64,000 bases of DNA from Candidatus Shapirobacteria bacterium (GCA_041665485.1 JBAYIT010000002.1:5867-69866); one strand, 5' to 3'. Positions 1 to 64,000 are shown, numbered from the stretch's first letter. Notes: a model not told the origin generated them from the letters alone. A program made the numbers and translations.

Positions 1-657
1 TCCGCTATTCTTGGTCTATTTCTTTATTTTAAAAACAATCGTCCTTCACGTTATTTTTGGTTAATACTTTCTTGGTGGATCCTGCCCCTATTGGCCGATT
101 GCGCCTTTACCAAAGTTTTTACCGCCCGCTATGTTCTTTACACTCTTCCTCCACTCCTTATCCTCATTGCTCTTGGTGTTAGCCAATTTAGTCGTTATCG
201 TTTGTTTCCCTTCCTGTTATTTATAATATTGATTCCTAATATTATCTGGATTAAAAACATGTCCTTTAGGCCATTTACTGCCGTAATTCCGCCTTCCGAA
301 TCCGGTTATCTTCGCGATTGGACTTCGGGGTGGGGGATTAGAGAAGCCTCTGTCTATTTTAAATCCAGGGCCAAAGAAGCCAACATTATCGTTGGTACTG
401 AAGGTTTTTTTGGTACTCTCCCCAATGGCCTGCAAATATATACTGACCACGTTAACCAACTTACTGTTATTGGTACCGGTGTTGATATTCATCAAGTGCC
501 TCCGGAGCTGATTAATGCCAAAAATTACGGTGATGAGGTCTATCTCCTCTTTAATGCCTCCCGTCTCAAGCTCACTCCAGATGATTTTTCCAAACTTAAA
601 CTAATCCAGTCATGGATCAAACCAGACGGCGACAGTTTATTATTGCTTCAGCTGTGA
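1..657 (+). CDS. C-terminal fragment of an ArnT/PMT-like GT-C membrane glycosyltransferase paralog (5' end lies outside the window)
   Basis: The frame is open from nt 1; the ORF track starts at a TTG at 91 but no stop lies upstream. The C-terminal domain resembles those of the other ArnT-like paralogs here ('GWGIREASVYF...IIVGTEGFFG'). Confidence 0.5.
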   Translation, partial: SAILGLFLYFKNNRPSRYFWLILSWWILPLLADCAFTKVFTARYVLYTLPPLLILIALGVSQFSRYRLFPFLLFIILIPNIIWIKNMSFRPFTAVIPPSESGYLRDWTSGWGIREASVYFKSRAKEANIIVGTEGFFGTLPNGLQIYTDHVNQLTVIGTGVDIHQVPPELINAKNYGDEVYLLFNASRLKLTPDDFSKLKLIQSWIKPDGDSLLLLQL

Positions 658-673
658 TCTGCTAAACTCAACT

Positions 674-1912
674 ATGTCAAAACCTTGGTTAATTTTCTTA
701 ATTACCATCGCCCTTTTCCTCCGTTTCTTTCTTATGGCTTTTTGTTACCACCCCGATCTTGCCGGCCAAAGCCTTTCCACCTACTTTTGGGGATTTAAAA
801 ATGTTACCAATGTTTACGACCATCTTCTTTCTTTACCTCCAACTCACCCTCTTGTCAAAAACTTTGGTATTAGTGACATTTTTATTTATCCGCCCTTAAC
901 CTACTTTACTCTCGGCACCTTCGAAAAAGTTTTTGGCTTCACTGGCCTTGGTCAATTTCTCGAAACTCTTATGTCTGGTGCCAATGTTTATCAAATTAGT
1001 AATCTTAATCTCTATCTTTTTCTTCTCAAATTACCTTATTTATTTTTTGATTTGGCTGTCGTTTACCTGCTTTATCGTTACTTTGATCAACCCCAAAATA
1101 AGCGCCTTTCCGCTCTCCTTTGGCTTTTTAATCCTGTCACTCTTTACGCCACTTTTGCCATGGGTGTTTTTGATATTATTCCTGTCTTTTTTACTGTTCT
1201 TTCGCTTTACCTTCTCAAGAATAAACATCTCCTTTGGGCTTCTTTATCAATCGGCTTCGGCATTGCCTTCAAAATGTACCCTATCTTTTTACTTCCCTTT
1301 CTCATTGCTCCGGCAAAAAATCTATCTACCAAAATCAAAATTATTGTCGTCGGGTTTCTGCCTCTCATTCTTACCAACCTCCCCTATATCTTCTCTTCTG
1401 CCTATCGCTATATGGTTTTTAGCCCCAAAAGCCAAAAAATGCTTTTTATGCAATGGCCACTTTCCGGCTCTGAAGGCATTTTTCCATTTATCTTTATCCT
1501 TACCTTCCTTTATCTTCTCGCTTCGTCACTTAAATCGTTTCGGCCCATCAAGGCCTATTATTTGGCTTTTTTTCTTATTCTCTTTTCTGTCACCCACTAT
1601 CATCCTCAGTGGTTTATCTGGGGAGCCCCTTTTTTAATCATCGAATTTATTAGTCATCGTCTTCGTCATCCTTGGTTATATCTTGGTTTGTTTTTGATTT
1701 ATGTTTTTATTGTTTTTACTTTCGAAAATTCTCTTTCCATCGGCCTTTTCGCTCCACTTAATCCCAGTCTTGCCCAATTTGTCGGCACCGCTAATTTGCT
1801 TTCCCAAAAAATTAATCTCGATCAAACCAAAAGTCTTTTTCGTAGTGTTTTTGCCGGTATTTCTCTTTATCTGACCTATGTCAATCTTAAAAAAATCGAT
1901 GTTCAAAAATAA
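674..1912 (+). CDS. Polytopic integral membrane protein, candidate GT-C family glycosyltransferase (DUF2029/GT87-like topology)
   Basis: 412 aa with about 10 hydrophobic segments and an ATG start at 674. Short N-terminal loop reads 'CYHPDLAGQS'. The internal ORF 933..1637 is a same-strand shadow. Confidence 0.6.
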   Translation: MSKPWLIFLITIALFLRFFLMAFCYHPDLAGQSLSTYFWGFKNVTNVYDHLLSLPPTHPLVKNFGISDIFIYPPLTYFTLGTFEKVFGFTGLGQFLETLMSGANVYQISNLNLYLFLLKLPYLFFDLAVVYLLYRYFDQPQNKRLSALLWLFNPVTLYATFAMGVFDIIPVFFTVLSLYLLKNKHLLWASLSIGFGIAFKMYPIFLLPFLIAPAKNLSTKIKIIVVGFLPLILTNLPYIFSSAYRYMVFSPKSQKMLFMQWPLSGSEGIFPFIFILTFLYLLASSLKSFRPIKAYYLAFFLILFSVTHYHPQWFIWGAPFLIIEFISHRLRHPWLYLGLFLIYVFIVFTFENSLSIGLFAPLNPSLAQFVGTANLLSQKINLDQTKSLFRSVFAGISLYLTYVNLKKIDVQK

Positions 1913-3581
1913 ATTTTTTTTTCCTATTCTTCTCTTGCTTTTAGTCCTGCCAGCCACTAGGTTCTTTTTTCGGTCAGGAGACTATTGGAATATGCACGAT
2001 GATATGCAGGTTATTCGTCAGCTTGATTTTGAGAAATGTCTAACTGATGGCCAGATACCCTGTCGTTGGGTTCCAGATTTAGGTTATGGCTACGGCTATC
2101 CCTTGTTTAATTACTACCCCCCATTGCCCTACATTGTTGGTCAAGTCTGGCGAACTGTCGGAGCTTCGTTTACTGACACTGTCAAGTTTACCGCCCTTAC
2201 CCAAATCATTCTCGGAGCTTTTTTTATGTATCTTCTTGGCGCCTCTCTTACCAATAAATGGGGGGGCTTGATTTCCGCTCTCTTTTTTACCTATGCTCCC
2301 TATCACGCTGTCAATATTTACATTCGCGGTGCTATGAATGAAGCTTGGGCAGCCACCTTTTTCCCCCTGGTATTATATTTCATTAGGCGGGCTATCCTTG
2401 ACTCAAAAGTAAAATATTATCTCGGTATCTCCCTCTCTTTCGGTCTTATTCTTCTGTCTCACAACCCCATGGCTTTGATTTTCGCTCCCCTGGCCATTCT
2501 TTGGTCTCTTTACTGGCTTTTTATTTCCCAAAAACAATTTTTAAAAACAATTGTCTCTTTGGCCATGTCGGTTGTTCTTTCGCTTTTATTTTCTGCCTTT
2601 TACACCCTTCCTCTCTTGGTCGAAACCAAGCTTGTTCAAATTGAATCCATGTTTTCTGGCTATTACCACTATTCTGTTCACTTCGCCACTATAAAACAGC
2701 TCTTTATTAGTAATTTTTGGGGCGACGGTCCATCGGTTTGGGGCACGGAGGACAAAATGTCCTTTATGATTGGTTACCTCCATTGGATTTTGCCCATCTT
2801 TGTTTTTATTGCCTATCTTTTTAAATTTAAAAAAAGTCACAAATTTATAGACTTATTTCCTCCGGCTCTGGTTCTAATTGGTTTTTTCTCTGCTTTCATG
2901 TCTCATGAACGTTCCACTCCCTTTTGGCAAATATTTCCCGTTATTCAAAATGTTCAATTTCCTTGGCGCTTCCTCAATCTAACTACTTTTATCTTTTCCA
3001 CCAGTATTATCTTTCTTGTCAATCTTATTAAGAAGCCCATTTTCTATGTGTTGATTATTACCAGTCTTCTTATTCTTAATCTTGGTTATTTTTATCCGAT
3101 TCATTCCGGGCCGGTCACTGATTCGCAAAAGTTTAGTGGCCAAAGCTGGCGTCTTCTCATCACCGCCAGTATTTATGATTATCTCCCCAAGTCAGCTGAA
3201 ACGGCCCCCAAGTCGCCATCCGTCGGGCTTATTGATGAAATAATCCCGTCAGACATTTCCCTTACTATCAAGAACGAAAAACACGGCACCGATTGGTTCT
3301 TTGTAAACTTTAATCTCAATAGCGACGCTCAAATTATCTTTGGTCAGCTGGACTTTCCCAACTTTTTAATTCTTGACCAAGATCAACCAATTCCCCATTT
3401 TACTGAAAACAAGCTTGGTCGGATTGGAGTTAATCTTAAAGCCGGTAATCATCAGCTTTTTGCCAAGCTTCAAAATACTCCCATCCGGACTCTTGCCAAT
3501 CTACTTTCTCTTGTCTCTTGGATTAGTCTATTTATCTGTTTAATTCGCTATCTGTGGCTGAAATTAACACCTCGGAAATAA
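1878..3581 (+). CDS. Large polytopic membrane protein, GT-C-like family B (paralog of 26367..27872)
   Basis: 567 aa. After TM1 comes the conserved motif 'HDDMQVIRQLDFEKCLTDGQIPCRW...PLFNYYPPLPY', matching 'QDDMHVFRLQEFHQCLIDGQIPCRY...PIFNFYPPLSY' in the paralog. Many TM segments, then a soluble C-terminal domain. The start may instead be M8 at 1899. Confidence 0.65.
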   Translation: MSILKKSMFKNKFFFPILLLLLVLPATRFFFRSGDYWNMHDDMQVIRQLDFEKCLTDGQIPCRWVPDLGYGYGYPLFNYYPPLPYIVGQVWRTVGASFTDTVKFTALTQIILGAFFMYLLGASLTNKWGGLISALFFTYAPYHAVNIYIRGAMNEAWAATFFPLVLYFIRRAILDSKVKYYLGISLSFGLILLSHNPMALIFAPLAILWSLYWLFISQKQFLKTIVSLAMSVVLSLLFSAFYTLPLLVETKLVQIESMFSGYYHYSVHFATIKQLFISNFWGDGPSVWGTEDKMSFMIGYLHWILPIFVFIAYLFKFKKSHKFIDLFPPALVLIGFFSAFMSHERSTPFWQIFPVIQNVQFPWRFLNLTTFIFSTSIIFLVNLIKKPIFYVLIITSLLILNLGYFYPIHSGPVTDSQKFSGQSWRLLITASIYDYLPKSAETAPKSPSVGLIDEIIPSDISLTIKNEKHGTDWFFVNFNLNSDAQIIFGQLDFPNFLILDQDQPIPHFTENKLGRIGVNLKAGNHQLFAKLQNTPIRTLANLLSLVSWISLFICLIRYLWLKLTPRK

Positions 3582-5011
3582 CCCGAAAAGCTACTTCGTC
3601 AGTAATTTTTTTATCATTACGTAACTTTGGCCTCCAGGCTGTTTCTCTGGTTGGTTTTTTTATTCTCACTCTTCTCCTTGGCACCGGAGAGGTTGGTCTT
3701 TTTGCTATAGTTGCCGAATCAGTTGCAATTTTTGCCTATTTTTCAGATGTCGGTCTGGCCTCAGCCCTAATTCAACAAAAAAAACCAATTTCTCAAATTC
3801 AATTAAGAACTACTTTTTTTATCCAACAAAGTCTGGTAATTATTGCTCTTTTGATAGTTCTCTATTCTTATCCTAAATTGGCTGTCGCCAAAAATTATGG
3901 TCTGCCCGAAACTCTGATCTTAACTGCTCTCTGTTTTTCTTTTTTGACTGCCTCTCTTAAAACCATCCCTTCAGTTTTACTTGAGCGTCATCTCAATTTT
4001 AAAACCATTTCTCTGGTAGATATCGTCGAAAATGTCAGCTTTTATCTTGTCGCCGTTATTTTTGCCCTACTAGGTTTTGGGGTTTATTCATATGCTATCG
4101 CTACTGTTGTCAGAAGTGCTCTTGGTCTTTTTCTTATTTACCATTATCAGCCTTGGCCCATCGGTATCTCATTTTCTCTTCACACTGCTAAAAAACTCTT
4201 TCGTTATGGTATTCCCTTTCAATTCAATTCTCTGATCGCTATGGCCAAGGACCGGTTATCAACCATTGTTGTTGCCGGTATCTTAGGCCGAGTTGAGTTC
4301 GGCTTTCTCTCTTGGTCTCAAAAGGGTCCGAGAATTCCCCTAAGCTTCATGGATGCCGTCATGCGGGTTACTTTTCCTGCCTTCTCCCGCCTCCGCCAAC
4401 AGCCGGAGCTACTTAAACGATCTTTAGAAAAAAGTGTTTTTTTTATTGCCTATTTTGTTTTTCCTCTTATGTCGCTTTTAGTTTTAGTCGCCCCTCATTT
4501 TATTGATCTCATTCCCAAATACAACAAGTGGCAACCAGCTCTGTTGCCGATGTATCTTTTCTGCCTAAACTACAGTATCGCCGCCATTACTACTCCCATA
4601 ACTAACGCCTTTAATGCCACTGGTAAAATTTTTCTTACTTCAAAATTTATGATCATGTGGACTGTTCTCACTTGGATTTTTTATCCTCTTCTTACCGCTA
4701 AGTTTGGTTTCGTTGGCACAGCCATTGCTGCTTTGATTGTCTCTTCAAGTTCTTTTATAGTTTGGTATTTTGCCGATAAAATCTACTCCGTTAATCTCTA
4801 TCTTGTTGTTGGTCACCCTTTCATTGCTTCTGTTTTGGCTCTATCTATCGGTTTATATATTCTTGATACCTATCCCCAAAACCCATTGATGTCAATTATC
4901 ACCGGTTCGTTGATTTTTACCGCTTTTTACCTTAGTTATAGTTACCTTTTTCTCAAGTCGCATCTTCTTTGGTTTATTAATCAACTAAAAAAAAGTTTTA
5001 ATGTCACTTAA
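3554..5011 (+). CDS. wzx: Wzx-type oligosaccharide flippase (MOP superfamily, 'polysaccharide biosynthesis protein')
   Basis: 485 aa with about 12-14 TM segments. The N-terminus 'SSVIFLSLRNFGLQAVSLVGFFILTLLLGTGEVGLFAIV...' is typical of O-antigen/teichoic acid flippases. Confidence 0.65.
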   Translation: MAEINTSEITRKATSSVIFLSLRNFGLQAVSLVGFFILTLLLGTGEVGLFAIVAESVAIFAYFSDVGLASALIQQKKPISQIQLRTTFFIQQSLVIIALLIVLYSYPKLAVAKNYGLPETLILTALCFSFLTASLKTIPSVLLERHLNFKTISLVDIVENVSFYLVAVIFALLGFGVYSYAIATVVRSALGLFLIYHYQPWPIGISFSLHTAKKLFRYGIPFQFNSLIAMAKDRLSTIVVAGILGRVEFGFLSWSQKGPRIPLSFMDAVMRVTFPAFSRLRQQPELLKRSLEKSVFFIAYFVFPLMSLLVLVAPHFIDLIPKYNKWQPALLPMYLFCLNYSIAAITTPITNAFNATGKIFLTSKFMIMWTVLTWIFYPLLTAKFGFVGTAIAALIVSSSSFIVWYFADKIYSVNLYLVVGHPFIASVLALSIGLYILDTYPQNPLMSIITGSLIFTAFYLSYSYLFLKSHLLWFINQLKKSFNVT

Positions 5012-6644
5012 GCATCTATTAGTCTTAGTTGCCGGTTCCATCCTCCTTTCTGTCACCATGATTCGTAGTGGTAGTCTTTACTCTTATGGTTTTGGTTATT
5101 GGGGTCCAAACGGTCACGACGCCATCTGGCATCTGGCCGTAATTGAACAGTCGAGGCTGGCTATCCCCCCTCAAAACCCTATTTTTTCCGGGGCAGAACT
5201 TACCAATTATCACTGGGGTTACGATCTTTTTGCTAGCTTTATTAGCTCTCTCACCGCTCTTAATGTTCAAACCATTTATTTTAAAATTATTCCGTTTTTA
5301 ACTGCTTTTTTTTATGGTTTATTTGCCTATCTATTTTTTTTCGAACTTACCAGAAACAAAATTGGTGCTCTAATTTTTATTGGCCTTAACTTTTTCGCCG
5401 GCTCTTTAGGCTGGCTAATTACTCTATTCCAAAACGGATCCTTGGGTGGTGAGTCGCTTTTTTGGTCGATGCAAGGAGCCTCCACTCTCATTAACCCGCC
5501 TTTTGCCTTATCTCTGGTTTTCCTGTTTCTGGGTTTATGGCTAACACTCAAAAAGTTTAATCCGTTTTTAGTTGGAGCAATTTTTGGCTTGCTGGCTCTA
5601 ATTAAAATCTATTCCGCCATCCTCTTTGGTCTTTCTCTCTTTCTTTATCTTATTGTAGATATTAAAAACAAAACATATTATCTTAGGCTTTTTGGAGCCT
5701 TTTCACTCTTAACCATTATTGTTGCTTTATTTCTCGGTTATCTAAACTCCGGCTCCCTTGTTGTTTGGCAACCTTTTTGGTTTGTTCATTCCTTAATTGA
5801 ATCAACTGACAAATTGTATTGGCCCTCCCTTGCCTCCTACCGTCAAAGTTTATCTCAAAATTTGTCTTTAATTAAACTTCCGCTTTTCATTATTATTGAA
5901 ACTTTCCTAGCTGTAGTTTTTCTTTTGGGTAATTTTGGCACCCGAGTTTTTGGTGTATTTTCCATTAAAACAAAATTAGAAATATCTTTAATCCTCAAAA
6001 CTATCATTTTCTTATCAATTTTATTTCCTCTCTTTTTTATCCAAAAAGGCACAGCTTGGAATACTATTCAGTTTCTTTACTATGGCCTTATTTTTTCCAA
6101 TATTTATTTTGCTATCTTTTTGTCGAAACTCATTCAAACTAAGCGTTTGGCTATTTTTTCAATACTATTTTTAGTTACTGCCCTGACTTCTCTTGGAACT
6201 CTTAAAGACTATTTTGGCAATCCTCCGCCGTCGTCCTTACCCATAGCAGAGATCCAAGCTCTGTCTTTTCTGAAACACCAACCATCCGGTATTGTTTTAA
6301 GCTATCCCTATGATCCTTATCTTAAATCTGGCCTAACTACTCCCATTCCCTTGTATCTTTATGAAACTACCGCTTACGTCTCGGCTTTCTCTGGTAAGGT
6401 AAGTTTTTTGGCTGACGAGATGAACGCCGATATCTTAGGTCTTAATTGGCGTTCTCGCCGAAAAGATATCACCGACTTTTTTCTAACCAAAGATAAGTTT
6501 TTCGCCCGTGGCTTTCTTCTAAACAATCGAATTGACTATATCTATCTTCTCTCTGGCCAACATCTTCCACTTTCGTTAGTCGAGTTAGAAATTGATCAGA
6601 TTTACAACCAAAGCGGTATAACGATTTACCGTGTCAGAAGGTGA
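5001..6644 (+). CDS. Polytopic membrane protein with C-terminal soluble domain; possible Wzy-like polymerase/ligase or another GT-C
   Basis: 547 aa with more than 10 TM segments followed by a hydrophilic tail of about 150 aa. Lies directly downstream of the flippase. No diagnostic motif recognised. Confidence 0.5.
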   Translation: MSLKHLLVLVAGSILLSVTMIRSGSLYSYGFGYWGPNGHDAIWHLAVIEQSRLAIPPQNPIFSGAELTNYHWGYDLFASFISSLTALNVQTIYFKIIPFLTAFFYGLFAYLFFFELTRNKIGALIFIGLNFFAGSLGWLITLFQNGSLGGESLFWSMQGASTLINPPFALSLVFLFLGLWLTLKKFNPFLVGAIFGLLALIKIYSAILFGLSLFLYLIVDIKNKTYYLRLFGAFSLLTIIVALFLGYLNSGSLVVWQPFWFVHSLIESTDKLYWPSLASYRQSLSQNLSLIKLPLFIIIETFLAVVFLLGNFGTRVFGVFSIKTKLEISLILKTIIFLSILFPLFFIQKGTAWNTIQFLYYGLIFSNIYFAIFLSKLIQTKRLAIFSILFLVTALTSLGTLKDYFGNPPPSSLPIAEIQALSFLKHQPSGIVLSYPYDPYLKSGLTTPIPLYLYETTAYVSAFSGKVSFLADEMNADILGLNWRSRRKDITDFFLTKDKFFARGFLLNNRIDYIYLLSGQHLPLSLVELEIDQIYNQSGITIYRVRR

Positions 6645-7599
6645 TAAACTTATACTTATTATGACCAAGAACAAACCATTAATTTCTGCCGTTATTAATA
6701 TTCACAATGAAGTCAAGACACTCGAGAAATGTCTTCGCTCAATCCGTGGTTTTGCCGACGAAATAATTATTATTGATATGGAGTCAACCGATAATGGTGC
6801 AGAAATTGCCAAGAATTTTAATGCCAAGGTTATTTCTCATCGTTTTGTTAAATATGTTGAACCGGTAAGAAATTTTGCCCTTTCTAAAACTACCGGCAAA
6901 TGGGTATTGATACTTGACCCGGATGAATATCTCAACACTACCCTTAAGAAAGAACTTTTGCGTGTTACTCAAAGAAAAGACGTTGACTTTGTTCGTATCC
7001 CCAGAAAAAATTTAGTTTTCGGGCGCTGGTTACGTCATTCCAACATGTGGCCTGACTATCTTGTTCGTTTTTTTAAAAATGGCCATGTTTCCTGGAAAAA
7101 AGAGATCCATTCTCAGCCAACAACTAAAGGTAATGGTCTTAACCTTCTTGACTCTGAAAAGTTGGCTATTCGTCATCAAAACTATCCTTCCATTAATAGT
7201 TTCATTCAACGAGCTGTTCGCTATTCTTCCGTTCAGGCCGAAGAGCTTATGTCTACCGACTACAAGCTCAAGACCAGTGATTTTATTCTCAAACCAATTC
7301 AAGAGTTTAATAGTCGTTTTTTTCGTGGTGAAGGTTTTAAAGATGGGCTTCATGGCTTAATATTTTGTTTGCTTCAGGCTTTCGCGATCTGTCTCATTTA
7401 TATTCGTCTATGGGAAAAAACAGGTAGCCCAGATAAGCCACTTGCCAAAGACTCTTTCGTTTCTGCTGCCCAAGAGGCCAATTTCGAATTCAACCATTGG
7501 TTTAGCTGGTACTACATTAAGGAAAACAATCAAAATTTCTTTAAAAATTTCTTTATTCGTTTTCGTCAGTTCATTAATCGTCTTACTAAAAATCTCTAA
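6631..7599 (+). CDS. GT2 glycosyltransferase with C-terminal TM helices (ArnC/GtrB-like; candidate polyprenyl-phosphate sugar synthase)
   Basis: 'ISAVINIHNE...ADEIIIIDMESTDNG' GT-A N-terminal region and 'DPDEY' DXD motif. C-terminus has the hydrophobic segment 'LIFCLLQAFAICLIYIRLW'. The likely true start is M11 at 6661. Confidence 0.7.
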   Translation: MSEGDKLILIMTKNKPLISAVINIHNEVKTLEKCLRSIRGFADEIIIIDMESTDNGAEIAKNFNAKVISHRFVKYVEPVRNFALSKTTGKWVLILDPDEYLNTTLKKELLRVTQRKDVDFVRIPRKNLVFGRWLRHSNMWPDYLVRFFKNGHVSWKKEIHSQPTTKGNGLNLLDSEKLAIRHQNYPSINSFIQRAVRYSSVQAEELMSTDYKLKTSDFILKPIQEFNSRFFRGEGFKDGLHGLIFCLLQAFAICLIYIRLWEKTGSPDKPLAKDSFVSAAQEANFEFNHWFSWYYIKENNQNFFKNFFIRFRQFINRLTKNL

Positions 7600-7602
7600 T
7601 TA

Positions 7603-8523
7603 ATGACTAGAGTCAATATTGTTATTCTTAACTGGAACCAACTCCAATTAACCCTCGATACTATTGCTTCGGTTAAGAAAATAAGTCATAAATATTTCCA
7701 TTACCGAATTACTCTGGTTGATAACGGCTCCACCGACAACTGTCAAGCCGAACTTAATAAAGCTTTTTATGTTGACTCCCAAGTTAATCTTATTTTCCAT
7801 CGTCAAAATCTTGGCTATGTTGACGGCAATAATTCAGGTATAAAACTTGGGCTAAGTGGCAACTTCGACTATACTCTGATTCTTAACAATGATGTTCAAG
7901 TCGACCCAGATTTTCTCGACAACCTAATAAAATTTTCGGAAAGTAATCCTCAATATTCTATCCTTGGTCCTAAAATTTATTTTGCTCCCGGCCATGAGTT
8001 TCACTTATCCCGTTATCAAAAAAAAGACCTCGGCCGGGTTATTTGGTCTGCCGGCGGTCATATCGACTGGGGCAATGTTATTGGTAGTAATGTCGGAGTC
8101 GATGAAGTTGACACCGGCCAATACAATTCGATTAACGATACTGTCGATTTTATTTCCGGTTGCGCTATTTTAGTTAAAAACCAGGTTTTTCAAAAAATCG
8201 GTCTTTTTGATTCCTGCTATTTTCTTTATCTTGAAGATGCTGACTTTTGTCAAAGGGCTCTTCGCGCCGGTTTCAAAATGGCTTGTGTTCCTAATTCAAT
8301 CATTTGGCATATTAATGCCGGATCTTCCAGTAGTGGTGGTAATCTTCATCATTATTTCTTGAGCCGCAATCGTCTGGTCTTTGGTTTCCGCTACGCCAAT
8401 TTCAAAACTAAACTAGCCCTACTCCGTCAGTCTATCGCCATTCTTTTTAATCCGCCATCCTCTTGGCACCGTCGTGGAGTTATTGATTATTTTTTAAATA
8501 AACTTAACCGTGGTAGTTGGTAA
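7603..8523 (+). CDS. GT2 family glycosyltransferase
   Basis: 'VNIVILNWNQ...VDNGSTDN', then 'NNDVQVDPDF' and 'FCQRA' motifs typical of GT-A/GT2 enzymes. Confidence 0.75.
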   Translation: MTRVNIVILNWNQLQLTLDTIASVKKISHKYFHYRITLVDNGSTDNCQAELNKAFYVDSQVNLIFHRQNLGYVDGNNSGIKLGLSGNFDYTLILNNDVQVDPDFLDNLIKFSESNPQYSILGPKIYFAPGHEFHLSRYQKKDLGRVIWSAGGHIDWGNVIGSNVGVDEVDTGQYNSINDTVDFISGCAILVKNQVFQKIGLFDSCYFLYLEDADFCQRALRAGFKMACVPNSIIWHINAGSSSSGGNLHHYFLSRNRLVFGFRYANFKTKLALLRQSIAILFNPPSSWHRRGVIDYFLNKLNRGSW

Positions 8524-9292
8524 TAGTTTAAGTGTTATTATCGTTGCCGGCAATGAAGAAAAGATGATTGCCGATTGTCTTAAAAGTTGCGCTTTTGCTG
8601 ACGAAGTCATCATTTGCCACAACTCAACCGACAACACCATTAAATTGGCCAAACAAATTTATCCTAAAGTTATAATTAAAGAGAACAAACTTAACCAACA
8701 AAAATTTGATTTTGCCGTCGCTAGAAACATCGGCTTTAAAGAAGCTCGTTCATCTTGGGTTTTGTATTTAGACTGTGATGAGAGAATTACCTTGGCCCTA
8801 TCCAAAGAAATTATTAAAATAACTAAGTCCAAAGAAGTTCCCTTTACTAACTACGACATCCCCCGAGCCAATTACTTTTTGGGTCAGCGGGTTAGATATG
8901 GTGGTACTTATCCAGATTACGTTAAAAGGCTCTTCTTGAGAAGTAGTTTTTCCGGTTACGTCGGTTCACTTCATGAACAGCCTCAAATTTCTGGTCCTAG
9001 CTCTGTTTTAAAAAACGACTTAATTCATTTAACCCACCGCGATCTGACTTCAATGTTGGAGAAAAGCATAAAGTGGACTGTTATTGAAGCCGAAATGCTT
9101 CACGATTCCGGTCATCCACCGGTAGTTTGGTGGCGATTTCCTCGGATGATGTTCACTAAATTTTGGCAAAGATTTGTAAAGGAACAAATGTGGCGCGACG
9201 GTATCGTTGGTCTTATTTCCGTCATTTTTGAAGTCTTCGACACCTTTATAATTTATGCCAGATTATGGGAAATACAACAAAAAAGGAATTAA
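8510..9292 (+). CDS. GT2 glycosyltransferase with C-terminal TM helix (ArnC-like)
   Basis: 'LSVIIVAGNEEKMIADCLKSC..DEVIICHNSTDNT' and a 'DCDE' DXD motif. C-terminal hydrophobic segment 'GLISVIFEVFDTFIIYARLWE'. Confidence 0.7.
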   Translation: MVVGNSLSVIIVAGNEEKMIADCLKSCAFADEVIICHNSTDNTIKLAKQIYPKVIIKENKLNQQKFDFAVARNIGFKEARSSWVLYLDCDERITLALSKEIIKITKSKEVPFTNYDIPRANYFLGQRVRYGGTYPDYVKRLFLRSSFSGYVGSLHEQPQISGPSSVLKNDLIHLTHRDLTSMLEKSIKWTVIEAEMLHDSGHPPVVWWRFPRMMFTKFWQRFVKEQMWRDGIVGLISVIFEVFDTFIIYARLWEIQQKRN

Positions 9293-10452
9293 GAGCCGGT
9301 ATATACGACCCCTATCTTGACACTCTTGGAGGAGGGGAGAGATATTGTCTTACTGTTGCCGAGATTTTACTCAAACAGGGATATACTGTCGATCTCTTTT
9401 GGTCAGGAAACAAAGAAGTAATCGCCAAAGCTAAAGATAGGTTTTCTCTTGATCTCGACGACATGAATTTGGTTTCCGACATCTTCTCTTCTCCTGCTAA
9501 TTTAACTGACATTGCCGACAATCCCGAAATCATTAGAATGCTTCTTGCTAATCCCACCCATCGTAAAATGGCCAGTCTTTGGCAAAGATTCAAAACCACC
9601 TCCAAGTACGACCTCTTCTTCTATCTTTCTGATGGTAGTTTGCCTTTTCTATTTTCCAAAAAAAATCTCTTACACCTTCAAGTTCCGTTTAACTATTTAC
9701 CAAACCAATGGCAGAAAGTCAGCAATTATCTTAAGTTAAAACTCATCAATAAAGTTATCTGCAATTCCCGTTTTACTAGTCGTTTTATTTCCAAGTTACT
9801 TTCAAAAAAGCCGTCTGTTCTTTACCCTCCCGTCGACGTTGATCGTTTTAGTCCAAGTCCTGTCAAAGAAAACATAATTCTCTCTGTTGGTCGATTTGAC
9901 AATATCCTTAACGCCAAAAGGCAAGATATATTAATAGATATTTTTAAAGAATTAATTACTAAAAACAGCCTTCCTGGTTGGAAATTAGTTTTAGCCGGTG
10001 GTAGCCACCAAAAAAGTCAAGACAATAAATATCTTAATCTCCTTATTGATCAAGCAAAGGGTTATCCGATTGAATTTCTCGTCGATCCTCCCTTTGCTGA
10101 TCTTGTCAATCTCTATTCAAAAAGTAAAATCTATTGGCATGCCGCCGGATTTGGTGTTGATGAGAATCAAGAACCTCAAAAAACTGAACATTTTGGAATA
10201 GTTGCTGTCGAGGCTATGGCCAGTGGTTGTGTGCCGGTGGTAATTAATAAAGGTGGTCTTCCCGAAATTATTAACCCCGGTATTAATGGTTACCTTTGGT
10301 CTGATTTTCCTCAAGCAATCGAATCAACTATGAAATTAATTAATGATCGCGGTCTATTAGAAAAGCTATCTCATAGGGCTTTAGGTGATTCAAAAAAGTT
10401 TTCTAAAAGTAACTTTGAGTCTGACCTTTTATCCATTTTACAAAACAAATGA
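9265..10452 (+). CDS. GT4 (GT-B fold) glycosyltransferase
   Basis: The C-terminal half carries the EX7E-type donor-binding motif 'EHFGIVAVEAMASGCVPVVINKGGLPEII'. Confidence 0.75.
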   Translation: MGNTTKKELRAGIYDPYLDTLGGGERYCLTVAEILLKQGYTVDLFWSGNKEVIAKAKDRFSLDLDDMNLVSDIFSSPANLTDIADNPEIIRMLLANPTHRKMASLWQRFKTTSKYDLFFYLSDGSLPFLFSKKNLLHLQVPFNYLPNQWQKVSNYLKLKLINKVICNSRFTSRFISKLLSKKPSVLYPPVDVDRFSPSPVKENIILSVGRFDNILNAKRQDILIDIFKELITKNSLPGWKLVLAGGSHQKSQDNKYLNLLIDQAKGYPIEFLVDPPFADLVNLYSKSKIYWHAAGFGVDENQEPQKTEHFGIVAVEAMASGCVPVVINKGGLPEIINPGINGYLWSDFPQAIESTMKLINDRGLLEKLSHRALGDSKKFSKSNFESDLLSILQNK

Positions 10453-11321
10453 AAATATCGGCCATTATTACCAGCTGGAACGGCAAAAAATTACTCCGAA
10501 AAAACCTTCTCATTGTTATTAAAAATTCTCCTGAGGTTTCCGAGTTTATTGTTGCCGATGACGCTTCAACTGATTCAAGTATTGCATACTTAAAAAAAAT
10601 CAAGAAACGGTATCCTCAACTTCGTATTTTAACTACCCCCCATAATCTCGGTTTTTCTGCTAATAGCAACCGTGCCGTTCGCCTTGCCAAAGGCGACCTG
10701 GTTGTTCTTTTAAATAATGATATTTCCCCCCATCCGGGCTTTCTTAAAGCATCTCTAAAACACTTTTCCGACTCGAAAGTTCTTGGGGTTGGTTTTTGCG
10801 AATTAGGCAACGAAAATTGGGCAAAAATTTTTTGGAGTGGAGGTTACATTCAACACGAATCCGGAAGTCCTGTTGACAAACCCCACCCCACCGCCTGGGT
10901 TTCCGGCGGGGGTTGTATCGTCAGACGTCAATGTTTTCTAAAACTAGGCGGTTTTGATCCTGCCTTTGAACCTTTTTATTATGAGGACGCCGATCTTGGC
11001 CTCCGCACTTGGGAGCAGGGCTATAAATTAATCTGGGAGCCAAAATCTATCATCGAACATCGTCATGAAAGCACCATGTCCCGCTTTCCTAAGCGCCACC
11101 TGGATTATGTTAAAGAGCGTAACCGCCTTCTTCTTACCTGGCGCCATATTACCGACAAAAAGTTAATTTGGCAAAATAAATTAGCTATGGTCGGTCGTGT
11201 TATATCTGGCCCCAATTATATTAAAATCATCCGCGCCGCCAAACGCCAAATGGCCAAATATCCGATTAATACTCACCATCACCGAATCGATGTTCAAGGC
11301 TTAATCAAGATGTTTTCATAA
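10449..11321 (+). CDS. GT2 family glycosyltransferase
   Basis: 'ISAIITSWNGKKLL...FIVADDASTDSS' and 'YEDADLGLR'. The ATGA start overlaps the upstream stop. Confidence 0.75.
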   Translation: MKISAIITSWNGKKLLRKNLLIVIKNSPEVSEFIVADDASTDSSIAYLKKIKKRYPQLRILTTPHNLGFSANSNRAVRLAKGDLVVLLNNDISPHPGFLKASLKHFSDSKVLGVGFCELGNENWAKIFWSGGYIQHESGSPVDKPHPTAWVSGGGCIVRRQCFLKLGGFDPAFEPFYYEDADLGLRTWEQGYKLIWEPKSIIEHRHESTMSRFPKRHLDYVKERNRLLLTWRHITDKKLIWQNKLAMVGRVISGPNYIKIIRAAKRQMAKYPINTHHHRIDVQGLIKMFS

Positions 11322-12638
11322 ACTTTTTACTCTCAAACTATCGTTTTTAATCAAACTCCAACAAAACCAAACATATAAACCCGCATTAACCAAAGATAAA
11401 GGCAATCCAGCCCAGTAATTACCCGCGGTTAGTGCCCACCTAACCGGCCACAAGAATCCGGGATACCACCAATGTCGGAATAGGTTTAACCAAAAAATAA
11501 GACTCATCAGTAGCCACGGTCGGAATAACTTCGGATTCCAAATGGTTATAATTAGTCCTGTAACTACACCCATGTAATAATATCTCTCCAACATATTCGT
11601 CAAAAAAAGCCACCCGCCGGCACTTACTATAAACAAAGCACTAAAGATCGCTTCTTGACTAATCCCTTTCTTTAATTTTTTAATTGCCAAAAAATAACAG
11701 CCAGCAAACAACATTAATCCCCACAATTTTCCCGATACACCAAAAAATAACTGATTTTGATTGTAGGCCTTATCTAGAGTAAAAATATGCCAAAAATTAT
11801 AGGAGTTAGTTGTTAGTCTAAATTCTGCTCGATAAAAAACCTTTTTAACAACTGTTTCCATCGAATATTGTAAAGGGTTTTGTTTGGCTGAAAACGGTAT
11901 CACATAGGCTAAAGTTAGTCCTGTCACCAAAACCGCCCCCATCAAAAAACTTTTTAGTTTTAAACCTACCATTGGCCAAATAACTAAAAAAAGTGGCACC
12001 ACTAATACTGCCGTTGGTTTTAATGACACCGCCAACCACAAAGAAAGCAACGAACCCCAAAAATTTTTTGGTATCAGTAAAAAAGATGTCAAAACAAAAA
12101 GATACGCCAACGAATCCGTTTGTCCCCATAAACTACTAACATACCAACTAAAAGGGGAGAGCCAATAAACCAACGGCCAAGCTAGCGGTTTTTTAGTTTT
12201 TTTCTTTGCTATGGAGTAAAGCAAAACCCCAATCAACATGTCAGCCAAAATAGATAATAACTTCATCGTAAATAAGTATCCCTGTTCAAATGGAATTTCA
12301 GGCGACACTAACGCCTCAAAATTAGTTCCCCAAACGTAAAATCCTCGAAAAATCTCTAGCGGAAATACTGTATACAATCCATTTGCTAAGCGGGGAATCA
12401 CCCATATCAATTGCCAATAAAGCCACTTTTCAGCTCCATACATCAAGCTCATTAATGGTGGGTGATTCGGCCAAGAAAAAATCCACACCGGATTCTCATA
12501 AAAACCAGTTCCTCCATTACTATAAATATAATTTCCCCAACCCGCCTGACATAATATATCCGAGTGAAACACCACCGTTGAGACTAACAATCTTCCTAGT
12601 AATACTAATCCTAACAGCAAATACACTCCTTTCTGCAT
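11316..12638 (-). CDS. Polytopic integral membrane protein, candidate GT-C family glycosyltransferase
   Basis: 440 aa with more than 10 TM segments, a short N-terminal loop after TM1 and Trp-rich loops. Convergent with 10449..11321 and overlaps it by 6 nt. Confidence 0.55.
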   Translation of the reverse strand: MQKGVYLLLGLVLLGRLLVSTVVFHSDILCQAGWGNYIYSNGGTGFYENPVWIFSWPNHPPLMSLMYGAEKWLYWQLIWVIPRLANGLYTVFPLEIFRGFYVWGTNFEALVSPEIPFEQGYLFTMKLLSILADMLIGVLLYSIAKKKTKKPLAWPLVYWLSPFSWYVSSLWGQTDSLAYLFVLTSFLLIPKNFWGSLLSLWLAVSLKPTAVLVVPLFLVIWPMVGLKLKSFLMGAVLVTGLTLAYVIPFSAKQNPLQYSMETVVKKVFYRAEFRLTTNSYNFWHIFTLDKAYNQNQLFFGVSGKLWGLMLFAGCYFLAIKKLKKGISQEAIFSALFIVSAGGWLFLTNMLERYYYMGVVTGLIITIWNPKLFRPWLLMSLIFWLNLFRHWWYPGFLWPVRWALTAGNYWAGLPLSLVNAGLYVWFCWSLIKNDSLRVKSL

Positions 12639-12752
12639 CCACCATTAGTCTAACATTTTACTGCCACCAATAAAAACGAAATCCAGCATCTCTCTGGACG
12701 GATATTCTACTCTTTTACGCTTAAAAATTGATACACTTACTCAAGGTAAGAT
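12639..12752. promoter_or_regulatory. Divergent intergenic/promoter region between minus-strand 11316..12638 and plus-strand 12753..13409
   Basis: The largest non-coding gap in the window (114 nt), AT-rich. A TTGATA hexamer lies upstream of a TAAGAT-like element, but the spacing is poor and no confident -35/-10 can be called. Confidence 0.25.
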
Positions 12753-13409
12753 ATGTTGTTCAAATTTGTTTATCTCATTTTCATTATTAGTCCCTTTTTT
12801 GTTGGCAAGATTTACCCGTTTTGGGTTTATTTACTCATCATCTTCGCCTACATTGCCTCCTCCAAATCAAAGTTATTCATACTTCCAGTCATTTTTGTAC
12901 TATTCTTTGTCAATCTTCATGTTAACAGTCTTTTTGGTCTAAGTCGTCAGTTAAAACCAGATTTCAATCTAGAAAAAATAAACATCACCAGTCCAATTAG
13001 TATTCAAAAAGTAGCCCAATATTACTACGACGACGTCTATACACCCTATCGAATCCGCCACTTTCTTTATAGCCAATGGCTCACCGTTTTTGTTTGGATC
13101 AGTTCTGTTTTAAAATTATTGTCACCGATATTTTGGGTAAGGTTAATGGGTTTTAGTGGTAGTATCCTTATTTTTTTAGGTGTTATCGAATACATTAAAA
13201 ATGATTTTTCACCAAGATATTGGTTCTGGTGGTTTTTTATAATAATTTTTAGTTCCGGGCTCGGAATTAATCTTGACACCAGGAATTCTATTTTTCTCTC
13301 CCTACCCATACTAATAAATTTGGTAATCCTGGGTTTCAAGTCTAAACTATTTATTTCTATCCAAAAATATTGGTGGCTATTACTTTTTGTTGACTTCATC
13401 TTAAAATGA
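12753..13409 (+). CDS. Small integral membrane protein (about 6 TM), unknown function
   Basis: 218 aa and very hydrophobic. First gene after the divergent intergenic region 12639..12752. Confidence 0.45.
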   Translation: MLFKFVYLIFIISPFFVGKIYPFWVYLLIIFAYIASSKSKLFILPVIFVLFFVNLHVNSLFGLSRQLKPDFNLEKINITSPISIQKVAQYYYDDVYTPYRIRHFLYSQWLTVFVWISSVLKLLSPIFWVRLMGFSGSILIFLGVIEYIKNDFSPRYWFWWFFIIIFSSGLGINLDTRNSIFLSLPILINLVILGFKSKLFISIQKYWWLLLFVDFILK

Positions 13410-15001
13410 GTAATAAACACTTTGTCCTATTTTTAATTTTAATTTCCGTGTTCGGTTTTTACTTACGAACCAAAAACATAGCCACTAACCCGCCGCACTT
13501 GGGCAATGACGAAATCTCTATTGCCTTTGACAGCTATTCGATTAGAACCGTTGGCAAAGATGAACATGGTAGATCTTGGCCGTTATCTTTCATGTCCCAC
13601 CGAAGCTATAAGGCTCCTCTTTACGCCTATCTTAACACCCCGTTCAATTATATTTTTGGTAATAACGAGTATGGCATCAGAATGTTGTCAGCCATTTCCG
13701 GCACCTTACTAATACTTATTATTGGACTTCTCGGAAAAACTTCATCCAACACTTCCATCGGTATCTTAAGTGCCATTATTATTGCTATTACTCCAAAAGC
13801 AATTATGGCTTCCAGAATAGGCTATGAGGCTAATTTGGCCTTAACCATCATGTCTTTTGGCGTTTTAGCTATGATTTATTATCGATTTGCCAAAAAAACC
13901 ATTTGGCTCATTGTCGCCGGGGTGTTTTTGGGATTATCTGTCTGGGGTTACCATACTCAATGGGGTCTGGCTCCAATGTTAGCTTTCTGTTTACCGATGC
14001 TCTTTAGACCTAAAATCAAATTTACCAAATGGTGGCCAACGTGGATATTGTTAGTGGTCATTGTTTTTCCGATTTATCTTGATTTTTACCAAACCCAGCT
14101 TTCTGACTCACACAATCGGGCCAGCTCGCAAATTTGGTATCAAGATGGTCAACTTAATGACTATCTCAAAAATTCTCCAGACAATAAAGTTAAAAAAATC
14201 GCCGTCTTACTTATTTCTCCGATCAATAATTATATTGAGCATTTCAGCTTTGACACCCTTTTTGGTGACGGTTTGGGTATGTTCGAACGAACCTCACCGC
14301 TTGAATTTGGCTGGTTTTTACTTCCCTGTTTACCATTGCTAATTGTCGGGCTAATCAAAGTTAACACAATCTTTGGTGATAATAAAAATTGGCTTCTATT
14401 ATGGATGGCTTTGTCCCCAATTATCCCTGCCACCACTTACGGTGGGGTTGCTGCCGTCAGAAATCTCTCAATTATGGTGCCACTATCGATCATCACAGCT
14501 GGTGGCTGGTGGTATCTGAAAAAACACAAACCAATAATTTTTCTTTTAACCTCGTCTTTACTTCTTCTCCATCTTTTAATTTTTCTCCCCACCATCTTCG
14601 TTCATTTTCAAAAAAGTTCTGGCAATTATTTTCAGTTCGGATACAAGCAATCATGGGAAAAGATAAAACCAGTGGTCAAAAACTACCAACATGTTATTGT
14701 TGAGTCGAGATTCGGTCGCTTTGGTCAATTCGTCGGTGTGCCACACTTGTACTTTGGCTATTTTGGTGCTTTTCCAGTCGAGGCCATGCAATCCAAAACC
14801 AACGAAAACGGTCGAATGAAAATTGACAAATTCGAATTTGGTCACGTTGATTGGATGGTAGAAGAAATTCAGCCTAAATCGATCTATGTTGTTTCCACCA
14901 TTAATCCCATTGTTGCTAATGCTATTGGTAAACTAAATCAAATTGAAGAAATAATAACTCCCGATAATCAATCTCAATTTTTAATCTATGCCACCAAATA
15001 A
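13406..15001 (+). CDS. ArnT/PMT-like GT-C membrane glycosyltransferase (paralog 1)
   Basis: N-terminal TM helix then 'NPPHLGNDEISIAFDSYSI...GRSWPLSF'. The D-E loop motif is characteristic of the PMT_2/ArnT family. Conserved C-terminal domain 'FGYKQSWEKIKPVVKNYQHVIV...YFGYF'. Confidence 0.7.
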   Translation: MSNKHFVLFLILISVFGFYLRTKNIATNPPHLGNDEISIAFDSYSIRTVGKDEHGRSWPLSFMSHRSYKAPLYAYLNTPFNYIFGNNEYGIRMLSAISGTLLILIIGLLGKTSSNTSIGILSAIIIAITPKAIMASRIGYEANLALTIMSFGVLAMIYYRFAKKTIWLIVAGVFLGLSVWGYHTQWGLAPMLAFCLPMLFRPKIKFTKWWPTWILLVVIVFPIYLDFYQTQLSDSHNRASSQIWYQDGQLNDYLKNSPDNKVKKIAVLLISPINNYIEHFSFDTLFGDGLGMFERTSPLEFGWFLLPCLPLLIVGLIKVNTIFGDNKNWLLLWMALSPIIPATTYGGVAAVRNLSIMVPLSIITAGGWWYLKKHKPIIFLLTSSLLLLHLLIFLPTIFVHFQKSSGNYFQFGYKQSWEKIKPVVKNYQHVIVESRFGRFGQFVGVPHLYFGYFGAFPVEAMQSKTNENGRMKIDKFEFGHVDWMVEEIQPKSIYVVSTINPIVANAIGKLNQIEEIITPDNQSQFLIYATK

Positions 15002-15800
15002 AACATCTCTCTCCATCATCATCCCCACCTGGAACACTGCCGAAATCACCCTTCGTTGTGTCAATAGTATTGTCAAACATCTTGGTAAGTTAGTCGAAAT
15101 AATTGTCGTTGATAACGGCTCTACCGATAGTACCCAAGATGTTTTAAAAAAAACTACCGTTAAATATGTTAAGTTAGACAAAAATTACGGTTATGCCACT
15201 GCCTGCAATGCCGGCGCTAAAGTAGCCACTTCCGAATATCTTCTATTTTTAAATTCAGATATGGAACTTATCGACAAGGAAGTTTTGGCCATGGTCAATT
15301 TTTACAAAAAAAATATTAATTGCGGTCTAGTCGGCCCACAATTTTTCAACCCTGACCTCTCTCCCCAAGGCTCTGTCTTCCCACCCCAAACTCCACTCAA
15401 TGCATTTAGGGAATTTTGGTTACACCAAAAAACCTTCTCTAAGTATTTCCCAAAAACCGATAAACCGGAAAAAGTCTGGGCCATTTCCGGTGGTGCTGTT
15501 TTAATTTCTAAAAAAAATTACCAAAGTGTTGGCGGTTGGAGCCAAAAATATCACATGTACTACGAAGATTTGGACCTTTGTCGCCAAACCAGAAATAGGG
15601 GATTCTCAATCTATTATTTTCCAAGTTGCCGCTTTATCCATCGTCATGGTGCTAGTGGTGCCAATATCGCCAATGCCAATAACCAATGGCGTCGCCTAAT
15701 TAATGGCTCAAAAATCTATCATGGTCTATTTTTGCATTACCTCATTAACCTAATTATATGGTCGGGCCAAAAATGGCAGAAAACTTTTTTAAAAACTTAA
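14988..15800 (+). CDS. GT2 family glycosyltransferase
   Basis: 'LSIIIPTWNTAEITLRCVNSI...IIVVDNGSTDST' and 'YYEDLDLC'. Confidence 0.75.
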   Translation: MPPNKTSLSIIIPTWNTAEITLRCVNSIVKHLGKLVEIIVVDNGSTDSTQDVLKKTTVKYVKLDKNYGYATACNAGAKVATSEYLLFLNSDMELIDKEVLAMVNFYKKNINCGLVGPQFFNPDLSPQGSVFPPQTPLNAFREFWLHQKTFSKYFPKTDKPEKVWAISGGAVLISKKNYQSVGGWSQKYHMYYEDLDLCRQTRNRGFSIYYFPSCRFIHRHGASGANIANANNQWRRLINGSKIYHGLFLHYLINLIIWSGQKWQKTFLKT

Positions 15801-17119
15801 CCTTAACTAAAATTATTTTAACTGCCTTAATTATAAGGCTCCTATTGCTACCTTGGGTCTATCATGGTGATGTTACTGTTACTTATTGGTGGGGAAAATT
15901 TGCCTCTGAATTTGGTTGGCGGGGCTATTACGACTGGCTTAATTTTGGTGGCTATGGTCGACCTGATCAACCAATGCTAAACATTTATTATGATTGGAGT
16001 GTTAGACAAATCTATTTATTTTTCTATGACATCTTTTGGTTTCTTAACACACATATCAGCTTATTCCCATCAAAATTTATGCAATGGTACTTCATCAATG
16101 GTAATCAAATCCTACTCAAACTGCCAATGGTTTTTTCAGACATCTTCCTTATTTTTTTAAGCTACAAATTTTTTTTAAAGATTTTTAACAGCCAAAAAGC
16201 AAAAATAATTGCCATTGTTTTAACTTTTTATCTTCCTCTTATCTACAATAGCGCTGTCTGGGGTAGCGGCGACAGCATCATTAATTTATTTGGTCTGCTC
16301 TGTGTGTACCTTGTTTGGCAAAAAAAATACATTTCCAGCGCATTATTTTTTCTTCTATCAATTTTATACAAGTCCTCGCTTTTAATTTGGATTCCCATAA
16401 TAATAGTTTCACTTATAAAAAATAATATAAAACGAACAGAAATATGTAAAGCTACGATATTTTTCCTATTATTTATATCTTTAGTTAGCTTCCCATTTAC
16501 TCCATTAGGAATAAACCCATTGATTTGGTTTTTTCAAACGATGCTCACTAAGATTTTACCCGGTGCCATGCCTCAACTTACTGCCAACGCCTTTAATTTT
16601 TGGGCTCTACTATACGGTCTTAAGCCTCAACTTGACGAGATTATCTTGTTTGGTGGTTTTTCCGCCAGAATGATTTCTATCGTTTTATGCTTTATTGGTT
16701 ATCTTATTATCTGTCGTAAACTATACCTAAATTATAATCTTAAAAATCTCCTGTTATCTCTGGTAAACATTTCCCTTGTCACTTTTGTTTTTATGACCAG
16801 AATGCATGAACGCTACACCTTTCCTGCCCTAATTCCTCTCCTCATCCTTTGTTTTTACGACAAAAAATTCATCAAATATTTTGTTGTTTTAACAATCACT
16901 CATCTTTTAAATGTTTACAACTGGTGGTGGGTTCCAACCATCCATCCTCTAGAAGATTTTTTGTCTAATAATATTGTTATCAAAACAATTAGCCTAACTA
17001 ATCTCTGTATCACTCTATTACTATTATTTTTTAATTTTTCAATACCTATCGAAGCGGATAATTCTCCAATTCGATCCAGAAACGGTCTGATCAAATCTAA
17101 TAACTCCCGTATTAAATAG
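15758..17119 (+). CDS. Polytopic integral membrane protein, candidate GT-C family glycosyltransferase
   Basis: 453 aa with many TM segments. First loop reads 'LPWVYHGDVTVTYWW'. The 3' end overlaps the convergent gene 17039..18406 by 81 nt. The start may be M6 at 15773. Confidence 0.55.
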   Translation: MVGPKMAENFFKNLTLTKIILTALIIRLLLLPWVYHGDVTVTYWWGKFASEFGWRGYYDWLNFGGYGRPDQPMLNIYYDWSVRQIYLFFYDIFWFLNTHISLFPSKFMQWYFINGNQILLKLPMVFSDIFLIFLSYKFFLKIFNSQKAKIIAIVLTFYLPLIYNSAVWGSGDSIINLFGLLCVYLVWQKKYISSALFFLLSILYKSSLLIWIPIIIVSLIKNNIKRTEICKATIFFLLFISLVSFPFTPLGINPLIWFFQTMLTKILPGAMPQLTANAFNFWALLYGLKPQLDEIILFGGFSARMISIVLCFIGYLIICRKLYLNYNLKNLLLSLVNISLVTFVFMTRMHERYTFPALIPLLILCFYDKKFIKYFVVLTITHLLNVYNWWWVPTIHPLEDFLSNNIVIKTISLTNLCITLLLLFFNFSIPIEADNSPIRSRNGLIKSNNSRIK

Positions 17120-18406
17120 CCTCATTTGTACCGATGGGTCACCCCTTAATAATTTATCATCACCCTCCTGAGTAATTACATATAAATTGTCAGAAACAGA
17201 GTATTCGTCTATTGATCTTATTCTAACGTCATTCACCAACAATATGTCCCGATATTTTACTCCAAAACTATTTATATCATTACTTTGTAAAACAGCTAAA
17301 TTTGGATTCTTAAGTTCATTATCAATAATGTCTTGAGCAATTATATTGGTTATGCGCTTGGCAAAATAAGCACTGTCATCCGGTATCTTCCCAAATAGGT
17401 AATTTAAAGAGACGGGAAGATTGATGACAACCATCAGAAAGAATATAATTGGTTGAACCCATCGCCATATTTTTTCTCTTGGTAAAATCAGCCACAGATA
17501 CCAAGGGATCAGCGCTCCAATAAAATAGTGGCCCTGAGGCGATTTTATAAAACCAACGGCAATAAACAACGACAATACTGGTGTCAATAATAGTAAGTTT
17601 TTCCTATTAAAACGAATATCATTTACCAACAAAGGCAAACAACAGATCAATATCCAGGCTCTTGTTAACAAGAATTTCAAACCAACCGATAAAGCCTCAA
17701 AATTAAAATCAAGAGTGGCTGAAGATTGTTTGTATAGTATTGTTCGAGACAAAAACAAGCCTGGTGGGTGAAAAAAATCGAAGGTTAAGAAAATTAATAT
17801 CGGTATAGAAAATCCTAAGATAAATAGAATTTTGTTTTTTGCTGAAAACAAAAACAAGGCCGATGGTATGATTGCCAAATAGTGCAGGTGTGACGTAAAA
17901 CCAAATAAAACACCTGCCAGTAAAGTTAACAGATTTTTTTTAGACATTAATAAAAAATAGCCCCCTGCCATCAATGCCGGAATTAGATTAGGATTCCACG
18001 CCCATCTTGACGACAACAAATATGGGTACCAAATAACTAACAATAGACAAGCCAAATATGTTAGTCGTTTGTTTGTTAAGTACGTAGTTATAATCAATAT
18101 CAATAGGCCCACAATACTTATAAATGCATTACCTATAGTTGGTGATACCGGCGTGAAATTAAATAAAAGGGCAAAAGGCATTATCAAGTAGTAACTTAAA
18201 CTACTGTAAACCATATTGCCATCTTCTGACATTGGACCTATCAACGTAATATCTTTATCAACCCAATACTGGTGAATTTTAACTAAATCAGAACTCTCAT
18301 CTCTGTTAAAACGTAACTGCTTTTCCAGGTTATAAAATCTGGTAAATAAAACCAACGCAAACACCATGATAACAAGTCCATATCGATTTATACTGTTAGA
18401 CTTCAT
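17039..18406 (-). CDS. Polytopic integral membrane protein, candidate GT-C family glycosyltransferase
   Basis: 455 aa. TM1 is followed by 'NLEKQLRFNRDESSDLV' (an acidic D-E loop), then multiple TM segments and a soluble C-terminus. Last gene of the minus-strand operon 24655->17039. Confidence 0.55.
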   Translation of the reverse strand: MKSNSINRYGLVIMVFALVLFTRFYNLEKQLRFNRDESSDLVKIHQYWVDKDITLIGPMSEDGNMVYSSLSYYLIMPFALLFNFTPVSPTIGNAFISIVGLLILIITTYLTNKRLTYLACLLLVIWYPYLLSSRWAWNPNLIPALMAGGYFLLMSKKNLLTLLAGVLFGFTSHLHYLAIIPSALFLFSAKNKILFILGFSIPILIFLTFDFFHPPGLFLSRTILYKQSSATLDFNFEALSVGLKFLLTRAWILICCLPLLVNDIRFNRKNLLLLTPVLSLFIAVGFIKSPQGHYFIGALIPWYLWLILPREKIWRWVQPIIFFLMVVINLPVSLNYLFGKIPDDSAYFAKRITNIIAQDIIDNELKNPNLAVLQSNDINSFGVKYRDILLVNDVRIRSIDEYSVSDNLYVITQEGDDKLLRGDPSVQMRLFNTGVIRFDQTVSGSNWRIIRFDRY

Positions 18407-19980
18407 TTATGACCTAAATAAAATATAGGGTTAGCATAGGTATTTAATATCACTTTTTCTATTTTGATGCCCTCCGGTTGATCGTAGCCATTTCTTTCAT
18501 ATGCTACCAAATACAGAGTATTACTTTCGGCCAAATTTGGGTTGAACCTGTCTCCAAAATTAACAAAACAATATCTCTTTTCCAGGCAAAAATCACCTTG
18601 ATCGTCTATTCCAAAGACCAATCTTGGATCATATTTATTCCAAAACAGAAACCTAACTAGTGTCGGCTCATAGGTATTGTCCATAATAATCTTCCTATAT
18701 TTATCTTTGTTTAGTAAAACATAACTCATTGCTTCTTTGTAGCCACTGTGCCACCATCGCCACGATTCGTTTCGATAATGGTTCCAATAATAAAATTGGT
18801 AATTTATTAGTTCAGTGAATAATAATAATACAACAAAAATCTTGGCTATTTTATTAATTTTGACAAAACCATATCCAGTCAACCAAACCAGGGGAAAAAC
18901 CATTAAAAATAATCTCGAAGCGTGGTTGTAACCATCGATTGTCAATGCCGATGCTACTGGTGAAATCAACAACAGACCAATTAACCATCGAGCCCAACTT
19001 TCCCTGGCTCTTATTAAATAAGCCACCCCATAAACCAATAATGGCAATGTTATCCAAAACATATTACCAACTTGATGCAGTGAATGTCTAAATGTAATAT
19101 CTCCTTGTCCAAACAAAAAGGCAGAACTAAAAGCGTTTGTGTAGTTGAACAATATTTTTTTTGTCGATAACGTAAATTTATTGTAAAAAATTTTACCCAG
19201 AAGCTTGTTCTCCGTTGCATTTCTATATTTTTCCACTTCAGCGACAATCTCTTTATTGCTAATCACCGACATTGTTTTAAATCTATCAGCACCGTGTCCT
19301 TGGATAATGTGATAGGCGATTGGCAAGCTGGTCAGAACAACAACCAACAACAATAAAGCAGTTTTTGAACGATTAATCCTGATAAATCCAACTGTTAGTA
19401 AAATTATTAATGGAGACAGGACATTGGCAATGCTGTAAACATAAAAAGAAAGACCAAACAATATCCCAGCTAGAATAAGGCAACGGGTGTTATTTGTAAC
19501 TTTAGACATAATCAAATAGTGAATACCGGCAAATAGTACTGTCATTAATAGAGTAAGTTCAAACCCAGATCGACTATACTGAATATGCCAAGGGGTAATG
19601 GCCAGTAAAAAGATACTAATTAATTTGACTTTTTTGTCTACCCCAATTAATCCCAATACTAAATAAAAAAACAAAATACTTGTCATCCCAAAAAAAACCG
19701 AGGTCATCCTTACCCCCCACTCATTTAATCCGAATAACTTAATGAAGGGAATCATCGCGTATATCAGACCTGGGGCTCGCCATTCCGAAAAACTATGAAT
19801 ATACGTTGGCAATAAATTTCCCTTATAGTCTCGCCCAGTTGTTAGCAACGAATAAGACTGATATCCAGCATCGACTTCGTCACCAAATAGCTCAAGGTAG
19901 TCTAGCCTATAAACCCTCAGTAAAAAGGCTAATAATAATGTGAAAATTAATACCCAATTCCTAGCCAATATTTTTACCAT
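18403..19980 (-). CDS. ArnT/PMT-like GT-C membrane glycosyltransferase (paralog 2)
   Basis: 'LELFGDEVDAGYQSYSL...GNLLPTYIHSF' D-E loop. C-terminal domain 'WHSGYKEAMSYVL...RFLFWNKYDP'. The ORF extends to 20064, but M29 at 19980 abuts the upstream gene's stop and gives an N-terminal length like the paralogs. Confidence 0.65.
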   Translation of the reverse strand: MVKILARNWVLIFTLLLAFLLRVYRLDYLELFGDEVDAGYQSYSLLTTGRDYKGNLLPTYIHSFSEWRAPGLIYAMIPFIKLFGLNEWGVRMTSVFFGMTSILFFYLVLGLIGVDKKVKLISIFLLAITPWHIQYSRSGFELTLLMTVLFAGIHYLIMSKVTNNTRCLILAGILFGLSFYVYSIANVLSPLIILLTVGFIRINRSKTALLLLVVVLTSLPIAYHIIQGHGADRFKTMSVISNKEIVAEVEKYRNATENKLLGKIFYNKFTLSTKKILFNYTNAFSSAFLFGQGDITFRHSLHQVGNMFWITLPLLVYGVAYLIRARESWARWLIGLLLISPVASALTIDGYNHASRLFLMVFPLVWLTGYGFVKINKIAKIFVVLLLFTELINYQFYYWNHYRNESWRWWHSGYKEAMSYVLLNKDKYRKIIMDNTYEPTLVRFLFWNKYDPRLVFGIDDQGDFCLEKRYCFVNFGDRFNPNLAESNTLYLVAYERNGYDQPEGIKIEKVILNTYANPIFYLGHK

Positions 19981-20552
19981 ACCAAAAACCCAACCAATAA
20001 CACAGGGAGTATTATTATTGACTTTTGCATTAGTTGGCCAGTCTTTGATAAAGCGTATTGCCAATCACCACCCCACTTATAGTAAATTACCATATCAAGC
20101 TTTTGTCCCCTAGTCCCGAAAGCCAATTTTCCATCAACTATTTTGGTAGGCAAAATTTCAACTATGTATCTTCTGTCTTTGGAATTAGTAATTGTTTGAA
20201 AATCAAGCCGAGCTCGACTAGTATCACCAAAGTTGAATCCGCTAAATAACTGACGATAAATCTCCAAACCACCACTCTCTCTGATTACAATCTCGAGTTG
20301 ATCTCTACTTTCCAAGTTTGGGTTCTTAAACAATACGTCAACCCGATTTAAATTGTCATAACTTGACACAAATTCCGATTTGAACAATGACATATCAGCC
20401 AGCCTAATAAAAGTCAATTCTAAATTACTATTATCAGCAATCGCCAACTTTGACGGTATCAGATTAACCAAAAAGAAAACCCCAAAGTAAGAAACCAAGA
20501 TCAACAGCCAACCAATGATAACTTGCTTTGATTTACTTTTTAAATTTTGCAC
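19974..20552 (-). CDS. Small membrane-anchored protein (N-terminal TM helix plus a soluble domain of about 150 aa), unknown function
   Basis: 192 aa. N-terminal 'VIIGWLLILVSYFGVFFLVNLI' is the only hydrophobic segment. Embedded between GT-C genes in one operon. Confidence 0.5.
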   Translation of the reverse strand: MQNLKSKSKQVIIGWLLILVSYFGVFFLVNLIPSKLAIADNSNLELTFIRLADMSLFKSEFVSSYDNLNRVDVLFKNPNLESRDQLEIVIRESGGLEIYRQLFSGFNFGDTSRARLDFQTITNSKDRRYIVEILPTKIVDGKLAFGTRGQKLDMVIYYKWGGDWQYALSKTGQLMQKSIIILPVLLVGFLVW

Positions 20553-21747
20553 ATAAATATAACCAATAAACTGAAGTCAAGCTTAGGAACAACTTTAAAC
20601 AGCTATCAAGCCAGTGCACGTTTACTTTATGTTTAACCAATATTTCAGAAATAAATGGCATATTAATTAAGTTGTTATTGATCGGCGTTAACAGCCCCCA
20701 ATATAGATATTTATCATCGAATAATAGTGTAATACCAACGAACAAAATCAATATCAATAAAAAATTCCTGTAACCTCCACGCAACACCAGTAGTATGGAT
20801 ATGAATGGCATAAACCATATTAACCATTGTGGGTTGAAGTTCGAAAAACCAAGTAGCATTAGATTAATGGTTACAAGCAAAATGCTCAATCCAACTAAAT
20901 TTATACCCATTTTATTTTTAATGGCAAACAAAGTTGTAACTGTTAGCAACGCCGGTACTAGGGGCACCATCGTTATTGATCCAATATTAATTACATTTTC
21001 AAACATTCTCATTGCTAAACCGGAACGCATGACATCATTTACAAAATAGTCATACTTGATAAACGGCAAAATTGTAATCGCATAAACAAAAAAGCCCAAT
21101 GCAAATAGTCCGATTTTTTTAAGCCAACTTTTTGTTGGGTAAACACCCGCCAATGCCAAAGTCCAAATTAGTGGAAAACTTTTTATACTAGAAGCCAACC
21201 CAAAAATCATAAAAGCAACTAAAGGCTTATCGTAATAAAAATAAAGGCCCAAAATAAAAGGGAAAATTGCCAGAATGTCATTCTGGCCCATTATGACACC
21301 GCTAAAAATCGTAATCGGATTTAAATACCAAATCAAAGTTGCTAGTTTGGCCTGGTTTTTTTTATATCCAGCTTTCAAAACTATCTTGTACACCAAAAAA
21401 CCAGTTAATAAAATCAATAACAATATCGGTGTTTTGCTGGCCAAATTATATAAAAAGATGTTCTCATCTAAAAAAGCAATATTGCTCCCCGTACCAAGCC
21501 AACCAACAATTTCTTTACCAGCTATTAATTTCACTAGCGGTAGCTCTGCTTTTACTATCCAGTAATTTGCTGGAGGGTAGTGAAACTTTGGTGCATTATC
21601 ATGATGTTCATCAAGATATTTATATATGTTCCAAACTTTCTCATTGCCCAATGTTGCGTAATACAAAACTAGTTTGGTGTCCGGATGATAGGTAATCGGA
21701 GCAATAAACAAATAAACTGTCAGGGTCAATAATATTATTTTTCGCAT
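20533..21747 (-). CDS. Polytopic integral membrane protein, candidate GT-C family glycosyltransferase
   Basis: 404 aa. N-terminal loop 'ITYHPDTKLVLYYA' after TM1 and about 10 TM segments. Confidence 0.55.
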   Translation of the reverse strand: MRKIILLTLTVYLFIAPITYHPDTKLVLYYATLGNEKVWNIYKYLDEHHDNAPKFHYPPANYWIVKAELPLVKLIAGKEIVGWLGTGSNIAFLDENIFLYNLASKTPILLLILLTGFLVYKIVLKAGYKKNQAKLATLIWYLNPITIFSGVIMGQNDILAIFPFILGLYFYYDKPLVAFMIFGLASSIKSFPLIWTLALAGVYPTKSWLKKIGLFALGFFVYAITILPFIKYDYFVNDVMRSGLAMRMFENVINIGSITMVPLVPALLTVTTLFAIKNKMGINLVGLSILLVTINLMLLGFSNFNPQWLIWFMPFISILLVLRGGYRNFLLILILFVGITLLFDDKYLYWGLLTPINNNLINMPFISEILVKHKVNVHWLDSCLKLFLSLTSVYWLYLCAKFKK

Positions 21748-21749
21748 TT

Positions 21750-23396
21750 TTATTTTGTGGTAATTATTTTTGCCGTTTCATAAAGAATGTTTGACACCTT
21801 CATTTCAATTTTTGCCCCGTCAACTCTCAGTATTTCTTCATCGGTTATATCTGGTCTTGTCCAAAAGAGAGTATTTGTTAGCTTACTATCCACTGGCCAA
21901 TCAACCTTTCTAAACTCGTATTTATTAAAATTAAAGTTCAAATTCCCTTCTATTCCCGGCTTCGGTCTTAAATAAGCATAAGATTGAACCAACTCTGGTT
22001 TTATTTGGCCGTAAAAAAGGAAAAATATATAATTTTGGGCATGAGGTGAATCAATGATTACGTGGTGATAATCTTTAATTAAACCGGCAAAATACGGCAT
22101 CCCTTCCTTAAACCCCCCCGGCTGATACTCACCGTAATTTAAATAGGGGCTATATCTTAATTCGTTGTTTACGTTAAAGACCAAGGACACTCCTAATACC
22201 ATTGAAAACACAAATTTCCAGCCATATTTCAGTAATCTAGTTTTTATTTTACTGTCTATATAGTTAATGCTGACAACAATTCCTAAGCCAGATAGTATTT
22301 CCAAAGCTGGAAATATGTTTAACGATCTAAAGGGATGAAACCACGTCCACGTTGAAGCCGCCGGTGCAATTCCCGCCACCAACCAATAGATAATTATTCT
22401 CGTCGGCTTTGAGTTTTCAAATCTCTTGATTAAATAAACAACACCAAAAAGCACCATTATTCCCTCAATCCAACCCAACATGCTCATCCCTGGAATATAT
22501 TGGGGCGAACCTCTTACCCAATGAAAAATTCTGTTGTTTAGGTTAATGGGGGATATGTAGGCGCTAACGTTTCCCACCAATCTCCCAATTAGAAAATAAG
22601 CCATACTACCATTAATATCCAATAGTTCCTTCGGAGCATAAGGATAGAACTTATTAAACACGTTCTCCTGTCTGAATCTAGTCAGTACTAGTTGGCTATT
22701 GTTAGCGATTAATATTGGTAGGCAAATTACAACCAAAAGTGTCAGATAAAGCAATCTAGAAAATTTCAAACTAATTTTCTTTTTTTTAATCCAGCTTAAC
22801 GGGTCTAGTGCCCACAGAAGTAATAGCGCCGGCCCGGCAAGTCTAGCTGAGTGGTAAGAATAGGCGGATAAACCCAAAAACAGTACTGATAACAACACCC
22901 TGAATCTCGTCTTGGCCAAAATTAATAGCCATGTAGCTATTAAGAAAAAGCTGGCTGATAAGTTAGTCTCAAGAGCGTTTCTGGAAAAATGCAATCTCCA
23001 AGGTTGAAAAGCTATTAAAATGAATATCCCCAATAATAAATATTTATTTTTAATAAATATTTTTAACAACAGGAAACTAAATATTAGAGAAACAGTTCCG
23101 GCCACTGCCGAAGGTAAACGGACAGCCTGATCACTAACGCCAAAAATTTTATAAAAAGGAATGATCAAATATGCGTACAAAGCTGGTTTATAGTCATTAA
23201 ATGATCTTAATGTCAGAGGTAACTTGTTTCCACATTCATCCTTACCTGTTTCCATTAATGAATAGGCGTTGTATCCCAAAGCCGCTTCGTCAAAACCTAA
23301 AGATGGTGGAGATTTGTCCAGTCCCACAACCCTAACAAAAAAACCGGCCAAAATTACTAAAACCACAAGTATCGGCCAAATTATCTTCTTATTCAT
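21750..23396 (-). CDS. ArnT/PMT-like GT-C membrane glycosyltransferase (paralog 3)
   Basis: 'KSPPSLGFDEAALGYNAYSLMETGKDECGNKLPLTLRSF' D-E loop. C-terminal domain 'GFKEGMPYFAGLIKDYHHVII...YIFFLFYGQ'. Confidence 0.7.
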   Translation of the reverse strand: MNKKIIWPILVVLVILAGFFVRVVGLDKSPPSLGFDEAALGYNAYSLMETGKDECGNKLPLTLRSFNDYKPALYAYLIIPFYKIFGVSDQAVRLPSAVAGTVSLIFSFLLLKIFIKNKYLLLGIFILIAFQPWRLHFSRNALETNLSASFFLIATWLLILAKTRFRVLLSVLFLGLSAYSYHSARLAGPALLLLWALDPLSWIKKKKISLKFSRLLYLTLLVVICLPILIANNSQLVLTRFRQENVFNKFYPYAPKELLDINGSMAYFLIGRLVGNVSAYISPINLNNRIFHWVRGSPQYIPGMSMLGWIEGIMVLFGVVYLIKRFENSKPTRIIIYWLVAGIAPAASTWTWFHPFRSLNIFPALEILSGLGIVVSINYIDSKIKTRLLKYGWKFVFSMVLGVSLVFNVNNELRYSPYLNYGEYQPGGFKEGMPYFAGLIKDYHHVIIDSPHAQNYIFFLFYGQIKPELVQSYAYLRPKPGIEGNLNFNFNKYEFRKVDWPVDSKLTNTLFWTRPDITDEEILRVDGAKIEMKVSNILYETAKIITTK

Positions 23397-24655
23397 TCTA
23401 TCTCAGCCAAACCAATATCTTCACCAAACCGAAATGCTACAGAATCCCTGACACTGCTCTTTGCTAGTATCTTTATACCAGTTTCTTGAACCTTATCTAC
23501 CCAATTGTTTGGAAAACGATTATCCTCTCGGCTACCCGCAAATTCACCCACAAAACCAGCCAATAATGTATTTTTCTCTATCTCATCTTTAGGAACCTCA
23601 AAACTTTCAAAAATAAAATTATATTTTTTGCACTTTTCACCAAGGTAATAAAAGCAATAACCTTTACCATTTCCCACCCGGCCACTAACTCTAATGGTTT
23701 TATATTTACTTAAGTCAAGTTTATCAATATTTTCAAACCAAAACTGATAAACCAATGGTCGATTGTCAAACCAGTACTCGCTTCTCCTACTAAGATTGCT
23801 GGCGTTAATCAGAATCCCGTATACGATCAATAAACTCAAAGGTATGGCAATGTATTTCGATATATTTACCAACCCAGTAGCCAATATTAGAGAAATAGGC
23901 CACATGGCGCCAATCAATCTTAAATTAGTTGGACCGGAACTGAAAACAAAGCCTAACCAAACTATCAATCCGCTAATCAATAAAAAATGGTTAATTTCTT
24001 TGTTTTTTTGTTTGGTCAAATAATACAAACCAAGAACTAATAAGAATATTTCCGTCCAATAAAACATAACTATCGATTTTTGTTCAGTTGGGTTTATCTC
24101 TCCAAAAAATAGGCTTTCTAGATCAAAAAAAGGTAATGTCTCTGTCACAATCTCTTTGTAATCAAAAAATATTTTATTGCCCGATAATCTCCTAAACCAA
24201 AGAGGTGTTTCTATTTTTTCTCTCAAACTGTCTTCAGCATAAAAATGGTTATTTACCTTTTCCTGAATCTCCTCAAAACCAATTTTTGACAATACGGTCG
24301 GATGATTTCCAATCAGCAGGACGTTTAATATTGGTAAAACAATTACCCCAATATAAAAAAATCTATAGTTCAAATTAAGAACCAAACTTAAACAAAATAG
24401 CATCAACGCAGTTAGAGGATAAGCCAGTGCGACAACCCAAAGTGTCGGCGAAATTATCAGCAAACAAACAGTCACCAGTGCCACTATCCGGCTAGTTCTA
24501 GCAGCAATAGTTTTTGCCAACAAGAACAAAGAAAAAGCTAGTAACAAGGTTGCAACAACTCTCAAAACGATCAACCAATTTTCTCCATATAGCCCAACCC
24601 ATCCCATGATCTTTACTTGTTCCTCTGTTGGTGGATAGGCCAATATGTTAAACAT
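23393..24655 (-). CDS. Polytopic integral membrane protein, unknown; first gene of the minus-strand GT-C operon
   Basis: 420 aa. N-terminal half is hydrophobic (about 8 TM) and the C-terminal half is soluble. The stop overlaps the downstream gene (ATGA-type). Confidence 0.5.
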   Translation of the reverse strand: MFNILAYPPTEEQVKIMGWVGLYGENWLIVLRVVATLLLAFSLFLLAKTIAARTSRIVALVTVCLLIISPTLWVVALAYPLTALMLFCLSLVLNLNYRFFYIGVIVLPILNVLLIGNHPTVLSKIGFEEIQEKVNNHFYAEDSLREKIETPLWFRRLSGNKIFFDYKEIVTETLPFFDLESLFFGEINPTEQKSIVMFYWTEIFLLVLGLYYLTKQKNKEINHFLLISGLIVWLGFVFSSGPTNLRLIGAMWPISLILATGLVNISKYIAIPLSLLIVYGILINASNLSRRSEYWFDNRPLVYQFWFENIDKLDLSKYKTIRVSGRVGNGKGYCFYYLGEKCKKYNFIFESFEVPKDEIEKNTLLAGFVGEFAGSREDNRFPNNWVDKVQETGIKILAKSSVRDSVAFRFGEDIGLAEIE

Positions 24656-24712
24656 CTTACACAGTATAAAACAACTTAGGACTCAATTTTGGTATAAAAT
24701 ATATAAGTTCCA
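24656..24712 (+). promoter_or_regulatory. Divergent intergenic region with candidate extended -10 element (tgGTATAAAAT) for the plus-strand block starting at 24713
   Basis: Only 57 nt between divergently transcribed operons. 'TGgTATAAAAT' lies about 18 nt upstream of the ATG with no SD, so a short or leaderless 5'UTR is implied. Confidence 0.3.
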
Positions 24713-26377
24713 ATGAAATTCAAGCTTATTCTAACATTCTTTACTCTTCTTATTGGCCTGCTTTTAGGTTACACCCGCTTTACTAATCTCAATTCTCTCC
24801 CCCCATCCCTTTTTTCCGACGAAGTCGACGCCCAATACCAAGCTTTTGTCTTTAATCACCTTAAAACCGATTACTTTGGCAACCGTTTCCCCGTCCATTT
24901 CCATTCTTTCGCCGATTGGCGTACCCCGCTTACTATCTACGTTACCGCTCTTATTCAATCAGCATTCCCCGATTTTACCGATATTTCCGTCAGATTGTCT
25001 TCGGCTATTTTTGGTATTGGCTTTGTTCTTGTCATGTCATTTTTTATCTATAAAGCCGTTTCTCCTATTTCCGGAGTAGTCTCCTTTCTTTTTCTTAGCT
25101 TCTCTCCCTGGTTAATCCACTATAGCCGAACTGGCTTTGAGGCCACCGGCATGCTTTTTTGTCTAAGTCTTAATTTACTATTTTTTTACTACTACACAAA
25201 AAAACATCGTCTCCTTTTCTTAACTTTTTCGATCGTTTTTTTAATTCTTTCTACCTACTTTTACAGTACTGCTAAGCTTTTTGCCGTTTTTATCATTGTT
25301 TCGGAGTTCTTTTTTTGGCGCTCCGATATTATTAAAATCAAAACCAGAGATATGTTCAAGGTTCTTATCATCTCTCTTATTGTTGCTCTACCGCTTATTC
25401 GAGACACCCTACTAAACCGCACCGGCTTCCGTTTCTCTTACATTAGTATTTTTTCTAATCCCCAAATAAGCAAAGAAGTAGATTTTTCCCGTTATCAGGA
25501 TATCCTCATCGACCACCCCCAAGAAATCGGTGTAGTCACCCCCTTCTCCTCTAAGATATTTCATAATCGCCTCCAATATCTCTGGCAAAATTTTTATCAA
25601 AACTACATCTCCTCTTTTTCCACCGATTTTCTTCTCCTAAAAGGGGACACCAATCTTCGTCAAGGCTTTGCTGATACCAGCCTCCTTTATCCTCTAGACC
25701 TAATCCTTTTACTTTTGGGAATTTATATTTCTTTTCGAAAATCCAAAAATAATTTAAACAAGTTTTTTCTTATTCTGCTTCTACTTTCTCCCATCCCTTT
25801 TTCTCTTACCCGTGACTCCCTCGGGCCCCACGCCACCCGTTTAATTCTTTTTTTACTTCCCTTTACCTATTTTATTTCCCAAGTCGGTCTTGTAATTAAC
25901 AAACGGCTTTTAATTCCTCTTACTGCCATTTATTTTATCTTTTTTCTAAATTTCTGGCATTACTATTCCCTTCATTATCCTCAAATTTCGGCTAGATTCT
26001 GGCACACTGGCATTAAAGAAACCGTTCTCCAAGTCGGTCTTTACCCCAACACCGATATCTACTTTAGTAATAATCCCGAGCCAATTCTCCCTTTCTTTTT
26101 ATTTTATTCCCGGTATCTTCCCCAAAATACTTCTATTACCCAAAATATAAAAAATATCTCTACTGATTTTTTTGATGGCGCCCGTCTTGGAGAACACTAC
26201 TATTTTGGCCATCTTAATTGGTCAAGTCCGCCGCCATCAGGATTGGTTGTTACTACCCAGGAAGAAGTTAAAAACAACTTCGATTTTGCCACTAATTATA
26301 AAATAATTCTAACTTTTGATAAAAAATACATCGAAGAGCCAACCTATCTTCTTGCCAAACCCATTAATGAAAACTAA
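24713..26377 (+). CDS. ArnT/PMT-like GT-C membrane glycosyltransferase (paralog 4)
   Basis: 'SLPPSLFSDEVDAQYQAFVF...GNRFPVHFHSF' D-E loop. C-terminal domain 'WHTGIKETVLQVG...PFFLFYSRY'. Confidence 0.7.
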   Translation: MKFKLILTFFTLLIGLLLGYTRFTNLNSLPPSLFSDEVDAQYQAFVFNHLKTDYFGNRFPVHFHSFADWRTPLTIYVTALIQSAFPDFTDISVRLSSAIFGIGFVLVMSFFIYKAVSPISGVVSFLFLSFSPWLIHYSRTGFEATGMLFCLSLNLLFFYYYTKKHRLLFLTFSIVFLILSTYFYSTAKLFAVFIIVSEFFFWRSDIIKIKTRDMFKVLIISLIVALPLIRDTLLNRTGFRFSYISIFSNPQISKEVDFSRYQDILIDHPQEIGVVTPFSSKIFHNRLQYLWQNFYQNYISSFSTDFLLLKGDTNLRQGFADTSLLYPLDLILLLLGIYISFRKSKNNLNKFFLILLLLSPIPFSLTRDSLGPHATRLILFLLPFTYFISQVGLVINKRLLIPLTAIYFIFFLNFWHYYSLHYPQISARFWHTGIKETVLQVGLYPNTDIYFSNNPEPILPFFLFYSRYLPQNTSITQNIKNISTDFFDGARLGEHYYFGHLNWSSPPPSGLVVTTQEEVKNNFDFATNYKIILTFDKKYIEEPTYLLAKPINEN

Positions 26378-27872
26378 ACGTCGGCTTATCCCAATCGTCT
26401 TAATAATCTGCCTCTCTCTTCTCTCCGTTTACCGGTTGTTGCGTCCTGGTTTTCTTTCTCTTCAAGACGATATGCATGTTTTTCGCTTACAGGAATTCCA
26501 CCAGTGTCTTATTGACGGCCAAATTCCCTGCCGTTATTCCACTACTGCCTCTTTCAATTACGGCTCACCCATTTTTAATTTCTACCCACCTCTTTCCTAT
26601 ATTATTCCCGAATTATTTCATCTTCTTGGTTTTTCTCTTGCCGACAGCATTAAACTCCTTCTCATTTTTTCTGCTGTTATCCGTGGTTTAGGCATGTACT
26701 TTCTTGCCGGTCCAGTTGCTGCCATTCTTTATATTTTCGCCCCTTACCAAGCCCTAAACACCTTTGTTCGTGGCGCTATTGCCGAAAACCTAGCCCTAAG
26801 CCTTCTGCCTTGGCTAATTCTGAGTTTAAAATATAAAAGATTTGCTTCCGCCACTCTCTTTTCAACTCTGCTCCTATTAACTCATCAACTTTCTATCATC
26901 GCCTTTCTGCCAATAATTGCCGGATTTTGCCTAATCGAAAAAATATCTTTTAAAAAATTAATAACTATTTCAACTCTTTCTCTTGGTCTTTCTTCGTTTT
27001 TTTTATTGCCCTCTATTTTCGAAAGGGGATTCACTACTAATAGCACTATGTTTACCGACTATTTTGATTATCATCTCCACTTTGTCAGTCTTTATCAAAT
27101 TTTTATCTCTCGCTTTTGGGGTTATGGTGCTTCCAATTGGGGAATAGGCGATGGCATGGGTTTTACTATTGGCCAAATTCAATTTATCATCCCATTTTTA
27201 CTTTTTTTATTTTCTCCAAAAAAGATTAAACTCAAAATTATCCCCTTACTTGGTCTTGCTCTTTTCTTTCTTTTCCTCACTCACCAACGTTCTACTTTTA
27301 TTTGGCAAGCCATACCTTTTTTGGCCTTTTTCCAATTTCCCTGGCGTTTTATTGGTCCAGCCGTTTTTCTGTTCTCTTATGCTTCAGGTTTAATCAAAAT
27401 TAATCGGTTGTTTATCATCCTCATTGCCGTCTTGGCCATCACCTCCAATATAAATTTCTTTCATGAAGACTTGTGGTATAAAAATCCAGATTTTCTCACT
27501 CAAAAATCAGAATCAGGTTTTCGTGATTTTTGGCCAAAATCCGGTAATCAATTTCCAGACAAACCCGCTCCTGCCACCACTGATGTTTCTAATTTCTCCA
27601 AAACCTCAAACCAAATAAATTTCACCTCCAATTTTGACAAGCCAACACTTACCGAATTGCCCTTAGTCTATTTTCCCGGCTGGAAAGCCACCATCAACCT
27701 TAGGCCCGCTAGTATTATCGTCAACCCTGATCTTGGCCAGATAAACCTTGATATTCCTGCCGGTAAAAACCAAATAAATTTAACTTTTGCCGATACTCCA
27801 ATTAGAAAAGCAGGTAACATTATTTCTTTGGGAACACTAGTTATTATATTAATAACCCTCCTACCACTATGA
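26367..27872 (+). CDS. Large polytopic membrane protein, GT-C-like family B (paralog of 1878..3581)
   Basis: 'LQDDMHVFRLQEFHQCLIDGQIPCRY...PIFNFYPPLSY' matches the motif of 1878..3581. The ATG at 26367 (MKTKRR) is preferred over the 26316 ORF start, which would overlap the upstream gene by 62 nt. Confidence 0.65.
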   Translation: MKTKRRLIPIVLIICLSLLSVYRLLRPGFLSLQDDMHVFRLQEFHQCLIDGQIPCRYSTTASFNYGSPIFNFYPPLSYIIPELFHLLGFSLADSIKLLLIFSAVIRGLGMYFLAGPVAAILYIFAPYQALNTFVRGAIAENLALSLLPWLILSLKYKRFASATLFSTLLLLTHQLSIIAFLPIIAGFCLIEKISFKKLITISTLSLGLSSFFLLPSIFERGFTTNSTMFTDYFDYHLHFVSLYQIFISRFWGYGASNWGIGDGMGFTIGQIQFIIPFLLFLFSPKKIKLKIIPLLGLALFFLFLTHQRSTFIWQAIPFLAFFQFPWRFIGPAVFLFSYASGLIKINRLFIILIAVLAITSNINFFHEDLWYKNPDFLTQKSESGFRDFWPKSGNQFPDKPAPATTDVSNFSKTSNQINFTSNFDKPTLTELPLVYFPGWKATINLRPASIIVNPDLGQINLDIPAGKNQINLTFADTPIRKAGNIISLGTLVIILITLLPL

Positions 27873-29464
27873 AAAAGTGGCCAAAATTTCTATTTGTCGT
27901 TATTCTTCTTCTATCCGCGTTTATCCGCTTCTATCAGTTAGATCATTTCCCTCCCAGCCCCAATTGGGACGAAGTTAGTCACGGTGTTAATGCTCAAAGT
28001 ATCTTAGAAACGGGAGCCGATCAATGGGGCCAAAAATTTCCTCTCTTCAATTTTCGTGCTTACGGCGATTATCCAACTGTCGCCAACATGTATTTCACTA
28101 TCCCTTTTATTAAAATCCTTGGTCTCAACACTTTATCTATTAGATTACCTTCGGCCATCTTTGGTTTTCTTTTCGTTCCTTTAATTTTCTTTTTATGTCA
28201 GATTTTGTTTGGCCAAACCAGAATCTCTCTCATCGCGATGTTTATTACTGCCATTGCCCCTTGGTCCTTTTTCCCTTCCCGCGCTGTTTTTCAATCAACT
28301 ACCGCCATTACTTTTCTTATCGCCGCCATTACTTTCTTTTTTTATTTTTATTATCATCATAAATCTTATCTCATATTTCTTAGTTCTCTCTTCTTAGGCT
28401 TATCCATGTACGCCTACCACAACACCAGGCTAATCGCCCCTTTGATCTTTGTCTATCTTTTTTGGTCAATCAAAAAATCATTTAAAAAAGTAGTTTTCCC
28501 TATCCTGTTATTTTTATTTTTTGCCGTCCCTTCTTTAATTAATCTTCTTTCTCCTGAATCCCGGGCCCGTGGTTATTGGGTTTCTTTAATTAACCCCAGT
28601 GCCATCAATTTAATCAACGAACAACGTCGGCTTTATGAAGGCCCACCAATTCTAAATTTGATCCTTCACAATAAAGTTACTTACGCCGTCCCTCAAATTA
28701 CCCTTAATTTCTTGAATTTTTTCAACCCCATTCCTTTATTTTTTACTGGTACCGGCCAATATCAATTCAATGTTGCCGGAAAGGGTCTCCTCTTTCCCGT
28801 TTGGCTTCCGTTTTTCTATCTTGGATTGTTATCTCTTTGGCGTCATCGCCAAAAACCATCTTATCGGTTTTTAATCTTTTGGCTTATTGTCGGCTTATTT
28901 CCTGCCATTATTACCTCCGGTGATTTTGCTTCCATCCGCGCCACCACTGCCATGCCTGTTTACCTTATTCTCACTGCCCTAGGCATCAATCAGTTTCTTT
29001 CCTCCCTTCCAATAATTCTTATCATTATTGCTTCACTTTTATCTTTTTCTAATTATCTTTATCTTTACATCACCTCTTACGCTCAAAATTACTCCCAATC
29101 TTGGCAATTTGGCTACCAAGAAGCCATAGAAATCATCAAACCCATCTACTCTAAGTACGACCATATCTATTTTACTAAAAAATACGGCGAACCCCATGAA
29201 TTCATTCTCTTCTTTTGGCCTTGGAGTCTCAAAAGCTTTCAGAATGATCCTAATTTAGGTTGGGACTATCATGCTTATTGGTATTGGGTCAACTCCTTTG
29301 ATAAATTTATATTCCTCAATGATTGGGAGATAACCAAATATTCTTTCCCCCCCAATAGTCTTTTGGTAACCTCTCCCCAAAATTATTCTGGCAAACCGGT
29401 TAAAATATCAGCAGTTAAGTTTCTTGATCAGTCGGTCGCTTTTGACATTGTCGGCTATGAATAA
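27869..29464 (+). CDS. ArnT/PMT-like GT-C membrane glycosyltransferase (paralog 5; first of three tandem copies)
   Basis: 'FPPSPNWDEVSHGVNAQSILETGADQWGQKFPLFNFRAYGDY' D-E loop. C-terminal domain 'WQFGYQEAIEIIKPIYSKYDHIYF...FILFFW'. Confidence 0.7.
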   Translation: MKKWPKFLFVVILLLSAFIRFYQLDHFPPSPNWDEVSHGVNAQSILETGADQWGQKFPLFNFRAYGDYPTVANMYFTIPFIKILGLNTLSIRLPSAIFGFLFVPLIFFLCQILFGQTRISLIAMFITAIAPWSFFPSRAVFQSTTAITFLIAAITFFFYFYYHHKSYLIFLSSLFLGLSMYAYHNTRLIAPLIFVYLFWSIKKSFKKVVFPILLFLFFAVPSLINLLSPESRARGYWVSLINPSAINLINEQRRLYEGPPILNLILHNKVTYAVPQITLNFLNFFNPIPLFFTGTGQYQFNVAGKGLLFPVWLPFFYLGLLSLWRHRQKPSYRFLIFWLIVGLFPAIITSGDFASIRATTAMPVYLILTALGINQFLSSLPIILIIIASLLSFSNYLYLYITSYAQNYSQSWQFGYQEAIEIIKPIYSKYDHIYFTKKYGEPHEFILFFWPWSLKSFQNDPNLGWDYHAYWYWVNSFDKFIFLNDWEITKYSFPPNSLLVTSPQNYSGKPVKISAVKFLDQSVAFDIVGYE

Positions 29465-31034
29465 AACAAAAATAATTTTATTCTTAATTGTTCTACTTGG
29501 TTTTCTCCTAAGATTCTACCGAATAGGGGAGTATCCTCCGCTTCTTTGGGACGAAGCCGCTCTCGGTTACAATGCTTATTCACTTCTTCAAACCGGAAGG
29601 GACGAACATGGTGCCTTTTTTCCATTAATTCTCAAATCTTTTGGCGATTACAAACCGGCCATTTATTCTTATCTTTCTATTCCCTTTGTCTTCCTTTTTG
29701 GTCTTAATGAAACATCTGTCAGGCTGGTTTCTATTATTGCCGGCTGTCTTTCCCCTTTGTTTTTGTACTTTCTTATTAATAAAATCGATTCAAAAAAACA
29801 GAAAGTCGCCTTACTATCAGCTTTAGTATTGGCTGTCACTCCTTTTGCTATCCACTTTTCCCGTGGCGCTTGGGAAACTAACCTATTGGTTTTTGAAATT
29901 ATTGTTAGCCTCTATTTCTTCTTTTCCCAAAAGTTTTTTCTTTCCGCTTTTATTCTTTCTCTTTCACTTTACACCTATCAGTCAGCCAAAATGCTTGTTC
30001 CCTTTATCTTCTTACCTCTGATTCTACAATCTCTGAAACAACACCCAAAAATTATCTTTACCAAGTTCCTCATCCCAATTCTTATCTTTTCTCTCCCGCT
30101 CCTATGTGGTCTTCTGTTTTCTCAAGACTCGGGTCGTCTTAAAGTCGTTAGTCTCTTTTCCTATCCTCAAAGCCAGGAAGAGATATCAGTTATCAAAAAC
30201 GAAACGGGAAACTTTGATTATTTGCTCTTCCACAATAAATATCTAAATTTTGGCCGCCAGTTTTTAACCCGTTACTTTAATCACTTTTCTCCCCGTTTCT
30301 TATTCTTTGATGGCGATTGGCAATCTCCCCGCCATAGCGCCCCTTACATCGGCGTCCTCCTCCTCCCCTCTACCTTGTTCCTAATTTTAGGACTGATTAC
30401 TAATTACCGTTTACCAATTACCAAATTATTCCTCTACTGGCTTCTTATCGCCCCCATTCCTTCTTCTCTCACCCGCGATCTCCTTTCCGGCGTCCGCTCC
30501 CTCTTTCTTGTCATCCCTCTCACTTATTTCACTGCCCTCGGTATCCGCCGGATTACGGATCACCGTTCACGATTCACGTATCTAGTTACTAGTATCATGT
30601 TTCTAGTATCTTTAATCTATTACTCCGATCTCTACTACAGCCATATGGTCAAAAAGTCACCTTTCGATTTTCTTTATGGTAATAAGGAAGTTGCCCAATT
30701 TGTCATTAACAACCAACAAAATTACGATCGTATTTATTATTCCGACTTTTATGGCCAACCTTACATCTTCTATCTTTTCTACTCCCAATATTCCCCCAAG
30801 AAATACCAAGCCAAAAATCATTTAAGTTTATCCGGGCCAGACATTGGACATGTTGAAAAAATCGACAATATTCTTTTTGCTTCACCCGATTTCAATTTCA
30901 TTAGAAATCAACCTCAAAAAATTTTAGCCATTTTTAGTTTTGACGAAGTAGAGAGGCAGGGGATAGATAAAAAATTATTAACCCCTATTTCTACTATTGG
31001 CAATATTACCACCTACTATGCCTACTCTAATTAA
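29457..31034 (+). CDS. ArnT/PMT-like GT-C membrane glycosyltransferase (paralog 6)
   Basis: 'YPPLLWDEAALGYNAYSLLQTGRDEHGAFFPLILKSFGDYKP'. C-terminal domain 'YGNKEVAQFV...YIFYLFYSQY'. The ORF begins at 29424, but M12 at 29457 (MNKTKIILF) is the likely start. Confidence 0.7.
   Translation: MNKTKIILFLIVLLGFLLRFYRIGEYPPLLWDEAALGYNAYSLLQTGRDEHGAFFPLILKSFGDYKPAIYSYLSIPFVFLFGLNETSVRLVSIIAGCLSPLFLYFLINKIDSKKQKVALLSALVLAVTPFAIHFSRGAWETNLLVFEIIVSLYFFFSQKFFLSAFILSLSLYTYQSAKMLVPFIFLPLILQSLKQHPKIIFTKFLIPILIFSLPLLCGLLFSQDSGRLKVVSLFSYPQSQEEISVIKNETGNFDYLLFHNKYLNFGRQFLTRYFNHFSPRFLFFDGDWQSPRHSAPYIGVLLLPSTLFLILGLITNYRLPITKLFLYWLLIAPIPSSLTRDLLSGVRSLFLVIPLTYFTALGIRRITDHRSRFTYLVTSIMFLVSLIYYSDLYYSHMVKKSPFDFLYGNKEVAQFVINNQQNYDRIYYSDFYGQPYIFYLFYSQYSPKKYQAKNHLSLSGPDIGHVEKIDNILFASPDFNFIRNQPQKILAIFSFDEVERQGIDKKLLTPISTIGNITTYYAYSN
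30551..30620 (+). repeat. Degenerate 7-nt periodic array at the homologous position of paralog 29457..31034
   Basis: gattacg gatcacc gttcacg attcacg tatctag ttactag tatcatg tttctag tatcttt aatctat. Confidence 0.6.
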
Positions 31035-32607
31035 AAACAATTTTTGGTTACTACTCATTATTTTTTTGGCCGCCGTCTTGCGGTTCTACAATATTGGTAA
31101 TTATCCTACTCTTAATCCCGACGAAGCCGCTCTTGGTTACAATGCTTACTCTTTAATTCAAACCGGTAAAGACGAACACGGCGCTTCCTGGCCTCTCCAT
31201 TTTAAATCATTTGGCGACTTTAAACCCGGAGGTTACGTCTATTTAGCTATCCCTTTTATTGCCACCTTTGGTCTTACTCCACTGGCCGTTCGTCTCCCTA
31301 ATCTTCTGCTTTCGCTTTTAACCATACTTTATTTCTATAAAATAGCTTTTTTGTTCACCAAATCGCGACAAATTTCTTTGATTTCAGCTTTGTTTTTAGC
31401 CATTAACCCCTGGCATCTCCATTTTTCCCGTGGCGCTTGGGAATCATCTTCTGCTCTGGCTTTTTTAGTTATTGGTAGCTACTACTTTCTTGTTCGTCGT
31501 TATTTTCTTTTTGTTCTCACTTTTGTCGCCTCTCTCTATCTCTACCACTCTGCCCGTATCGTTGCCCCACTTCTGGCCTTGTCATATCTTTTTATTCATA
31601 AATCATATTTCATAAATCATAAATCAAAATTAATTTTCCCAATACTTATCGGTATTCTCCTCACTTTCCCCGTTCTTTTCTCATTTCTTAAAAACGGTGG
31701 TACTACCCGTTTTGGCGGTGTTGGTTTAACTGCCGACACCGGCCCGTTATCCCGTTCTGAAGAACTTCTTAATCACCACATGAGTACCGCCCTGCCTTTA
31801 AGAATTCTTCATAATCGTCGGGTACTTTATCTTATGTCTTGGGGGCAAAAATATTTTTCCCACTTTGATCTCAATTTTCTTTTTATTAATGGTGATGAAG
31901 TTCCCCGTTCCAAAGTTCCCGATATGGGCCAACTTTACCTTCTTCAACTTCCGTTTCTTCTATATGGTATTTATATTTTCTTTCAATCTAAGATCTATCA
32001 TCTAAAATCTAAGATCTTTGTATTGTCTTGGCTTTTAATCTCCCCCCTTGCCTCTTCTTTCACTTTTCAAGCCCCCTCTGCCCTCCGCGCCCTACCCCTG
32101 GTTATCCCCCTCACTTTTCTCTCCGCCCTCGGCTTTTATTGGTTTACGTATCACCTATCACGTACCTTGTACCTTGTACCTTGTACCTTGTACCTAGTCT
32201 CTTGTCTCTTCTATCTTGATTCTTATCACAATCATTATCAAAAACGCTATCCCTTTGCCTGGAATTATGGCTTTAGTCAAGTTATTCCTTACCTTAATTC
32301 CCAAAAAGACAACTATCAAAATATCTATTTTACTAACAAATACGATCAGCCCTATATTCTCTATCTCTTCTTTTCAAAGTATCCTCCGCAAAAAATTCAA
32401 TCGCAAATAAAACTCACCCCGCCCGATAAATTCGGTTTTTCCACTGTATCCCAAATCGACAACATCTACTTTGGTAAAATTGAGTGGGACAAAATTTCAA
32501 CTAACTCATTAATTATTTCTTCTCCAGACGAAAAAGCCCCAATTCCACCAATTAAAACAATTGAAGTTCAACCCAACAAAGCTGTTTTCAATATTTATCA
32601 AAAATAA
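31018..32607 (+). CDS. ArnT/PMT-like GT-C membrane glycosyltransferase (paralog 7); contains three heptanucleotide-periodic arrays
   Basis: 'YPTLNPDEAALGYNAYSLIQTGKDEHGASWPLHFKSFGDFKP'. C-terminal domain 'WNYGFSQVIPYL...YILYLFFSKY'. The ORF begins at 30997; M8 at 31018 is likely. Confidence 0.7.
   Translation: MPTLIKNNFWLLLIIFLAAVLRFYNIGNYPTLNPDEAALGYNAYSLIQTGKDEHGASWPLHFKSFGDFKPGGYVYLAIPFIATFGLTPLAVRLPNLLLSLLTILYFYKIAFLFTKSRQISLISALFLAINPWHLHFSRGAWESSSALAFLVIGSYYFLVRRYFLFVLTFVASLYLYHSARIVAPLLALSYLFIHKSYFINHKSKLIFPILIGILLTFPVLFSFLKNGGTTRFGGVGLTADTGPLSRSEELLNHHMSTALPLRILHNRRVLYLMSWGQKYFSHFDLNFLFINGDEVPRSKVPDMGQLYLLQLPFLLYGIYIFFQSKIYHLKSKIFVLSWLLISPLASSFTFQAPSALRALPLVIPLTFLSALGFYWFTYHLSRTLYLVPCTLYLVSCLFYLDSYHNHYQKRYPFAWNYGFSQVIPYLNSQKDNYQNIYFTNKYDQPYILYLFFSKYPPQKIQSQIKLTPPDKFGFSTVSQIDNIYFGKIEWDKISTNSLIISSPDEKAPIPPIKTIEVQPNKAVFNIYQK
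31596..31637 (+). repeat. Degenerate heptamer array (TCATAAA-like x6)
   Basis: tcataaa tcatatt tcataaa tcataaa tcaaaat taatttt, inside 31018..32607 (encodes 'FIHKSYFINHKSKLI'). Confidence 0.65.
31987..32021 (+). repeat. Degenerate heptamer array (ATCTAAG-like x5)
   Basis: atctaag atctatc atctaaa atctaag atctttg, inside 31018..32607 (encodes 'QSKIYHLKSKIF'). Confidence 0.65.
32149..32217 (+). repeat. Heptanucleotide-periodic tandem array including perfect (GTACCTT)x4
   Basis: tatcacc tatcacg gtacctt x4 gtaccta gtctctt gtctctt ctatctt, inside the ArnT-like paralog 31018..32607 (translated '...YHLSRTLYLVPCTLYLVSCLFYL'). Confidence 0.85.
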
Positions 32608-33390
32608 ATGAAAAAACCAACAATTTCCATTGCCATCGCCACCTACAATGAAGCTGACAACATTAAACAATGCCTCAAAGCTGTTGTCGATTGGGCTGAT
32701 GAAATCGTCATTTACGATGCTGAATCCATTGACGATACCGTCAAAATCATTAATACTTTCCCCAAAACCAAACTAATCACTGGCCCCAACCATCCTATCT
32801 TTCATATTAATAAGCAACGAGCTATTGACGTTTGTAAATCTGATTGGATTCTCCAGCTTGATGCTGATGAGATTGTCACTCCAGAGCTTAAGTCAGAAAT
32901 TTTGACCACCATTTCAAATAACCCTTCAGAAAATGGTTTTTGGATCGACCGTAAAAATTATTTTCTTGGACGATTCTTAACCAAAGGTGGCGTTTACCCA
33001 GATCCAACTATCCGTCTTTATCGTCGCAATAAAGGCAAATTACCATGTAAAGATGTTCACGAACAGGCAAGAATAATTGGTAGTGTTGGCCATCTTAAAT
33101 CCGACCTTCTCCACTATGCTGACCCTTCTTTTCAACGTTACTTAATGCGCAACAATCGCTACACTGGCCTAATTGCCACCGAATTAGAATCCCAAAAAGT
33201 TCCTCTTAATTTATTCTTCGGCCTAAATTATTTTCTTCTCAAGCCTATTATTAACTTTTTTTCTACTTATTTTCGCCACAAGGGTTTTGCTGATGGTTTT
33301 CCCGGGTTTATCTTTTCTTGGTATTCGTCTCTTCGCTTTCCTATTTCTTTTATCAAATATTGGGAATTAAAAAATGGCAAAACAGATTAA
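32608..33390 (+). CDS. GT2 glycosyltransferase with C-terminal hydrophobic segment (ArnC-like)
   Basis: 'ISIAIATYNEADNIKQCL...DEIVIYDAESIDDT' and 'DADE' DXD. C-terminal 'LFFGLNYFLLKPIINFF'. Confidence 0.7.
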   Translation: MKKPTISIAIATYNEADNIKQCLKAVVDWADEIVIYDAESIDDTVKIINTFPKTKLITGPNHPIFHINKQRAIDVCKSDWILQLDADEIVTPELKSEILTTISNNPSENGFWIDRKNYFLGRFLTKGGVYPDPTIRLYRRNKGKLPCKDVHEQARIIGSVGHLKSDLLHYADPSFQRYLMRNNRYTGLIATELESQKVPLNLFFGLNYFLLKPIINFFSTYFRHKGFADGFPGFIFSWYSSLRFPISFIKYWELKNGKTD

Positions 33391-34447
33391 AGTTGCTCTT
33401 GACATATCTCCCCTCAAAGATGGCAACGCCAACCGTGGCATGGGCTATTATGTCCGCAACTTACTCACCGCCATGCAATCACAAATCTCCTCCAACCCCA
33501 ACTTCAAAAACTTTAAAATTTCAGAAGTTAGAAATTGGAAATTAGAAATTGGAAATTTTGATTTACTCCATATTCCTTACTTCAACCCTTTCTCCCCCTC
33601 CTATCCTATTCATCTCCAAATACCCACAGTCATTACTGTCCCTGACTTAATTCCTATCGCTTACAAAAAACATTACACAGTTGGCATCAAAGGCACACTC
33701 AATTGGTGGCGACAAAAACTATTTCTCAAAAATATTCCCTATATTATCACTATCGCTCACTCTCAAAAATATATCATTCATAAAATTACTGGCTATCCGC
33801 TTGATCGCATTTACGTCACATGGCTAGCTGCCGCCAGCCACTTCAAGCCGGAAACTTCAAAAATAAAACTAAATCAAATTAAGAAAAAATATAATCTGCC
33901 AGACAAATTTGTTCTCTATGTTGGTGATATTAACTGGAATAAAAACATTCCTCGTCTTGTTAGTAGTTGCCTCGATTTAAAATATCCATTAGTTATTGTC
34001 GGTAGCTCCGCCACTAGAAAAAATATTACCGATCATCCTTGGAATCAAGATTTACTTTGGGTCCAATCTCACTCCAATCAAATCACTTTAACTGGTTTTG
34101 TCCCCGACGAAGATATACCTGTCATTTATTCTTTGGCCACTATTTACTGTCAACCATCATATTCCGAAGGTTTTGGTCTACCCTTAGTTGAAGCCATGAA
34201 AACCGGCTGTCCTGTCAGCTATAGTCAAGAGCCAACTTGTCAGGAAATTATGGATTATCACGGTGATTTTTTTGATCCTAACTCTACTGCCGGTCTTAAA
34301 GATTCTCTTAAGAGGCTCTGGTCAGATCCTGAACTTAGGAAAAAGTTAGCAATCGAGGGATTAAAACATTCGCAAATCTTCGACTGGAAACTAACAGCCA
34401 TTCAAACTCTCACTCTTTATTCCCAAATCTACCATGAAAATCACTGA
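33374..34447 (+). CDS. GT4 (GT-B fold) glycosyltransferase
   Basis: 'CQPSYSEGFGLPLVEAMKTGCPVSYS' EX7E region. Carries a GG(A/T)AATT heptamer array at 33523..33557. Confidence 0.7.
   Translation: MAKQIKVALDISPLKDGNANRGMGYYVRNLLTAMQSQISSNPNFKNFKISEVRNWKLEIGNFDLLHIPYFNPFSPSYPIHLQIPTVITVPDLIPIAYKKHYTVGIKGTLNWWRQKLFLKNIPYIITIAHSQKYIIHKITGYPLDRIYVTWLAAASHFKPETSKIKLNQIKKKYNLPDKFVLYVGDINWNKNIPRLVSSCLDLKYPLVIVGSSATRKNITDHPWNQDLLWVQSHSNQITLTGFVPDEDIPVIYSLATIYCQPSYSEGFGLPLVEAMKTGCPVSYSQEPTCQEIMDYHGDFFDPNSTAGLKDSLKRLWSDPELRKKLAIEGLKHSQIFDWKLTAIQTLTLYSQIYHENH
33523..33557 (+). repeat. Heptamer array (AGAAATT/GGAAATT) x5, with a perfect 14-mer x2
   Basis: agaagtt agaaatt ggaaatt agaaatt ggaaatt, inside GT4 33374..34447 (encodes 'EVRNWKLEIGNF'). 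Confidence 0.8.
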
Positions 34448-35237
34448 GCACTTCCTTTCAGTCATCATCCCTATCTATAAACAAGAGAAAACTATTTTGA
34501 CCGATATTACCAATATTCAAAAAACTCTTGATCAAATCCGCTACGATTACGAAATTATCGCCGTAGTTGACGGTAAAAATATCGATCGATCTTATCAAAT
34601 TCTTAAGAAAGCCAAAATTCCCAAAGTTAAAATTTACGGTTACCCCAACAATTATGGTAAAGGTTACGCTGTCCGTTTTGGTATGGCCAAAACTAAGGGC
34701 GACTATGTTGCCTTTATTGATGCCGGTATGGAAATCGACCCTAACGGCATTTCCATGATTCTCGAGCACATGGAGTGGTACAACGCCGATATTATTGTTG
34801 CCTCAAAAAGGCACCCCGCCTCTCAAGTTAAATACCCGTTAGATCGCCAAATTGTTAGTTTCGGCGCCCATCTTATCGCCAGATTTTTGCTCGGCATTAA
34901 TGTTCACGACACTCAAGCCGGTCTTAAAATATTCAAAAGATCAGTTTTGGTAAAGGTTCTTCCTCGACTTTTGGTAAAAAATTATGCTTTTGATTTAGAA
35001 ATATTATCAGTTTCTAATCGCCTTGGTTTTAATCGTATCTTCGAGGCCCCCATTAAACTTAGTTATGCCTTTGATAGTCTAACTCACGCCGGTAGTTACA
35101 AAACTATTATTAGATGTTTTATTGAATCTCTAGCTGTTTTTTATCGTCTAAATATCATTAAATTTTATGATGACAACAACAAGCGACAATGGGTGTTTAA
35201 TAAAGACCTACAAATGAGAATTAATACCGGCCGATGA
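34434..35237 (+). CDS. GT2 glycosyltransferase, DPM1/GtrB-like (candidate polyprenyl-phosphate hexose synthase)
   Basis: 'LSVIIPIYKQE...YEIIAVVDGKNIDRS...YGYPNNYGKGYAVRFGMAKTKGDYVAFIDAGMEIDP' is the typical DPM1/GtrB-like GT2 core. Confidence 0.65.
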   Translation: MKITEHFLSVIIPIYKQEKTILTDITNIQKTLDQIRYDYEIIAVVDGKNIDRSYQILKKAKIPKVKIYGYPNNYGKGYAVRFGMAKTKGDYVAFIDAGMEIDPNGISMILEHMEWYNADIIVASKRHPASQVKYPLDRQIVSFGAHLIARFLLGINVHDTQAGLKIFKRSVLVKVLPRLLVKNYAFDLEILSVSNRLGFNRIFEAPIKLSYAFDSLTHAGSYKTIIRCFIESLAVFYRLNIIKFYDDNNKRQWVFNKDLQMRINTGR

Positions 35238-36151
35238 AACCCCTATTCTCTGTAATTATTCCCGTTCGTCATCCTACCGACTATCTTGAAGAGACAGTCA
35301 GGGCCCTCGACAAGCAGTCTCTTAACAACTTTGAACTCCTAGTTATTACCGACAAAATAGCCGGTAATGTCTCACCGGCAATTAAGCGTAATCTTGGTGC
35401 CAAGATGGCCAAAGGAGAATATCTTGCCTTTCTCGACGACGATTCTTATCCTTCTTCTGATTGGCTCAAAAACGCCCGAAAACACTTTTCCAAAAATATC
35501 ACTGCCGTCTGTGGCCCTTGTTTAACACCTCCAAGTGATGATGTTTTTCGCCAAGCGTCTGGTCTCGTTTGGTCTAGTTTTCTTGGCAGTGGTGGGGCAG
35601 GGGAGTATCGTAATAATATTGCCAAACCTCGATTTGTCGACGATTTTCCTTCTGTCAATTTGATAGTCAAAAAAAGTGATTTTTTAGAAGTTAAAGGCTT
35701 TAATACTCATCACTGGCCGGGAGAAGACACTATTCTTTGTTTAGATCTGACCCACAAACTTCATAAAAAAATCTTCTATCATCCTAGCGTTCAAGTTTTC
35801 CATCACCGCCGAAAAGTTATAATCCCCCATCTTCAACAAATCACCCGCTACGCTATTCATCGTGGTCTTTTTGCTAAAATCTACCCCCAAACTAGCCTTC
35901 GAATTGGTTACATTCTCCCCTCCCTCTTTATTATATATTTATTATTATTGCCGTTATTGCCAAAGACATTTTTAATTCCACTATTTATCTATCTGCTTCT
36001 ACTTCTATTTACTTTTTTCAATTTTATTTTAAAAAATAGCCTTATCGTTTCTCTTTTGGCTACTATCACCATTCCCATTACTCACCTTTATTATGGTATA
36101 TTTTTCATCCGTGGTTTATTCAAAAATGAACTAAAGTTTATCCCCCTATGA
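35234..36151 (+). CDS. GT2 glycosyltransferase with C-terminal TM helices
   Basis: 'LFSVIIPVRHPTDYLEETVRALDKQSL..FELLVITD' and 'FLDDDSYP' DXD. The C-terminal approx. 90 aa are strongly hydrophobic. Confidence 0.7.
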   Translation: MKPLFSVIIPVRHPTDYLEETVRALDKQSLNNFELLVITDKIAGNVSPAIKRNLGAKMAKGEYLAFLDDDSYPSSDWLKNARKHFSKNITAVCGPCLTPPSDDVFRQASGLVWSSFLGSGGAGEYRNNIAKPRFVDDFPSVNLIVKKSDFLEVKGFNTHHWPGEDTILCLDLTHKLHKKIFYHPSVQVFHHRRKVIIPHLQQITRYAIHRGLFAKIYPQTSLRIGYILPSLFIIYLLLLPLLPKTFLIPLFIYLLLLLFTFFNFILKNSLIVSLLATITIPITHLYYGIFFIRGLFKNELKFIPL

Positions 36152-37578
36152 AAATAGCTATTTCATATCCGCCGTTAGATTCATCAAAGGGCTCTGCCTT
36201 TCTTTCTCAAAATCGCCAGTTTCAGTGGACAAACACCGGTAATATTATTTATCCGGTTATCGCTGCTTATGCCGCTACTCTCCTCCAAAAACTTGGCCAT
36301 CAAGTATTTTGGGACGATGCCATTGTTCAAAAACTTGACTATCAAACCTGGCTTAATCGTCTTATCAGACAAAAACCAGATCTCATCGTTATTGAATCCA
36401 AAACTCCGGTTATTAAACTCCATTGGCAAATCATTAAAGACCTAAAAAGAAGGAATTTGGAAATTGGTAATTGGAAATTGGTTATTTGTTTAATTGGCGA
36501 TCATGTTTCCGCTCTCCCTGAAGAATCAATTAAAAATTCCCCCGTCGACTTCGTTTTAGTCGGCGGTGACTACGATTTCTTGCTTGAAAAACTAGTTAAT
36601 CTCTTGTCCAAAAATAAAATACCAAAAAACAAAATTATAAAAGTTAGCCCAACACACAATCTTGATTCGCTCCCCATAATCGACCGAAAACTAACCCAAT
36701 GGCATCTTTATGCCTACAACAACACCAACTATAAATATAAGCCTGGAGCCTACATCATGTCTGGTCGTGACTGCTGGTGGGGGAGTTGTACTTTCTGTTC
36801 TTGGACATCTCTTTTTCCCGGAAAAACATTCCGTAAATTCAGCGTCGACCACACTATCTCTGAAATCGAAAACTTAGTTAACAATTTTGGTGTCAAAGAA
36901 ATTTTTGATGACTCCGGCACTCTTCCCACTGGCCAATGGCTTGAAAACTTATGTCATCAATTAATTGATAAAAAGTTAAGTCAAAAAGTTAAACTCGGTT
37001 GCAATATGCGTTTTGGTGCTTTGAACCAAGAACAATACTATCTAATGAAACAAGCCGGCTTTCGTTTAGTGCTTTATGGCCTTGAATCGGCTAATCAAAA
37101 AACACTTGACTTAATTAATAAAAATGAAAAGACTTCTGATGCTATTAAAACCTTGCAAATGGCCAAAAAGGCCGGCCTTGAACCACATATCACCGTCATG
37201 ATCGGCTATCCTTGGGAAACTGAATCGGATGCCATCAAAACTCTCAATCTTGCTCGTAAAATTTTTCGAGAAGGGTTGGCCGATAGTATCCAAGCCACCC
37301 GAATTATTCCCTATCCGGGCACGGTTCTCTTTAATCAATCCCTCAAAAATAATTGGCTTTTATCTAAAGATTGGCAGGATTATGACATGCGCCAAAGTAT
37401 CATCAAATCACCCATCAGCTCTGCAAAACAAGAAAAACTAATACTTAGCCTTTTTAAGGGTGTTCTCACTCCTAATTTTCTTATTCGCAAAATCCTTTCC
37501 GTTCGGTCTCTTTATGATATTAAGTTTCTTACTGGCTATGCCATCAAATACCTCCAAAAAATCAGGGATTTTAAATAA
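36148..37578 (+). CDS. B12-binding-domain radical SAM enzyme (class B rSAM)
   Basis: N-terminal cobalamin-binding-like domain ('DFVLVGGDYDF') followed by 'SGRDCWWGSCTFCSW' (CxxxCxxC). 476 aa. Carries a GG(A/T)AATT heptamer array at 36453..36487. Confidence 0.7.
   Translation: MKIAISYPPLDSSKGSAFLSQNRQFQWTNTGNIIYPVIAAYAATLLQKLGHQVFWDDAIVQKLDYQTWLNRLIRQKPDLIVIESKTPVIKLHWQIIKDLKRRNLEIGNWKLVICLIGDHVSALPEESIKNSPVDFVLVGGDYDFLLEKLVNLLSKNKIPKNKIIKVSPTHNLDSLPIIDRKLTQWHLYAYNNTNYKYKPGAYIMSGRDCWWGSCTFCSWTSLFPGKTFRKFSVDHTISEIENLVNNFGVKEIFDDSGTLPTGQWLENLCHQLIDKKLSQKVKLGCNMRFGALNQEQYYLMKQAGFRLVLYGLESANQKTLDLINKNEKTSDAIKTLQMAKKAGLEPHITVMIGYPWETESDAIKTLNLARKIFREGLADSIQATRIIPYPGTVLFNQSLKNNWLLSKDWQDYDMRQSIIKSPISSAKQEKLILSLFKGVLTPNFLIRKILSVRSLYDIKFLTGYAIKYLQKIRDFK
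36453..36487 (+). repeat. Heptamer array GG(A/T)AATT x5
   Basis: ggaattt ggaaatt ggtaatt ggaaatt ggttatt, inside the rSAM gene 36148..37578 (encodes 'RNLEIGNWKLVI'). Same unit as 33523..33557. Confidence 0.75.
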
Positions 37579-38266
37579 ACTAGATACTGCAATATTATTG
37601 AAACAGCTTCATTTTAATGATTTCCAGTATCAATCCTCCGTTTTGTCCCACACCAATCATCGCTTAAATATTATGCTTCAGTTCTCTGGAAACAATCAAA
37701 GAGTATTGGATTTAGGTTGTGGTATCGGATATTTTATGGAAATGTTACAAACCAAACATTCAAAAGTGTTTGGAGTAGACATATCAAAAAAGGCTTTATT
37801 AACCGCCAAAAGAAAGGGGCTAAACGTCATCCAATCAAACTTCGAATCAAAACTCCCATTTGACGATAATCAGTTTGATGTTGTAACCGCCGGCGAAATA
37901 ATTGAACACCTCTATAACACCTCTTTATTTTTAGCCGAAATTAGACGAATTTTAAAGAAAAACGGAACGCTTATTATGTCTACTCCAAATGTCGCTTCTT
38001 TAGGTAGAAGATTAATGTTATTATTCGGCGTTAGTCCTTTTCTGGAAACAGAATTATCAAAAACTGATGCTGGCCATGTTCGCTACTTCACTAAAAAGTC
38101 ATTGCTTTCTTTATTGACTAAAAACAAATTTAAACCAGTCCGCCACACATCGGATTCAATCAACTTTAACAACAAACTAGATAGTAAATTAAGATCAAAA
38201 ACATTAGCCAAAGTTTTTCCGACTCTAGGCGCCAGCATTATTGTTGCCTGTATTAACCAGAAATGA
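37460..38266 (+). CDS. Class I SAM-dependent methyltransferase
   Basis: 'RVLDLGCGIGYFMEML' motif I, 'FDVVTAGEIIEHL' and 'LKKNGTLIMSTPN'. The start is uncertain because the ORF overlaps the rSAM gene by 119 nt; the real start is probably downstream (e.g. 37538 or 37673). Confidence 0.65.
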   Translation: MFSLLIFLFAKSFPFGLFMILSFLLAMPSNTSKKSGILNKLDTAILLKQLHFNDFQYQSSVLSHTNHRLNIMLQFSGNNQRVLDLGCGIGYFMEMLQTKHSKVFGVDISKKALLTAKRKGLNVIQSNFESKLPFDDNQFDVVTAGEIIEHLYNTSLFLAEIRRILKKNGTLIMSTPNVASLGRRLMLLFGVSPFLETELSKTDAGHVRYFTKKSLLSLLTKNKFKPVRHTSDSINFNNKLDSKLRSKTLAKVFPTLGASIIVACINQK

Positions 38267-38270
38267 ACCC

Positions 38271-39461
38271 ATGAAACTCAATATCCTTTTTATAATTAAC
38301 GGTCTTGGTTTTTCAAAAAATACCGGTATTGGTGGGTCTGATAAAAGAGCCATTGAGATTGTTAGAAATGCAAAGTTGCTTTATCCAAGCTCTAATTTCG
38401 ATATTATGACCACTGAATCCGGTTATGCCATCTTCTCCCAACAAGAAAAACTAGAAACCAACTATAACATTATTAAAAGACCTAAATGGTGGCCGAGAAT
38501 TTTTGAAAAAACCCTATTGGGAAGATTATTTTCCTACTTTTACTGCACCATTTTCGCCACACACAAGATTATTAACCTTAAAAAATACGATATCGTTTTT
38601 TCCACCAGTGATTTTTTCTTCGATATTATCCCAGCAACCATCTCTAAAACAGTCAACCACCAAAAAATCGTAGCAATGATTCATCATCACATCGCCAGCC
38701 CCTTAAAGCGAAAAGGCGACTTATTGGTCAATATTTTTAATTTCTTATCTCAACAGTTTAGTTATTGGTGGATTAAAAACAATTTTGATTCTGTTTTTTT
38801 ATACAACACTCAAGAAGGTAGACACATCTCCCACTTACTTCTTGGTAGTAAAAAGATCACATTTTATTTTACCGAAAACGGTATAGATAGAGAAAAAATT
38901 GACAACGTTAAAAGTAAATTTAAAAAATACGACGCCTGCTTTGTTGGTGGAATAAGATATAGCAAAGGAATTTTGGACATATTGAACATATGGGAAATAG
39001 TCATTAAAAATTTTCCAAAATCAAAGATCGCCATTGTTGGTGGCGGAAGCAATGAAATAATTAAAAAGTTCAAATCAGAAATTATAATACGAAACTTGAC
39101 CAAAAACGTCTATTTGACTGGACCTCAAAGTAATCAAGAAACAATCTCAATAATGAAACAAAGCAAAATATTTCTCTTTCCCAGCCATGAAGAAGGGTGG
39201 GGGATTGCCCTGAATGAGGCATTGTACTGTGGTCTTCCGACAGTCTGTTACAATCTTCCTGCCTTTTCCATATTTAAGAAATTTCTTTACACTTCAAAAA
39301 TTGGTCACTGGCAAAAATTAGCATCTCACATGATTAAACTTCTCAATTCCAATGTCAATAAATCCAAATCCACTCAATCAATAAAATTTGCCAGTAAGTT
39401 TAACTGGAAGAGTATTACCGTCAAAGACATTAATTTTATTAATTCAATTAATCGTGGATAA
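38271..39461 (+). CDS. GT4 (GT-B fold) glycosyltransferase
   Basis: 'IFLFPSHEEGWGIALNEALYCGLPTVCYNLPAF' EX7E region. The ORF begins at 38241; M11 at 38271 (MKLNILFI) is likely. Confidence 0.7.
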   Translation: MKLNILFIINGLGFSKNTGIGGSDKRAIEIVRNAKLLYPSSNFDIMTTESGYAIFSQQEKLETNYNIIKRPKWWPRIFEKTLLGRLFSYFYCTIFATHKIINLKKYDIVFSTSDFFFDIIPATISKTVNHQKIVAMIHHHIASPLKRKGDLLVNIFNFLSQQFSYWWIKNNFDSVFLYNTQEGRHISHLLLGSKKITFYFTENGIDREKIDNVKSKFKKYDACFVGGIRYSKGILDILNIWEIVIKNFPKSKIAIVGGGSNEIIKKFKSEIIIRNLTKNVYLTGPQSNQETISIMKQSKIFLFPSHEEGWGIALNEALYCGLPTVCYNLPAFSIFKKFLYTSKIGHWQKLASHMIKLLNSNVNKSKSTQSIKFASKFNWKSITVKDINFINSINRG

Positions 39462-40182
39462 TAAAAAGTTTGAATACGACTATTTCCACAAAGAAACTCA
39501 CAGTAACTACCGTGGTTATCACTATCGAGATGTCTATCCCGCCTTCAATTCATATGCCCATATTCTCGTTGGTATGTTAAACCCTAAAAAGATGCTTGAT
39601 ATTGGTTGTGCTAAAGGATACCTGGTTCTCGCTTTCCATAGATTGAAGGTCGATGCCTACGGAGTCGATATCTCTCGTTATGCTATAACCCATGGCCATC
39701 CTGCTATTAAATCCAAAATTAGGGTTCACAATATCGAAACAAAAAAATTACCCTATCCTGATGGTTATTTTGACCTTGTAACCTCATGTGAAGTAATTGA
39801 GCATGTTGTTAAACACAAGCTTGTTTTTAAGGAAATAAAGCGAGTCTTATCTCCCAACGGCATTGTTTTTTTAACTACTCCAGTTAAAAATATTTTAAAT
39901 AAAGACGGTGTCCCAGCCGACAAAACCCACGTCAGTGTTTTTCCCAGAAAAAAATGGCTAAAAATGTTTGATCAAATTTCATTGAAATCAATCAGTGGAC
40001 TTCGCTATCTCAAACTATCTCTAAATCTCACCAATACTATGTATCAAAACCCTGCCAAAAGCAATCTCGGCCAATTTTTGGAAAAATTGGGAGTAATTGG
40101 CCGAAAATTAAGATTTCTAATCCTATTTTATGATGTTTTTTTTCATTATCAAACTGATGTCTTTCTTCTTAAAAAAAGCTAA
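39388..40182 (+). CDS. Class I SAM-dependent methyltransferase (paralog of 37460..38266)
   Basis: 'KMLDIGCAKGYLVLAF', 'FDLVTSCEVIEHV', 'LSPNGIVFLTTP'. The N-terminus overlaps the upstream GT4 by about 70 nt in another frame, so the true start is probably later or non-ATG. Confidence 0.6.
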   Translation: MPVSLTGRVLPSKTLILLIQLIVDNKKFEYDYFHKETHSNYRGYHYRDVYPAFNSYAHILVGMLNPKKMLDIGCAKGYLVLAFHRLKVDAYGVDISRYAITHGHPAIKSKIRVHNIETKKLPYPDGYFDLVTSCEVIEHVVKHKLVFKEIKRVLSPNGIVFLTTPVKNILNKDGVPADKTHVSVFPRKKWLKMFDQISLKSISGLRYLKLSLNLTNTMYQNPAKSNLGQFLEKLGVIGRKLRFLILFYDVFFHYQTDVFLLKKS

Positions 40183-41324
40183 TTGCCCACCACCTTTTTA
40201 TAGACTTCCAGAGTTTGTTCAGCAAACCTTTGCCAAGAGAAACATTTCGCTCTTTTGATACTTTTTTTTATCATCTCTCTTCTTTTTTCTCCTTTTAAAT
40301 TAAGGATTTTATTCAATTCTTCCGCCATTTGGTTAGTGTCGTTTGGATCAACTAAAACAGCGGCATCCTTTACGACCTCTTTCATTGCCCCACAGTTACT
40401 TGTTATTACCGGACAACCACATGCCATCGATTCAACCAGAGGAAGTCCAAAACCTTCTTCAAATGAAGGGAAAAACATCACATCAGCCGCCGAATAATAT
40501 TTTGCCACTTCTTTTTCGGAAAAACTCTCTCGGTAAATAACTTTATTGTTCAAACGATGCTTCTTAAGCATGTTACCAATTTCACTAGTTTTATTTCCTA
40601 AACGGATTAAAACAACTTCATCATCCAGATCATATTTTTTCTTTAATATCGCCAATGCCTCAACCACACCAAGCACATTTTTTCTCGCCAATTCATTGCC
40701 AACATGAAGCACAATTTTCTTGCTTTTTGCTAGTTTCAATTCATCTCTAGCTCTATTTTTTGGATATGGCTTAAAAATCTCATGATTAACTCCGCTATAT
40801 ACAACACTTATCTTTTTCGGGTCAACACTTAATATTTTTATAGCTTCGCACTTGGTATATTCCGACACGCAAATAACTGCGTCCGCCTTTTTCAAGCGAA
40901 GAATACTCATTCTTATTAACCGACCATAAATTCCATCAAGAAATTTGTTACCTAACTTATCATGATATTTAAACTGTAGCACGTCAAACAAGGTCACCAC
41001 ATTGGGTCGATAATAATCGACCAAAAACCCCAACATCTGATTAGTAATATGATAAACATCATATCCCTTAGGAAGCCTAAATCTATCCACAAAATAAATT
41101 AAAAACCGGGAGATATTCGGGTGATCAAAATAGGCAAACTTTTGTAAAAAGTTAACCCCTTTATTTTCCACCCAGCCTAGCTCCCCCTTTTTTATTACAT
41201 GCGTACAAAATAAGTCAGCCTTCACTTTATCTATTTTTTTAAACATCATCCATAAAGCATAGGCGTTTCTTCCTGCACCGGAATATGGGGGAAAATTATT
41301 AATCAAGCACACTTTCATAATCAA
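40179..41324 (-). CDS. GT4 (GT-B fold) glycosyltransferase
   Basis: 'MFFPSFEEGFGLPLVESMACGCPVITSNCGAMKEVV' EX7E region. Convergent with the methyltransferase and overlaps it by 4 nt. Confidence 0.75.
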   Translation of the reverse strand: MIMKVCLINNFPPYSGAGRNAYALWMMFKKIDKVKADLFCTHVIKKGELGWVENKGVNFLQKFAYFDHPNISRFLIYFVDRFRLPKGYDVYHITNQMLGFLVDYYRPNVVTLFDVLQFKYHDKLGNKFLDGIYGRLIRMSILRLKKADAVICVSEYTKCEAIKILSVDPKKISVVYSGVNHEIFKPYPKNRARDELKLAKSKKIVLHVGNELARKNVLGVVEALAILKKKYDLDDEVVLIRLGNKTSEIGNMLKKHRLNNKVIYRESFSEKEVAKYYSAADVMFFPSFEEGFGLPLVESMACGCPVITSNCGAMKEVVKDAAVLVDPNDTNQMAEELNKILNLKGEKRREMIKKSIKRAKCFSWQRFAEQTLEVYKKVVGN

Positions 41325-42757
41325 AGATTGAGCCTTAACTTTAACTTCAATAAAACAAAATTAATCAAACGCTTAATCGGTCCAATTTTTATCATCCTAA
41401 AAATAACCTTAGTTAAAAAAGTTTTGTATATCAACCAAGACAGCAAAAAAGCTATTGCCAAACCGCCCAGCTTTCTCGTCATATCCCTTCTTTTTAATTC
41501 CATATTTACCCAACTTCCCAAAACTAATGCCTTTTTCCTCTCTTCGGCAGTAAAATCCTTTGTTTCAAAAATAGGCACAAATTCCAAATGGGCAATTGTG
41601 TTCAAATAATTATTCGGTTGTAATATAAATAGGCCATTATCTGTCACCCATTTAAACAATTCTGTCCCGGGAAATGGAATAAGATTATAAAAAGTTGCCG
41701 TACTTATTGGATATTTCAGCGCAAAGTCGATTGACTTTTTAAATGTTTTCGTCGTTTCTCCGGGCAAACCGACTATAAAAAACAACGATACCTCTAAGCC
41801 GACTTTCAACGCCATCTTAACCGCTTTTTCAATCTGCTTGTTCGTTTCACCCTTCTTAACTCTTACTAACACTTCTGAATCGAAAGTCTCCACTCCAAAG
41901 GCAATCGCTTTAAAGCCAACGTCTTTCATTCTCTTTAATAATTCCTCGGTAGACAAATCAGCCCTAATCCCATTACCGCATTGCATAAACAAGTCTTTCA
42001 TTTTAGCCTTTTCAATCAAATCAAAAAGTCTGTAGACTCTTTCTTTATTTACGGTAAAATTGTCGTCCTGAAAGTCAAAATCTCTATAACCAATGTCATA
42101 CCAGTATTTCAATTCGGAAAAAATATTTTCTGCAGAACGAAAACGATACCGTTTTCCCATAACCGTCGAAATTGGACAAAATATACACTGATAGGGGCAT
42201 CCTCGCGAAGAAATTATTGGCACCCTTTTCCGGGTATACTGGCTCATATCTACATTTTTATATTTTGGAAACGGGATTAAATCAAGTTCCTCGATAATCA
42301 TCGGCTGATTTATCTTCAATTTCTTATTCTGTCTATAAATTAGGCCATCAATCTGTTTTAGTGGTTTGCCTTTACAAAATTCAACTAAAGAGATTTCTGC
42401 CTCATTCATAAATCCATAGTCAGCCCCACTTTCTTTTACTGCCACTTCTTTTAAGGTCGAAACATGAGGACCACCAACAGCAATGGGTTTATCAAATTGT
42501 TTAAGAAAACCAACTATTTCATACGCTAAATTATGATAATAGGTCATCACCGTCACCCCAAATAAATCTGGTTTAAACTCTTCAATTGTTCTTCTCAGTA
42601 TTTCATAGCCATTACCCAATCGGAAATCCACCACTCGACTTTCAATTCCATTAACCTCAAGACTCTGTGATAAATAACCGATACCAGTATGAGGATGTGT
42701 CGGTAATCCATACCTATTTGGAAACGGTGGTATACAAAATAGAACTTTCTTAATCAT
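41321..42757 (-). CDS. B12-binding-domain radical SAM enzyme (class B rSAM; second copy)
   Basis: N-terminal B12-binding-like domain ('DLFGVTVMTYY...IAVGGPH') followed by 'SSRGCPYQCIFCPIS' (CxxxCxxC). 478 aa. Confidence 0.7.
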   Translation of the reverse strand: MIKKVLFCIPPFPNRYGLPTHPHTGIGYLSQSLEVNGIESRVVDFRLGNGYEILRRTIEEFKPDLFGVTVMTYYHNLAYEIVGFLKQFDKPIAVGGPHVSTLKEVAVKESGADYGFMNEAEISLVEFCKGKPLKQIDGLIYRQNKKLKINQPMIIEELDLIPFPKYKNVDMSQYTRKRVPIISSRGCPYQCIFCPISTVMGKRYRFRSAENIFSELKYWYDIGYRDFDFQDDNFTVNKERVYRLFDLIEKAKMKDLFMQCGNGIRADLSTEELLKRMKDVGFKAIAFGVETFDSEVLVRVKKGETNKQIEKAVKMALKVGLEVSLFFIVGLPGETTKTFKKSIDFALKYPISTATFYNLIPFPGTELFKWVTDNGLFILQPNNYLNTIAHLEFVPIFETKDFTAEERKKALVLGSWVNMELKRRDMTRKLGGLAIAFLLSWLIYKTFLTKVIFRMIKIGPIKRLINFVLLKLKLRLNL

Positions 42758-43868
42758 TTTTAATCACCTCTAAATATTCTTTTTCATACAATCTAATTTG
42801 TTTTTCCCAATCAAACATCAAAGATCTTTTCTTTGAATTGTTTGCCAATGTTTTTCTTAAATTACCATCACCAACAACCTCAATTAACTTATTTGTCAGA
42901 TCAACACTATCGCTCTTTCTAAAAAATAATCCGCTGTCAGCCACAACTTCCGGGCAAGCATCAACATCTGTTGCCACTATCGGCAATCCCGCCGCCATCG
43001 CTTCAATAAAAACTATTCCAAACCACTCTTCTTTACTGGTCAATAAAAAAAGATTGGCAACGCCATAGTAATACGGCAGTTCATCATCAGTCACGAAACC
43101 TAACATCTTTACGGTCGATCTCAATTTCCTTTTTTTAATTTCTATCTCGATCTCCCCCTTTGATATCCCGGTTCCCGCAATCATAAACTTTATCTTTCCA
43201 TTAATTTTTCTAATTCGATCGGCCGCTTTTATTAGGGTTAAAAGGTCCTTTCTCGGTTCGAGTCGGCAAACCGTTAAAATCATAAATTCGCCCTTCTTAA
43301 CCAACTTTGATCTTAAAGTCCCCAATCTCTCTTTATCTAAAACAAATTTTTTAAAATCAATCCCGATATAAATCAGTTTTGAAACTAAACCGTGCCTTTG
43401 TTTGTAAATCATAGCTTCATACTTTGAAATAGCGATTCTTTGATTGGCAAATTTCGCCGCTTGAGCCTCCATCGGTGTATACCCCTCTAATATAAAGATA
43501 AATGGCACACCAAATAACCATCGATAAAGCCTTGCTATTACAGCTTCTGTAACAAAATGAACTGAAATAACATCATATCTTTCACCGCCTAGTTTCAATT
43601 TTAACAGCATAATCATCGATTTAAACATGAAAAGTAAAGTATAAAAATATACCCGCCAGTCGTTATATGAATGATCTGTTTCCCTATAACTTTTACTAAT
43701 TCTTATAACTTTGATTGCCTTATCTAAGTCAGTCAACCTCTCGCCCTCTCTCGTCAATATTGTTATTGTATGCCCTAATTGACTAAAACGCTTTGCTAAC
43801 TCCAACAGATGCGTTTCTGTACCGCCACCATGAACCCCCACCCAACGATGAAAAAATAGAACTTTCAT
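42750..43868 (-). CDS. GT4 (GT-B fold) glycosyltransferase
   Basis: 'LLTSKEEWFGIVFIEAMAAGLPIVATDVDACPEVV'. Confidence 0.75.
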   Translation of the reverse strand: MKVLFFHRWVGVHGGGTETHLLELAKRFSQLGHTITILTREGERLTDLDKAIKVIRISKSYRETDHSYNDWRVYFYTLLFMFKSMIMLLKLKLGGERYDVISVHFVTEAVIARLYRWLFGVPFIFILEGYTPMEAQAAKFANQRIAISKYEAMIYKQRHGLVSKLIYIGIDFKKFVLDKERLGTLRSKLVKKGEFMILTVCRLEPRKDLLTLIKAADRIRKINGKIKFMIAGTGISKGEIEIEIKKRKLRSTVKMLGFVTDDELPYYYGVANLFLLTSKEEWFGIVFIEAMAAGLPIVATDVDACPEVVADSGLFFRKSDSVDLTNKLIEVVGDGNLRKTLANNSKKRSLMFDWEKQIRLYEKEYLEVIKND

Positions 43869-44827
43869 GTTTTAAATATTCCCTCCACATATCCGGTAAT
43901 ACCTTTAAGTTGTGAAACATCTTTTTTAGACACAGCCGAATACATCCAATAAACATTAAGCACTAAAATATTCAAGACAGCTCCCAATAAAGATCTTAAA
44001 CTTTTTGGTCGTAAATGCTTTCGGTGAAATATGCCGGTGTCTTTACCTATGTAATAGGCGTTTCTTGATGGTCCGATTCTTACCATATGTTTTACTTTTA
44101 TTTTAGGAGAAAAAATGAGCTTGTATTCAGCTTGCTTAATTCTCAAGAACAAATCTCCGTCAGCATGGTTAAAATTATATATCTCATCAAAGCCGCCAAG
44201 CTCATCTAACACCTCTCTTTTAATTCCCATGCTTGTCGTTGTCAATAAATCTATTTCAGCTCGAGAAAAATTAATCGATTCTGGCAAGGCTGTCCCAAAC
44301 GAATACGCTCCACTACCAAAGTACTTTCCCGGTACCGTAGGACAATTTTCCATTGCTAGATAAATATACGGACCAATAAACATTTTTCCCAGTACACTGG
44401 ATCTCATTTTTAAATATAAACTATGCATTTCACCGGTTGGGTAACAACTAGAAATTACTGGCCCACTAACAGCTGCAATTCTCTCATTCTTATCTAATTC
44501 AATCTTGATATTTTTTAACCAATCTTTGTCAGCCACTGCATCATCAGCCAAAAAAGCAACATATTCAGTTTTTACTTCCTTCCATCCTATGTTGAACAAA
44601 ACTGATAATCTTTTTATCGAGCAGACCACCACTTTCACCTCAATTTTATTCAAAAACAATTTAACAATCTTCTCAACACCAATCTGATTAACATTATTTT
44701 CAACCAAAACCACTTTAAAATTCCGATAACTCTGTTGCGCCAATGAATCCAGACATTTTTCCAAGTCAACACCTCTATAATTGTGTGGATAGGTATTAAC
44801 CACTACGGTAATCATTTCTTTAGTCAT
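43865..44827 (-). CDS. GT2 family glycosyltransferase
   Basis: 'ITVVVNTYPHNYRG..LEKCLDSLAQQSY.NFKVVLVEN' and 'LADDAVADKDW' are a GT-A-like N-terminal domain. Confidence 0.6.
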   Translation of the reverse strand: MTKEMITVVVNTYPHNYRGVDLEKCLDSLAQQSYRNFKVVLVENNVNQIGVEKIVKLFLNKIEVKVVVCSIKRLSVLFNIGWKEVKTEYVAFLADDAVADKDWLKNIKIELDKNERIAAVSGPVISSCYPTGEMHSLYLKMRSSVLGKMFIGPYIYLAMENCPTVPGKYFGSGAYSFGTALPESINFSRAEIDLLTTTSMGIKREVLDELGGFDEIYNFNHADGDLFLRIKQAEYKLIFSPKIKVKHMVRIGPSRNAYYIGKDTGIFHRKHLRPKSLRSLLGAVLNILVLNVYWMYSAVSKKDVSQLKGITGYVEGIFKT

Positions 44828-45980
44828 TTTTTAAGGCCTTTTGATACACGTCAACAGTTTTCTGTCCGACTACTTGCCAACCTCTTTTCCTAGCCGTTTT
44901 CAATGCCCCATTCTCTAGTTTCTCTTTCAACCCTTTCTCCAACACTAAACGATTCATTACGTTGGTTAAACTTTCTATGTTTCCAGATTGGCAATACAGA
45001 CCACTAACACCATCTTCAATCTCTTCCGACAACGTTCCGATCTTAGCTACCACCACCGCCTTCCCAAAACCCAATGCTATTGACAGAGGCAAGCTCGAAG
45101 AGATTGATCGCGTATATGGGAAAACTACAAAATTGGCCTTTTCGTAAAATTTATCTATTTCTTTCTGGCTCAAAAAACCGGTAAAGACAACTTTGTTCTT
45201 TAACTTTAACCTCGCCACCACCATTCTAAGATGCTTCATGTAGTCCTCATAACCACTTAAAACTCCGCCAGCAATTACTAATCGGGCCCTCGGACTGATT
45301 TTCAAATGTTTCTCGAAAGCAATTATAAGTTCATCCAAACCTTTTCTTTCCAGTACATAGCCAAAAAATAAAACCAAATGATTTTTAATTTTACCGCATT
45401 TTCTTTCTTCTATTCCTATTGTTACAACACTGACGCGACTTCTCATCCCATAGTCTCTTTGGCAAACCTCTTTCGTATAGTTCGAGTGGACAATAACCAT
45501 ATTTGATAATCTCCAAACCAATCCAAAAAAAACCCTGAAACTCAAGCCAACCACCACAGGATTACCTTTAATTTTCATCATTTTTAAAAAATCAGCATCA
45601 ATTTCCCTTATCGATGGAATAGCGTGAATTGTCACCACCACTTTTTTGCCAGAAATTCTTAATAACAAAATTGCCATAGGAAGAGTAAACAAACCAAGAA
45701 GTCTGCCGTACATATTAAATTCGTGTTGAAAATGAACCAGCTCGACTTTTTCTTCTAATGCTTTCTTCAAAATTAAAAACGGAAACAAAAAATTGTTTTG
45801 CCAAAAAACAACGATCTTTTTATCCTTTTCCTTCTTTGCGTAGTCAACATTTTCTAGGCAGTAATCAACCCATAACCGAGGATTACTTCCACTATCTACC
45901 AATCCCTTATACAAATATCTTGTATAGTGAGTTTCCGGTTGAATCGTCGAAACAATCGCAACTTTTACCTCTTTTTTCAT
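44820..45980 (-). CDS. GT4-like (GT-B fold) glycosyltransferase
   Basis: 'VVFPYTRSISSSLPLSIALGFGKAVVVAKIGTLSEEIEDGVSGL' C-terminal donor-binding-like region. Confidence 0.6.
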   Translation of the reverse strand: MKKEVKVAIVSTIQPETHYTRYLYKGLVDSGSNPRLWVDYCLENVDYAKKEKDKKIVVFWQNNFLFPFLILKKALEEKVELVHFQHEFNMYGRLLGLFTLPMAILLLRISGKKVVVTIHAIPSIREIDADFLKMMKIKGNPVVVGLSFRVFFGLVWRLSNMVIVHSNYTKEVCQRDYGMRSRVSVVTIGIEERKCGKIKNHLVLFFGYVLERKGLDELIIAFEKHLKISPRARLVIAGGVLSGYEDYMKHLRMVVARLKLKNKVVFTGFLSQKEIDKFYEKANFVVFPYTRSISSSLPLSIALGFGKAVVVAKIGTLSEEIEDGVSGLYCQSGNIESLTNVMNRLVLEKGLKEKLENGALKTARKRGWQVVGQKTVDVYQKALKND

Positions 45981-47674
45981 AATTTATTGAGCGCTTCTCT
46001 GGCCGGAGAATAGTTTGGCACTGCTTGCAATATATAGTTAAAAATCTTTTTAGCTTCTTCATTGTTGCCTGCCTCCGCCTGAACTACCCCCATTACATAA
46101 ATTGCCTGTAAACTATTTGGTTGTAATTCTACTATTTTTTTGGCATGAACTAAAGCTAAATCAATCCTTTTTTCCGTCAAATCAATTTGAGTTAATGATA
46201 AATATGTTTGAAACATTGCCGGATTAAGGCTCAAAGCTGTTTGATAACTCTCTCTGGCCAAGTCTAATCTTCCGGTTTTAAAAAATATATTCGCTCGATT
46301 GTGATATGCATCAGCATAATTTGGTTTAACCAATACCGATTGAGTAAAACCCCTAACAGCATTGTCATATTGCCCTAATTTGTCGTAGTCATCACCGATG
46401 TTATTCCATGCATTGTGAGAGTTTGGAGACACCTGACAGGTATTAACCCAAAGGTTGTGGTTAGTTTGCCAATCAATATTTCGATAGAAGGTTCTAATGC
46501 TATAAACAGACAGTATAACTACCAAAAAAAAGGGGCCCAACTTTACAAAACCATCTATAATCGAATCAAACAGATACCCCAACAACAAAGCTACTCCGGT
46601 CGACCCAAGAAAAATGTATCTTTCCGCCACCAACCAACTGACTTTTATTGGTGCCATTGAAGAAGCTGTTGCCGCAAAAATGAAAGCTAAACAAAAAAAT
46701 ATTTTTTTGTTCTTCCAGAAAAAATACACCAAAGACACCAAGTAAGTAATTAATATGGACCAGTTTAACCAAACTGGAAAAATATACATTGTATGATAAA
46801 GCGTTAAATCAGCCGGAAACAAAGCAATTTGGAGATACTTAGCTGCAGCCGTCGGATATTGAAAAAGCGGATTATAAAAAATTTCACCAGAACCGTTAGT
46901 TCCTGAATTAACTTCGTTTATTCTATTAAAAATGTCATTTTTCAGCATTAGAAAAAGAATCGACCCAACTAAAAAGATCAAGATCAAGTACCACTTAATA
47001 AACAATCCTTTACTAATATTTTTTGACAAGGTCAAGACGTATATTGGCAAAATCAAGAATATGGCCAAGGAACGAACCGGTTCAAAATATGTTGCCACAG
47101 GAAGAAAGGCAAAAAAGTAATAAAGGTATTTCTTATTCTTTGTTGCATCATAAGCAGCAAAGAATAACAATAAAGCAAACATCCCAATCGCATTTAGCAA
47201 ATACGGTTTGCCTGAAATCCAAGAAACAGCTTCTACATGAACAGGTAAAACAGAAAACATTAAAACAGATATTTTTGCCACGTTTTTTCCGAAAGAAATA
47301 TTGGCAAAAATAAAAAACAGTAAAATCGACAATAAATACAAAGCAGTATTAGCAAAGTGAAAAGGGAAACTACTACCAACACCAAAAATCATAGCGATAA
47401 TGGCGTTTATTACTGATGGAGAACTTCTAAAACTTGAAAAAAGAATTGACAAATCTTTCACGTTTGAATTCTGAGTTATCGCCGCATAATCATCCGACAC
47501 AAAGTTGCCATTCAGCGAATTAAAATACAGTAAAAACACACCAACACACAAAGCCAACAAAAACTTCCAGTTTTCTTTAATAATCCCTCTAATTCCTAAA
47601 AAAGATTCGACCGGTCTGTCCACAATTTTTAAAACTTCTGCTCTTTTTATTCGTTTCAACCTCTTCTGTGACAT
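45977..47674 (-). CDS. Membrane protein with N-terminal polytopic (GT-C/O-antigen-ligase-like) domain and C-terminal TPR repeats (TMTC-like architecture)
   Basis: About 10 TM segments in the first roughly 390 aa, then TPR repeats ('AWNNIGDDYDKLGQYDNAVRGFTQSV...PNYADAYHNRANIFFKTGRLDLARESYQTALSLNP...'). Confidence 0.65.
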   Translation of the reverse strand: MSQKRLKRIKRAEVLKIVDRPVESFLGIRGIIKENWKFLLALCVGVFLLYFNSLNGNFVSDDYAAITQNSNVKDLSILFSSFRSSPSVINAIIAMIFGVGSSFPFHFANTALYLLSILLFFIFANISFGKNVAKISVLMFSVLPVHVEAVSWISGKPYLLNAIGMFALLLFFAAYDATKNKKYLYYFFAFLPVATYFEPVRSLAIFLILPIYVLTLSKNISKGLFIKWYLILIFLVGSILFLMLKNDIFNRINEVNSGTNGSGEIFYNPLFQYPTAAAKYLQIALFPADLTLYHTMYIFPVWLNWSILITYLVSLVYFFWKNKKIFFCLAFIFAATASSMAPIKVSWLVAERYIFLGSTGVALLLGYLFDSIIDGFVKLGPFFLVVILSVYSIRTFYRNIDWQTNHNLWVNTCQVSPNSHNAWNNIGDDYDKLGQYDNAVRGFTQSVLVKPNYADAYHNRANIFFKTGRLDLARESYQTALSLNPAMFQTYLSLTQIDLTEKRIDLALVHAKKIVELQPNSLQAIYVMGVVQAEAGNNEEAKKIFNYILQAVPNYSPAREALNKL

Positions 47675-47693
47675 ATCAAAATTCTATCATCTC

Positions 47694-48683
47694 CTAGCCG
47701 CCTACAACCACCTTAATCAGTGACAATCTCTTCAACATGAGAACCAATAATACCGATAACCCCCAGGCCATTAACCATTGGCTAACAATCCACCAAAAAG
47801 TCATTCCAACTCCCATAAAAGAATTTTTCTGTTTTAAAACCAAATCAGTTATCAATGGGTGAATTAAGTAAACCCCAAACGAAACTTCACCCAACACCTT
47901 AACTAGTCGGCCAAGTTTATTCTTTTTCAAATTTTTAATTGCTAAAAACACCGCCACTGCCTGCAATCCAACCCATGGCCAAAGTCTATCGAAGGCTATC
48001 TGGCCCCCATCAGTTGCCCCATGCAAATATAAAGCATGACTATTCACTGCAAACATTAACAAACCTAGAGCAACTACCACCAACAAATATATTTTTCTTA
48101 TCTTTATCTTTTCCAATAAATTGCCAAGTAAATAATATCCAATATAAGGCACAAAAATTACTATCGGCCAATCAGCTTTTCGCCACCAGGCCAAATAATA
48201 TCCAAGAATATAAATAAAACAAAACGTTAACGACACCACTAAAGCAAATTTTTTGTTTTTAATTATTCTTAAGATTGGCGTCACTGCATACAATCCCAAC
48301 GCCACCATCAAATAATATAAATGGTAATAAGTTTGCGAATACTTCCAAAAAGTTTCTAATCCAGACACTAAACTTCCTCGGTTAAAAACTAGAAAATAAA
48401 ATATATTCCAAAAAATCAATGCCGGCAATATTCTCCCCATCCTTTTTCTTAAAAACACCTTACCACCTTCCCACCTGTAGCTTTTTCCCAAAAATATTGC
48501 CCCCGAAATCATGATAAACAATGGCACCACAAAGCGCGTCATTGATGAAACCAACAGCCCCATTAGTACTGATCCTCTGTCTGAAAATTGATAGTTATTA
48601 ATCACCTTGGCGCAGATGTGCAATAGCACCGCTGCCCCACTTGCCACCACCCTCAACCAATCATAATTTTCTCTCTCTTCCAT
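47694..48683 (-). CDS. Acyltransferase family 3 (OatA/WecH-like) O-acyltransferase
   Basis: N-terminus 'ENYDWLRVVASGAAVLLHI' matches the acyltransferase-3 signature (R..F(D/W).LR..A...V...H). About 10 TM segments, 329 aa. Confidence 0.65.
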   Translation of the reverse strand: MEERENYDWLRVVASGAAVLLHICAKVINNYQFSDRGSVLMGLLVSSMTRFVVPLFIMISGAIFLGKSYRWEGGKVFLRKRMGRILPALIFWNIFYFLVFNRGSLVSGLETFWKYSQTYYHLYYLMVALGLYAVTPILRIIKNKKFALVVSLTFCFIYILGYYLAWWRKADWPIVIFVPYIGYYLLGNLLEKIKIRKIYLLVVVALGLLMFAVNSHALYLHGATDGGQIAFDRLWPWVGLQAVAVFLAIKNLKKNKLGRLVKVLGEVSFGVYLIHPLITDLVLKQKNSFMGVGMTFWWIVSQWLMAWGLSVLLVLMLKRLSLIKVVVGG

Positions 48684-48705
48684 CCCAAAATGCTATCATA
48701 CAAAA

Positions 48706-49506
48706 GTGCTTGATCTAATTTCTGAAATCAAAAACATTTTTAAGTGGCGCGAACTTCTCTTTCAAATGGTTGGCCGGGAAGTCAAAGCCCGCTACAAACA
48801 ATCAATTCTCGGCTACTTTTGGGTAGTCCTCAATCCATTAGCTCAAATGCTGGTCATGAGCTTTGCTTTTTCTCTAATTTTACGCATTCCTACCAACGCC
48901 GCTTCAAATATTCCCTACAGCATTTTTCTTTTTGTTGCCCTTCTTCCCTGGAATCTCTTTGCCAACTCTTTATCTTCTTCAGCCCGATCTCTAGTCGACG
49001 CATCCTCGCTTATTACCAAGATATATTTTCCTCGAACCATTCTAGTTGTTGCCGCCATTGTTGCAAAAATCGTCGACTTTCTTTTCGCCTTGATTATCCT
49101 CATTGGTTACATGGTTATTTATCAAATTCCCATCAATACAAATATCCTATGGGTCTTTCCAATCTTTGTAATCCAACAAATCTTTACCATCGGGCTTTCC
49201 TTTTTCTTCGCCGCCGCCAATCTTCTCTATCGTGATATTCAATATCTTCTCACTCTCCTTCTAACTCTCTGGATGTATCTTACCCCCATTATCTATCCGG
49301 CCGACATTGTCCCTCCACAATATAAAATTTTCTTCCAACTCAACCCTCTCTCGGTAATTGTTAATGCCTACCGTCAAGTAGTTTTAGGTGGTTCTCCACC
49401 AAATTACACCAGTCTCTTTATTGCCCTTTCTTTGTCTTTACTAACTTTCACATTAGGACTTTCTTATTTTAAATCCCGCGAAAAAATCTTCGCTGATAAT
49501 ATCTAA
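48706..49506 (+). CDS. wzm: ABC-2 type polysaccharide/teichoic-acid export permease (Wzm/TagG-like)
   Basis: 'ELLFQMVGREVKARYKQSILGYFWVVLNPLAQMLVMSFAF' is the typical ABC-2 N-terminus. 6 TM segments, 266 aa. The ORF 48744..49235 is an out-of-frame shadow. Confidence 0.75.
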   Translation: MLDLISEIKNIFKWRELLFQMVGREVKARYKQSILGYFWVVLNPLAQMLVMSFAFSLILRIPTNAASNIPYSIFLFVALLPWNLFANSLSSSARSLVDASSLITKIYFPRTILVVAAIVAKIVDFLFALIILIGYMVIYQIPINTNILWVFPIFVIQQIFTIGLSFFFAAANLLYRDIQYLLTLLLTLWMYLTPIIYPADIVPPQYKIFFQLNPLSVIVNAYRQVVLGGSPPNYTSLFIALSLSLLTFTLGLSYFKSREKIFADNI

Positions 49507-49507
49507 T

Positions 49508-50236
49508 ATGACAAAATCTATTATTGAGTTTGTTAATGTCCAAAAAGACTTTAATCTTACCTCTCAAAAAACTTTCAAAGAGTTTTTGCCGGCTCTATTT
49601 CTTGGTGAAAAAACTCACGATTCTTTCACCGCTCTTAGTGACGTTTCTTTTACTATTAATGCCGGAGAAACCATTGGCATTATCGGCCCTAATGGTTCAG
49701 GCAAATCAACTATTCTAAAACTTGTCGCCAAAGTTATGTCTCCAACCTTCGGCAAAGTTGAAGTTCACGGTAAAGTATCGCCTCTTATCGAACTTGGTGC
49801 TGGTTTTCACCCTGAACTTACCGGTAAAGAAAATGTCTATTTAAGTGGTGCCATCTTAGGACTCAAAAAAAGACAGATCGACGAACATTTTAAATCAATT
49901 GTTGACTTTGCCGGGCTTGAAGAATTTATTAATCAGCCCATCAAACACTTTAGCTCCGGCATGTATATGCGCCTAGCTTTCGCCGTTGCCGTTCACGTTG
50001 ACCCAGAAATTCTTATTGTTGACGAAATTTTGGCTGTTGGTGACGCTCCTTTTCAGGCTAAATGCTTCACTAAAATGGAAGAATTCAAAAAGAAGGGAGT
50101 CACTATTCTTTTTGTCTCCCACTCTCTCAATACCATTCAATCTTTTTGCACTCGCGTGCTCTACATCAAACAAGGAAAGCTAATCGCCGATGGCCCCAGT
50201 TCTCAAGTCTGTCAGCAATATCAAAATGACCAATAA
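49508..50236 (+). CDS. wzt: ABC transporter ATP-binding protein (Wzt/TagH-like, short form without a C-terminal carbohydrate-binding domain)
   Basis: Walker A 'GIIGPNGSGKST', signature 'FSSGMYMRLAFA', Walker B 'ILIVDEILAVGD'. Translationally coupled to the permease (2-nt gap). Confidence 0.8.
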   Translation: MTKSIIEFVNVQKDFNLTSQKTFKEFLPALFLGEKTHDSFTALSDVSFTINAGETIGIIGPNGSGKSTILKLVAKVMSPTFGKVEVHGKVSPLIELGAGFHPELTGKENVYLSGAILGLKKRQIDEHFKSIVDFAGLEEFINQPIKHFSSGMYMRLAFAVAVHVDPEILIVDEILAVGDAPFQAKCFTKMEEFKKKGVTILFVSHSLNTIQSFCTRVLYIKQGKLIADGPSSQVCQQYQNDQ

Positions 50237-50436
50237 AATTTCGAGCTATTTTTCGCCAAACCAAATTCCATACTCAACTGCCAATTCATCAGTACTTTCT
50301 GAAGCAATGTCTACCGCCTCTTCCAAATCCTTTCCTTTTCCTAAATCGCTAATAACGCTATCATCGCTGGCACACATCAACTTTACCTCAAAATTCTTCC
50401 TATTAATAAATATGTAATTATCAGCACTCATACCCT

Positions 50437-51426
50437 ATGATACCGAAAAAACGGAAAAAATCAAATAAATCAAAAATTAATCAACCAACTGGAATATCGA
50501 TCGTCATTCCCAATTGGAACGGCCAAGCCTTCTTGCCCTCCTGCCTTAACTCTCTATTAACCTCCATCAAAAAAACCAAAAACATATTGTTTGAAATAAT
50601 CCTTGTCGACAACGCCTCCACCGACAAATCTGTCTCTATCTTTAAATCCAGCGTACCAGCTTACCAGCGTACTAAGGTATTGCGACTCCGTCGCAATACC
50701 GGCTTCGTCTACGCCGTCAACAGAGGCATTGAAGCTTCCCAATTCGATTACGTTTGCATTTGCAACAACGACCTTACTGTTGATCAAAATTGGTTTACCG
50801 AAATCGTCAAAGCCATCCAGCGCACCAGCGAACCAGCGAACCATCGCACCAGCGAACCAATCACCACTTTCTCCGGTCTAGTTCTCAACAAAGATGGCAC
50901 TAAAATCGAGAGCAGGGGGTTAAGATTCTACCCATATGGCAAAGCCGAAAACATCGCCAACGGCCTCCCTTTTTCAAAAACTAACATCCATCATCTAAGT
51001 TCTAAGAACTATCTGATTTGGGGTTCTTCCGCCTCCATAGTCATCTACCACAAACCGACTATTTTAAAAGTTGGTCTCTTTGATGAACGTTTCTTTGCCT
51101 ACGAAGAAGATGTTGACCTCGCCTACCGCCTTAACAAATCCGGCTTCAAAACCCTCTTTGTTCCCACCGCCATCTCTTATCATCTTGGTGGCGGTACTTC
51201 TTCTAAAATGGGCAACTTCCGCCAACAGATGGATTTCAAAAATTGGATTTTATTAATTGCCAAAAACTATAGTTTCAGGGAAATCCTTGCCAATTCTCCA
51301 GTCATTTTCATCGAACGCCTTAGAAACCTCTCCGGTGTTGTTAAATCCACCCCCCTCCCCAAACTCCCTCAAACCCTCTTTTCCGTCTTCTCCCAAACCC
51401 TCTCTGCCCTTATTCAAAAAAAATAA
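50437..51426 (+). CDS. GT2 family glycosyltransferase carrying in-frame octamer-repeat insertions
   Basis: 'ISIVIPNWNGQAFLPSCL...IILVDNASTDKS' and 'ICNNDLTVDQNWF'. Octamer arrays CCAGCG(A/T)A at 50649..50672 and 50818..50865 encode 'PAYQRTK' and 'QRTSEPANHRTSEP'. Confidence 0.7.
   Translation: MIPKKRKKSNKSKINQPTGISIVIPNWNGQAFLPSCLNSLLTSIKKTKNILFEIILVDNASTDKSVSIFKSSVPAYQRTKVLRLRRNTGFVYAVNRGIEASQFDYVCICNNDLTVDQNWFTEIVKAIQRTSEPANHRTSEPITTFSGLVLNKDGTKIESRGLRFYPYGKAENIANGLPFSKTNIHHLSSKNYLIWGSSASIVIYHKPTILKVGLFDERFFAYEEDVDLAYRLNKSGFKTLFVPTAISYHLGGGTSSKMGNFRQQMDFKNWILLIAKNYSFREILANSPVIFIERLRNLSGVVKSTPLPKLPQTLFSVFSQTLSALIQKK
50649..50672 (+). repeat. Octamer array CCAGCG(T)TA x3
   Basis: ccagcgta ccagctta ccagcgta, inside GT2 50437..51426. 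Confidence 0.8.
50818..50865 (+). repeat. Octamer array CCAGCG(A/C)A x6 (degenerate)
   Basis: ccagcgca ccagcgaa ccagcgaa ccatcgca ccagcgaa ccaatcac. 48 nt, in frame, encoding 'QRTSEPANHRTSEPIT'. Confidence 0.8.
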
Positions 51427-51449
51427 TTTCCTATAAAATAGTATAAATC

Positions 51450-51794
51450 ATGTCAATTTTAAAAATAGACCACATCCCAAGCCCTGAAGATGTTATCGCT
51501 CTAACACAAGAATTTCCCGAATATATAAAACTCTCTGCTGATTTAAACAAGCAAATATTGTATGGTGGAAGCCGTCTGCATCATGATTGTGAACAAAAAT
51601 TAATTAATCAAGAGTCTTCAGAAAATAAACATATTTGGAGTAGGGGAGTCAATCTCGCCACTAAAAAAATAGATTACGAGGCCGTAGCTAACATCAAACC
51701 ATCGATGGGTAATCCCAGTTCTGAAATTTTAGATCCGGAAAAACGGCGAAAATTTAAGGATTTAGTTAAAATCTATTTTCCCGACTATGAATAA
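51450..51794 (+). CDS. Small hypothetical protein (114 aa), possibly a DUF5674-type protein
   Basis: Soluble and acidic. 'GGSRLHHDCEQKLINQESSENKHIWSRGVNL...SEILDPEKRRK' recalls a small conserved CPR/Firmicutes protein family from memory; low certainty. Confidence 0.4.
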   Translation: MSILKIDHIPSPEDVIALTQEFPEYIKLSADLNKQILYGGSRLHHDCEQKLINQESSENKHIWSRGVNLATKKIDYEAVANIKPSMGNPSSEILDPEKRRKFKDLVKIYFPDYE

Positions 51795-52059
51795 CAACCA
51801 ATATCTTGAATATATGAATTTAACCACCGACGCCAAGCGAGCTGTCTACGAACTAGTAAGTCCAGAAATAGGAAACAACAGCTACTTCCTCCGTCAATAT
51901 TTGTTTGGTATTTCTCAATACTTTTCCCACTTAAAAAACTTTCGCCAGTCTTTTAACCTCGACTTACTTGAATCCTCAAACACCAATCCAAAAATCAAGG
52001 CAGAATATTTACTCGACAACAACCGAATAATTTTGAATTTTATTAAAAAATCTTCTTAA
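51787..52059 (+). CDS. Small hypothetical protein (90 aa)
   Basis: ORF overlapping the upstream stop by 8 nt. No recognisable motif. Confidence 0.35.
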   Translation: MNNNQYLEYMNLTTDAKRAVYELVSPEIGNNSYFLRQYLFGISQYFSHLKNFRQSFNLDLLESSNTNPKIKAEYLLDNNRIILNFIKKSS

Positions 52060-53020
52060 ACAGCCTCGTCAACTTTTCTTCGCTATGCCTTAGTCGCATA
52101 TTTTTTTCCTCAATCATCGCCACATCTTCAACTATCGTTTTAACCTTTGCTTTTTGGCATATTTTTAGCAATTCTGAATGCTCTAGGCGGTAAAAATCCA
52201 TCACCTTTTTTAATTTTCTTGTTGGTAATATCCCCAAATCAGCCATAACCACCAAGTCAAACGGTTTCTTCATTTTTATATATTTTTCAAACACCTCAAC
52301 AATTTCTTCTTGACTAAACCCTTTATTTTCAAAAGCCGTTGTCATTAAATTTGTCAGCAATATCTTCTTGGCCCTCGATCTTCTATAAGCTTGGGCCACC
52401 CCCTCCACTAAAAAATTAATCACCACCGATCCATACATACTTCCCGGGCAAACAATAATCACCTCTGCCTTACCTAAAGCCTCAATCACCTCACAATTTA
52501 TTGCCACTTTAGGCTTTAGCCATACGTCTTTAACCTGATCATCAGACATTCTTAGCTCATCCAGCCTGTGTTCTCCCTCATAACTTCTTCCACTTCTTGT
52601 TTTAAAACAAACATTACTTGGCTCCAAAGACACCGGTATCACTCTCCCGCAAATCTTAGCCCCGGTTAGTTGAGAAAATAAAGTGTCCACACGGCTCAAG
52701 TTTCCTACTTTTTCCGCCATAAATTGAAAAAATATGTTGCCAAAATTTCTATCTCTGCCATCTCTAAATTTGAGCATTTCCTCCCAAATCTCTTTTTGTT
52801 TCCCATTTTTCCATAAAGATATCATCGATCGCCAATAGTCAGAAAACGCCAAGATGTTTCCTCTCTCATCAGTCCGAATTCTGCCGCTATCTCCTCCGCT
52901 ATCAAACGGCGTTACTATCGAATCAATGTTCTCAAACCCGGCCCGAATCAATGCCCGATTGACAATCGGCATCCCCGACCCTCCGCCAATTGTGCAAATT
53001 CTTTTCCCCAAAGTCATCAT
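52043..53020 (-). CDS. YvcK/GlmR/CofD-family protein (UPF0052; 2-phospho-L-lactate transferase-like, UDP-sugar-binding gluconeogenesis factor family)
   Basis: N-terminal 'ICTIGGGSGMPIVNRALIRAGF...IVTPFDSGGDSGRIR' matches the GGGTG...L..L..../DDGGSSG signature of the YvcK/CofD family. Confidence 0.65.
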   Translation of the reverse strand: MMTLGKRICTIGGGSGMPIVNRALIRAGFENIDSIVTPFDSGGDSGRIRTDERGNILAFSDYWRSMISLWKNGKQKEIWEEMLKFRDGRDRNFGNIFFQFMAEKVGNLSRVDTLFSQLTGAKICGRVIPVSLEPSNVCFKTRSGRSYEGEHRLDELRMSDDQVKDVWLKPKVAINCEVIEALGKAEVIIVCPGSMYGSVVINFLVEGVAQAYRRSRAKKILLTNLMTTAFENKGFSQEEIVEVFEKYIKMKKPFDLVVMADLGILPTRKLKKVMDFYRLEHSELLKICQKAKVKTIVEDVAMIEEKNMRLRHSEEKLTRLFKKIF

Positions 53021-53943
53021 TTATCCCTCCGATTGCCATTATTGGCATGATAGGCCTCGACATAATTTGAACGGGTCAAGACTTTATCGATCCATCTCAC
53101 CTTTAGCTTTTCACTAAGTTGCTTGATAAAGCCGTAATCCCCACACATATTATTTGTCCAATTAGACTTATCTTTATGTTTAGAATGAAATATAAAGCCA
53201 GTTCCAGTAACATCTCCACGAACTATTTTTTTCCCAAAGCTTAGGGAGGGAACAGTTTTGTTAGGAAACCACACTTTCCACACATATAACGTATTCTCAT
53301 CCAGCAAGTAAGTTGCCAACTTTTCCAAGGAATATTTATTTACCAACATATCATCGTCGTCAAGGTACATCACCCACCCCTCTTTCACTTCTTTAATTAA
53401 TCTATTTAAATATAAATTATAAGGAAAATCTGCCTCTTTTTTTCTCTTCAATCTTGGATACTCAATAATATCTCTTTTGTTTATTCCACCAAGATAATCC
53501 ATTGACTTTTTATCATCAATTCCAATTATTTGCCTAACATTTACATAAGTTTGATTAACTACCGATTGCCGGCACTCTTTAAAAAACACCGGTCTACCTG
53601 CCGTTCTAGTTAAAATATTAATTAACGGCTTCTCTTTCATCAATATTCCTTTTATTTTCTCTCCGATACTTAATCCCTCATTTTCTATTTTTTTCAGATG
53701 TCTGATATTGGCCTCAACTATTCTCTTTAAGTCAGTTTCGTTCGCACCTCTTCTCTCCATCTTCCCAAAATTTCGATAATGCTCACAGGCTTTTCTTTCA
53801 TCGTCAATCCCCGCTGGAACCAAATCAGGATAAAATTTTACATACCACTCCCAATCAAAATCGCTTTTATTCACTCTCATATAATACAATATCCTAGTGC
53901 CTCGACTCCTAGACAAGCTCATCCAAAAAAAACTTCTCCTCAA
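53017..53943 (-). CDS. Putative glycosyltransferase with 'YLDDDD' motif and N-terminal 'FDWEWYVKFYPDL...HY..FG..E.R' motif
   Basis: 'INILTRTAGRPVFFKECRQSVVNQTY' and 'WVMYLDDDDMLVN' (DXD-like). The N-terminal motif recurs in polysaccharide-biosynthesis proteins. The true start is probably M22 at 53880. Confidence 0.55.
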   Translation of the reverse strand: MRRSFFWMSLSRSRGTRILYYMRVNKSDFDWEWYVKFYPDLVPAGIDDERKACEHYRNFGKMERRGANETDLKRIVEANIRHLKKIENEGLSIGEKIKGILMKEKPLINILTRTAGRPVFFKECRQSVVNQTYVNVRQIIGIDDKKSMDYLGGINKRDIIEYPRLKRKKEADFPYNLYLNRLIKEVKEGWVMYLDDDDMLVNKYSLEKLATYLLDENTLYVWKVWFPNKTVPSLSFGKKIVRGDVTGTGFIFHSKHKDKSNWTNNMCGDYGFIKQLSEKLKVRWIDKVLTRSNYVEAYHANNGNRRDK

Positions 53944-55507
53944 AACTAATTTTGACTATTTTTTTTGGTTCCAAAAAAAAACATCAATCAAAAAAGAACT
54001 CCCCATTTTAAAGTACCAACCCCTAATTAGCATTATAGTTCCAGTTTACGACCCTCCTGAAAATTTCTTCAAAAAATGCCTCGACTCAGTTCTTAATCAA
54101 ACTTATCAAAACTGGCAACTTTGCCTAGTTGACGACTGTTCTCCCAATTCAAATATTAGAAAAATAATTTCTGATTATGCCAAAAAGGACTCCCGTATCA
54201 AATACTCTTTTAGAAAAGTAAACGGCCATATTTCTCAAGCCAGCAACGACGCCATTACCCTGGCTACCGGCGAATTTATTGCTCTCCTTGACCACGACGA
54301 TGAAATTGCTCCCCACGCCTTATCCAGTATCGTCCTGCTCCTCAACAAATCTCCTAAAACCGATCTTATCTATTCTGATGAAGACAAAATAAACAGGTGG
54401 GGGATTCACTGCGATCCTTCATTTAAATCAGATTTTGCCCTCGATCGTTTTTTGTCTAATAACTATATTTGCCACCTGTCAGTCATCCGCAAATCACTCA
54501 TCAATAAAATTGGCGGATTTCGCCCTGGATATGAGGGCTCTCAAGACTACGATTTGATTTTAAGAGTTATTGAAAACACCAAAAATATCGCCCATATTCC
54601 AGATATTCTCTATCACTGGCGAAAAACTCCAAATTCTACTGCCTCTGTTTATTCAATCAAAAGCTACGCCAACCAAGCCTCTACCAATGCTCTAACCGAC
54701 CATTTTAAACGCCAGAAAATCAAGGCTACAGTTCAAAATGGGCTTAAACTTGGTACTTTTCGCGTCTCTTATTCCATTTTAAAAAAACCTTTAGTCTCGA
54801 TTATTATTCCCTCCAATAATGCTAGTCTTCTAACCAACTGTCTTCAAACTATCATCGATAATACTACTTATCAAAATTACGAAATAACCACTGTCAATAA
54901 TGGCTCTGAAAAATTTAACTATTCTGCCGTCAATAATTTTGGGGTAACCAAGTCAACGGGGGATTATCTTTTATTTTTAAACAACGATATTGAAATTATT
55001 ACCCCAGAATGGATTGAAAACATGCTTGAGCATGCCCAAAGGCCAGATATTGGCGCTGTTGGCGCCAAATTACTTTACAAAAACGGCCAAGTCCAACACG
55101 CCGGAGTCATCTTGGGGGTCGGCGGTGTTGCCAACCACAACTTTTATCGTCTTCCAGATAGCATAAGTCAGCCATTCCCCCTTCTCAACGCCAAAGACAT
55201 TGTTAACAACTTTTCCGCCGTCACCGGCGCTTGTCTAATGGTTGCCAAAAGTAAATTTGGTAAAGTTGGCGGCTTTGATGAGTCCCTTTCTATTGCCTAC
55301 AACGACGTCGACCTTTGTTTGAAACTAAATAATCTGGGCTTTCGCACCCTCTACACCCCCTACGCCGTCGCCTACCACCTCGAGTCGACCTCTATTTCCC
55401 CCAATCGCGATCAGGTCCAGTTTGCCCGCGAACAAGAACTCTTCCGTTCCAAATGGTCAAAGCTAATTGAAAACGACCCTTTCTACAATCCTAATTTACC
55501 TCGCTAG
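53897..55507 (+). CDS. Two-domain GT2 glycosyltransferase (tandem GT-A domains)
   Basis: Domain 1 'ISIIVPVYDPPENFFKKCLDSVLNQTYQNWQLCLVDDCS...LDHDDE'. Domain 2 'VSIIIPSNNASLLTNCLQTIIDNTTYQNYEITTVNNGS...FLNNDIE'. The N-terminal approx. 30 aa are A/T homopolymer-rich and may be non-coding. Confidence 0.7.
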   Translation: MPRLLDKLIQKKLLLKTNFDYFFWFQKKTSIKKELPILKYQPLISIIVPVYDPPENFFKKCLDSVLNQTYQNWQLCLVDDCSPNSNIRKIISDYAKKDSRIKYSFRKVNGHISQASNDAITLATGEFIALLDHDDEIAPHALSSIVLLLNKSPKTDLIYSDEDKINRWGIHCDPSFKSDFALDRFLSNNYICHLSVIRKSLINKIGGFRPGYEGSQDYDLILRVIENTKNIAHIPDILYHWRKTPNSTASVYSIKSYANQASTNALTDHFKRQKIKATVQNGLKLGTFRVSYSILKKPLVSIIIPSNNASLLTNCLQTIIDNTTYQNYEITTVNNGSEKFNYSAVNNFGVTKSTGDYLLFLNNDIEIITPEWIENMLEHAQRPDIGAVGAKLLYKNGQVQHAGVILGVGGVANHNFYRLPDSISQPFPLLNAKDIVNNFSAVTGACLMVAKSKFGKVGGFDESLSIAYNDVDLCLKLNNLGFRTLYTPYAVAYHLESTSISPNRDQVQFAREQELFRSKWSKLIENDPFYNPNLPR

Positions 55508-57185
55508 ATAAGAACAACAACCGTACCATCGGCTCGTCCCACGACTGGACATAGTCAAAATATTTTTCCTTGTCATTCACCACTATCGGCTCAATTTCCA
55601 AACAAACATCACCCCAATCTCTCTCAAGTCTTTCAATTTTTTGCAAATACACCTTTTCTTTGCCAATTTTTTCCAAATCCAAATAGCCCCACCTCATTTC
55701 CTTTTTACATTCGGCATCCTTTATGGCAAAGCGGTAGGGGACCCGTATTAAATCATCATTACTCTTATTTATCACCATCTCAAAACCGCCAATCACATCA
55801 CCGTCCGAGGTGTGAAACATTTTTATTAACTTGCTTTTGGAACTTAAGTAACTTGGTTCCTCAACTTCTTTTAAAAATTCATCTTTATTTCTAAAATTTG
55901 TTGAAAGGTCGTAATAGCGCTTATTTATTTTGTCAACCACCCCCAAAACCAACACCAAAGCCACCAGTCCAAAAACCATCAAGTTTGCCCATTTCTTCCC
56001 CACCAATAGCCAAAATTGGCTAACCCAAAACAATAATAACGGCACCAACGGCAACAAATACCTCCCCTGCACCCCCTCAACTACGGTCGACCCCACCACT
56101 GTCCATTGTATTAAAAATGCCATCTCGATCAAGGTGTAGGTTAAGAAAATTATACTTCCAATCGAGACAAAACCAACCCAACCAATTATAGGTTTTTTTA
56201 GCTTACGAATAGTCACCACCAAAAAAGTTAATACAATCCCTACAACAATAAAGAATTGGTACAAATCAAATTCATAATCAAGCCAGCCAAAATAGCCAAG
56301 CACACCCTTAAAGTAAAAATCTCTCTTCGCCACCCACGTATCCGCCAATATTCGTCCTGCTTGCCATGGATCATGCTTAATTATTTCTAGTTGATACACG
56401 CCATTTATCAAACCAGAAGTTCCGCCACTTATATTATTTGTAAAATATTCAATAAATGCCAAAACCACCGGCACACAAGCCAGCACCACTGGCGCCACAA
56501 TCCATGGTTTTCTAATTACCACCTCTTTATACTTAGCCCAAAGAACTGCCGGTAATAGCAAAACCATTGGATAATACCCAGGCTTTACAAAAATAAACAG
56601 CGCCATCAAAATCGCTAGCAAAACCAAATTTTTCTTCAAAAAGACTGCCAATATCAAAGGCGCCAAGCACAACAAAAATACGTCGTGATTAACCCCCGTC
56701 ACCTGATGAATTACCATTGGAATCATGGCATAAGCCATAACCAGGTCCGCATATTTATCTGGAATTATCCTCAACGACAACCACACACAAATTAAAAACA
56801 ATATTAATCCAGCCATTCTCCCCAAATAAAACGATAATGCCGGATAAACCGAAAAAGATCCCGCCCACACCCCAACCTCAACTGGAAAATAACTAATATA
56901 ACTTCTCCAATCAGGCAAATAACCAAAAGTCACCATCTCCTTACTAAAATCTTTCTCCCACACCCTTTTACCGTCAAATTTTTTCTCATATCTAAAGGCC
57001 ACATCAATCACTTTAAGTTTTTCTGGTAATTTGATAAATCGAACTTGAGCTTCCCAAGGCCTTCCGCTAACTATTGCTGCCGTGTTCTGGAAATGAATCA
57101 CCTCATCAGCCTTTTGAAACGGCGGTACCAACCACACCATCACCAACCCCAGCACCACCAAATACAGCCAAAATATTTTTTTCAC
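55491..57185 (-). CDS. Polytopic integral membrane protein, candidate GT-C glycosyltransferase (DUF2142-like; loop D-E motif)
   Basis: TM1 then 'VPPFQKADEVIHFQNTAAIVSGRPW', then more than 10 TM segments and a C-terminal soluble domain of about 150 aa. 564 aa. Confidence 0.55.
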   Translation of the reverse strand: MKKIFWLYLVVLGLVMVWLVPPFQKADEVIHFQNTAAIVSGRPWEAQVRFIKLPEKLKVIDVAFRYEKKFDGKRVWEKDFSKEMVTFGYLPDWRSYISYFPVEVGVWAGSFSVYPALSFYLGRMAGLILFLICVWLSLRIIPDKYADLVMAYAMIPMVIHQVTGVNHDVFLLCLAPLILAVFLKKNLVLLAILMALFIFVKPGYYPMVLLLPAVLWAKYKEVVIRKPWIVAPVVLACVPVVLAFIEYFTNNISGGTSGLINGVYQLEIIKHDPWQAGRILADTWVAKRDFYFKGVLGYFGWLDYEFDLYQFFIVVGIVLTFLVVTIRKLKKPIIGWVGFVSIGSIIFLTYTLIEMAFLIQWTVVGSTVVEGVQGRYLLPLVPLLLFWVSQFWLLVGKKWANLMVFGLVALVLVLGVVDKINKRYYDLSTNFRNKDEFLKEVEEPSYLSSKSKLIKMFHTSDGDVIGGFEMVINKSNDDLIRVPYRFAIKDAECKKEMRWGYLDLEKIGKEKVYLQKIERLERDWGDVCLEIEPIVVNDKEKYFDYVQSWDEPMVRLLFLSSEVN

Positions 57186-57229
57186 GCCTAATTATAACCA
57201 AATTAATAACAGAGAAAACCTACAAAAGA

Positions 57230-58222
57230 TTATTCACCATCTTTACAAGATAAATTATTTGCCCATTCACGATTATCAAGATACCATTCCACACAATTTT
57301 TAATTCCCTGATCAAAATCAACAGACGGTTCCCAACCAAACAATTTTTTTGCTTTGTTACCATTTGCCAAAGTGTCTTTTATATCTGCCTTCGAAAATTC
57401 TCGATACTCAATAACTGCTTTTTTATCAGAATATCTTTGAATTAAGTCAATCAGATATTTGAGCGAGTAAGAGGCTAAGCCACCACCCAAGTTGACAATT
57501 TCATAACCCAAAGGTTTCAAAGCCATAATCGTACCTTTGGCAATGTCATCAACATAAGTAAAATCCCGAGTTTGAGTTCCGTCACCATTTATATAAATCG
57601 GTTTTCCCTCAATGATATTTTTAATAAACTTAAAAATAACCATGTCCGGTCTACCCGCTGGTCCATAAACAGTAAAATATCTAACAATACTAATATCCAA
57701 CCCATAAAGATAATGATACGTGTAAGCCATAACCTCAGCCGATTTTTTGGATGCCGCATATGGAGAAATTGGTGAATTGACTGGCAGTGTTTCCAAAAAC
57801 GGCATCGGCTGACCTGCATATAAAGAAGAGGTTGAAGCCAACACCATTTTCTTAACCCCATACACCTTCATTAACTCCATCAAATTTAAAGTACCCATCG
57901 CATTTGTTCTCATATAAACAAAAGGATTCTCCATACTATATCTCACCCCAGCTCTAGCCGCCAAATTAATAACTCCGTCAAATTGATTTTTTCTAAATAG
58001 ACCTTCTAAATCATCAAAGTTTTCAATATCAATTTTTTTAAAACTAAAATTTTTATTTTTTGTCAATAAACCTAATCGGTATTCTTTTAATCTCACATCA
58101 TAATAGTCATTCATATTATCTACCCCTACTACACTGTCACCTCGCTCTAGCAGTTGTTGACAAACTTTTTGGCCAATAAACCCAGATGACCCAGTTACCA
58201 ATATGTTCATTTTCATATTCAA
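57230..58222 (-). CDS. NAD-dependent epimerase/dehydratase (extended SDR; UDP-sugar 4-epimerase, GalE/UDP-glucuronate 4-epimerase-like)
   Basis: Rossmann 'ILVTGSSGFIGQKV', 'VDNMNDYYDVRLK', catalytic 'YAASKKSAEVMAYTY' (YxxxK). 330 aa. Confidence 0.8.
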   Translation of the reverse strand: MNMKMNILVTGSSGFIGQKVCQQLLERGDSVVGVDNMNDYYDVRLKEYRLGLLTKNKNFSFKKIDIENFDDLEGLFRKNQFDGVINLAARAGVRYSMENPFVYMRTNAMGTLNLMELMKVYGVKKMVLASTSSLYAGQPMPFLETLPVNSPISPYAASKKSAEVMAYTYHYLYGLDISIVRYFTVYGPAGRPDMVIFKFIKNIIEGKPIYINGDGTQTRDFTYVDDIAKGTIMALKPLGYEIVNLGGGLASYSLKYLIDLIQRYSDKKAVIEYREFSKADIKDTLANGNKAKKLFGWEPSVDFDQGIKNCVEWYLDNREWANNLSCKDGE

Positions 58223-58254
58223 TTATAACCAAAATAATAATGTAAAATAACAAA

Positions 58255-59028
58255 GTGAAATTCAGCATTGTTACTCCTTCATACAACCAAGGCCAATATA
58301 TCGAAGAAACTATCAATAGCGTTATTAGTCAAAAGGGTGATTTTGATATCGAATATTTCATCATGGACGGCAGCTCAACCGACAACACTGTTGCGATCCT
58401 AAAAAAATATTCCAAGAATTTATCCAAAAATCCGCGTATATCTTTTTATTGGCAATCTAAGAAAGACAGTGGCCAAGTTGACGCTCTTAACCAGGGCCTA
58501 GCCAAAACCAACGGCGATGTTATCGCCTACATTAACTCCGACGACTATTATCTCCCCAACGCCTTTAATACTGTTGCCAAATATTTCGAAAGCCACCCCA
58601 AAAGCCTCTGGCTAGTTGGCAATTGTCAAGTCTCCAACCCTCGTCTCGCCTGGACGTTTTTCCTTAAACATCTTTGGCCAATCCAATGTTTCAAAGACGC
58701 CTTATATGTCTTTAATACCATCAACCAACCATCCGTCTTTCTAAAAAAACCACTAGTTGATAAGGTTGGTAAGTTTAACTCCGATTACCACTACGCCTTT
58801 GATTATGATTATTGGCTCAGATGTTTGAAATTTGGCTTACCAAGTAGAATTTTTAACGGTCTTTCCGTTTTCCGCATTCACGAAAAGTCAAAAGGTAATA
58901 CAGGTTTCATCGCCCAATTTACTGAAGACAGAATAATATTAAATAACTACTATCCAAATATTATTGAAAGAAAACTTCATGATTTCGGTAAATATTTGGT
59001 TAGTCATATTTACAAAAAAATAAAATAA
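58255..59028 (+). CDS. GT2 family glycosyltransferase
   Basis: 'KFSIVTPSYNQGQYIEETINSVISQ...YFIMDGSSTDNT' and 'INSDDYY'. Confidence 0.75.
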   Translation: MKFSIVTPSYNQGQYIEETINSVISQKGDFDIEYFIMDGSSTDNTVAILKKYSKNLSKNPRISFYWQSKKDSGQVDALNQGLAKTNGDVIAYINSDDYYLPNAFNTVAKYFESHPKSLWLVGNCQVSNPRLAWTFFLKHLWPIQCFKDALYVFNTINQPSVFLKKPLVDKVGKFNSDYHYAFDYDYWLRCLKFGLPSRIFNGLSVFRIHEKSKGNTGFIAQFTEDRIILNNYYPNIIERKLHDFGKYLVSHIYKKIK

Positions 59029-60162
59029 ATGCTCAAGTCTTCTTTTAAAAGAATCGGAATTAACCTGCTCTTTTTATTTCCAGGTAAAGTCGGCGGTACT
59101 GAAATATTTGCGAGAAAATTACTTGAAATAGTCGACAAAACATTTGCCAAAGAAAACCTAGTTGTCGTTTATTGCCAAAAGGAATTTGCCAACACGGTAA
59201 ATTACCAAAACATTAAGATTTCCGTCTGTCCGATTTTTTTCTCTAACAAAATGTCTCGATTATTCTACGAGTTATTAATTCTTCCATTTGTCTTGCTTCG
59301 AGACAAAATCGATTTATTACATTCGATGGGATATACCTCGCCAATTATTACTAACTGTCCCAAAATCGTTACTATTTTTGACACGCAATATATTAGCTTT
59401 CCCAATACTATTTCTAAATTTTACAGAACCATCTATTTAATTCTAATTCCATTAATTGCCAAAACATGCGATAAAATAATTACTGTTTCAACTTTTTCAA
59501 AAAATGAAATCATCAAAAACTTAAAAGTCGATCCTGGGAAAATACAAGTAATTTATGGAGGGGTTAGTCAGATAGTCAACAAACCTGTCTCGGATCTTGA
59601 TAGAGGAAACTACATTATGACTTCTGCCGCAACTCATCCCCATAAAAATATCTTAAATTTAGTTAAAGCATTTAATACTTTAATAACAGATGAAAAATTT
59701 AAAAAATTCAAATTGATCATCTCCGGATTTCCCTCAATTGGACAAAATGATATTACCAATTTCTTAATAAAAAACAAACTTACCAACCAGGTAAAGTTTC
59801 TTGGCTGGCTAGACCACTCAAAAAACTTAGAAAAAATGTCTAAAGCCAGATTGTTTGTTTTTCCATCTTTGTACGAAGGTTTTGGCCTTCCCGCTTTGGA
59901 ATCATTGTCACTTGGAACCCCACTGGTTGTTTCCAATTCCGCCTCTTTACCAGAAGTTGTCGGTAATTCAGCCGTAATCATAAATGCTCAAAAAAGTAGA
60001 AACATCCTCCTTGGTATAAAAAAAGTTTTAACAAACCAAATCCTCCGAAACAATAATGTTAAAAACGGTCTTCAAAGAGCCAAACTGTTTGGCTGGAAAA
60101 AATCAGCTGACAAAACAATTGTTTTATATAAGTCATTTCTAAACTATGGACAATTATCTTAA
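59029..60162 (+). CDS. GT4 (GT-B fold) glycosyltransferase
   Basis: 'LFVFPSLYEGFGLPALESLSLGTPLVVSNSASLPEVVG'. Confidence 0.75.
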   Translation: MLKSSFKRIGINLLFLFPGKVGGTEIFARKLLEIVDKTFAKENLVVVYCQKEFANTVNYQNIKISVCPIFFSNKMSRLFYELLILPFVLLRDKIDLLHSMGYTSPIITNCPKIVTIFDTQYISFPNTISKFYRTIYLILIPLIAKTCDKIITVSTFSKNEIIKNLKVDPGKIQVIYGGVSQIVNKPVSDLDRGNYIMTSAATHPHKNILNLVKAFNTLITDEKFKKFKLIISGFPSIGQNDITNFLIKNKLTNQVKFLGWLDHSKNLEKMSKARLFVFPSLYEGFGLPALESLSLGTPLVVSNSASLPEVVGNSAVIINAQKSRNILLGIKKVLTNQILRNNNVKNGLQRAKLFGWKKSADKTIVLYKSFLNYGQLS

Positions 60163-60841
60163 GTATCTTCAAAAAATCCAAAGCTCTAAAAATTTTCGCA
60201 GGAAAGTTGATTACATCGAGTACAATTTTTCTAAATATTTCAATAACAATAATATTTCCGTTTTAGAAATCGGACCAGGTTTAGGAGAATTTATCTATTA
60301 TTTAAATAAACTGAATATTAATACAATCGACATAATTGACCAAGATAAATATATCCTCAAAAATATTCAACAAAAATATAAAGTTCGCCAAATATGTTGT
60401 TCTGATATTTTAACTTCTGTAATCGAAAAACAATACGATATTATTTTTCTTTTACAAGTACTCGAACACATTCCAAAAAATAATTATCAAAAATTATTAA
60501 ATAACCTATTCAAACATCTAAATAAAAACGGAAAAATAATAATTACAGTTCCAAACGGAGGAAATCCATTCAACATTGTCGAAAGATATTCTGACCTAAC
60601 TCACGAAATATTGTTCACTGAAAACTCATTAAAAGAGTTGCCTAATTATTGCAATTTACCAAGTAATACTATCACAGAGGTCCAACCTTACAACATTCCC
60701 ACTTATTCATTAATTAATCAAACTAGAATTATATTCCAAAAACTAACTCACCTAATCATACTTTTTACATCAATATCTAACGGTGGAGTCTTTTCCAGAA
60801 TCCTAACCCCAAACATCTCCCTAATAATCACCAAAAAATAA
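60146..60841 (+). CDS. Class I SAM-dependent methyltransferase
   Basis: 'ISVLEIGPGLGEFIYYL' motif I, 'YDIIFLLQVLEHI' and 'LNKNGKIIITVPN'. Confidence 0.65.
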   Translation: MDNYLKYLQKIQSSKNFRRKVDYIEYNFSKYFNNNNISVLEIGPGLGEFIYYLNKLNINTIDIIDQDKYILKNIQQKYKVRQICCSDILTSVIEKQYDIIFLLQVLEHIPKNNYQKLLNNLFKHLNKNGKIIITVPNGGNPFNIVERYSDLTHEILFTENSLKELPNYCNLPSNTITEVQPYNIPTYSLINQTRIIFQKLTHLIILFTSISNGGVFSRILTPNISLIITKK

Positions 60842-61753
60842 ATGAATTTCGATACCCCCATCCTTTTCATTATCTTTAATCGTCCCGACACCACCAAGCG
60901 GGTTTTTGAAGCCATCCGTAAACTTAAACCATTATATTTGTATGTAGCAGCCGATGGTCCTCGTTTGTCACGCCCAAGCGAAAAAGATTTATGTCAACAG
61001 ACAAGAAACATCATTAAACTTGTAGACTGGCCCTGTAAAGTAAACACCCTTTTCCAAGATAACAATCTCGGATGTAAAATGGCTGTGTGTACAGCCATAA
61101 CCTGGTTTTTTAACAATGTGAAACAGGGGATAGTTCTTGAAGACGACTGTCTCCCCAACCCCTCATTCTTTCCTTACTGCAGCCAACTTCTAGACAAGTA
61201 TGCCAACGATAAAAAGATTATGACTATCAGTGGTGACAATTTTCAAATAGAAAAAAGCCATGACAGTTATTATTTTTCTAAATACTCCCACATTTGGGGG
61301 TGGGCCTCATGGGCCAGAGCCTGGAAACACTATGACGTAAAAATATCAACTTGGCCAGAAACAAGAAAAAAGGATCTTTTTAAAAAAATTTTACCAAACA
61401 TGATAGTAAAATTTTATTGGTACCAAATTTTTGACCTTGTCCACAACAATAAAATAAATACTTGGGATTATCAATGGTTATATTGTATTTGGAAAAACAA
61501 TGGGATTACCATCATACCTTCTGTTAACCTTATCTCAAATATTGGGTTTGGTAATAATCCCACTCACACTTACAACAAACACTCCTCCTTTGCCAATATG
61601 GAAACCTATAAAATGACTTTTCCTTTACTTCATCCCAAAAATCAAAAAATAAACATCAAATATGATAATTTTACCGAAAAACATCATTTCAAAATAAATC
61701 TATCCCGCTACCTTTTCATGGCTGTATATCATCGTATTTTTTCTATATTATGA
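60842..61753 (+). CDS. HlpA-like nucleotide-diphospho-sugar transferase (GT-A fold, GT13/GnT-I-related family)
   Basis: 'PILFIIFNRPDTTKRVFEAIRKLKPLYLYVAADGPR' matches the N-terminus of 'hemolytic protein HlpA-like' GT-A proteins. 'LEDDCLP' DXD. Confidence 0.55.
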   Translation: MNFDTPILFIIFNRPDTTKRVFEAIRKLKPLYLYVAADGPRLSRPSEKDLCQQTRNIIKLVDWPCKVNTLFQDNNLGCKMAVCTAITWFFNNVKQGIVLEDDCLPNPSFFPYCSQLLDKYANDKKIMTISGDNFQIEKSHDSYYFSKYSHIWGWASWARAWKHYDVKISTWPETRKKDLFKKILPNMIVKFYWYQIFDLVHNNKINTWDYQWLYCIWKNNGITIIPSVNLISNIGFGNNPTHTYNKHSSFANMETYKMTFPLLHPKNQKINIKYDNFTEKHHFKINLSRYLFMAVYHRIFSIL

Positions 61754-62535
61754 GTAAACGTGAACTCTTTTTTACCATCATCACCTGTTCTAAGAATTCA
61801 TCAAGTACTATTATCAACACCATTAACTCTGTTAAAAAACAATCTTTTACTGATTATCAACATATTTTTATCGACGGTAACTCCACCGACAACACCGTAA
61901 ATATTATTAATAAATACAAATGCAACAATCAAGATAAAGTTAAACTTTTTCAATTTCCCTCCAAAGGCATTTCAGATGCTATGAATATTGGAATCGACAA
62001 ATCTAAGGGCAAGTATCTTATTCACCTTCACAGTGACGACTCGTTTTTCTCATCAAAAGTACTTAAAGACGTTCATGATTATTTGCTAAAAAATCCAAAC
62101 CTTGACTGGGTTTACGGAAAAATTAATATTATTGACCAAGATATAAATCAAAATATCGGAACTTTCCCCAATCGTAAGATATTCCAAATTGCCTCTCAAT
62201 TCCTTTTGGAACTGTTCAACTTTATTCCCCACCAAGCCGTCTTTATAAAAAAATCAGTCTTTAAAAAATTTGGATTATTCGACACTAACTTTAAGATTGC
62301 CATGGATTATGATTTTTGGATGAAGATTCATCAAGTAACTAGGTGGAAATTTACCAATATTATCGTTTCAAATTATGGAATTAGCCAAAACAGCACCTCA
62401 TCAAAGATATCAAATCGCTCCAGAGGAATTTTCGAATATCACCAAATCCATAAAAAATATTTAAGTTACCCCATGTACCTTCTCTCAGAATTTGTCCTTT
62501 TCATAATCAATAAATTTAATAAAACATACCGATGA
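61750..62535 (+). CDS. GT2 family glycosyltransferase
   Basis: 'LFFTIITCSKNSSSTIINTINSVKKQSF.DYQHIFIDGNSTDNT' and 'HSDDSF'. Confidence 0.75.
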   Translation: MSKRELFFTIITCSKNSSSTIINTINSVKKQSFTDYQHIFIDGNSTDNTVNIINKYKCNNQDKVKLFQFPSKGISDAMNIGIDKSKGKYLIHLHSDDSFFSSKVLKDVHDYLLKNPNLDWVYGKINIIDQDINQNIGTFPNRKIFQIASQFLLELFNFIPHQAVFIKKSVFKKFGLFDTNFKIAMDYDFWMKIHQVTRWKFTNIIVSNYGISQNSTSSKISNRSRGIFEYHQIHKKYLSYPMYLLSEFVLFIINKFNKTYR

Positions 62536-64000
62536 TAGAAATTATCTTTACTTTTACTCCACTAATTATCTTTGTTTTTCTGAGTTATTTTCTCTTCTCT
62601 CCAATTCAAAAGGTCATTGACAATAAACTATTATCGTTTTTTACCTCTCTTCTAGTCTCCCCGCTATTTATCTCTCTTTTTTACCACTTATTGATATATA
62701 TATTCCCCAATCATCAAGATATATTTTATATATTAGCCTTAGTTACATTTACCTTCCTTATCTCCATTATTTCATTGAAATTTTTTGGGAAACCCACCTT
62801 ACAGATACCAAAAGGATTGTCCCTGCCATCCTCCCCAACCAACAAACTGTTAATCCTTATCAATCTAATTATTATTTCAACCACAATTGTTAGAACCGTC
62901 TTTTGGCCCATCAACTGGGATGATCAAATACTCTATTTGCGTCAGTCATATGTCTATCACCAGACACAATCGGCTCACACTTTATATCAACTCATCCCTT
63001 ACAAAGACAACCAAATCGAATATCAAATGAACGCTTCGATTAGACCAGCTCTTCCAATAATATTTTCCCTTGGATTCTTTTTTTCCAACTCCATCAGAAC
63101 TGTTCAATATTATTGCCAATTTATGATTGTCTGGTTTTTTATTTCTCTTCTTGGTATCACTTACAGTATTGCCAAATCTATCTTTTCGCCTAACAGAACT
63201 ATTCCACAGCTTACTCTGTTTCTTATCTTAACTTGTTACTACCTTATCAATTTTACTATCTATGGTTTCAAGGAGCCATCTCTCATGGCTTTAACCTTAC
63301 TATCCCTCTATCTCATATATTATTTCAATTCAATAAAAACCCTTTCAATCATCCAACCAGTAATCCTTGGGATTACTACTGGCCTAGTTTGCTTCATCAA
63401 CTATTCCGGGTCAGTTTTATCTTCGATTATTATTATCATCTACTTCCTCTACGTCCATAAAAATTTGCTTATTAAAATTAAGTATGTCTCAGTATTAATT
63501 ATCAGCCTGATGCTTTTTAGTTTCTGTGAACCAATAATTTTCCTCTCCTGGGTAGTAGCCGGAATCATACCAAAAAGCGACACTCAAATTATCAACGAAT
63601 CAAATTTACCGCCTCAATCAAATTATCAAGAAATCTCTCGAGAAACTCACTATTTTATTTCCCAAATGACAACAGCCATCATCGATGGTCAAAAATCTAA
63701 GAACACAGAGTCGTCTGGATACAAAATACTTCAAGATAGTAACTTTGATTATTTAATCAAAGGCAAACTTCAAGGCTTATTTCAAATTCAATTCTATGGA
63801 CCTGTGATTATATTTTTCCTTATAGTTTTACTTATTAATTTTAAATCTGTTGTCTCCATTTCTTTCAACCGCCTGCTACTTATATTTTTATTATTGTATT
63901 GCACCATTTTTTTCGACCCGTTCAACCTAAACCCAAATCGATATTCTTATGTTCTCAACATCAGTCCCAAATATACCATCATGCTTATCCCTATACTAGC
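62532..64000 (+). CDS. Polytopic integral membrane protein (3' end outside the window), candidate GT-C glycosyltransferase
   Basis: ATG at 62532 overlaps the upstream stop (ATGA). The frame stays open to the window end (about 490 aa seen). Many TM segments, and the loop 'WPINWDDQILYL' carries an acidic pair. Absent from the ORF track only because it has no stop. Confidence 0.55.
   Translation, partial: MIEIIFTFTPLIIFVFLSYFLFSPIQKVIDNKLLSFFTSLLVSPLFISLFYHLLIYIFPNHQDIFYILALVTFTFLISIISLKFFGKPTLQIPKGLSLPSSPTNKLLILINLIIISTTIVRTVFWPINWDDQILYLRQSYVYHQTQSAHTLYQLIPYKDNQIEYQMNASIRPALPIIFSLGFFFSNSIRTVQYYCQFMIVWFFISLLGITYSIAKSIFSPNRTIPQLTLFLILTCYYLINFTIYGFKEPSLMALTLLSLYLIYYFNSIKTLSIIQPVILGITTGLVCFINYSGSVLSSIIIIIYFLYVHKNLLIKIKYVSVLIISLMLFSFCEPIIFLSWVVAGIIPKSDTQIINESNLPPQSNYQEISRETHYFISQMTTAIIDGQKSKNTESSGYKILQDSNFDYLIKGKLQGLFQIQFYGPVIIFFLIVLLINFKSVVSISFNRLLLIFLLLYCTIFFDPFNLNPNRYSYVLNISPKYTIMLIPIL

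Follow-up and report, generated by a model that had tools for sequence, protein, structure and literature searches.

Phase-variable LOS and capsule genes are known from Haemophilus, Neisseria and Campylobacter, and genomes whose phase-variable gene sets are established usually have many such loci in the OFF frame. Known switches include tracts of poly-G of at least 7 and of at least 5 copies of tetra- or pentanucleotides, and the PhasomeIt cut-off for longer units is at least 5 repeats (PMC6321876). Switching rate depends on repeat number (PMC11868660), and enrichment of arrays near N-termini is a signature of tuned phase variation (PMC3315296). We analysed a GT2-family glycosyltransferase gene in a 64-kb window, by which we mean the whole stretch of 64,000 nucleotides from Candidatus Shapirobacteria bacterium. 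This gene resembles the SSR-mediated phase-variable glycosyltransferase genes of Haemophilus influenzae, Neisseria and Campylobacter in that a non-triplet repeat lies inside a putative surface-glycan ORF, and in both cases a one-unit change shifts the frame. However, contingency loci have long uninterrupted tracts, often near the 5′ end, whereas the tracts of the GT2 gene are interrupted, reach 2.5 perfect units and lie mid-gene. Moreover, contingency loci show ON and OFF alleles among strains, whereas no variant or OFF allele of the GT2 gene was found in the databases searched, which hold consensus assemblies.

Coding VNTRs typically have units that are multiples of three, and each step preserves the frame. 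The GT2 gene differs from these in its 8-nt unit, for which only every third step is viable. Xanthomonas GGGAATC repeats and cyanobacterial STRR heptamers are dispersed families with which the arrays might be compared. Like the cyanobacterial STRR heptamers, the GGGNATC repeats of Xanthomonas and Nostoc and the TAACTGA repeats of Beggiatoaceae, the repeats described here have units of 7–8 nt in excess of what composition would give, and STRR-type families and the Shapirobacteria-related arrays are alike in that one unit can recur at several loci in a genome. STRR-type families are mainly intergenic and can number tens to hundreds of loci in a genome (PMC4692102, PMC4679880), whereas nearly all arrays described here are inside coding loops of glycosyltransferase-type genes, and CCAGCGNA occurs at only two sites in 64 kb. 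Finally, the GT2 gene is like the intragenic tandem repeats of Legionella (PMC2639597) in that length-variable repeats are tolerated and copy number differs between relatives.

Two octamer arrays in a glycosyltransferase gene

The features of the locus, with positions counted from the first base of the window, are as follows.

48706–49506, plus strand: Wzm-like ABC-2 permease, PF01061 (Pfam)
49508–50236, plus strand: Wzt-like ABC ATPase, PF00005 (Pfam)
50437–51426, plus strand: GT2-family glycosyltransferase gene, 329 aa, which holds both octamer arrays (ORF and Pfam)
50648–50671, plus strand: array 1, CCAGCGTA CCAGCTTA CCAGCGTA, 3 units (sequence, TRF, pattern search)
50764–50772, plus strand: codons of N110-N111-D112 (aac aac gac), the invariant motif in the DXD position, where strand β4 ends (alignment)
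50817–50859, plus strand: array 2, CCAGCGCA CCAGCGAA CCAGCGAA CCATCGCA CCAGCGAA CCA, 5.4 units (sequence, TRF, pattern search)
50824–50843, plus strand: ACCAGCGAACCAGCGAACCA, the longest uninterrupted period-8 tract in the gene, 20 nt or 2.5 units (in array 2)
50857–50864, plus strand: CCAATCAC, previously taken as a sixth unit of array 2 (codon alignment)

The gene at 50437–51426 is predicted to encode a GT2 glycosyltransferase with a GT-A fold. Its product scores 85.5 bits against PF00535 (E = 5e-24; cut-off 23.3), is likewise above the cut-offs of PF13641 and PF10111, and is 100% identical to MFA6518470.1, a MAG protein listed at NCBI as ‘glycosyltransferase family 2 protein [Candidatus Shapirobacteria bacterium]’. 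With 26 homologues as input, AlphaFold2 gave a model with a pTM of 0.81, which matches solved GT-A enzymes, among them 6p61, 5hea, TarS and K4CP, in Foldseek with a probability of 1.00. N110-N111-D112 and E224-D225-V226-D227 are invariant in alignments of 25–26 homologues, the motif at the DXD position being NND rather than the classic DXD. No NCBIfam equivalog was above its cut-off for this protein, and a specific enzyme assignment was therefore dropped. The Wzm/Wzt-like exporter pair lies directly upstream, with an identical gene order in other assemblies, and appears to mark a glycan export cluster of the ABC-transporter type. The window is rich in glycosyltransferase genes, and this context, together with the exporter, suggests a surface role for the GT2 gene. 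An RNA element was sought over 49000–53000; there was no Rfam match at E up to 1, and this reading of the region was set aside.

Tandem Repeats Finder (TRF) places array 1 at 50648–50672 (period 8, 3.1 copies, 88% matches) and array 2 at 50817–50859 (period 8, 5.4 copies, 85% matches). Array 2 consists of five units at 50817–50856 followed by CCA; if CCAkCGCA is written as A and CCAGCGAA as B, the order of its units is A B B A B. Sequence, TRF and pattern search thus agree on the two arrays of the preliminary description, the coordinates of which were one base too high. Array 2 had been given six units. However, only the first three bases of the supposed sixth, CCA, continue the array, and CCAATCAC matches the array core at 4 of 8 positions. 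The ATC ACC within it corresponds to the conserved Ile-Thr codons that start strand β5, which read ATA ACC or ATC ACC in homologues (codon alignment with P0002, P0003 and P0004).

Both arrays are imperfect, and the longest perfect period-8 tract of array 1 is 15 nt. Identity at lag 8 is 0.88 in array 1 and 0.84 (27/32) in the core of array 2; in the latter, identity is 21/24 at lag 16 and 15/16 at lag 24, such that lag 24 exceeds lag 8. The two-unit pattern CCAGCGNACCAGCGNA, with at most 3 mismatches, has 7 matches in the 64-kb window, all 7 inside the GT2 gene. Shuffled controls averaged 1.13 matches and never exceeded 5; 0 of 100 reached 7. No CCAGCGNA array was found in the 64-kb window outside the GT2 gene; the two sites are in one gene.

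The ORF at 50437–51426 contains both arrays, and their unit of 8 nt is not divisible by 3; a one-unit change shifts the frame, as had been proposed from the sequence. Simulated changes of one or two units in the arrays gave a truncated product of 76–160 aa. Since 8 and 3 are coprime, one and the same cyclic 8-residue peptide is read from three units whatever the frame. Read directly, the array 1 peptide, SVPAYQRT, corresponds to the array 2 peptide, QRTSEPAN, circularly permuted.

Position of the arrays in the protein and in its homologues

Array 1 encodes S71–T79 (SSVPAYQRT), at the end of helix α2, the turn and the start of strand β3. In the AlphaFold2 model this region comprises the end of helix 65–72, a short turn and the start of strand 78–83, with a pLDDT of about 92. 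The span from VDNxS to NxGF, within which array 1 falls, is 30 residues, compared with a family mode of 31. Array 2 spans codons 127–141 and encodes Q128–P141 (QRTSEPANHRTSEP), located after the invariant N110-N111-D112; the translation and the placement after the NND motif given in the preliminary description were correct. The model assigns this segment to the end of helix 119–131 and the loop before strand 144–146, with a pLDDT below 50 at residues 134–138. The span from NND to ESxG is 48 residues in the GT2 protein, whereas the family mode is 41 (55/89; range 37–49), and a span of at least 47 was found in only 4 of 89 homologues. Note that loop spans were measured in 89 of 120 listed homologues, and that the alignment took 25 homologues. 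The three closest homologues among the matches listed are 68–75% identical in BLASTP. The closest homologues read AIQ-S-QTDKK-ITTF where the GT2 protein reads AIQ-RTSEPANHRTSEP-ITTF, a net lengthening by 7 residues (21 nt).

Both arrays had been proposed to be insertions into a compact fold. Homologue alignment and structure prediction bear this out for array 2, which is longer than the family mode and lies in a low-confidence loop of the model, and which we therefore read as a lineage-specific extension of a loop predicted to be disordered and variable in length. They do not bear it out for array 1, which falls in a confidently modelled helix–turn–strand; this array is not an insertion but a stretch of hypervariable sequence and normal length that happens to be periodic.

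Arrays of other units occupy the same loops in homologues. At loop 1, where the GT2 gene has (CCAGCGTA)x3, P0004 has (TCATAAA)x4.4 and P0003 has (ATTGAAA)x4.4, these being the two closest homologues with arrays detected at this loop. At loop 2, homologue P0009 carries an octamer array of another unit, (ACTACTCA)x~7. A close relative, P0058, lacks exactly 24 nt (3 units) of this array; across the aligned stretch their mean column identity is 86%, and by our own count it is roughly 93% when the gap is left out. At the N-terminus, P0066 has a perfect (CCAGAGCA)x4.4 directly after the start codon, and P0097 is exactly 24 nt shorter at this array (85% mean column identity). These comparisons suggest that loops 1 and 2 are recurrent sites at which short non-triplet arrays arise and turn over, and that the surviving length differences between relatives come in three-unit steps. 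Copy number was unchanged in near-identical contigs from three samples, in two cases. Two other assemblies of the GT2 gene (ENA megahit and Logan) were base-for-base identical, but may derive from the same sample. Homologues starting with MINFS were considered as out-of-frame alleles of the P0066 N-terminal array and rejected: their start codon overlaps the stop codon of an upstream DUF192 gene, and the array is absent.

Arrays with units of 7 and 8 nt in related contigs

We fetched 80 metagenome loci around GT2 homologues and ran TRF on 58 non-redundant low-GC loci (598,883 nt), counting arrays of at least 3 copies and at least 80% matches, with triplet-shuffled controls. The counts for each period were as follows.

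Period 3: observed 1, shuffled mean 0.8
Period 4: observed 1, shuffled mean 1.0
Period 5: observed 1, shuffled mean 3.2
Period 6: observed 7, shuffled mean 4.2
Period 7: observed 30, shuffled mean 2.6
Period 8: observed 10, shuffled mean 2.0
Period 9: observed 1, shuffled mean 0.6
Period 10: observed 1, shuffled mean 1.0
Period 11: observed 2, shuffled mean 0
Period 12: observed 0, shuffled mean 0

Thus, in about 600 kb, periods 7 and 8 exceed the shuffled expectation by about 5- to 12-fold, and nearly all arrays of the 58 loci lie within glycosyltransferase-sized ORFs. In the 64-kb window, with a threshold of at least 2.8 copies, period 7 accounts for 8 arrays, period 8 for 2 and the remaining periods for 4; all lie in long open frames except for a period-12 array near the end of the window. 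Selection on the reading frame would explain part of the excess, since triplet-unit arrays can shrink stepwise and vanish whereas non-triplet arrays cannot. However, this alone does not account for the excess of periods 7 and 8 over 6, 9, 10 and 11, nor for the recurrence of units. Some of the recurrence may be mundane, reflecting peptide words in biased codons and T-less units that are free of stop codons.

The perfect 20-mer has matches in 104 stretches of GTDB species-representative genomes, mostly of GC-rich bacteria such as Wenzhouxiangella, in arrays of up to 20 units. About 100 matches per unit class are roughly what would be expected if each genome held a few octamer arrays, and the GC-rich loci, having been selected for octamer arrays, are a poor control set. 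One of the matches, on a CPR contig, places the array in a Wzt-like gene; we gave this seemingly striking coincidence little weight, since the search was conditioned on that unit.

Origin of the arrays

We think it probable that both arrays are microsatellites that arose by slippage or short tandem duplication in tolerant loops of the GT2 gene, and that they have been frame-locked by selection and are now decaying. An 8-nt unit would have been multiplied by replication slippage or short tandem duplication in two loop-encoding regions that tolerate changes of sequence and length, in an enzyme that is otherwise an ordinary GT2. Gain or loss of one or two units would truncate the enzyme, and selection would purge such alleles. 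Because frameshifted alleles would be selected against, a length change would persist only as a net gain or loss of three units (24 nt, 8 residues), and it is in this sense that the arrays would be frame-locked. The locked arrays would now be decaying by point substitution, and their present-day mutability is likely to be low. Array 1 would have overwritten the sequence of a hypervariable helix–strand connection with its length unchanged, and array 2 would have lengthened a disordered loop that joins helix α4 to strand β5 by 7 residues net; we assume that the inserted peptide of array 2 is neutral. In the simplest history of array 2, the ancestor would have been A B plus CCA, with a loop span of 40 as in 7 of 89 homologues. 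A 16-nt duplication and then an 8-nt duplication, in an order that we infer, would have added 24 nt in total.

A slippage origin appears well supported, because the arrays have an 8-nt sub-periodicity, because homologues carry other 7- and 8-nt arrays in their loops, and because pairs of relatives differ by three units. The recent mini-satellite expansion suggested in the preliminary description is supported by these observations, with different arrays in the loops of homologues and two pairs that differ by 3 units. However, some of the data do not sit easily with slippage of the plain kind. A gain of 24 nt from about 2.4 units cannot be one simple slip, and two or more frameshifting steps, or else a single complex event, would be needed to give the order A B B A B. 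The inferred history of array 2 would thus require a transient out-of-frame state or such a complex event: either the gene passed through an inactive state, or the mechanism was not plain slippage. Furthermore, the units of the two arrays of the GT2 gene are nearly the same, which counts against independent random slippage, and related units (CCAGCGAA, CCAGCGCA and CCAGAGCA) recur in other genes of other Shapirobacteria-like genomes, a recurrence across genes and genomes that independent random slippage does not predict.

The last two observations would be expected if the arrays belonged to lineage-specific dispersed families of 7–8-nt repeats, seeded by a specific process and perhaps with a role at the DNA or RNA level. 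Seeding might occur by templated insertion, by ectopic template switching or through a sequence-specific factor, with copies landing inside the coding loops of compact CPR genomes. Arrays of the GAAATTG unit in two unrelated genes of the window (GT4 and radical SAM) would fit such families, as would five AAAATTG arrays within 10 kb in L144, one of them perfect and running from a stop codon into intergenic DNA. ATCTACC/ATCTACG-type arrays or PSTIY-type peptide repeats are found at several sites in and around GT genes, and CCAGNGNA-type arrays of at least 3 units at 5 gene positions in 4 genomes, where shuffled sequences gave 0–1 arrays of two units or more. The enrichment of periods 7 and 8 (30 and 10 arrays, with 2.6 and 2.0 expected) also points this way, and over-representation of heptamers in bacterial genomes, mainly in intergenic DNA, has been reported without explanation (PMC4692102). 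We nevertheless regard a dispersed family as an unlikely source of the GT2 arrays. Apart from the two sites in the GT2 gene, the 64-kb window has no CCAGCGNA array; related units occur in three other genomes. Both arrays and nearly all related arrays are within long ORFs rather than predominantly intergenic. Rfam gave no match, and neither a candidate enzyme nor a template was identified. Peptide words in biased codons are already periodic (STIY, for example, is TCT ACC ATC TAC), T-less units are stop-free in all three frames, and L017 was found by a search conditioned on the exact 20-mer. Selection for the repeated peptide itself (RTSEP or PANQRTSE), as a flexible linker or as a phosphorylation or interaction site, would make the DNA periodicity a by-product. 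An octamer repeat does give one cyclic 8-residue peptide in all three frames, SVPAYQRT of array 1 permutes the array 2 peptide circularly, and a Wzt-like ATPase from another genome carries SEPANQRTSEP at its N-terminus. However, homologues have unrelated peptides at the same loops (SLKIENCKLKIL, PHKSYFINHKSI and NYSTTKLFNYSSTKL), the family mode lacks the array 2 peptide segment, the array 2 loop, which is predicted to be disordered, is not conserved in sequence, and the identical codons of the copies point to duplication of DNA rather than to convergence. Selection on the peptide is therefore very unlikely.

A contingency locus, in which slippage by a single unit toggles the glycosyltransferase and diversifies the surface glycan, was also proposed in the preliminary description. 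The unit is non-triplet and within the ORF of a glycan-cluster gene that a 1- or 2-unit change would truncate, and the exporter-adjacent context suggests that this gene has a role in a surface structure. In this lineage, glycan genes are strongly enriched in non-triplet arrays, the internal order of array 2 would imply frameshifting steps in the past, and longer perfect arrays lie just after the start codon in P0066 ((CCAGAGCA)x4.4) and in the Wzt-like ATPase of L017 ((CCAGCGAA)x4.2). Against this, the interrupted tracts of the GT2 gene have at most 2.5 uninterrupted units, compared with a cut-off of at least 5 repeats for longer units (PMC6321876), and switching rates depend on repeat number (PMC11868660). 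The arrays are mid-gene, away from the N-terminus. The 90%-identity cluster of the GT2 protein has a single member among about 15 billion proteins, with no length variant; no split or truncated fragment of near-100% identity is among the matches listed; and the assemblies are identical. In about 600 kb of related contigs all coding arrays of periods 7 and 8 are in frame, although consensus assemblies miss minority alleles, and copy number was identical across three samples in the two other array cases. The few arrays that lack a long spanning frame, which we considered as possible split genes, lie between genes or at their edges. In JGI metagenomes, a scan with variable gaps between anchored flanks (TCAAAGCCAT..CCAGCGAA..CACCACTTTCTC) gave 0 matches, not even to the source contig, and so is silent on polymorphism. 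A working contingency switch at present is not supported, and we judge an active contingency locus to be improbable. That the arrays are a product of chance similarity or of assembly is extremely unlikely: they are short and imperfect, but 0 of 100 shuffles reach the observed two-unit count, the ENA megahit and Logan assemblies are identical in sequence, the ORF is intact, and homologues align on both sides of each array. Four further ideas were dropped, with no evidence to support them: stacking of transposon target-site duplications; a Chi-like or uptake-sequence function of the reverse complement, TTCGCTGG; diversity-generating retroelements (DGRs); and a resemblance to tRNA-CCA.

We conclude that the GT2 gene contains a real but ordinary pair of coding microsatellites in a generic GT2 enzyme. 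By itself this finding changes little, and there is no evidence of regulation; with selection-locked slippage as the preferred explanation, it is a useful worked example of how non-triplet microsatellites persist inside genes. Confirmation across whole genomes would make the lineage-wide pattern more important. CPR bacteria rely on contact between their cell surface and their hosts, and a strong, specific excess of 7–8-nt arrays in CPR glycosylation genes, if true, could mean an unrecognised route of surface-glycan diversification; it could instead be a peculiar mutational signature of reduced genomes. A bolder and doubtful extension is that the glycan genes of Shapirobacteria (CPR) are systematically colonised by genome-specific 7- and 8-nt arrays in tolerant loops and N-termini. 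If so, the build-up of non-triplet arrays would amount to repeated inactivation and reactivation, a slow phasome on an evolutionary scale for episymbiont surface glycans; or a dedicated mutational process would write arrays of short units into genes. The arrays of the GT2 gene would then be one decayed instance of the colonisation.

What makes the locus of interest is mainly the lineage-wide excess of 7–8-nt arrays in glycan genes, together with the relatives that differ cleanly by three units.

Period-7 and period-8 arrays across the lineage

We took a census of tandem arrays in 58 low-GC loci around homologues of the GT2 gene (among the fetched loci L003-L005, L017 and L112-L198), together with the window. 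Thirty period-7 arrays were observed vs 2.6 expected, and 10 period-8 arrays vs 2.0 expected, the expected counts being triplet-shuffled means. We conclude that the excess of period-7 and period-8 arrays is lineage-wide. Nearly all of these arrays lie within ORFs, and the homologous loops of GT2 genes often house them, with units that differ between lineages. Two individual loci were also noted:

L200, approximately 612-667: (ACTACTCA)x~7, in GT2 homologue P0009, in the loop homologous to array 2 of the window
L144, 13790-13821: perfect (AATTGAA)x4.6, spanning the end of a GT4 gene and running into intergenic DNA

A close relative of P0009, P0058 (locus L202), is missing exactly 24 nt of the ACTACTCA array, corresponding to 3 units. 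In L144, the TGA stop codon of the GT4 gene sits inside the AATTGAA array. Other, coding copies of AATTGAA in L144 and L004 have Cys or Tyr (e.g. ENC, ENY) at the position where a perfect unit would place the TGA.

Heptamer arrays and strand composition of the window

Heptamer arrays of the window include those in the following three genes, one of them belonging to a tandem cluster:

24713-32607: five ORFs of 518-554 residues each, in tandem head to tail
32162-32225: perfect (GTACCTT)x4.9, then degenerate GTCTCTT-type units, within ORF 30997-32607
33524-33557: GAAATTG array, in frame, in GT4 gene 33374-34447; peptide EVRNWKLEIGNFD
36452-36486: GAAATTG array, in frame, in radical SAM gene 36148-37578; peptide RNLEIGNWKLVIC

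The (GTACCTT)x4.9 tract is the purest non-triplet tract of the window, and this array outranks arrays 1 and 2, the octamer arrays of the GT2 gene, as a slippage candidate. Tandem Repeats Finder assigns 3.1 copies (32197-32218) to the degenerate GTCTCTT-type units. The host gene encodes a PMT-like membrane glycosyltransferase, in which the array is read as the peptide RTLYLVPCTLYLVSCLFYL; all three of the five tandem ORFs that were scanned matched PMT/PMT_2 membrane glycosyltransferase families. The GAAATTG unit is common to two unrelated genes, GT4 and radical SAM, with the arrays 2.9 kb apart.

GC skew is negative in all 2-kb bins of the window (1-64000; range -0.06 to -0.41), and is below -0.1 in every bin but one. 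The + strand is C-rich regardless of gene strand; for example, skew is -0.31 at 40-46 kb, where the genes are on the - strand.

Octamer arrays in other genomes

Arrays of CCAGNGNA-type octamers are also carried by Shapirobacteria-like genomes other than the source:

L017, 6605-6638: CCAGNGNA-type array, N-terminus of a Wzt-like ATPase; peptide SSEPANQRTSEP
L112, 10014-10048: CCAGNGNA-type array, perfect CCAGAGCA x4.4, N-terminus of GT2 homologue P0066
L132, 8835-8866: CCAGNGNA-type array within a GT4 gene; peptide SSAPAHQHTS

Among the matching genome contigs (L008-L111), arrays of the octamer CCAGCGAA reach ~20 units and occur in many unrelated, mostly GC-rich bacteria. One Wenzhouxiangella genome alone supplies more than 15 loci with CCAGCGAA arrays, which look like a lineage-specific octamer repeat family.

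Small ORFs around glycan genes

Small ORFs were found in the window and in the glycan region of a related genome, GCA_964408995.1:

Window 50246-50431, - strand: 61-residue ORF in the interval that separates the Wzt-like and GT2 genes
L017 6232-6597 and L112 6645-6950: small-protein ORFs scattered in the glycan region of GCA_964408995.1

Another assembly of the source genome has a gene call at the position of the 61-residue ORF, whose product has no Pfam family on record, and so does the contig of GT2 homologue P0002 (L003, 244-429). The L112 product matches PF05635 (23S_rRNA_IVP, a four-helix-bundle family) and, faintly, bAvd; the L017 ORF resembles this product, as judged by eye alone. RhuM and Bro-N genes lie near these small-protein ORFs. 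Given its 29-30% GC and its small-protein, RhuM and Bro-N genes, the GCA_964408995.1 contig looks Candidate Phyla Radiation-like.
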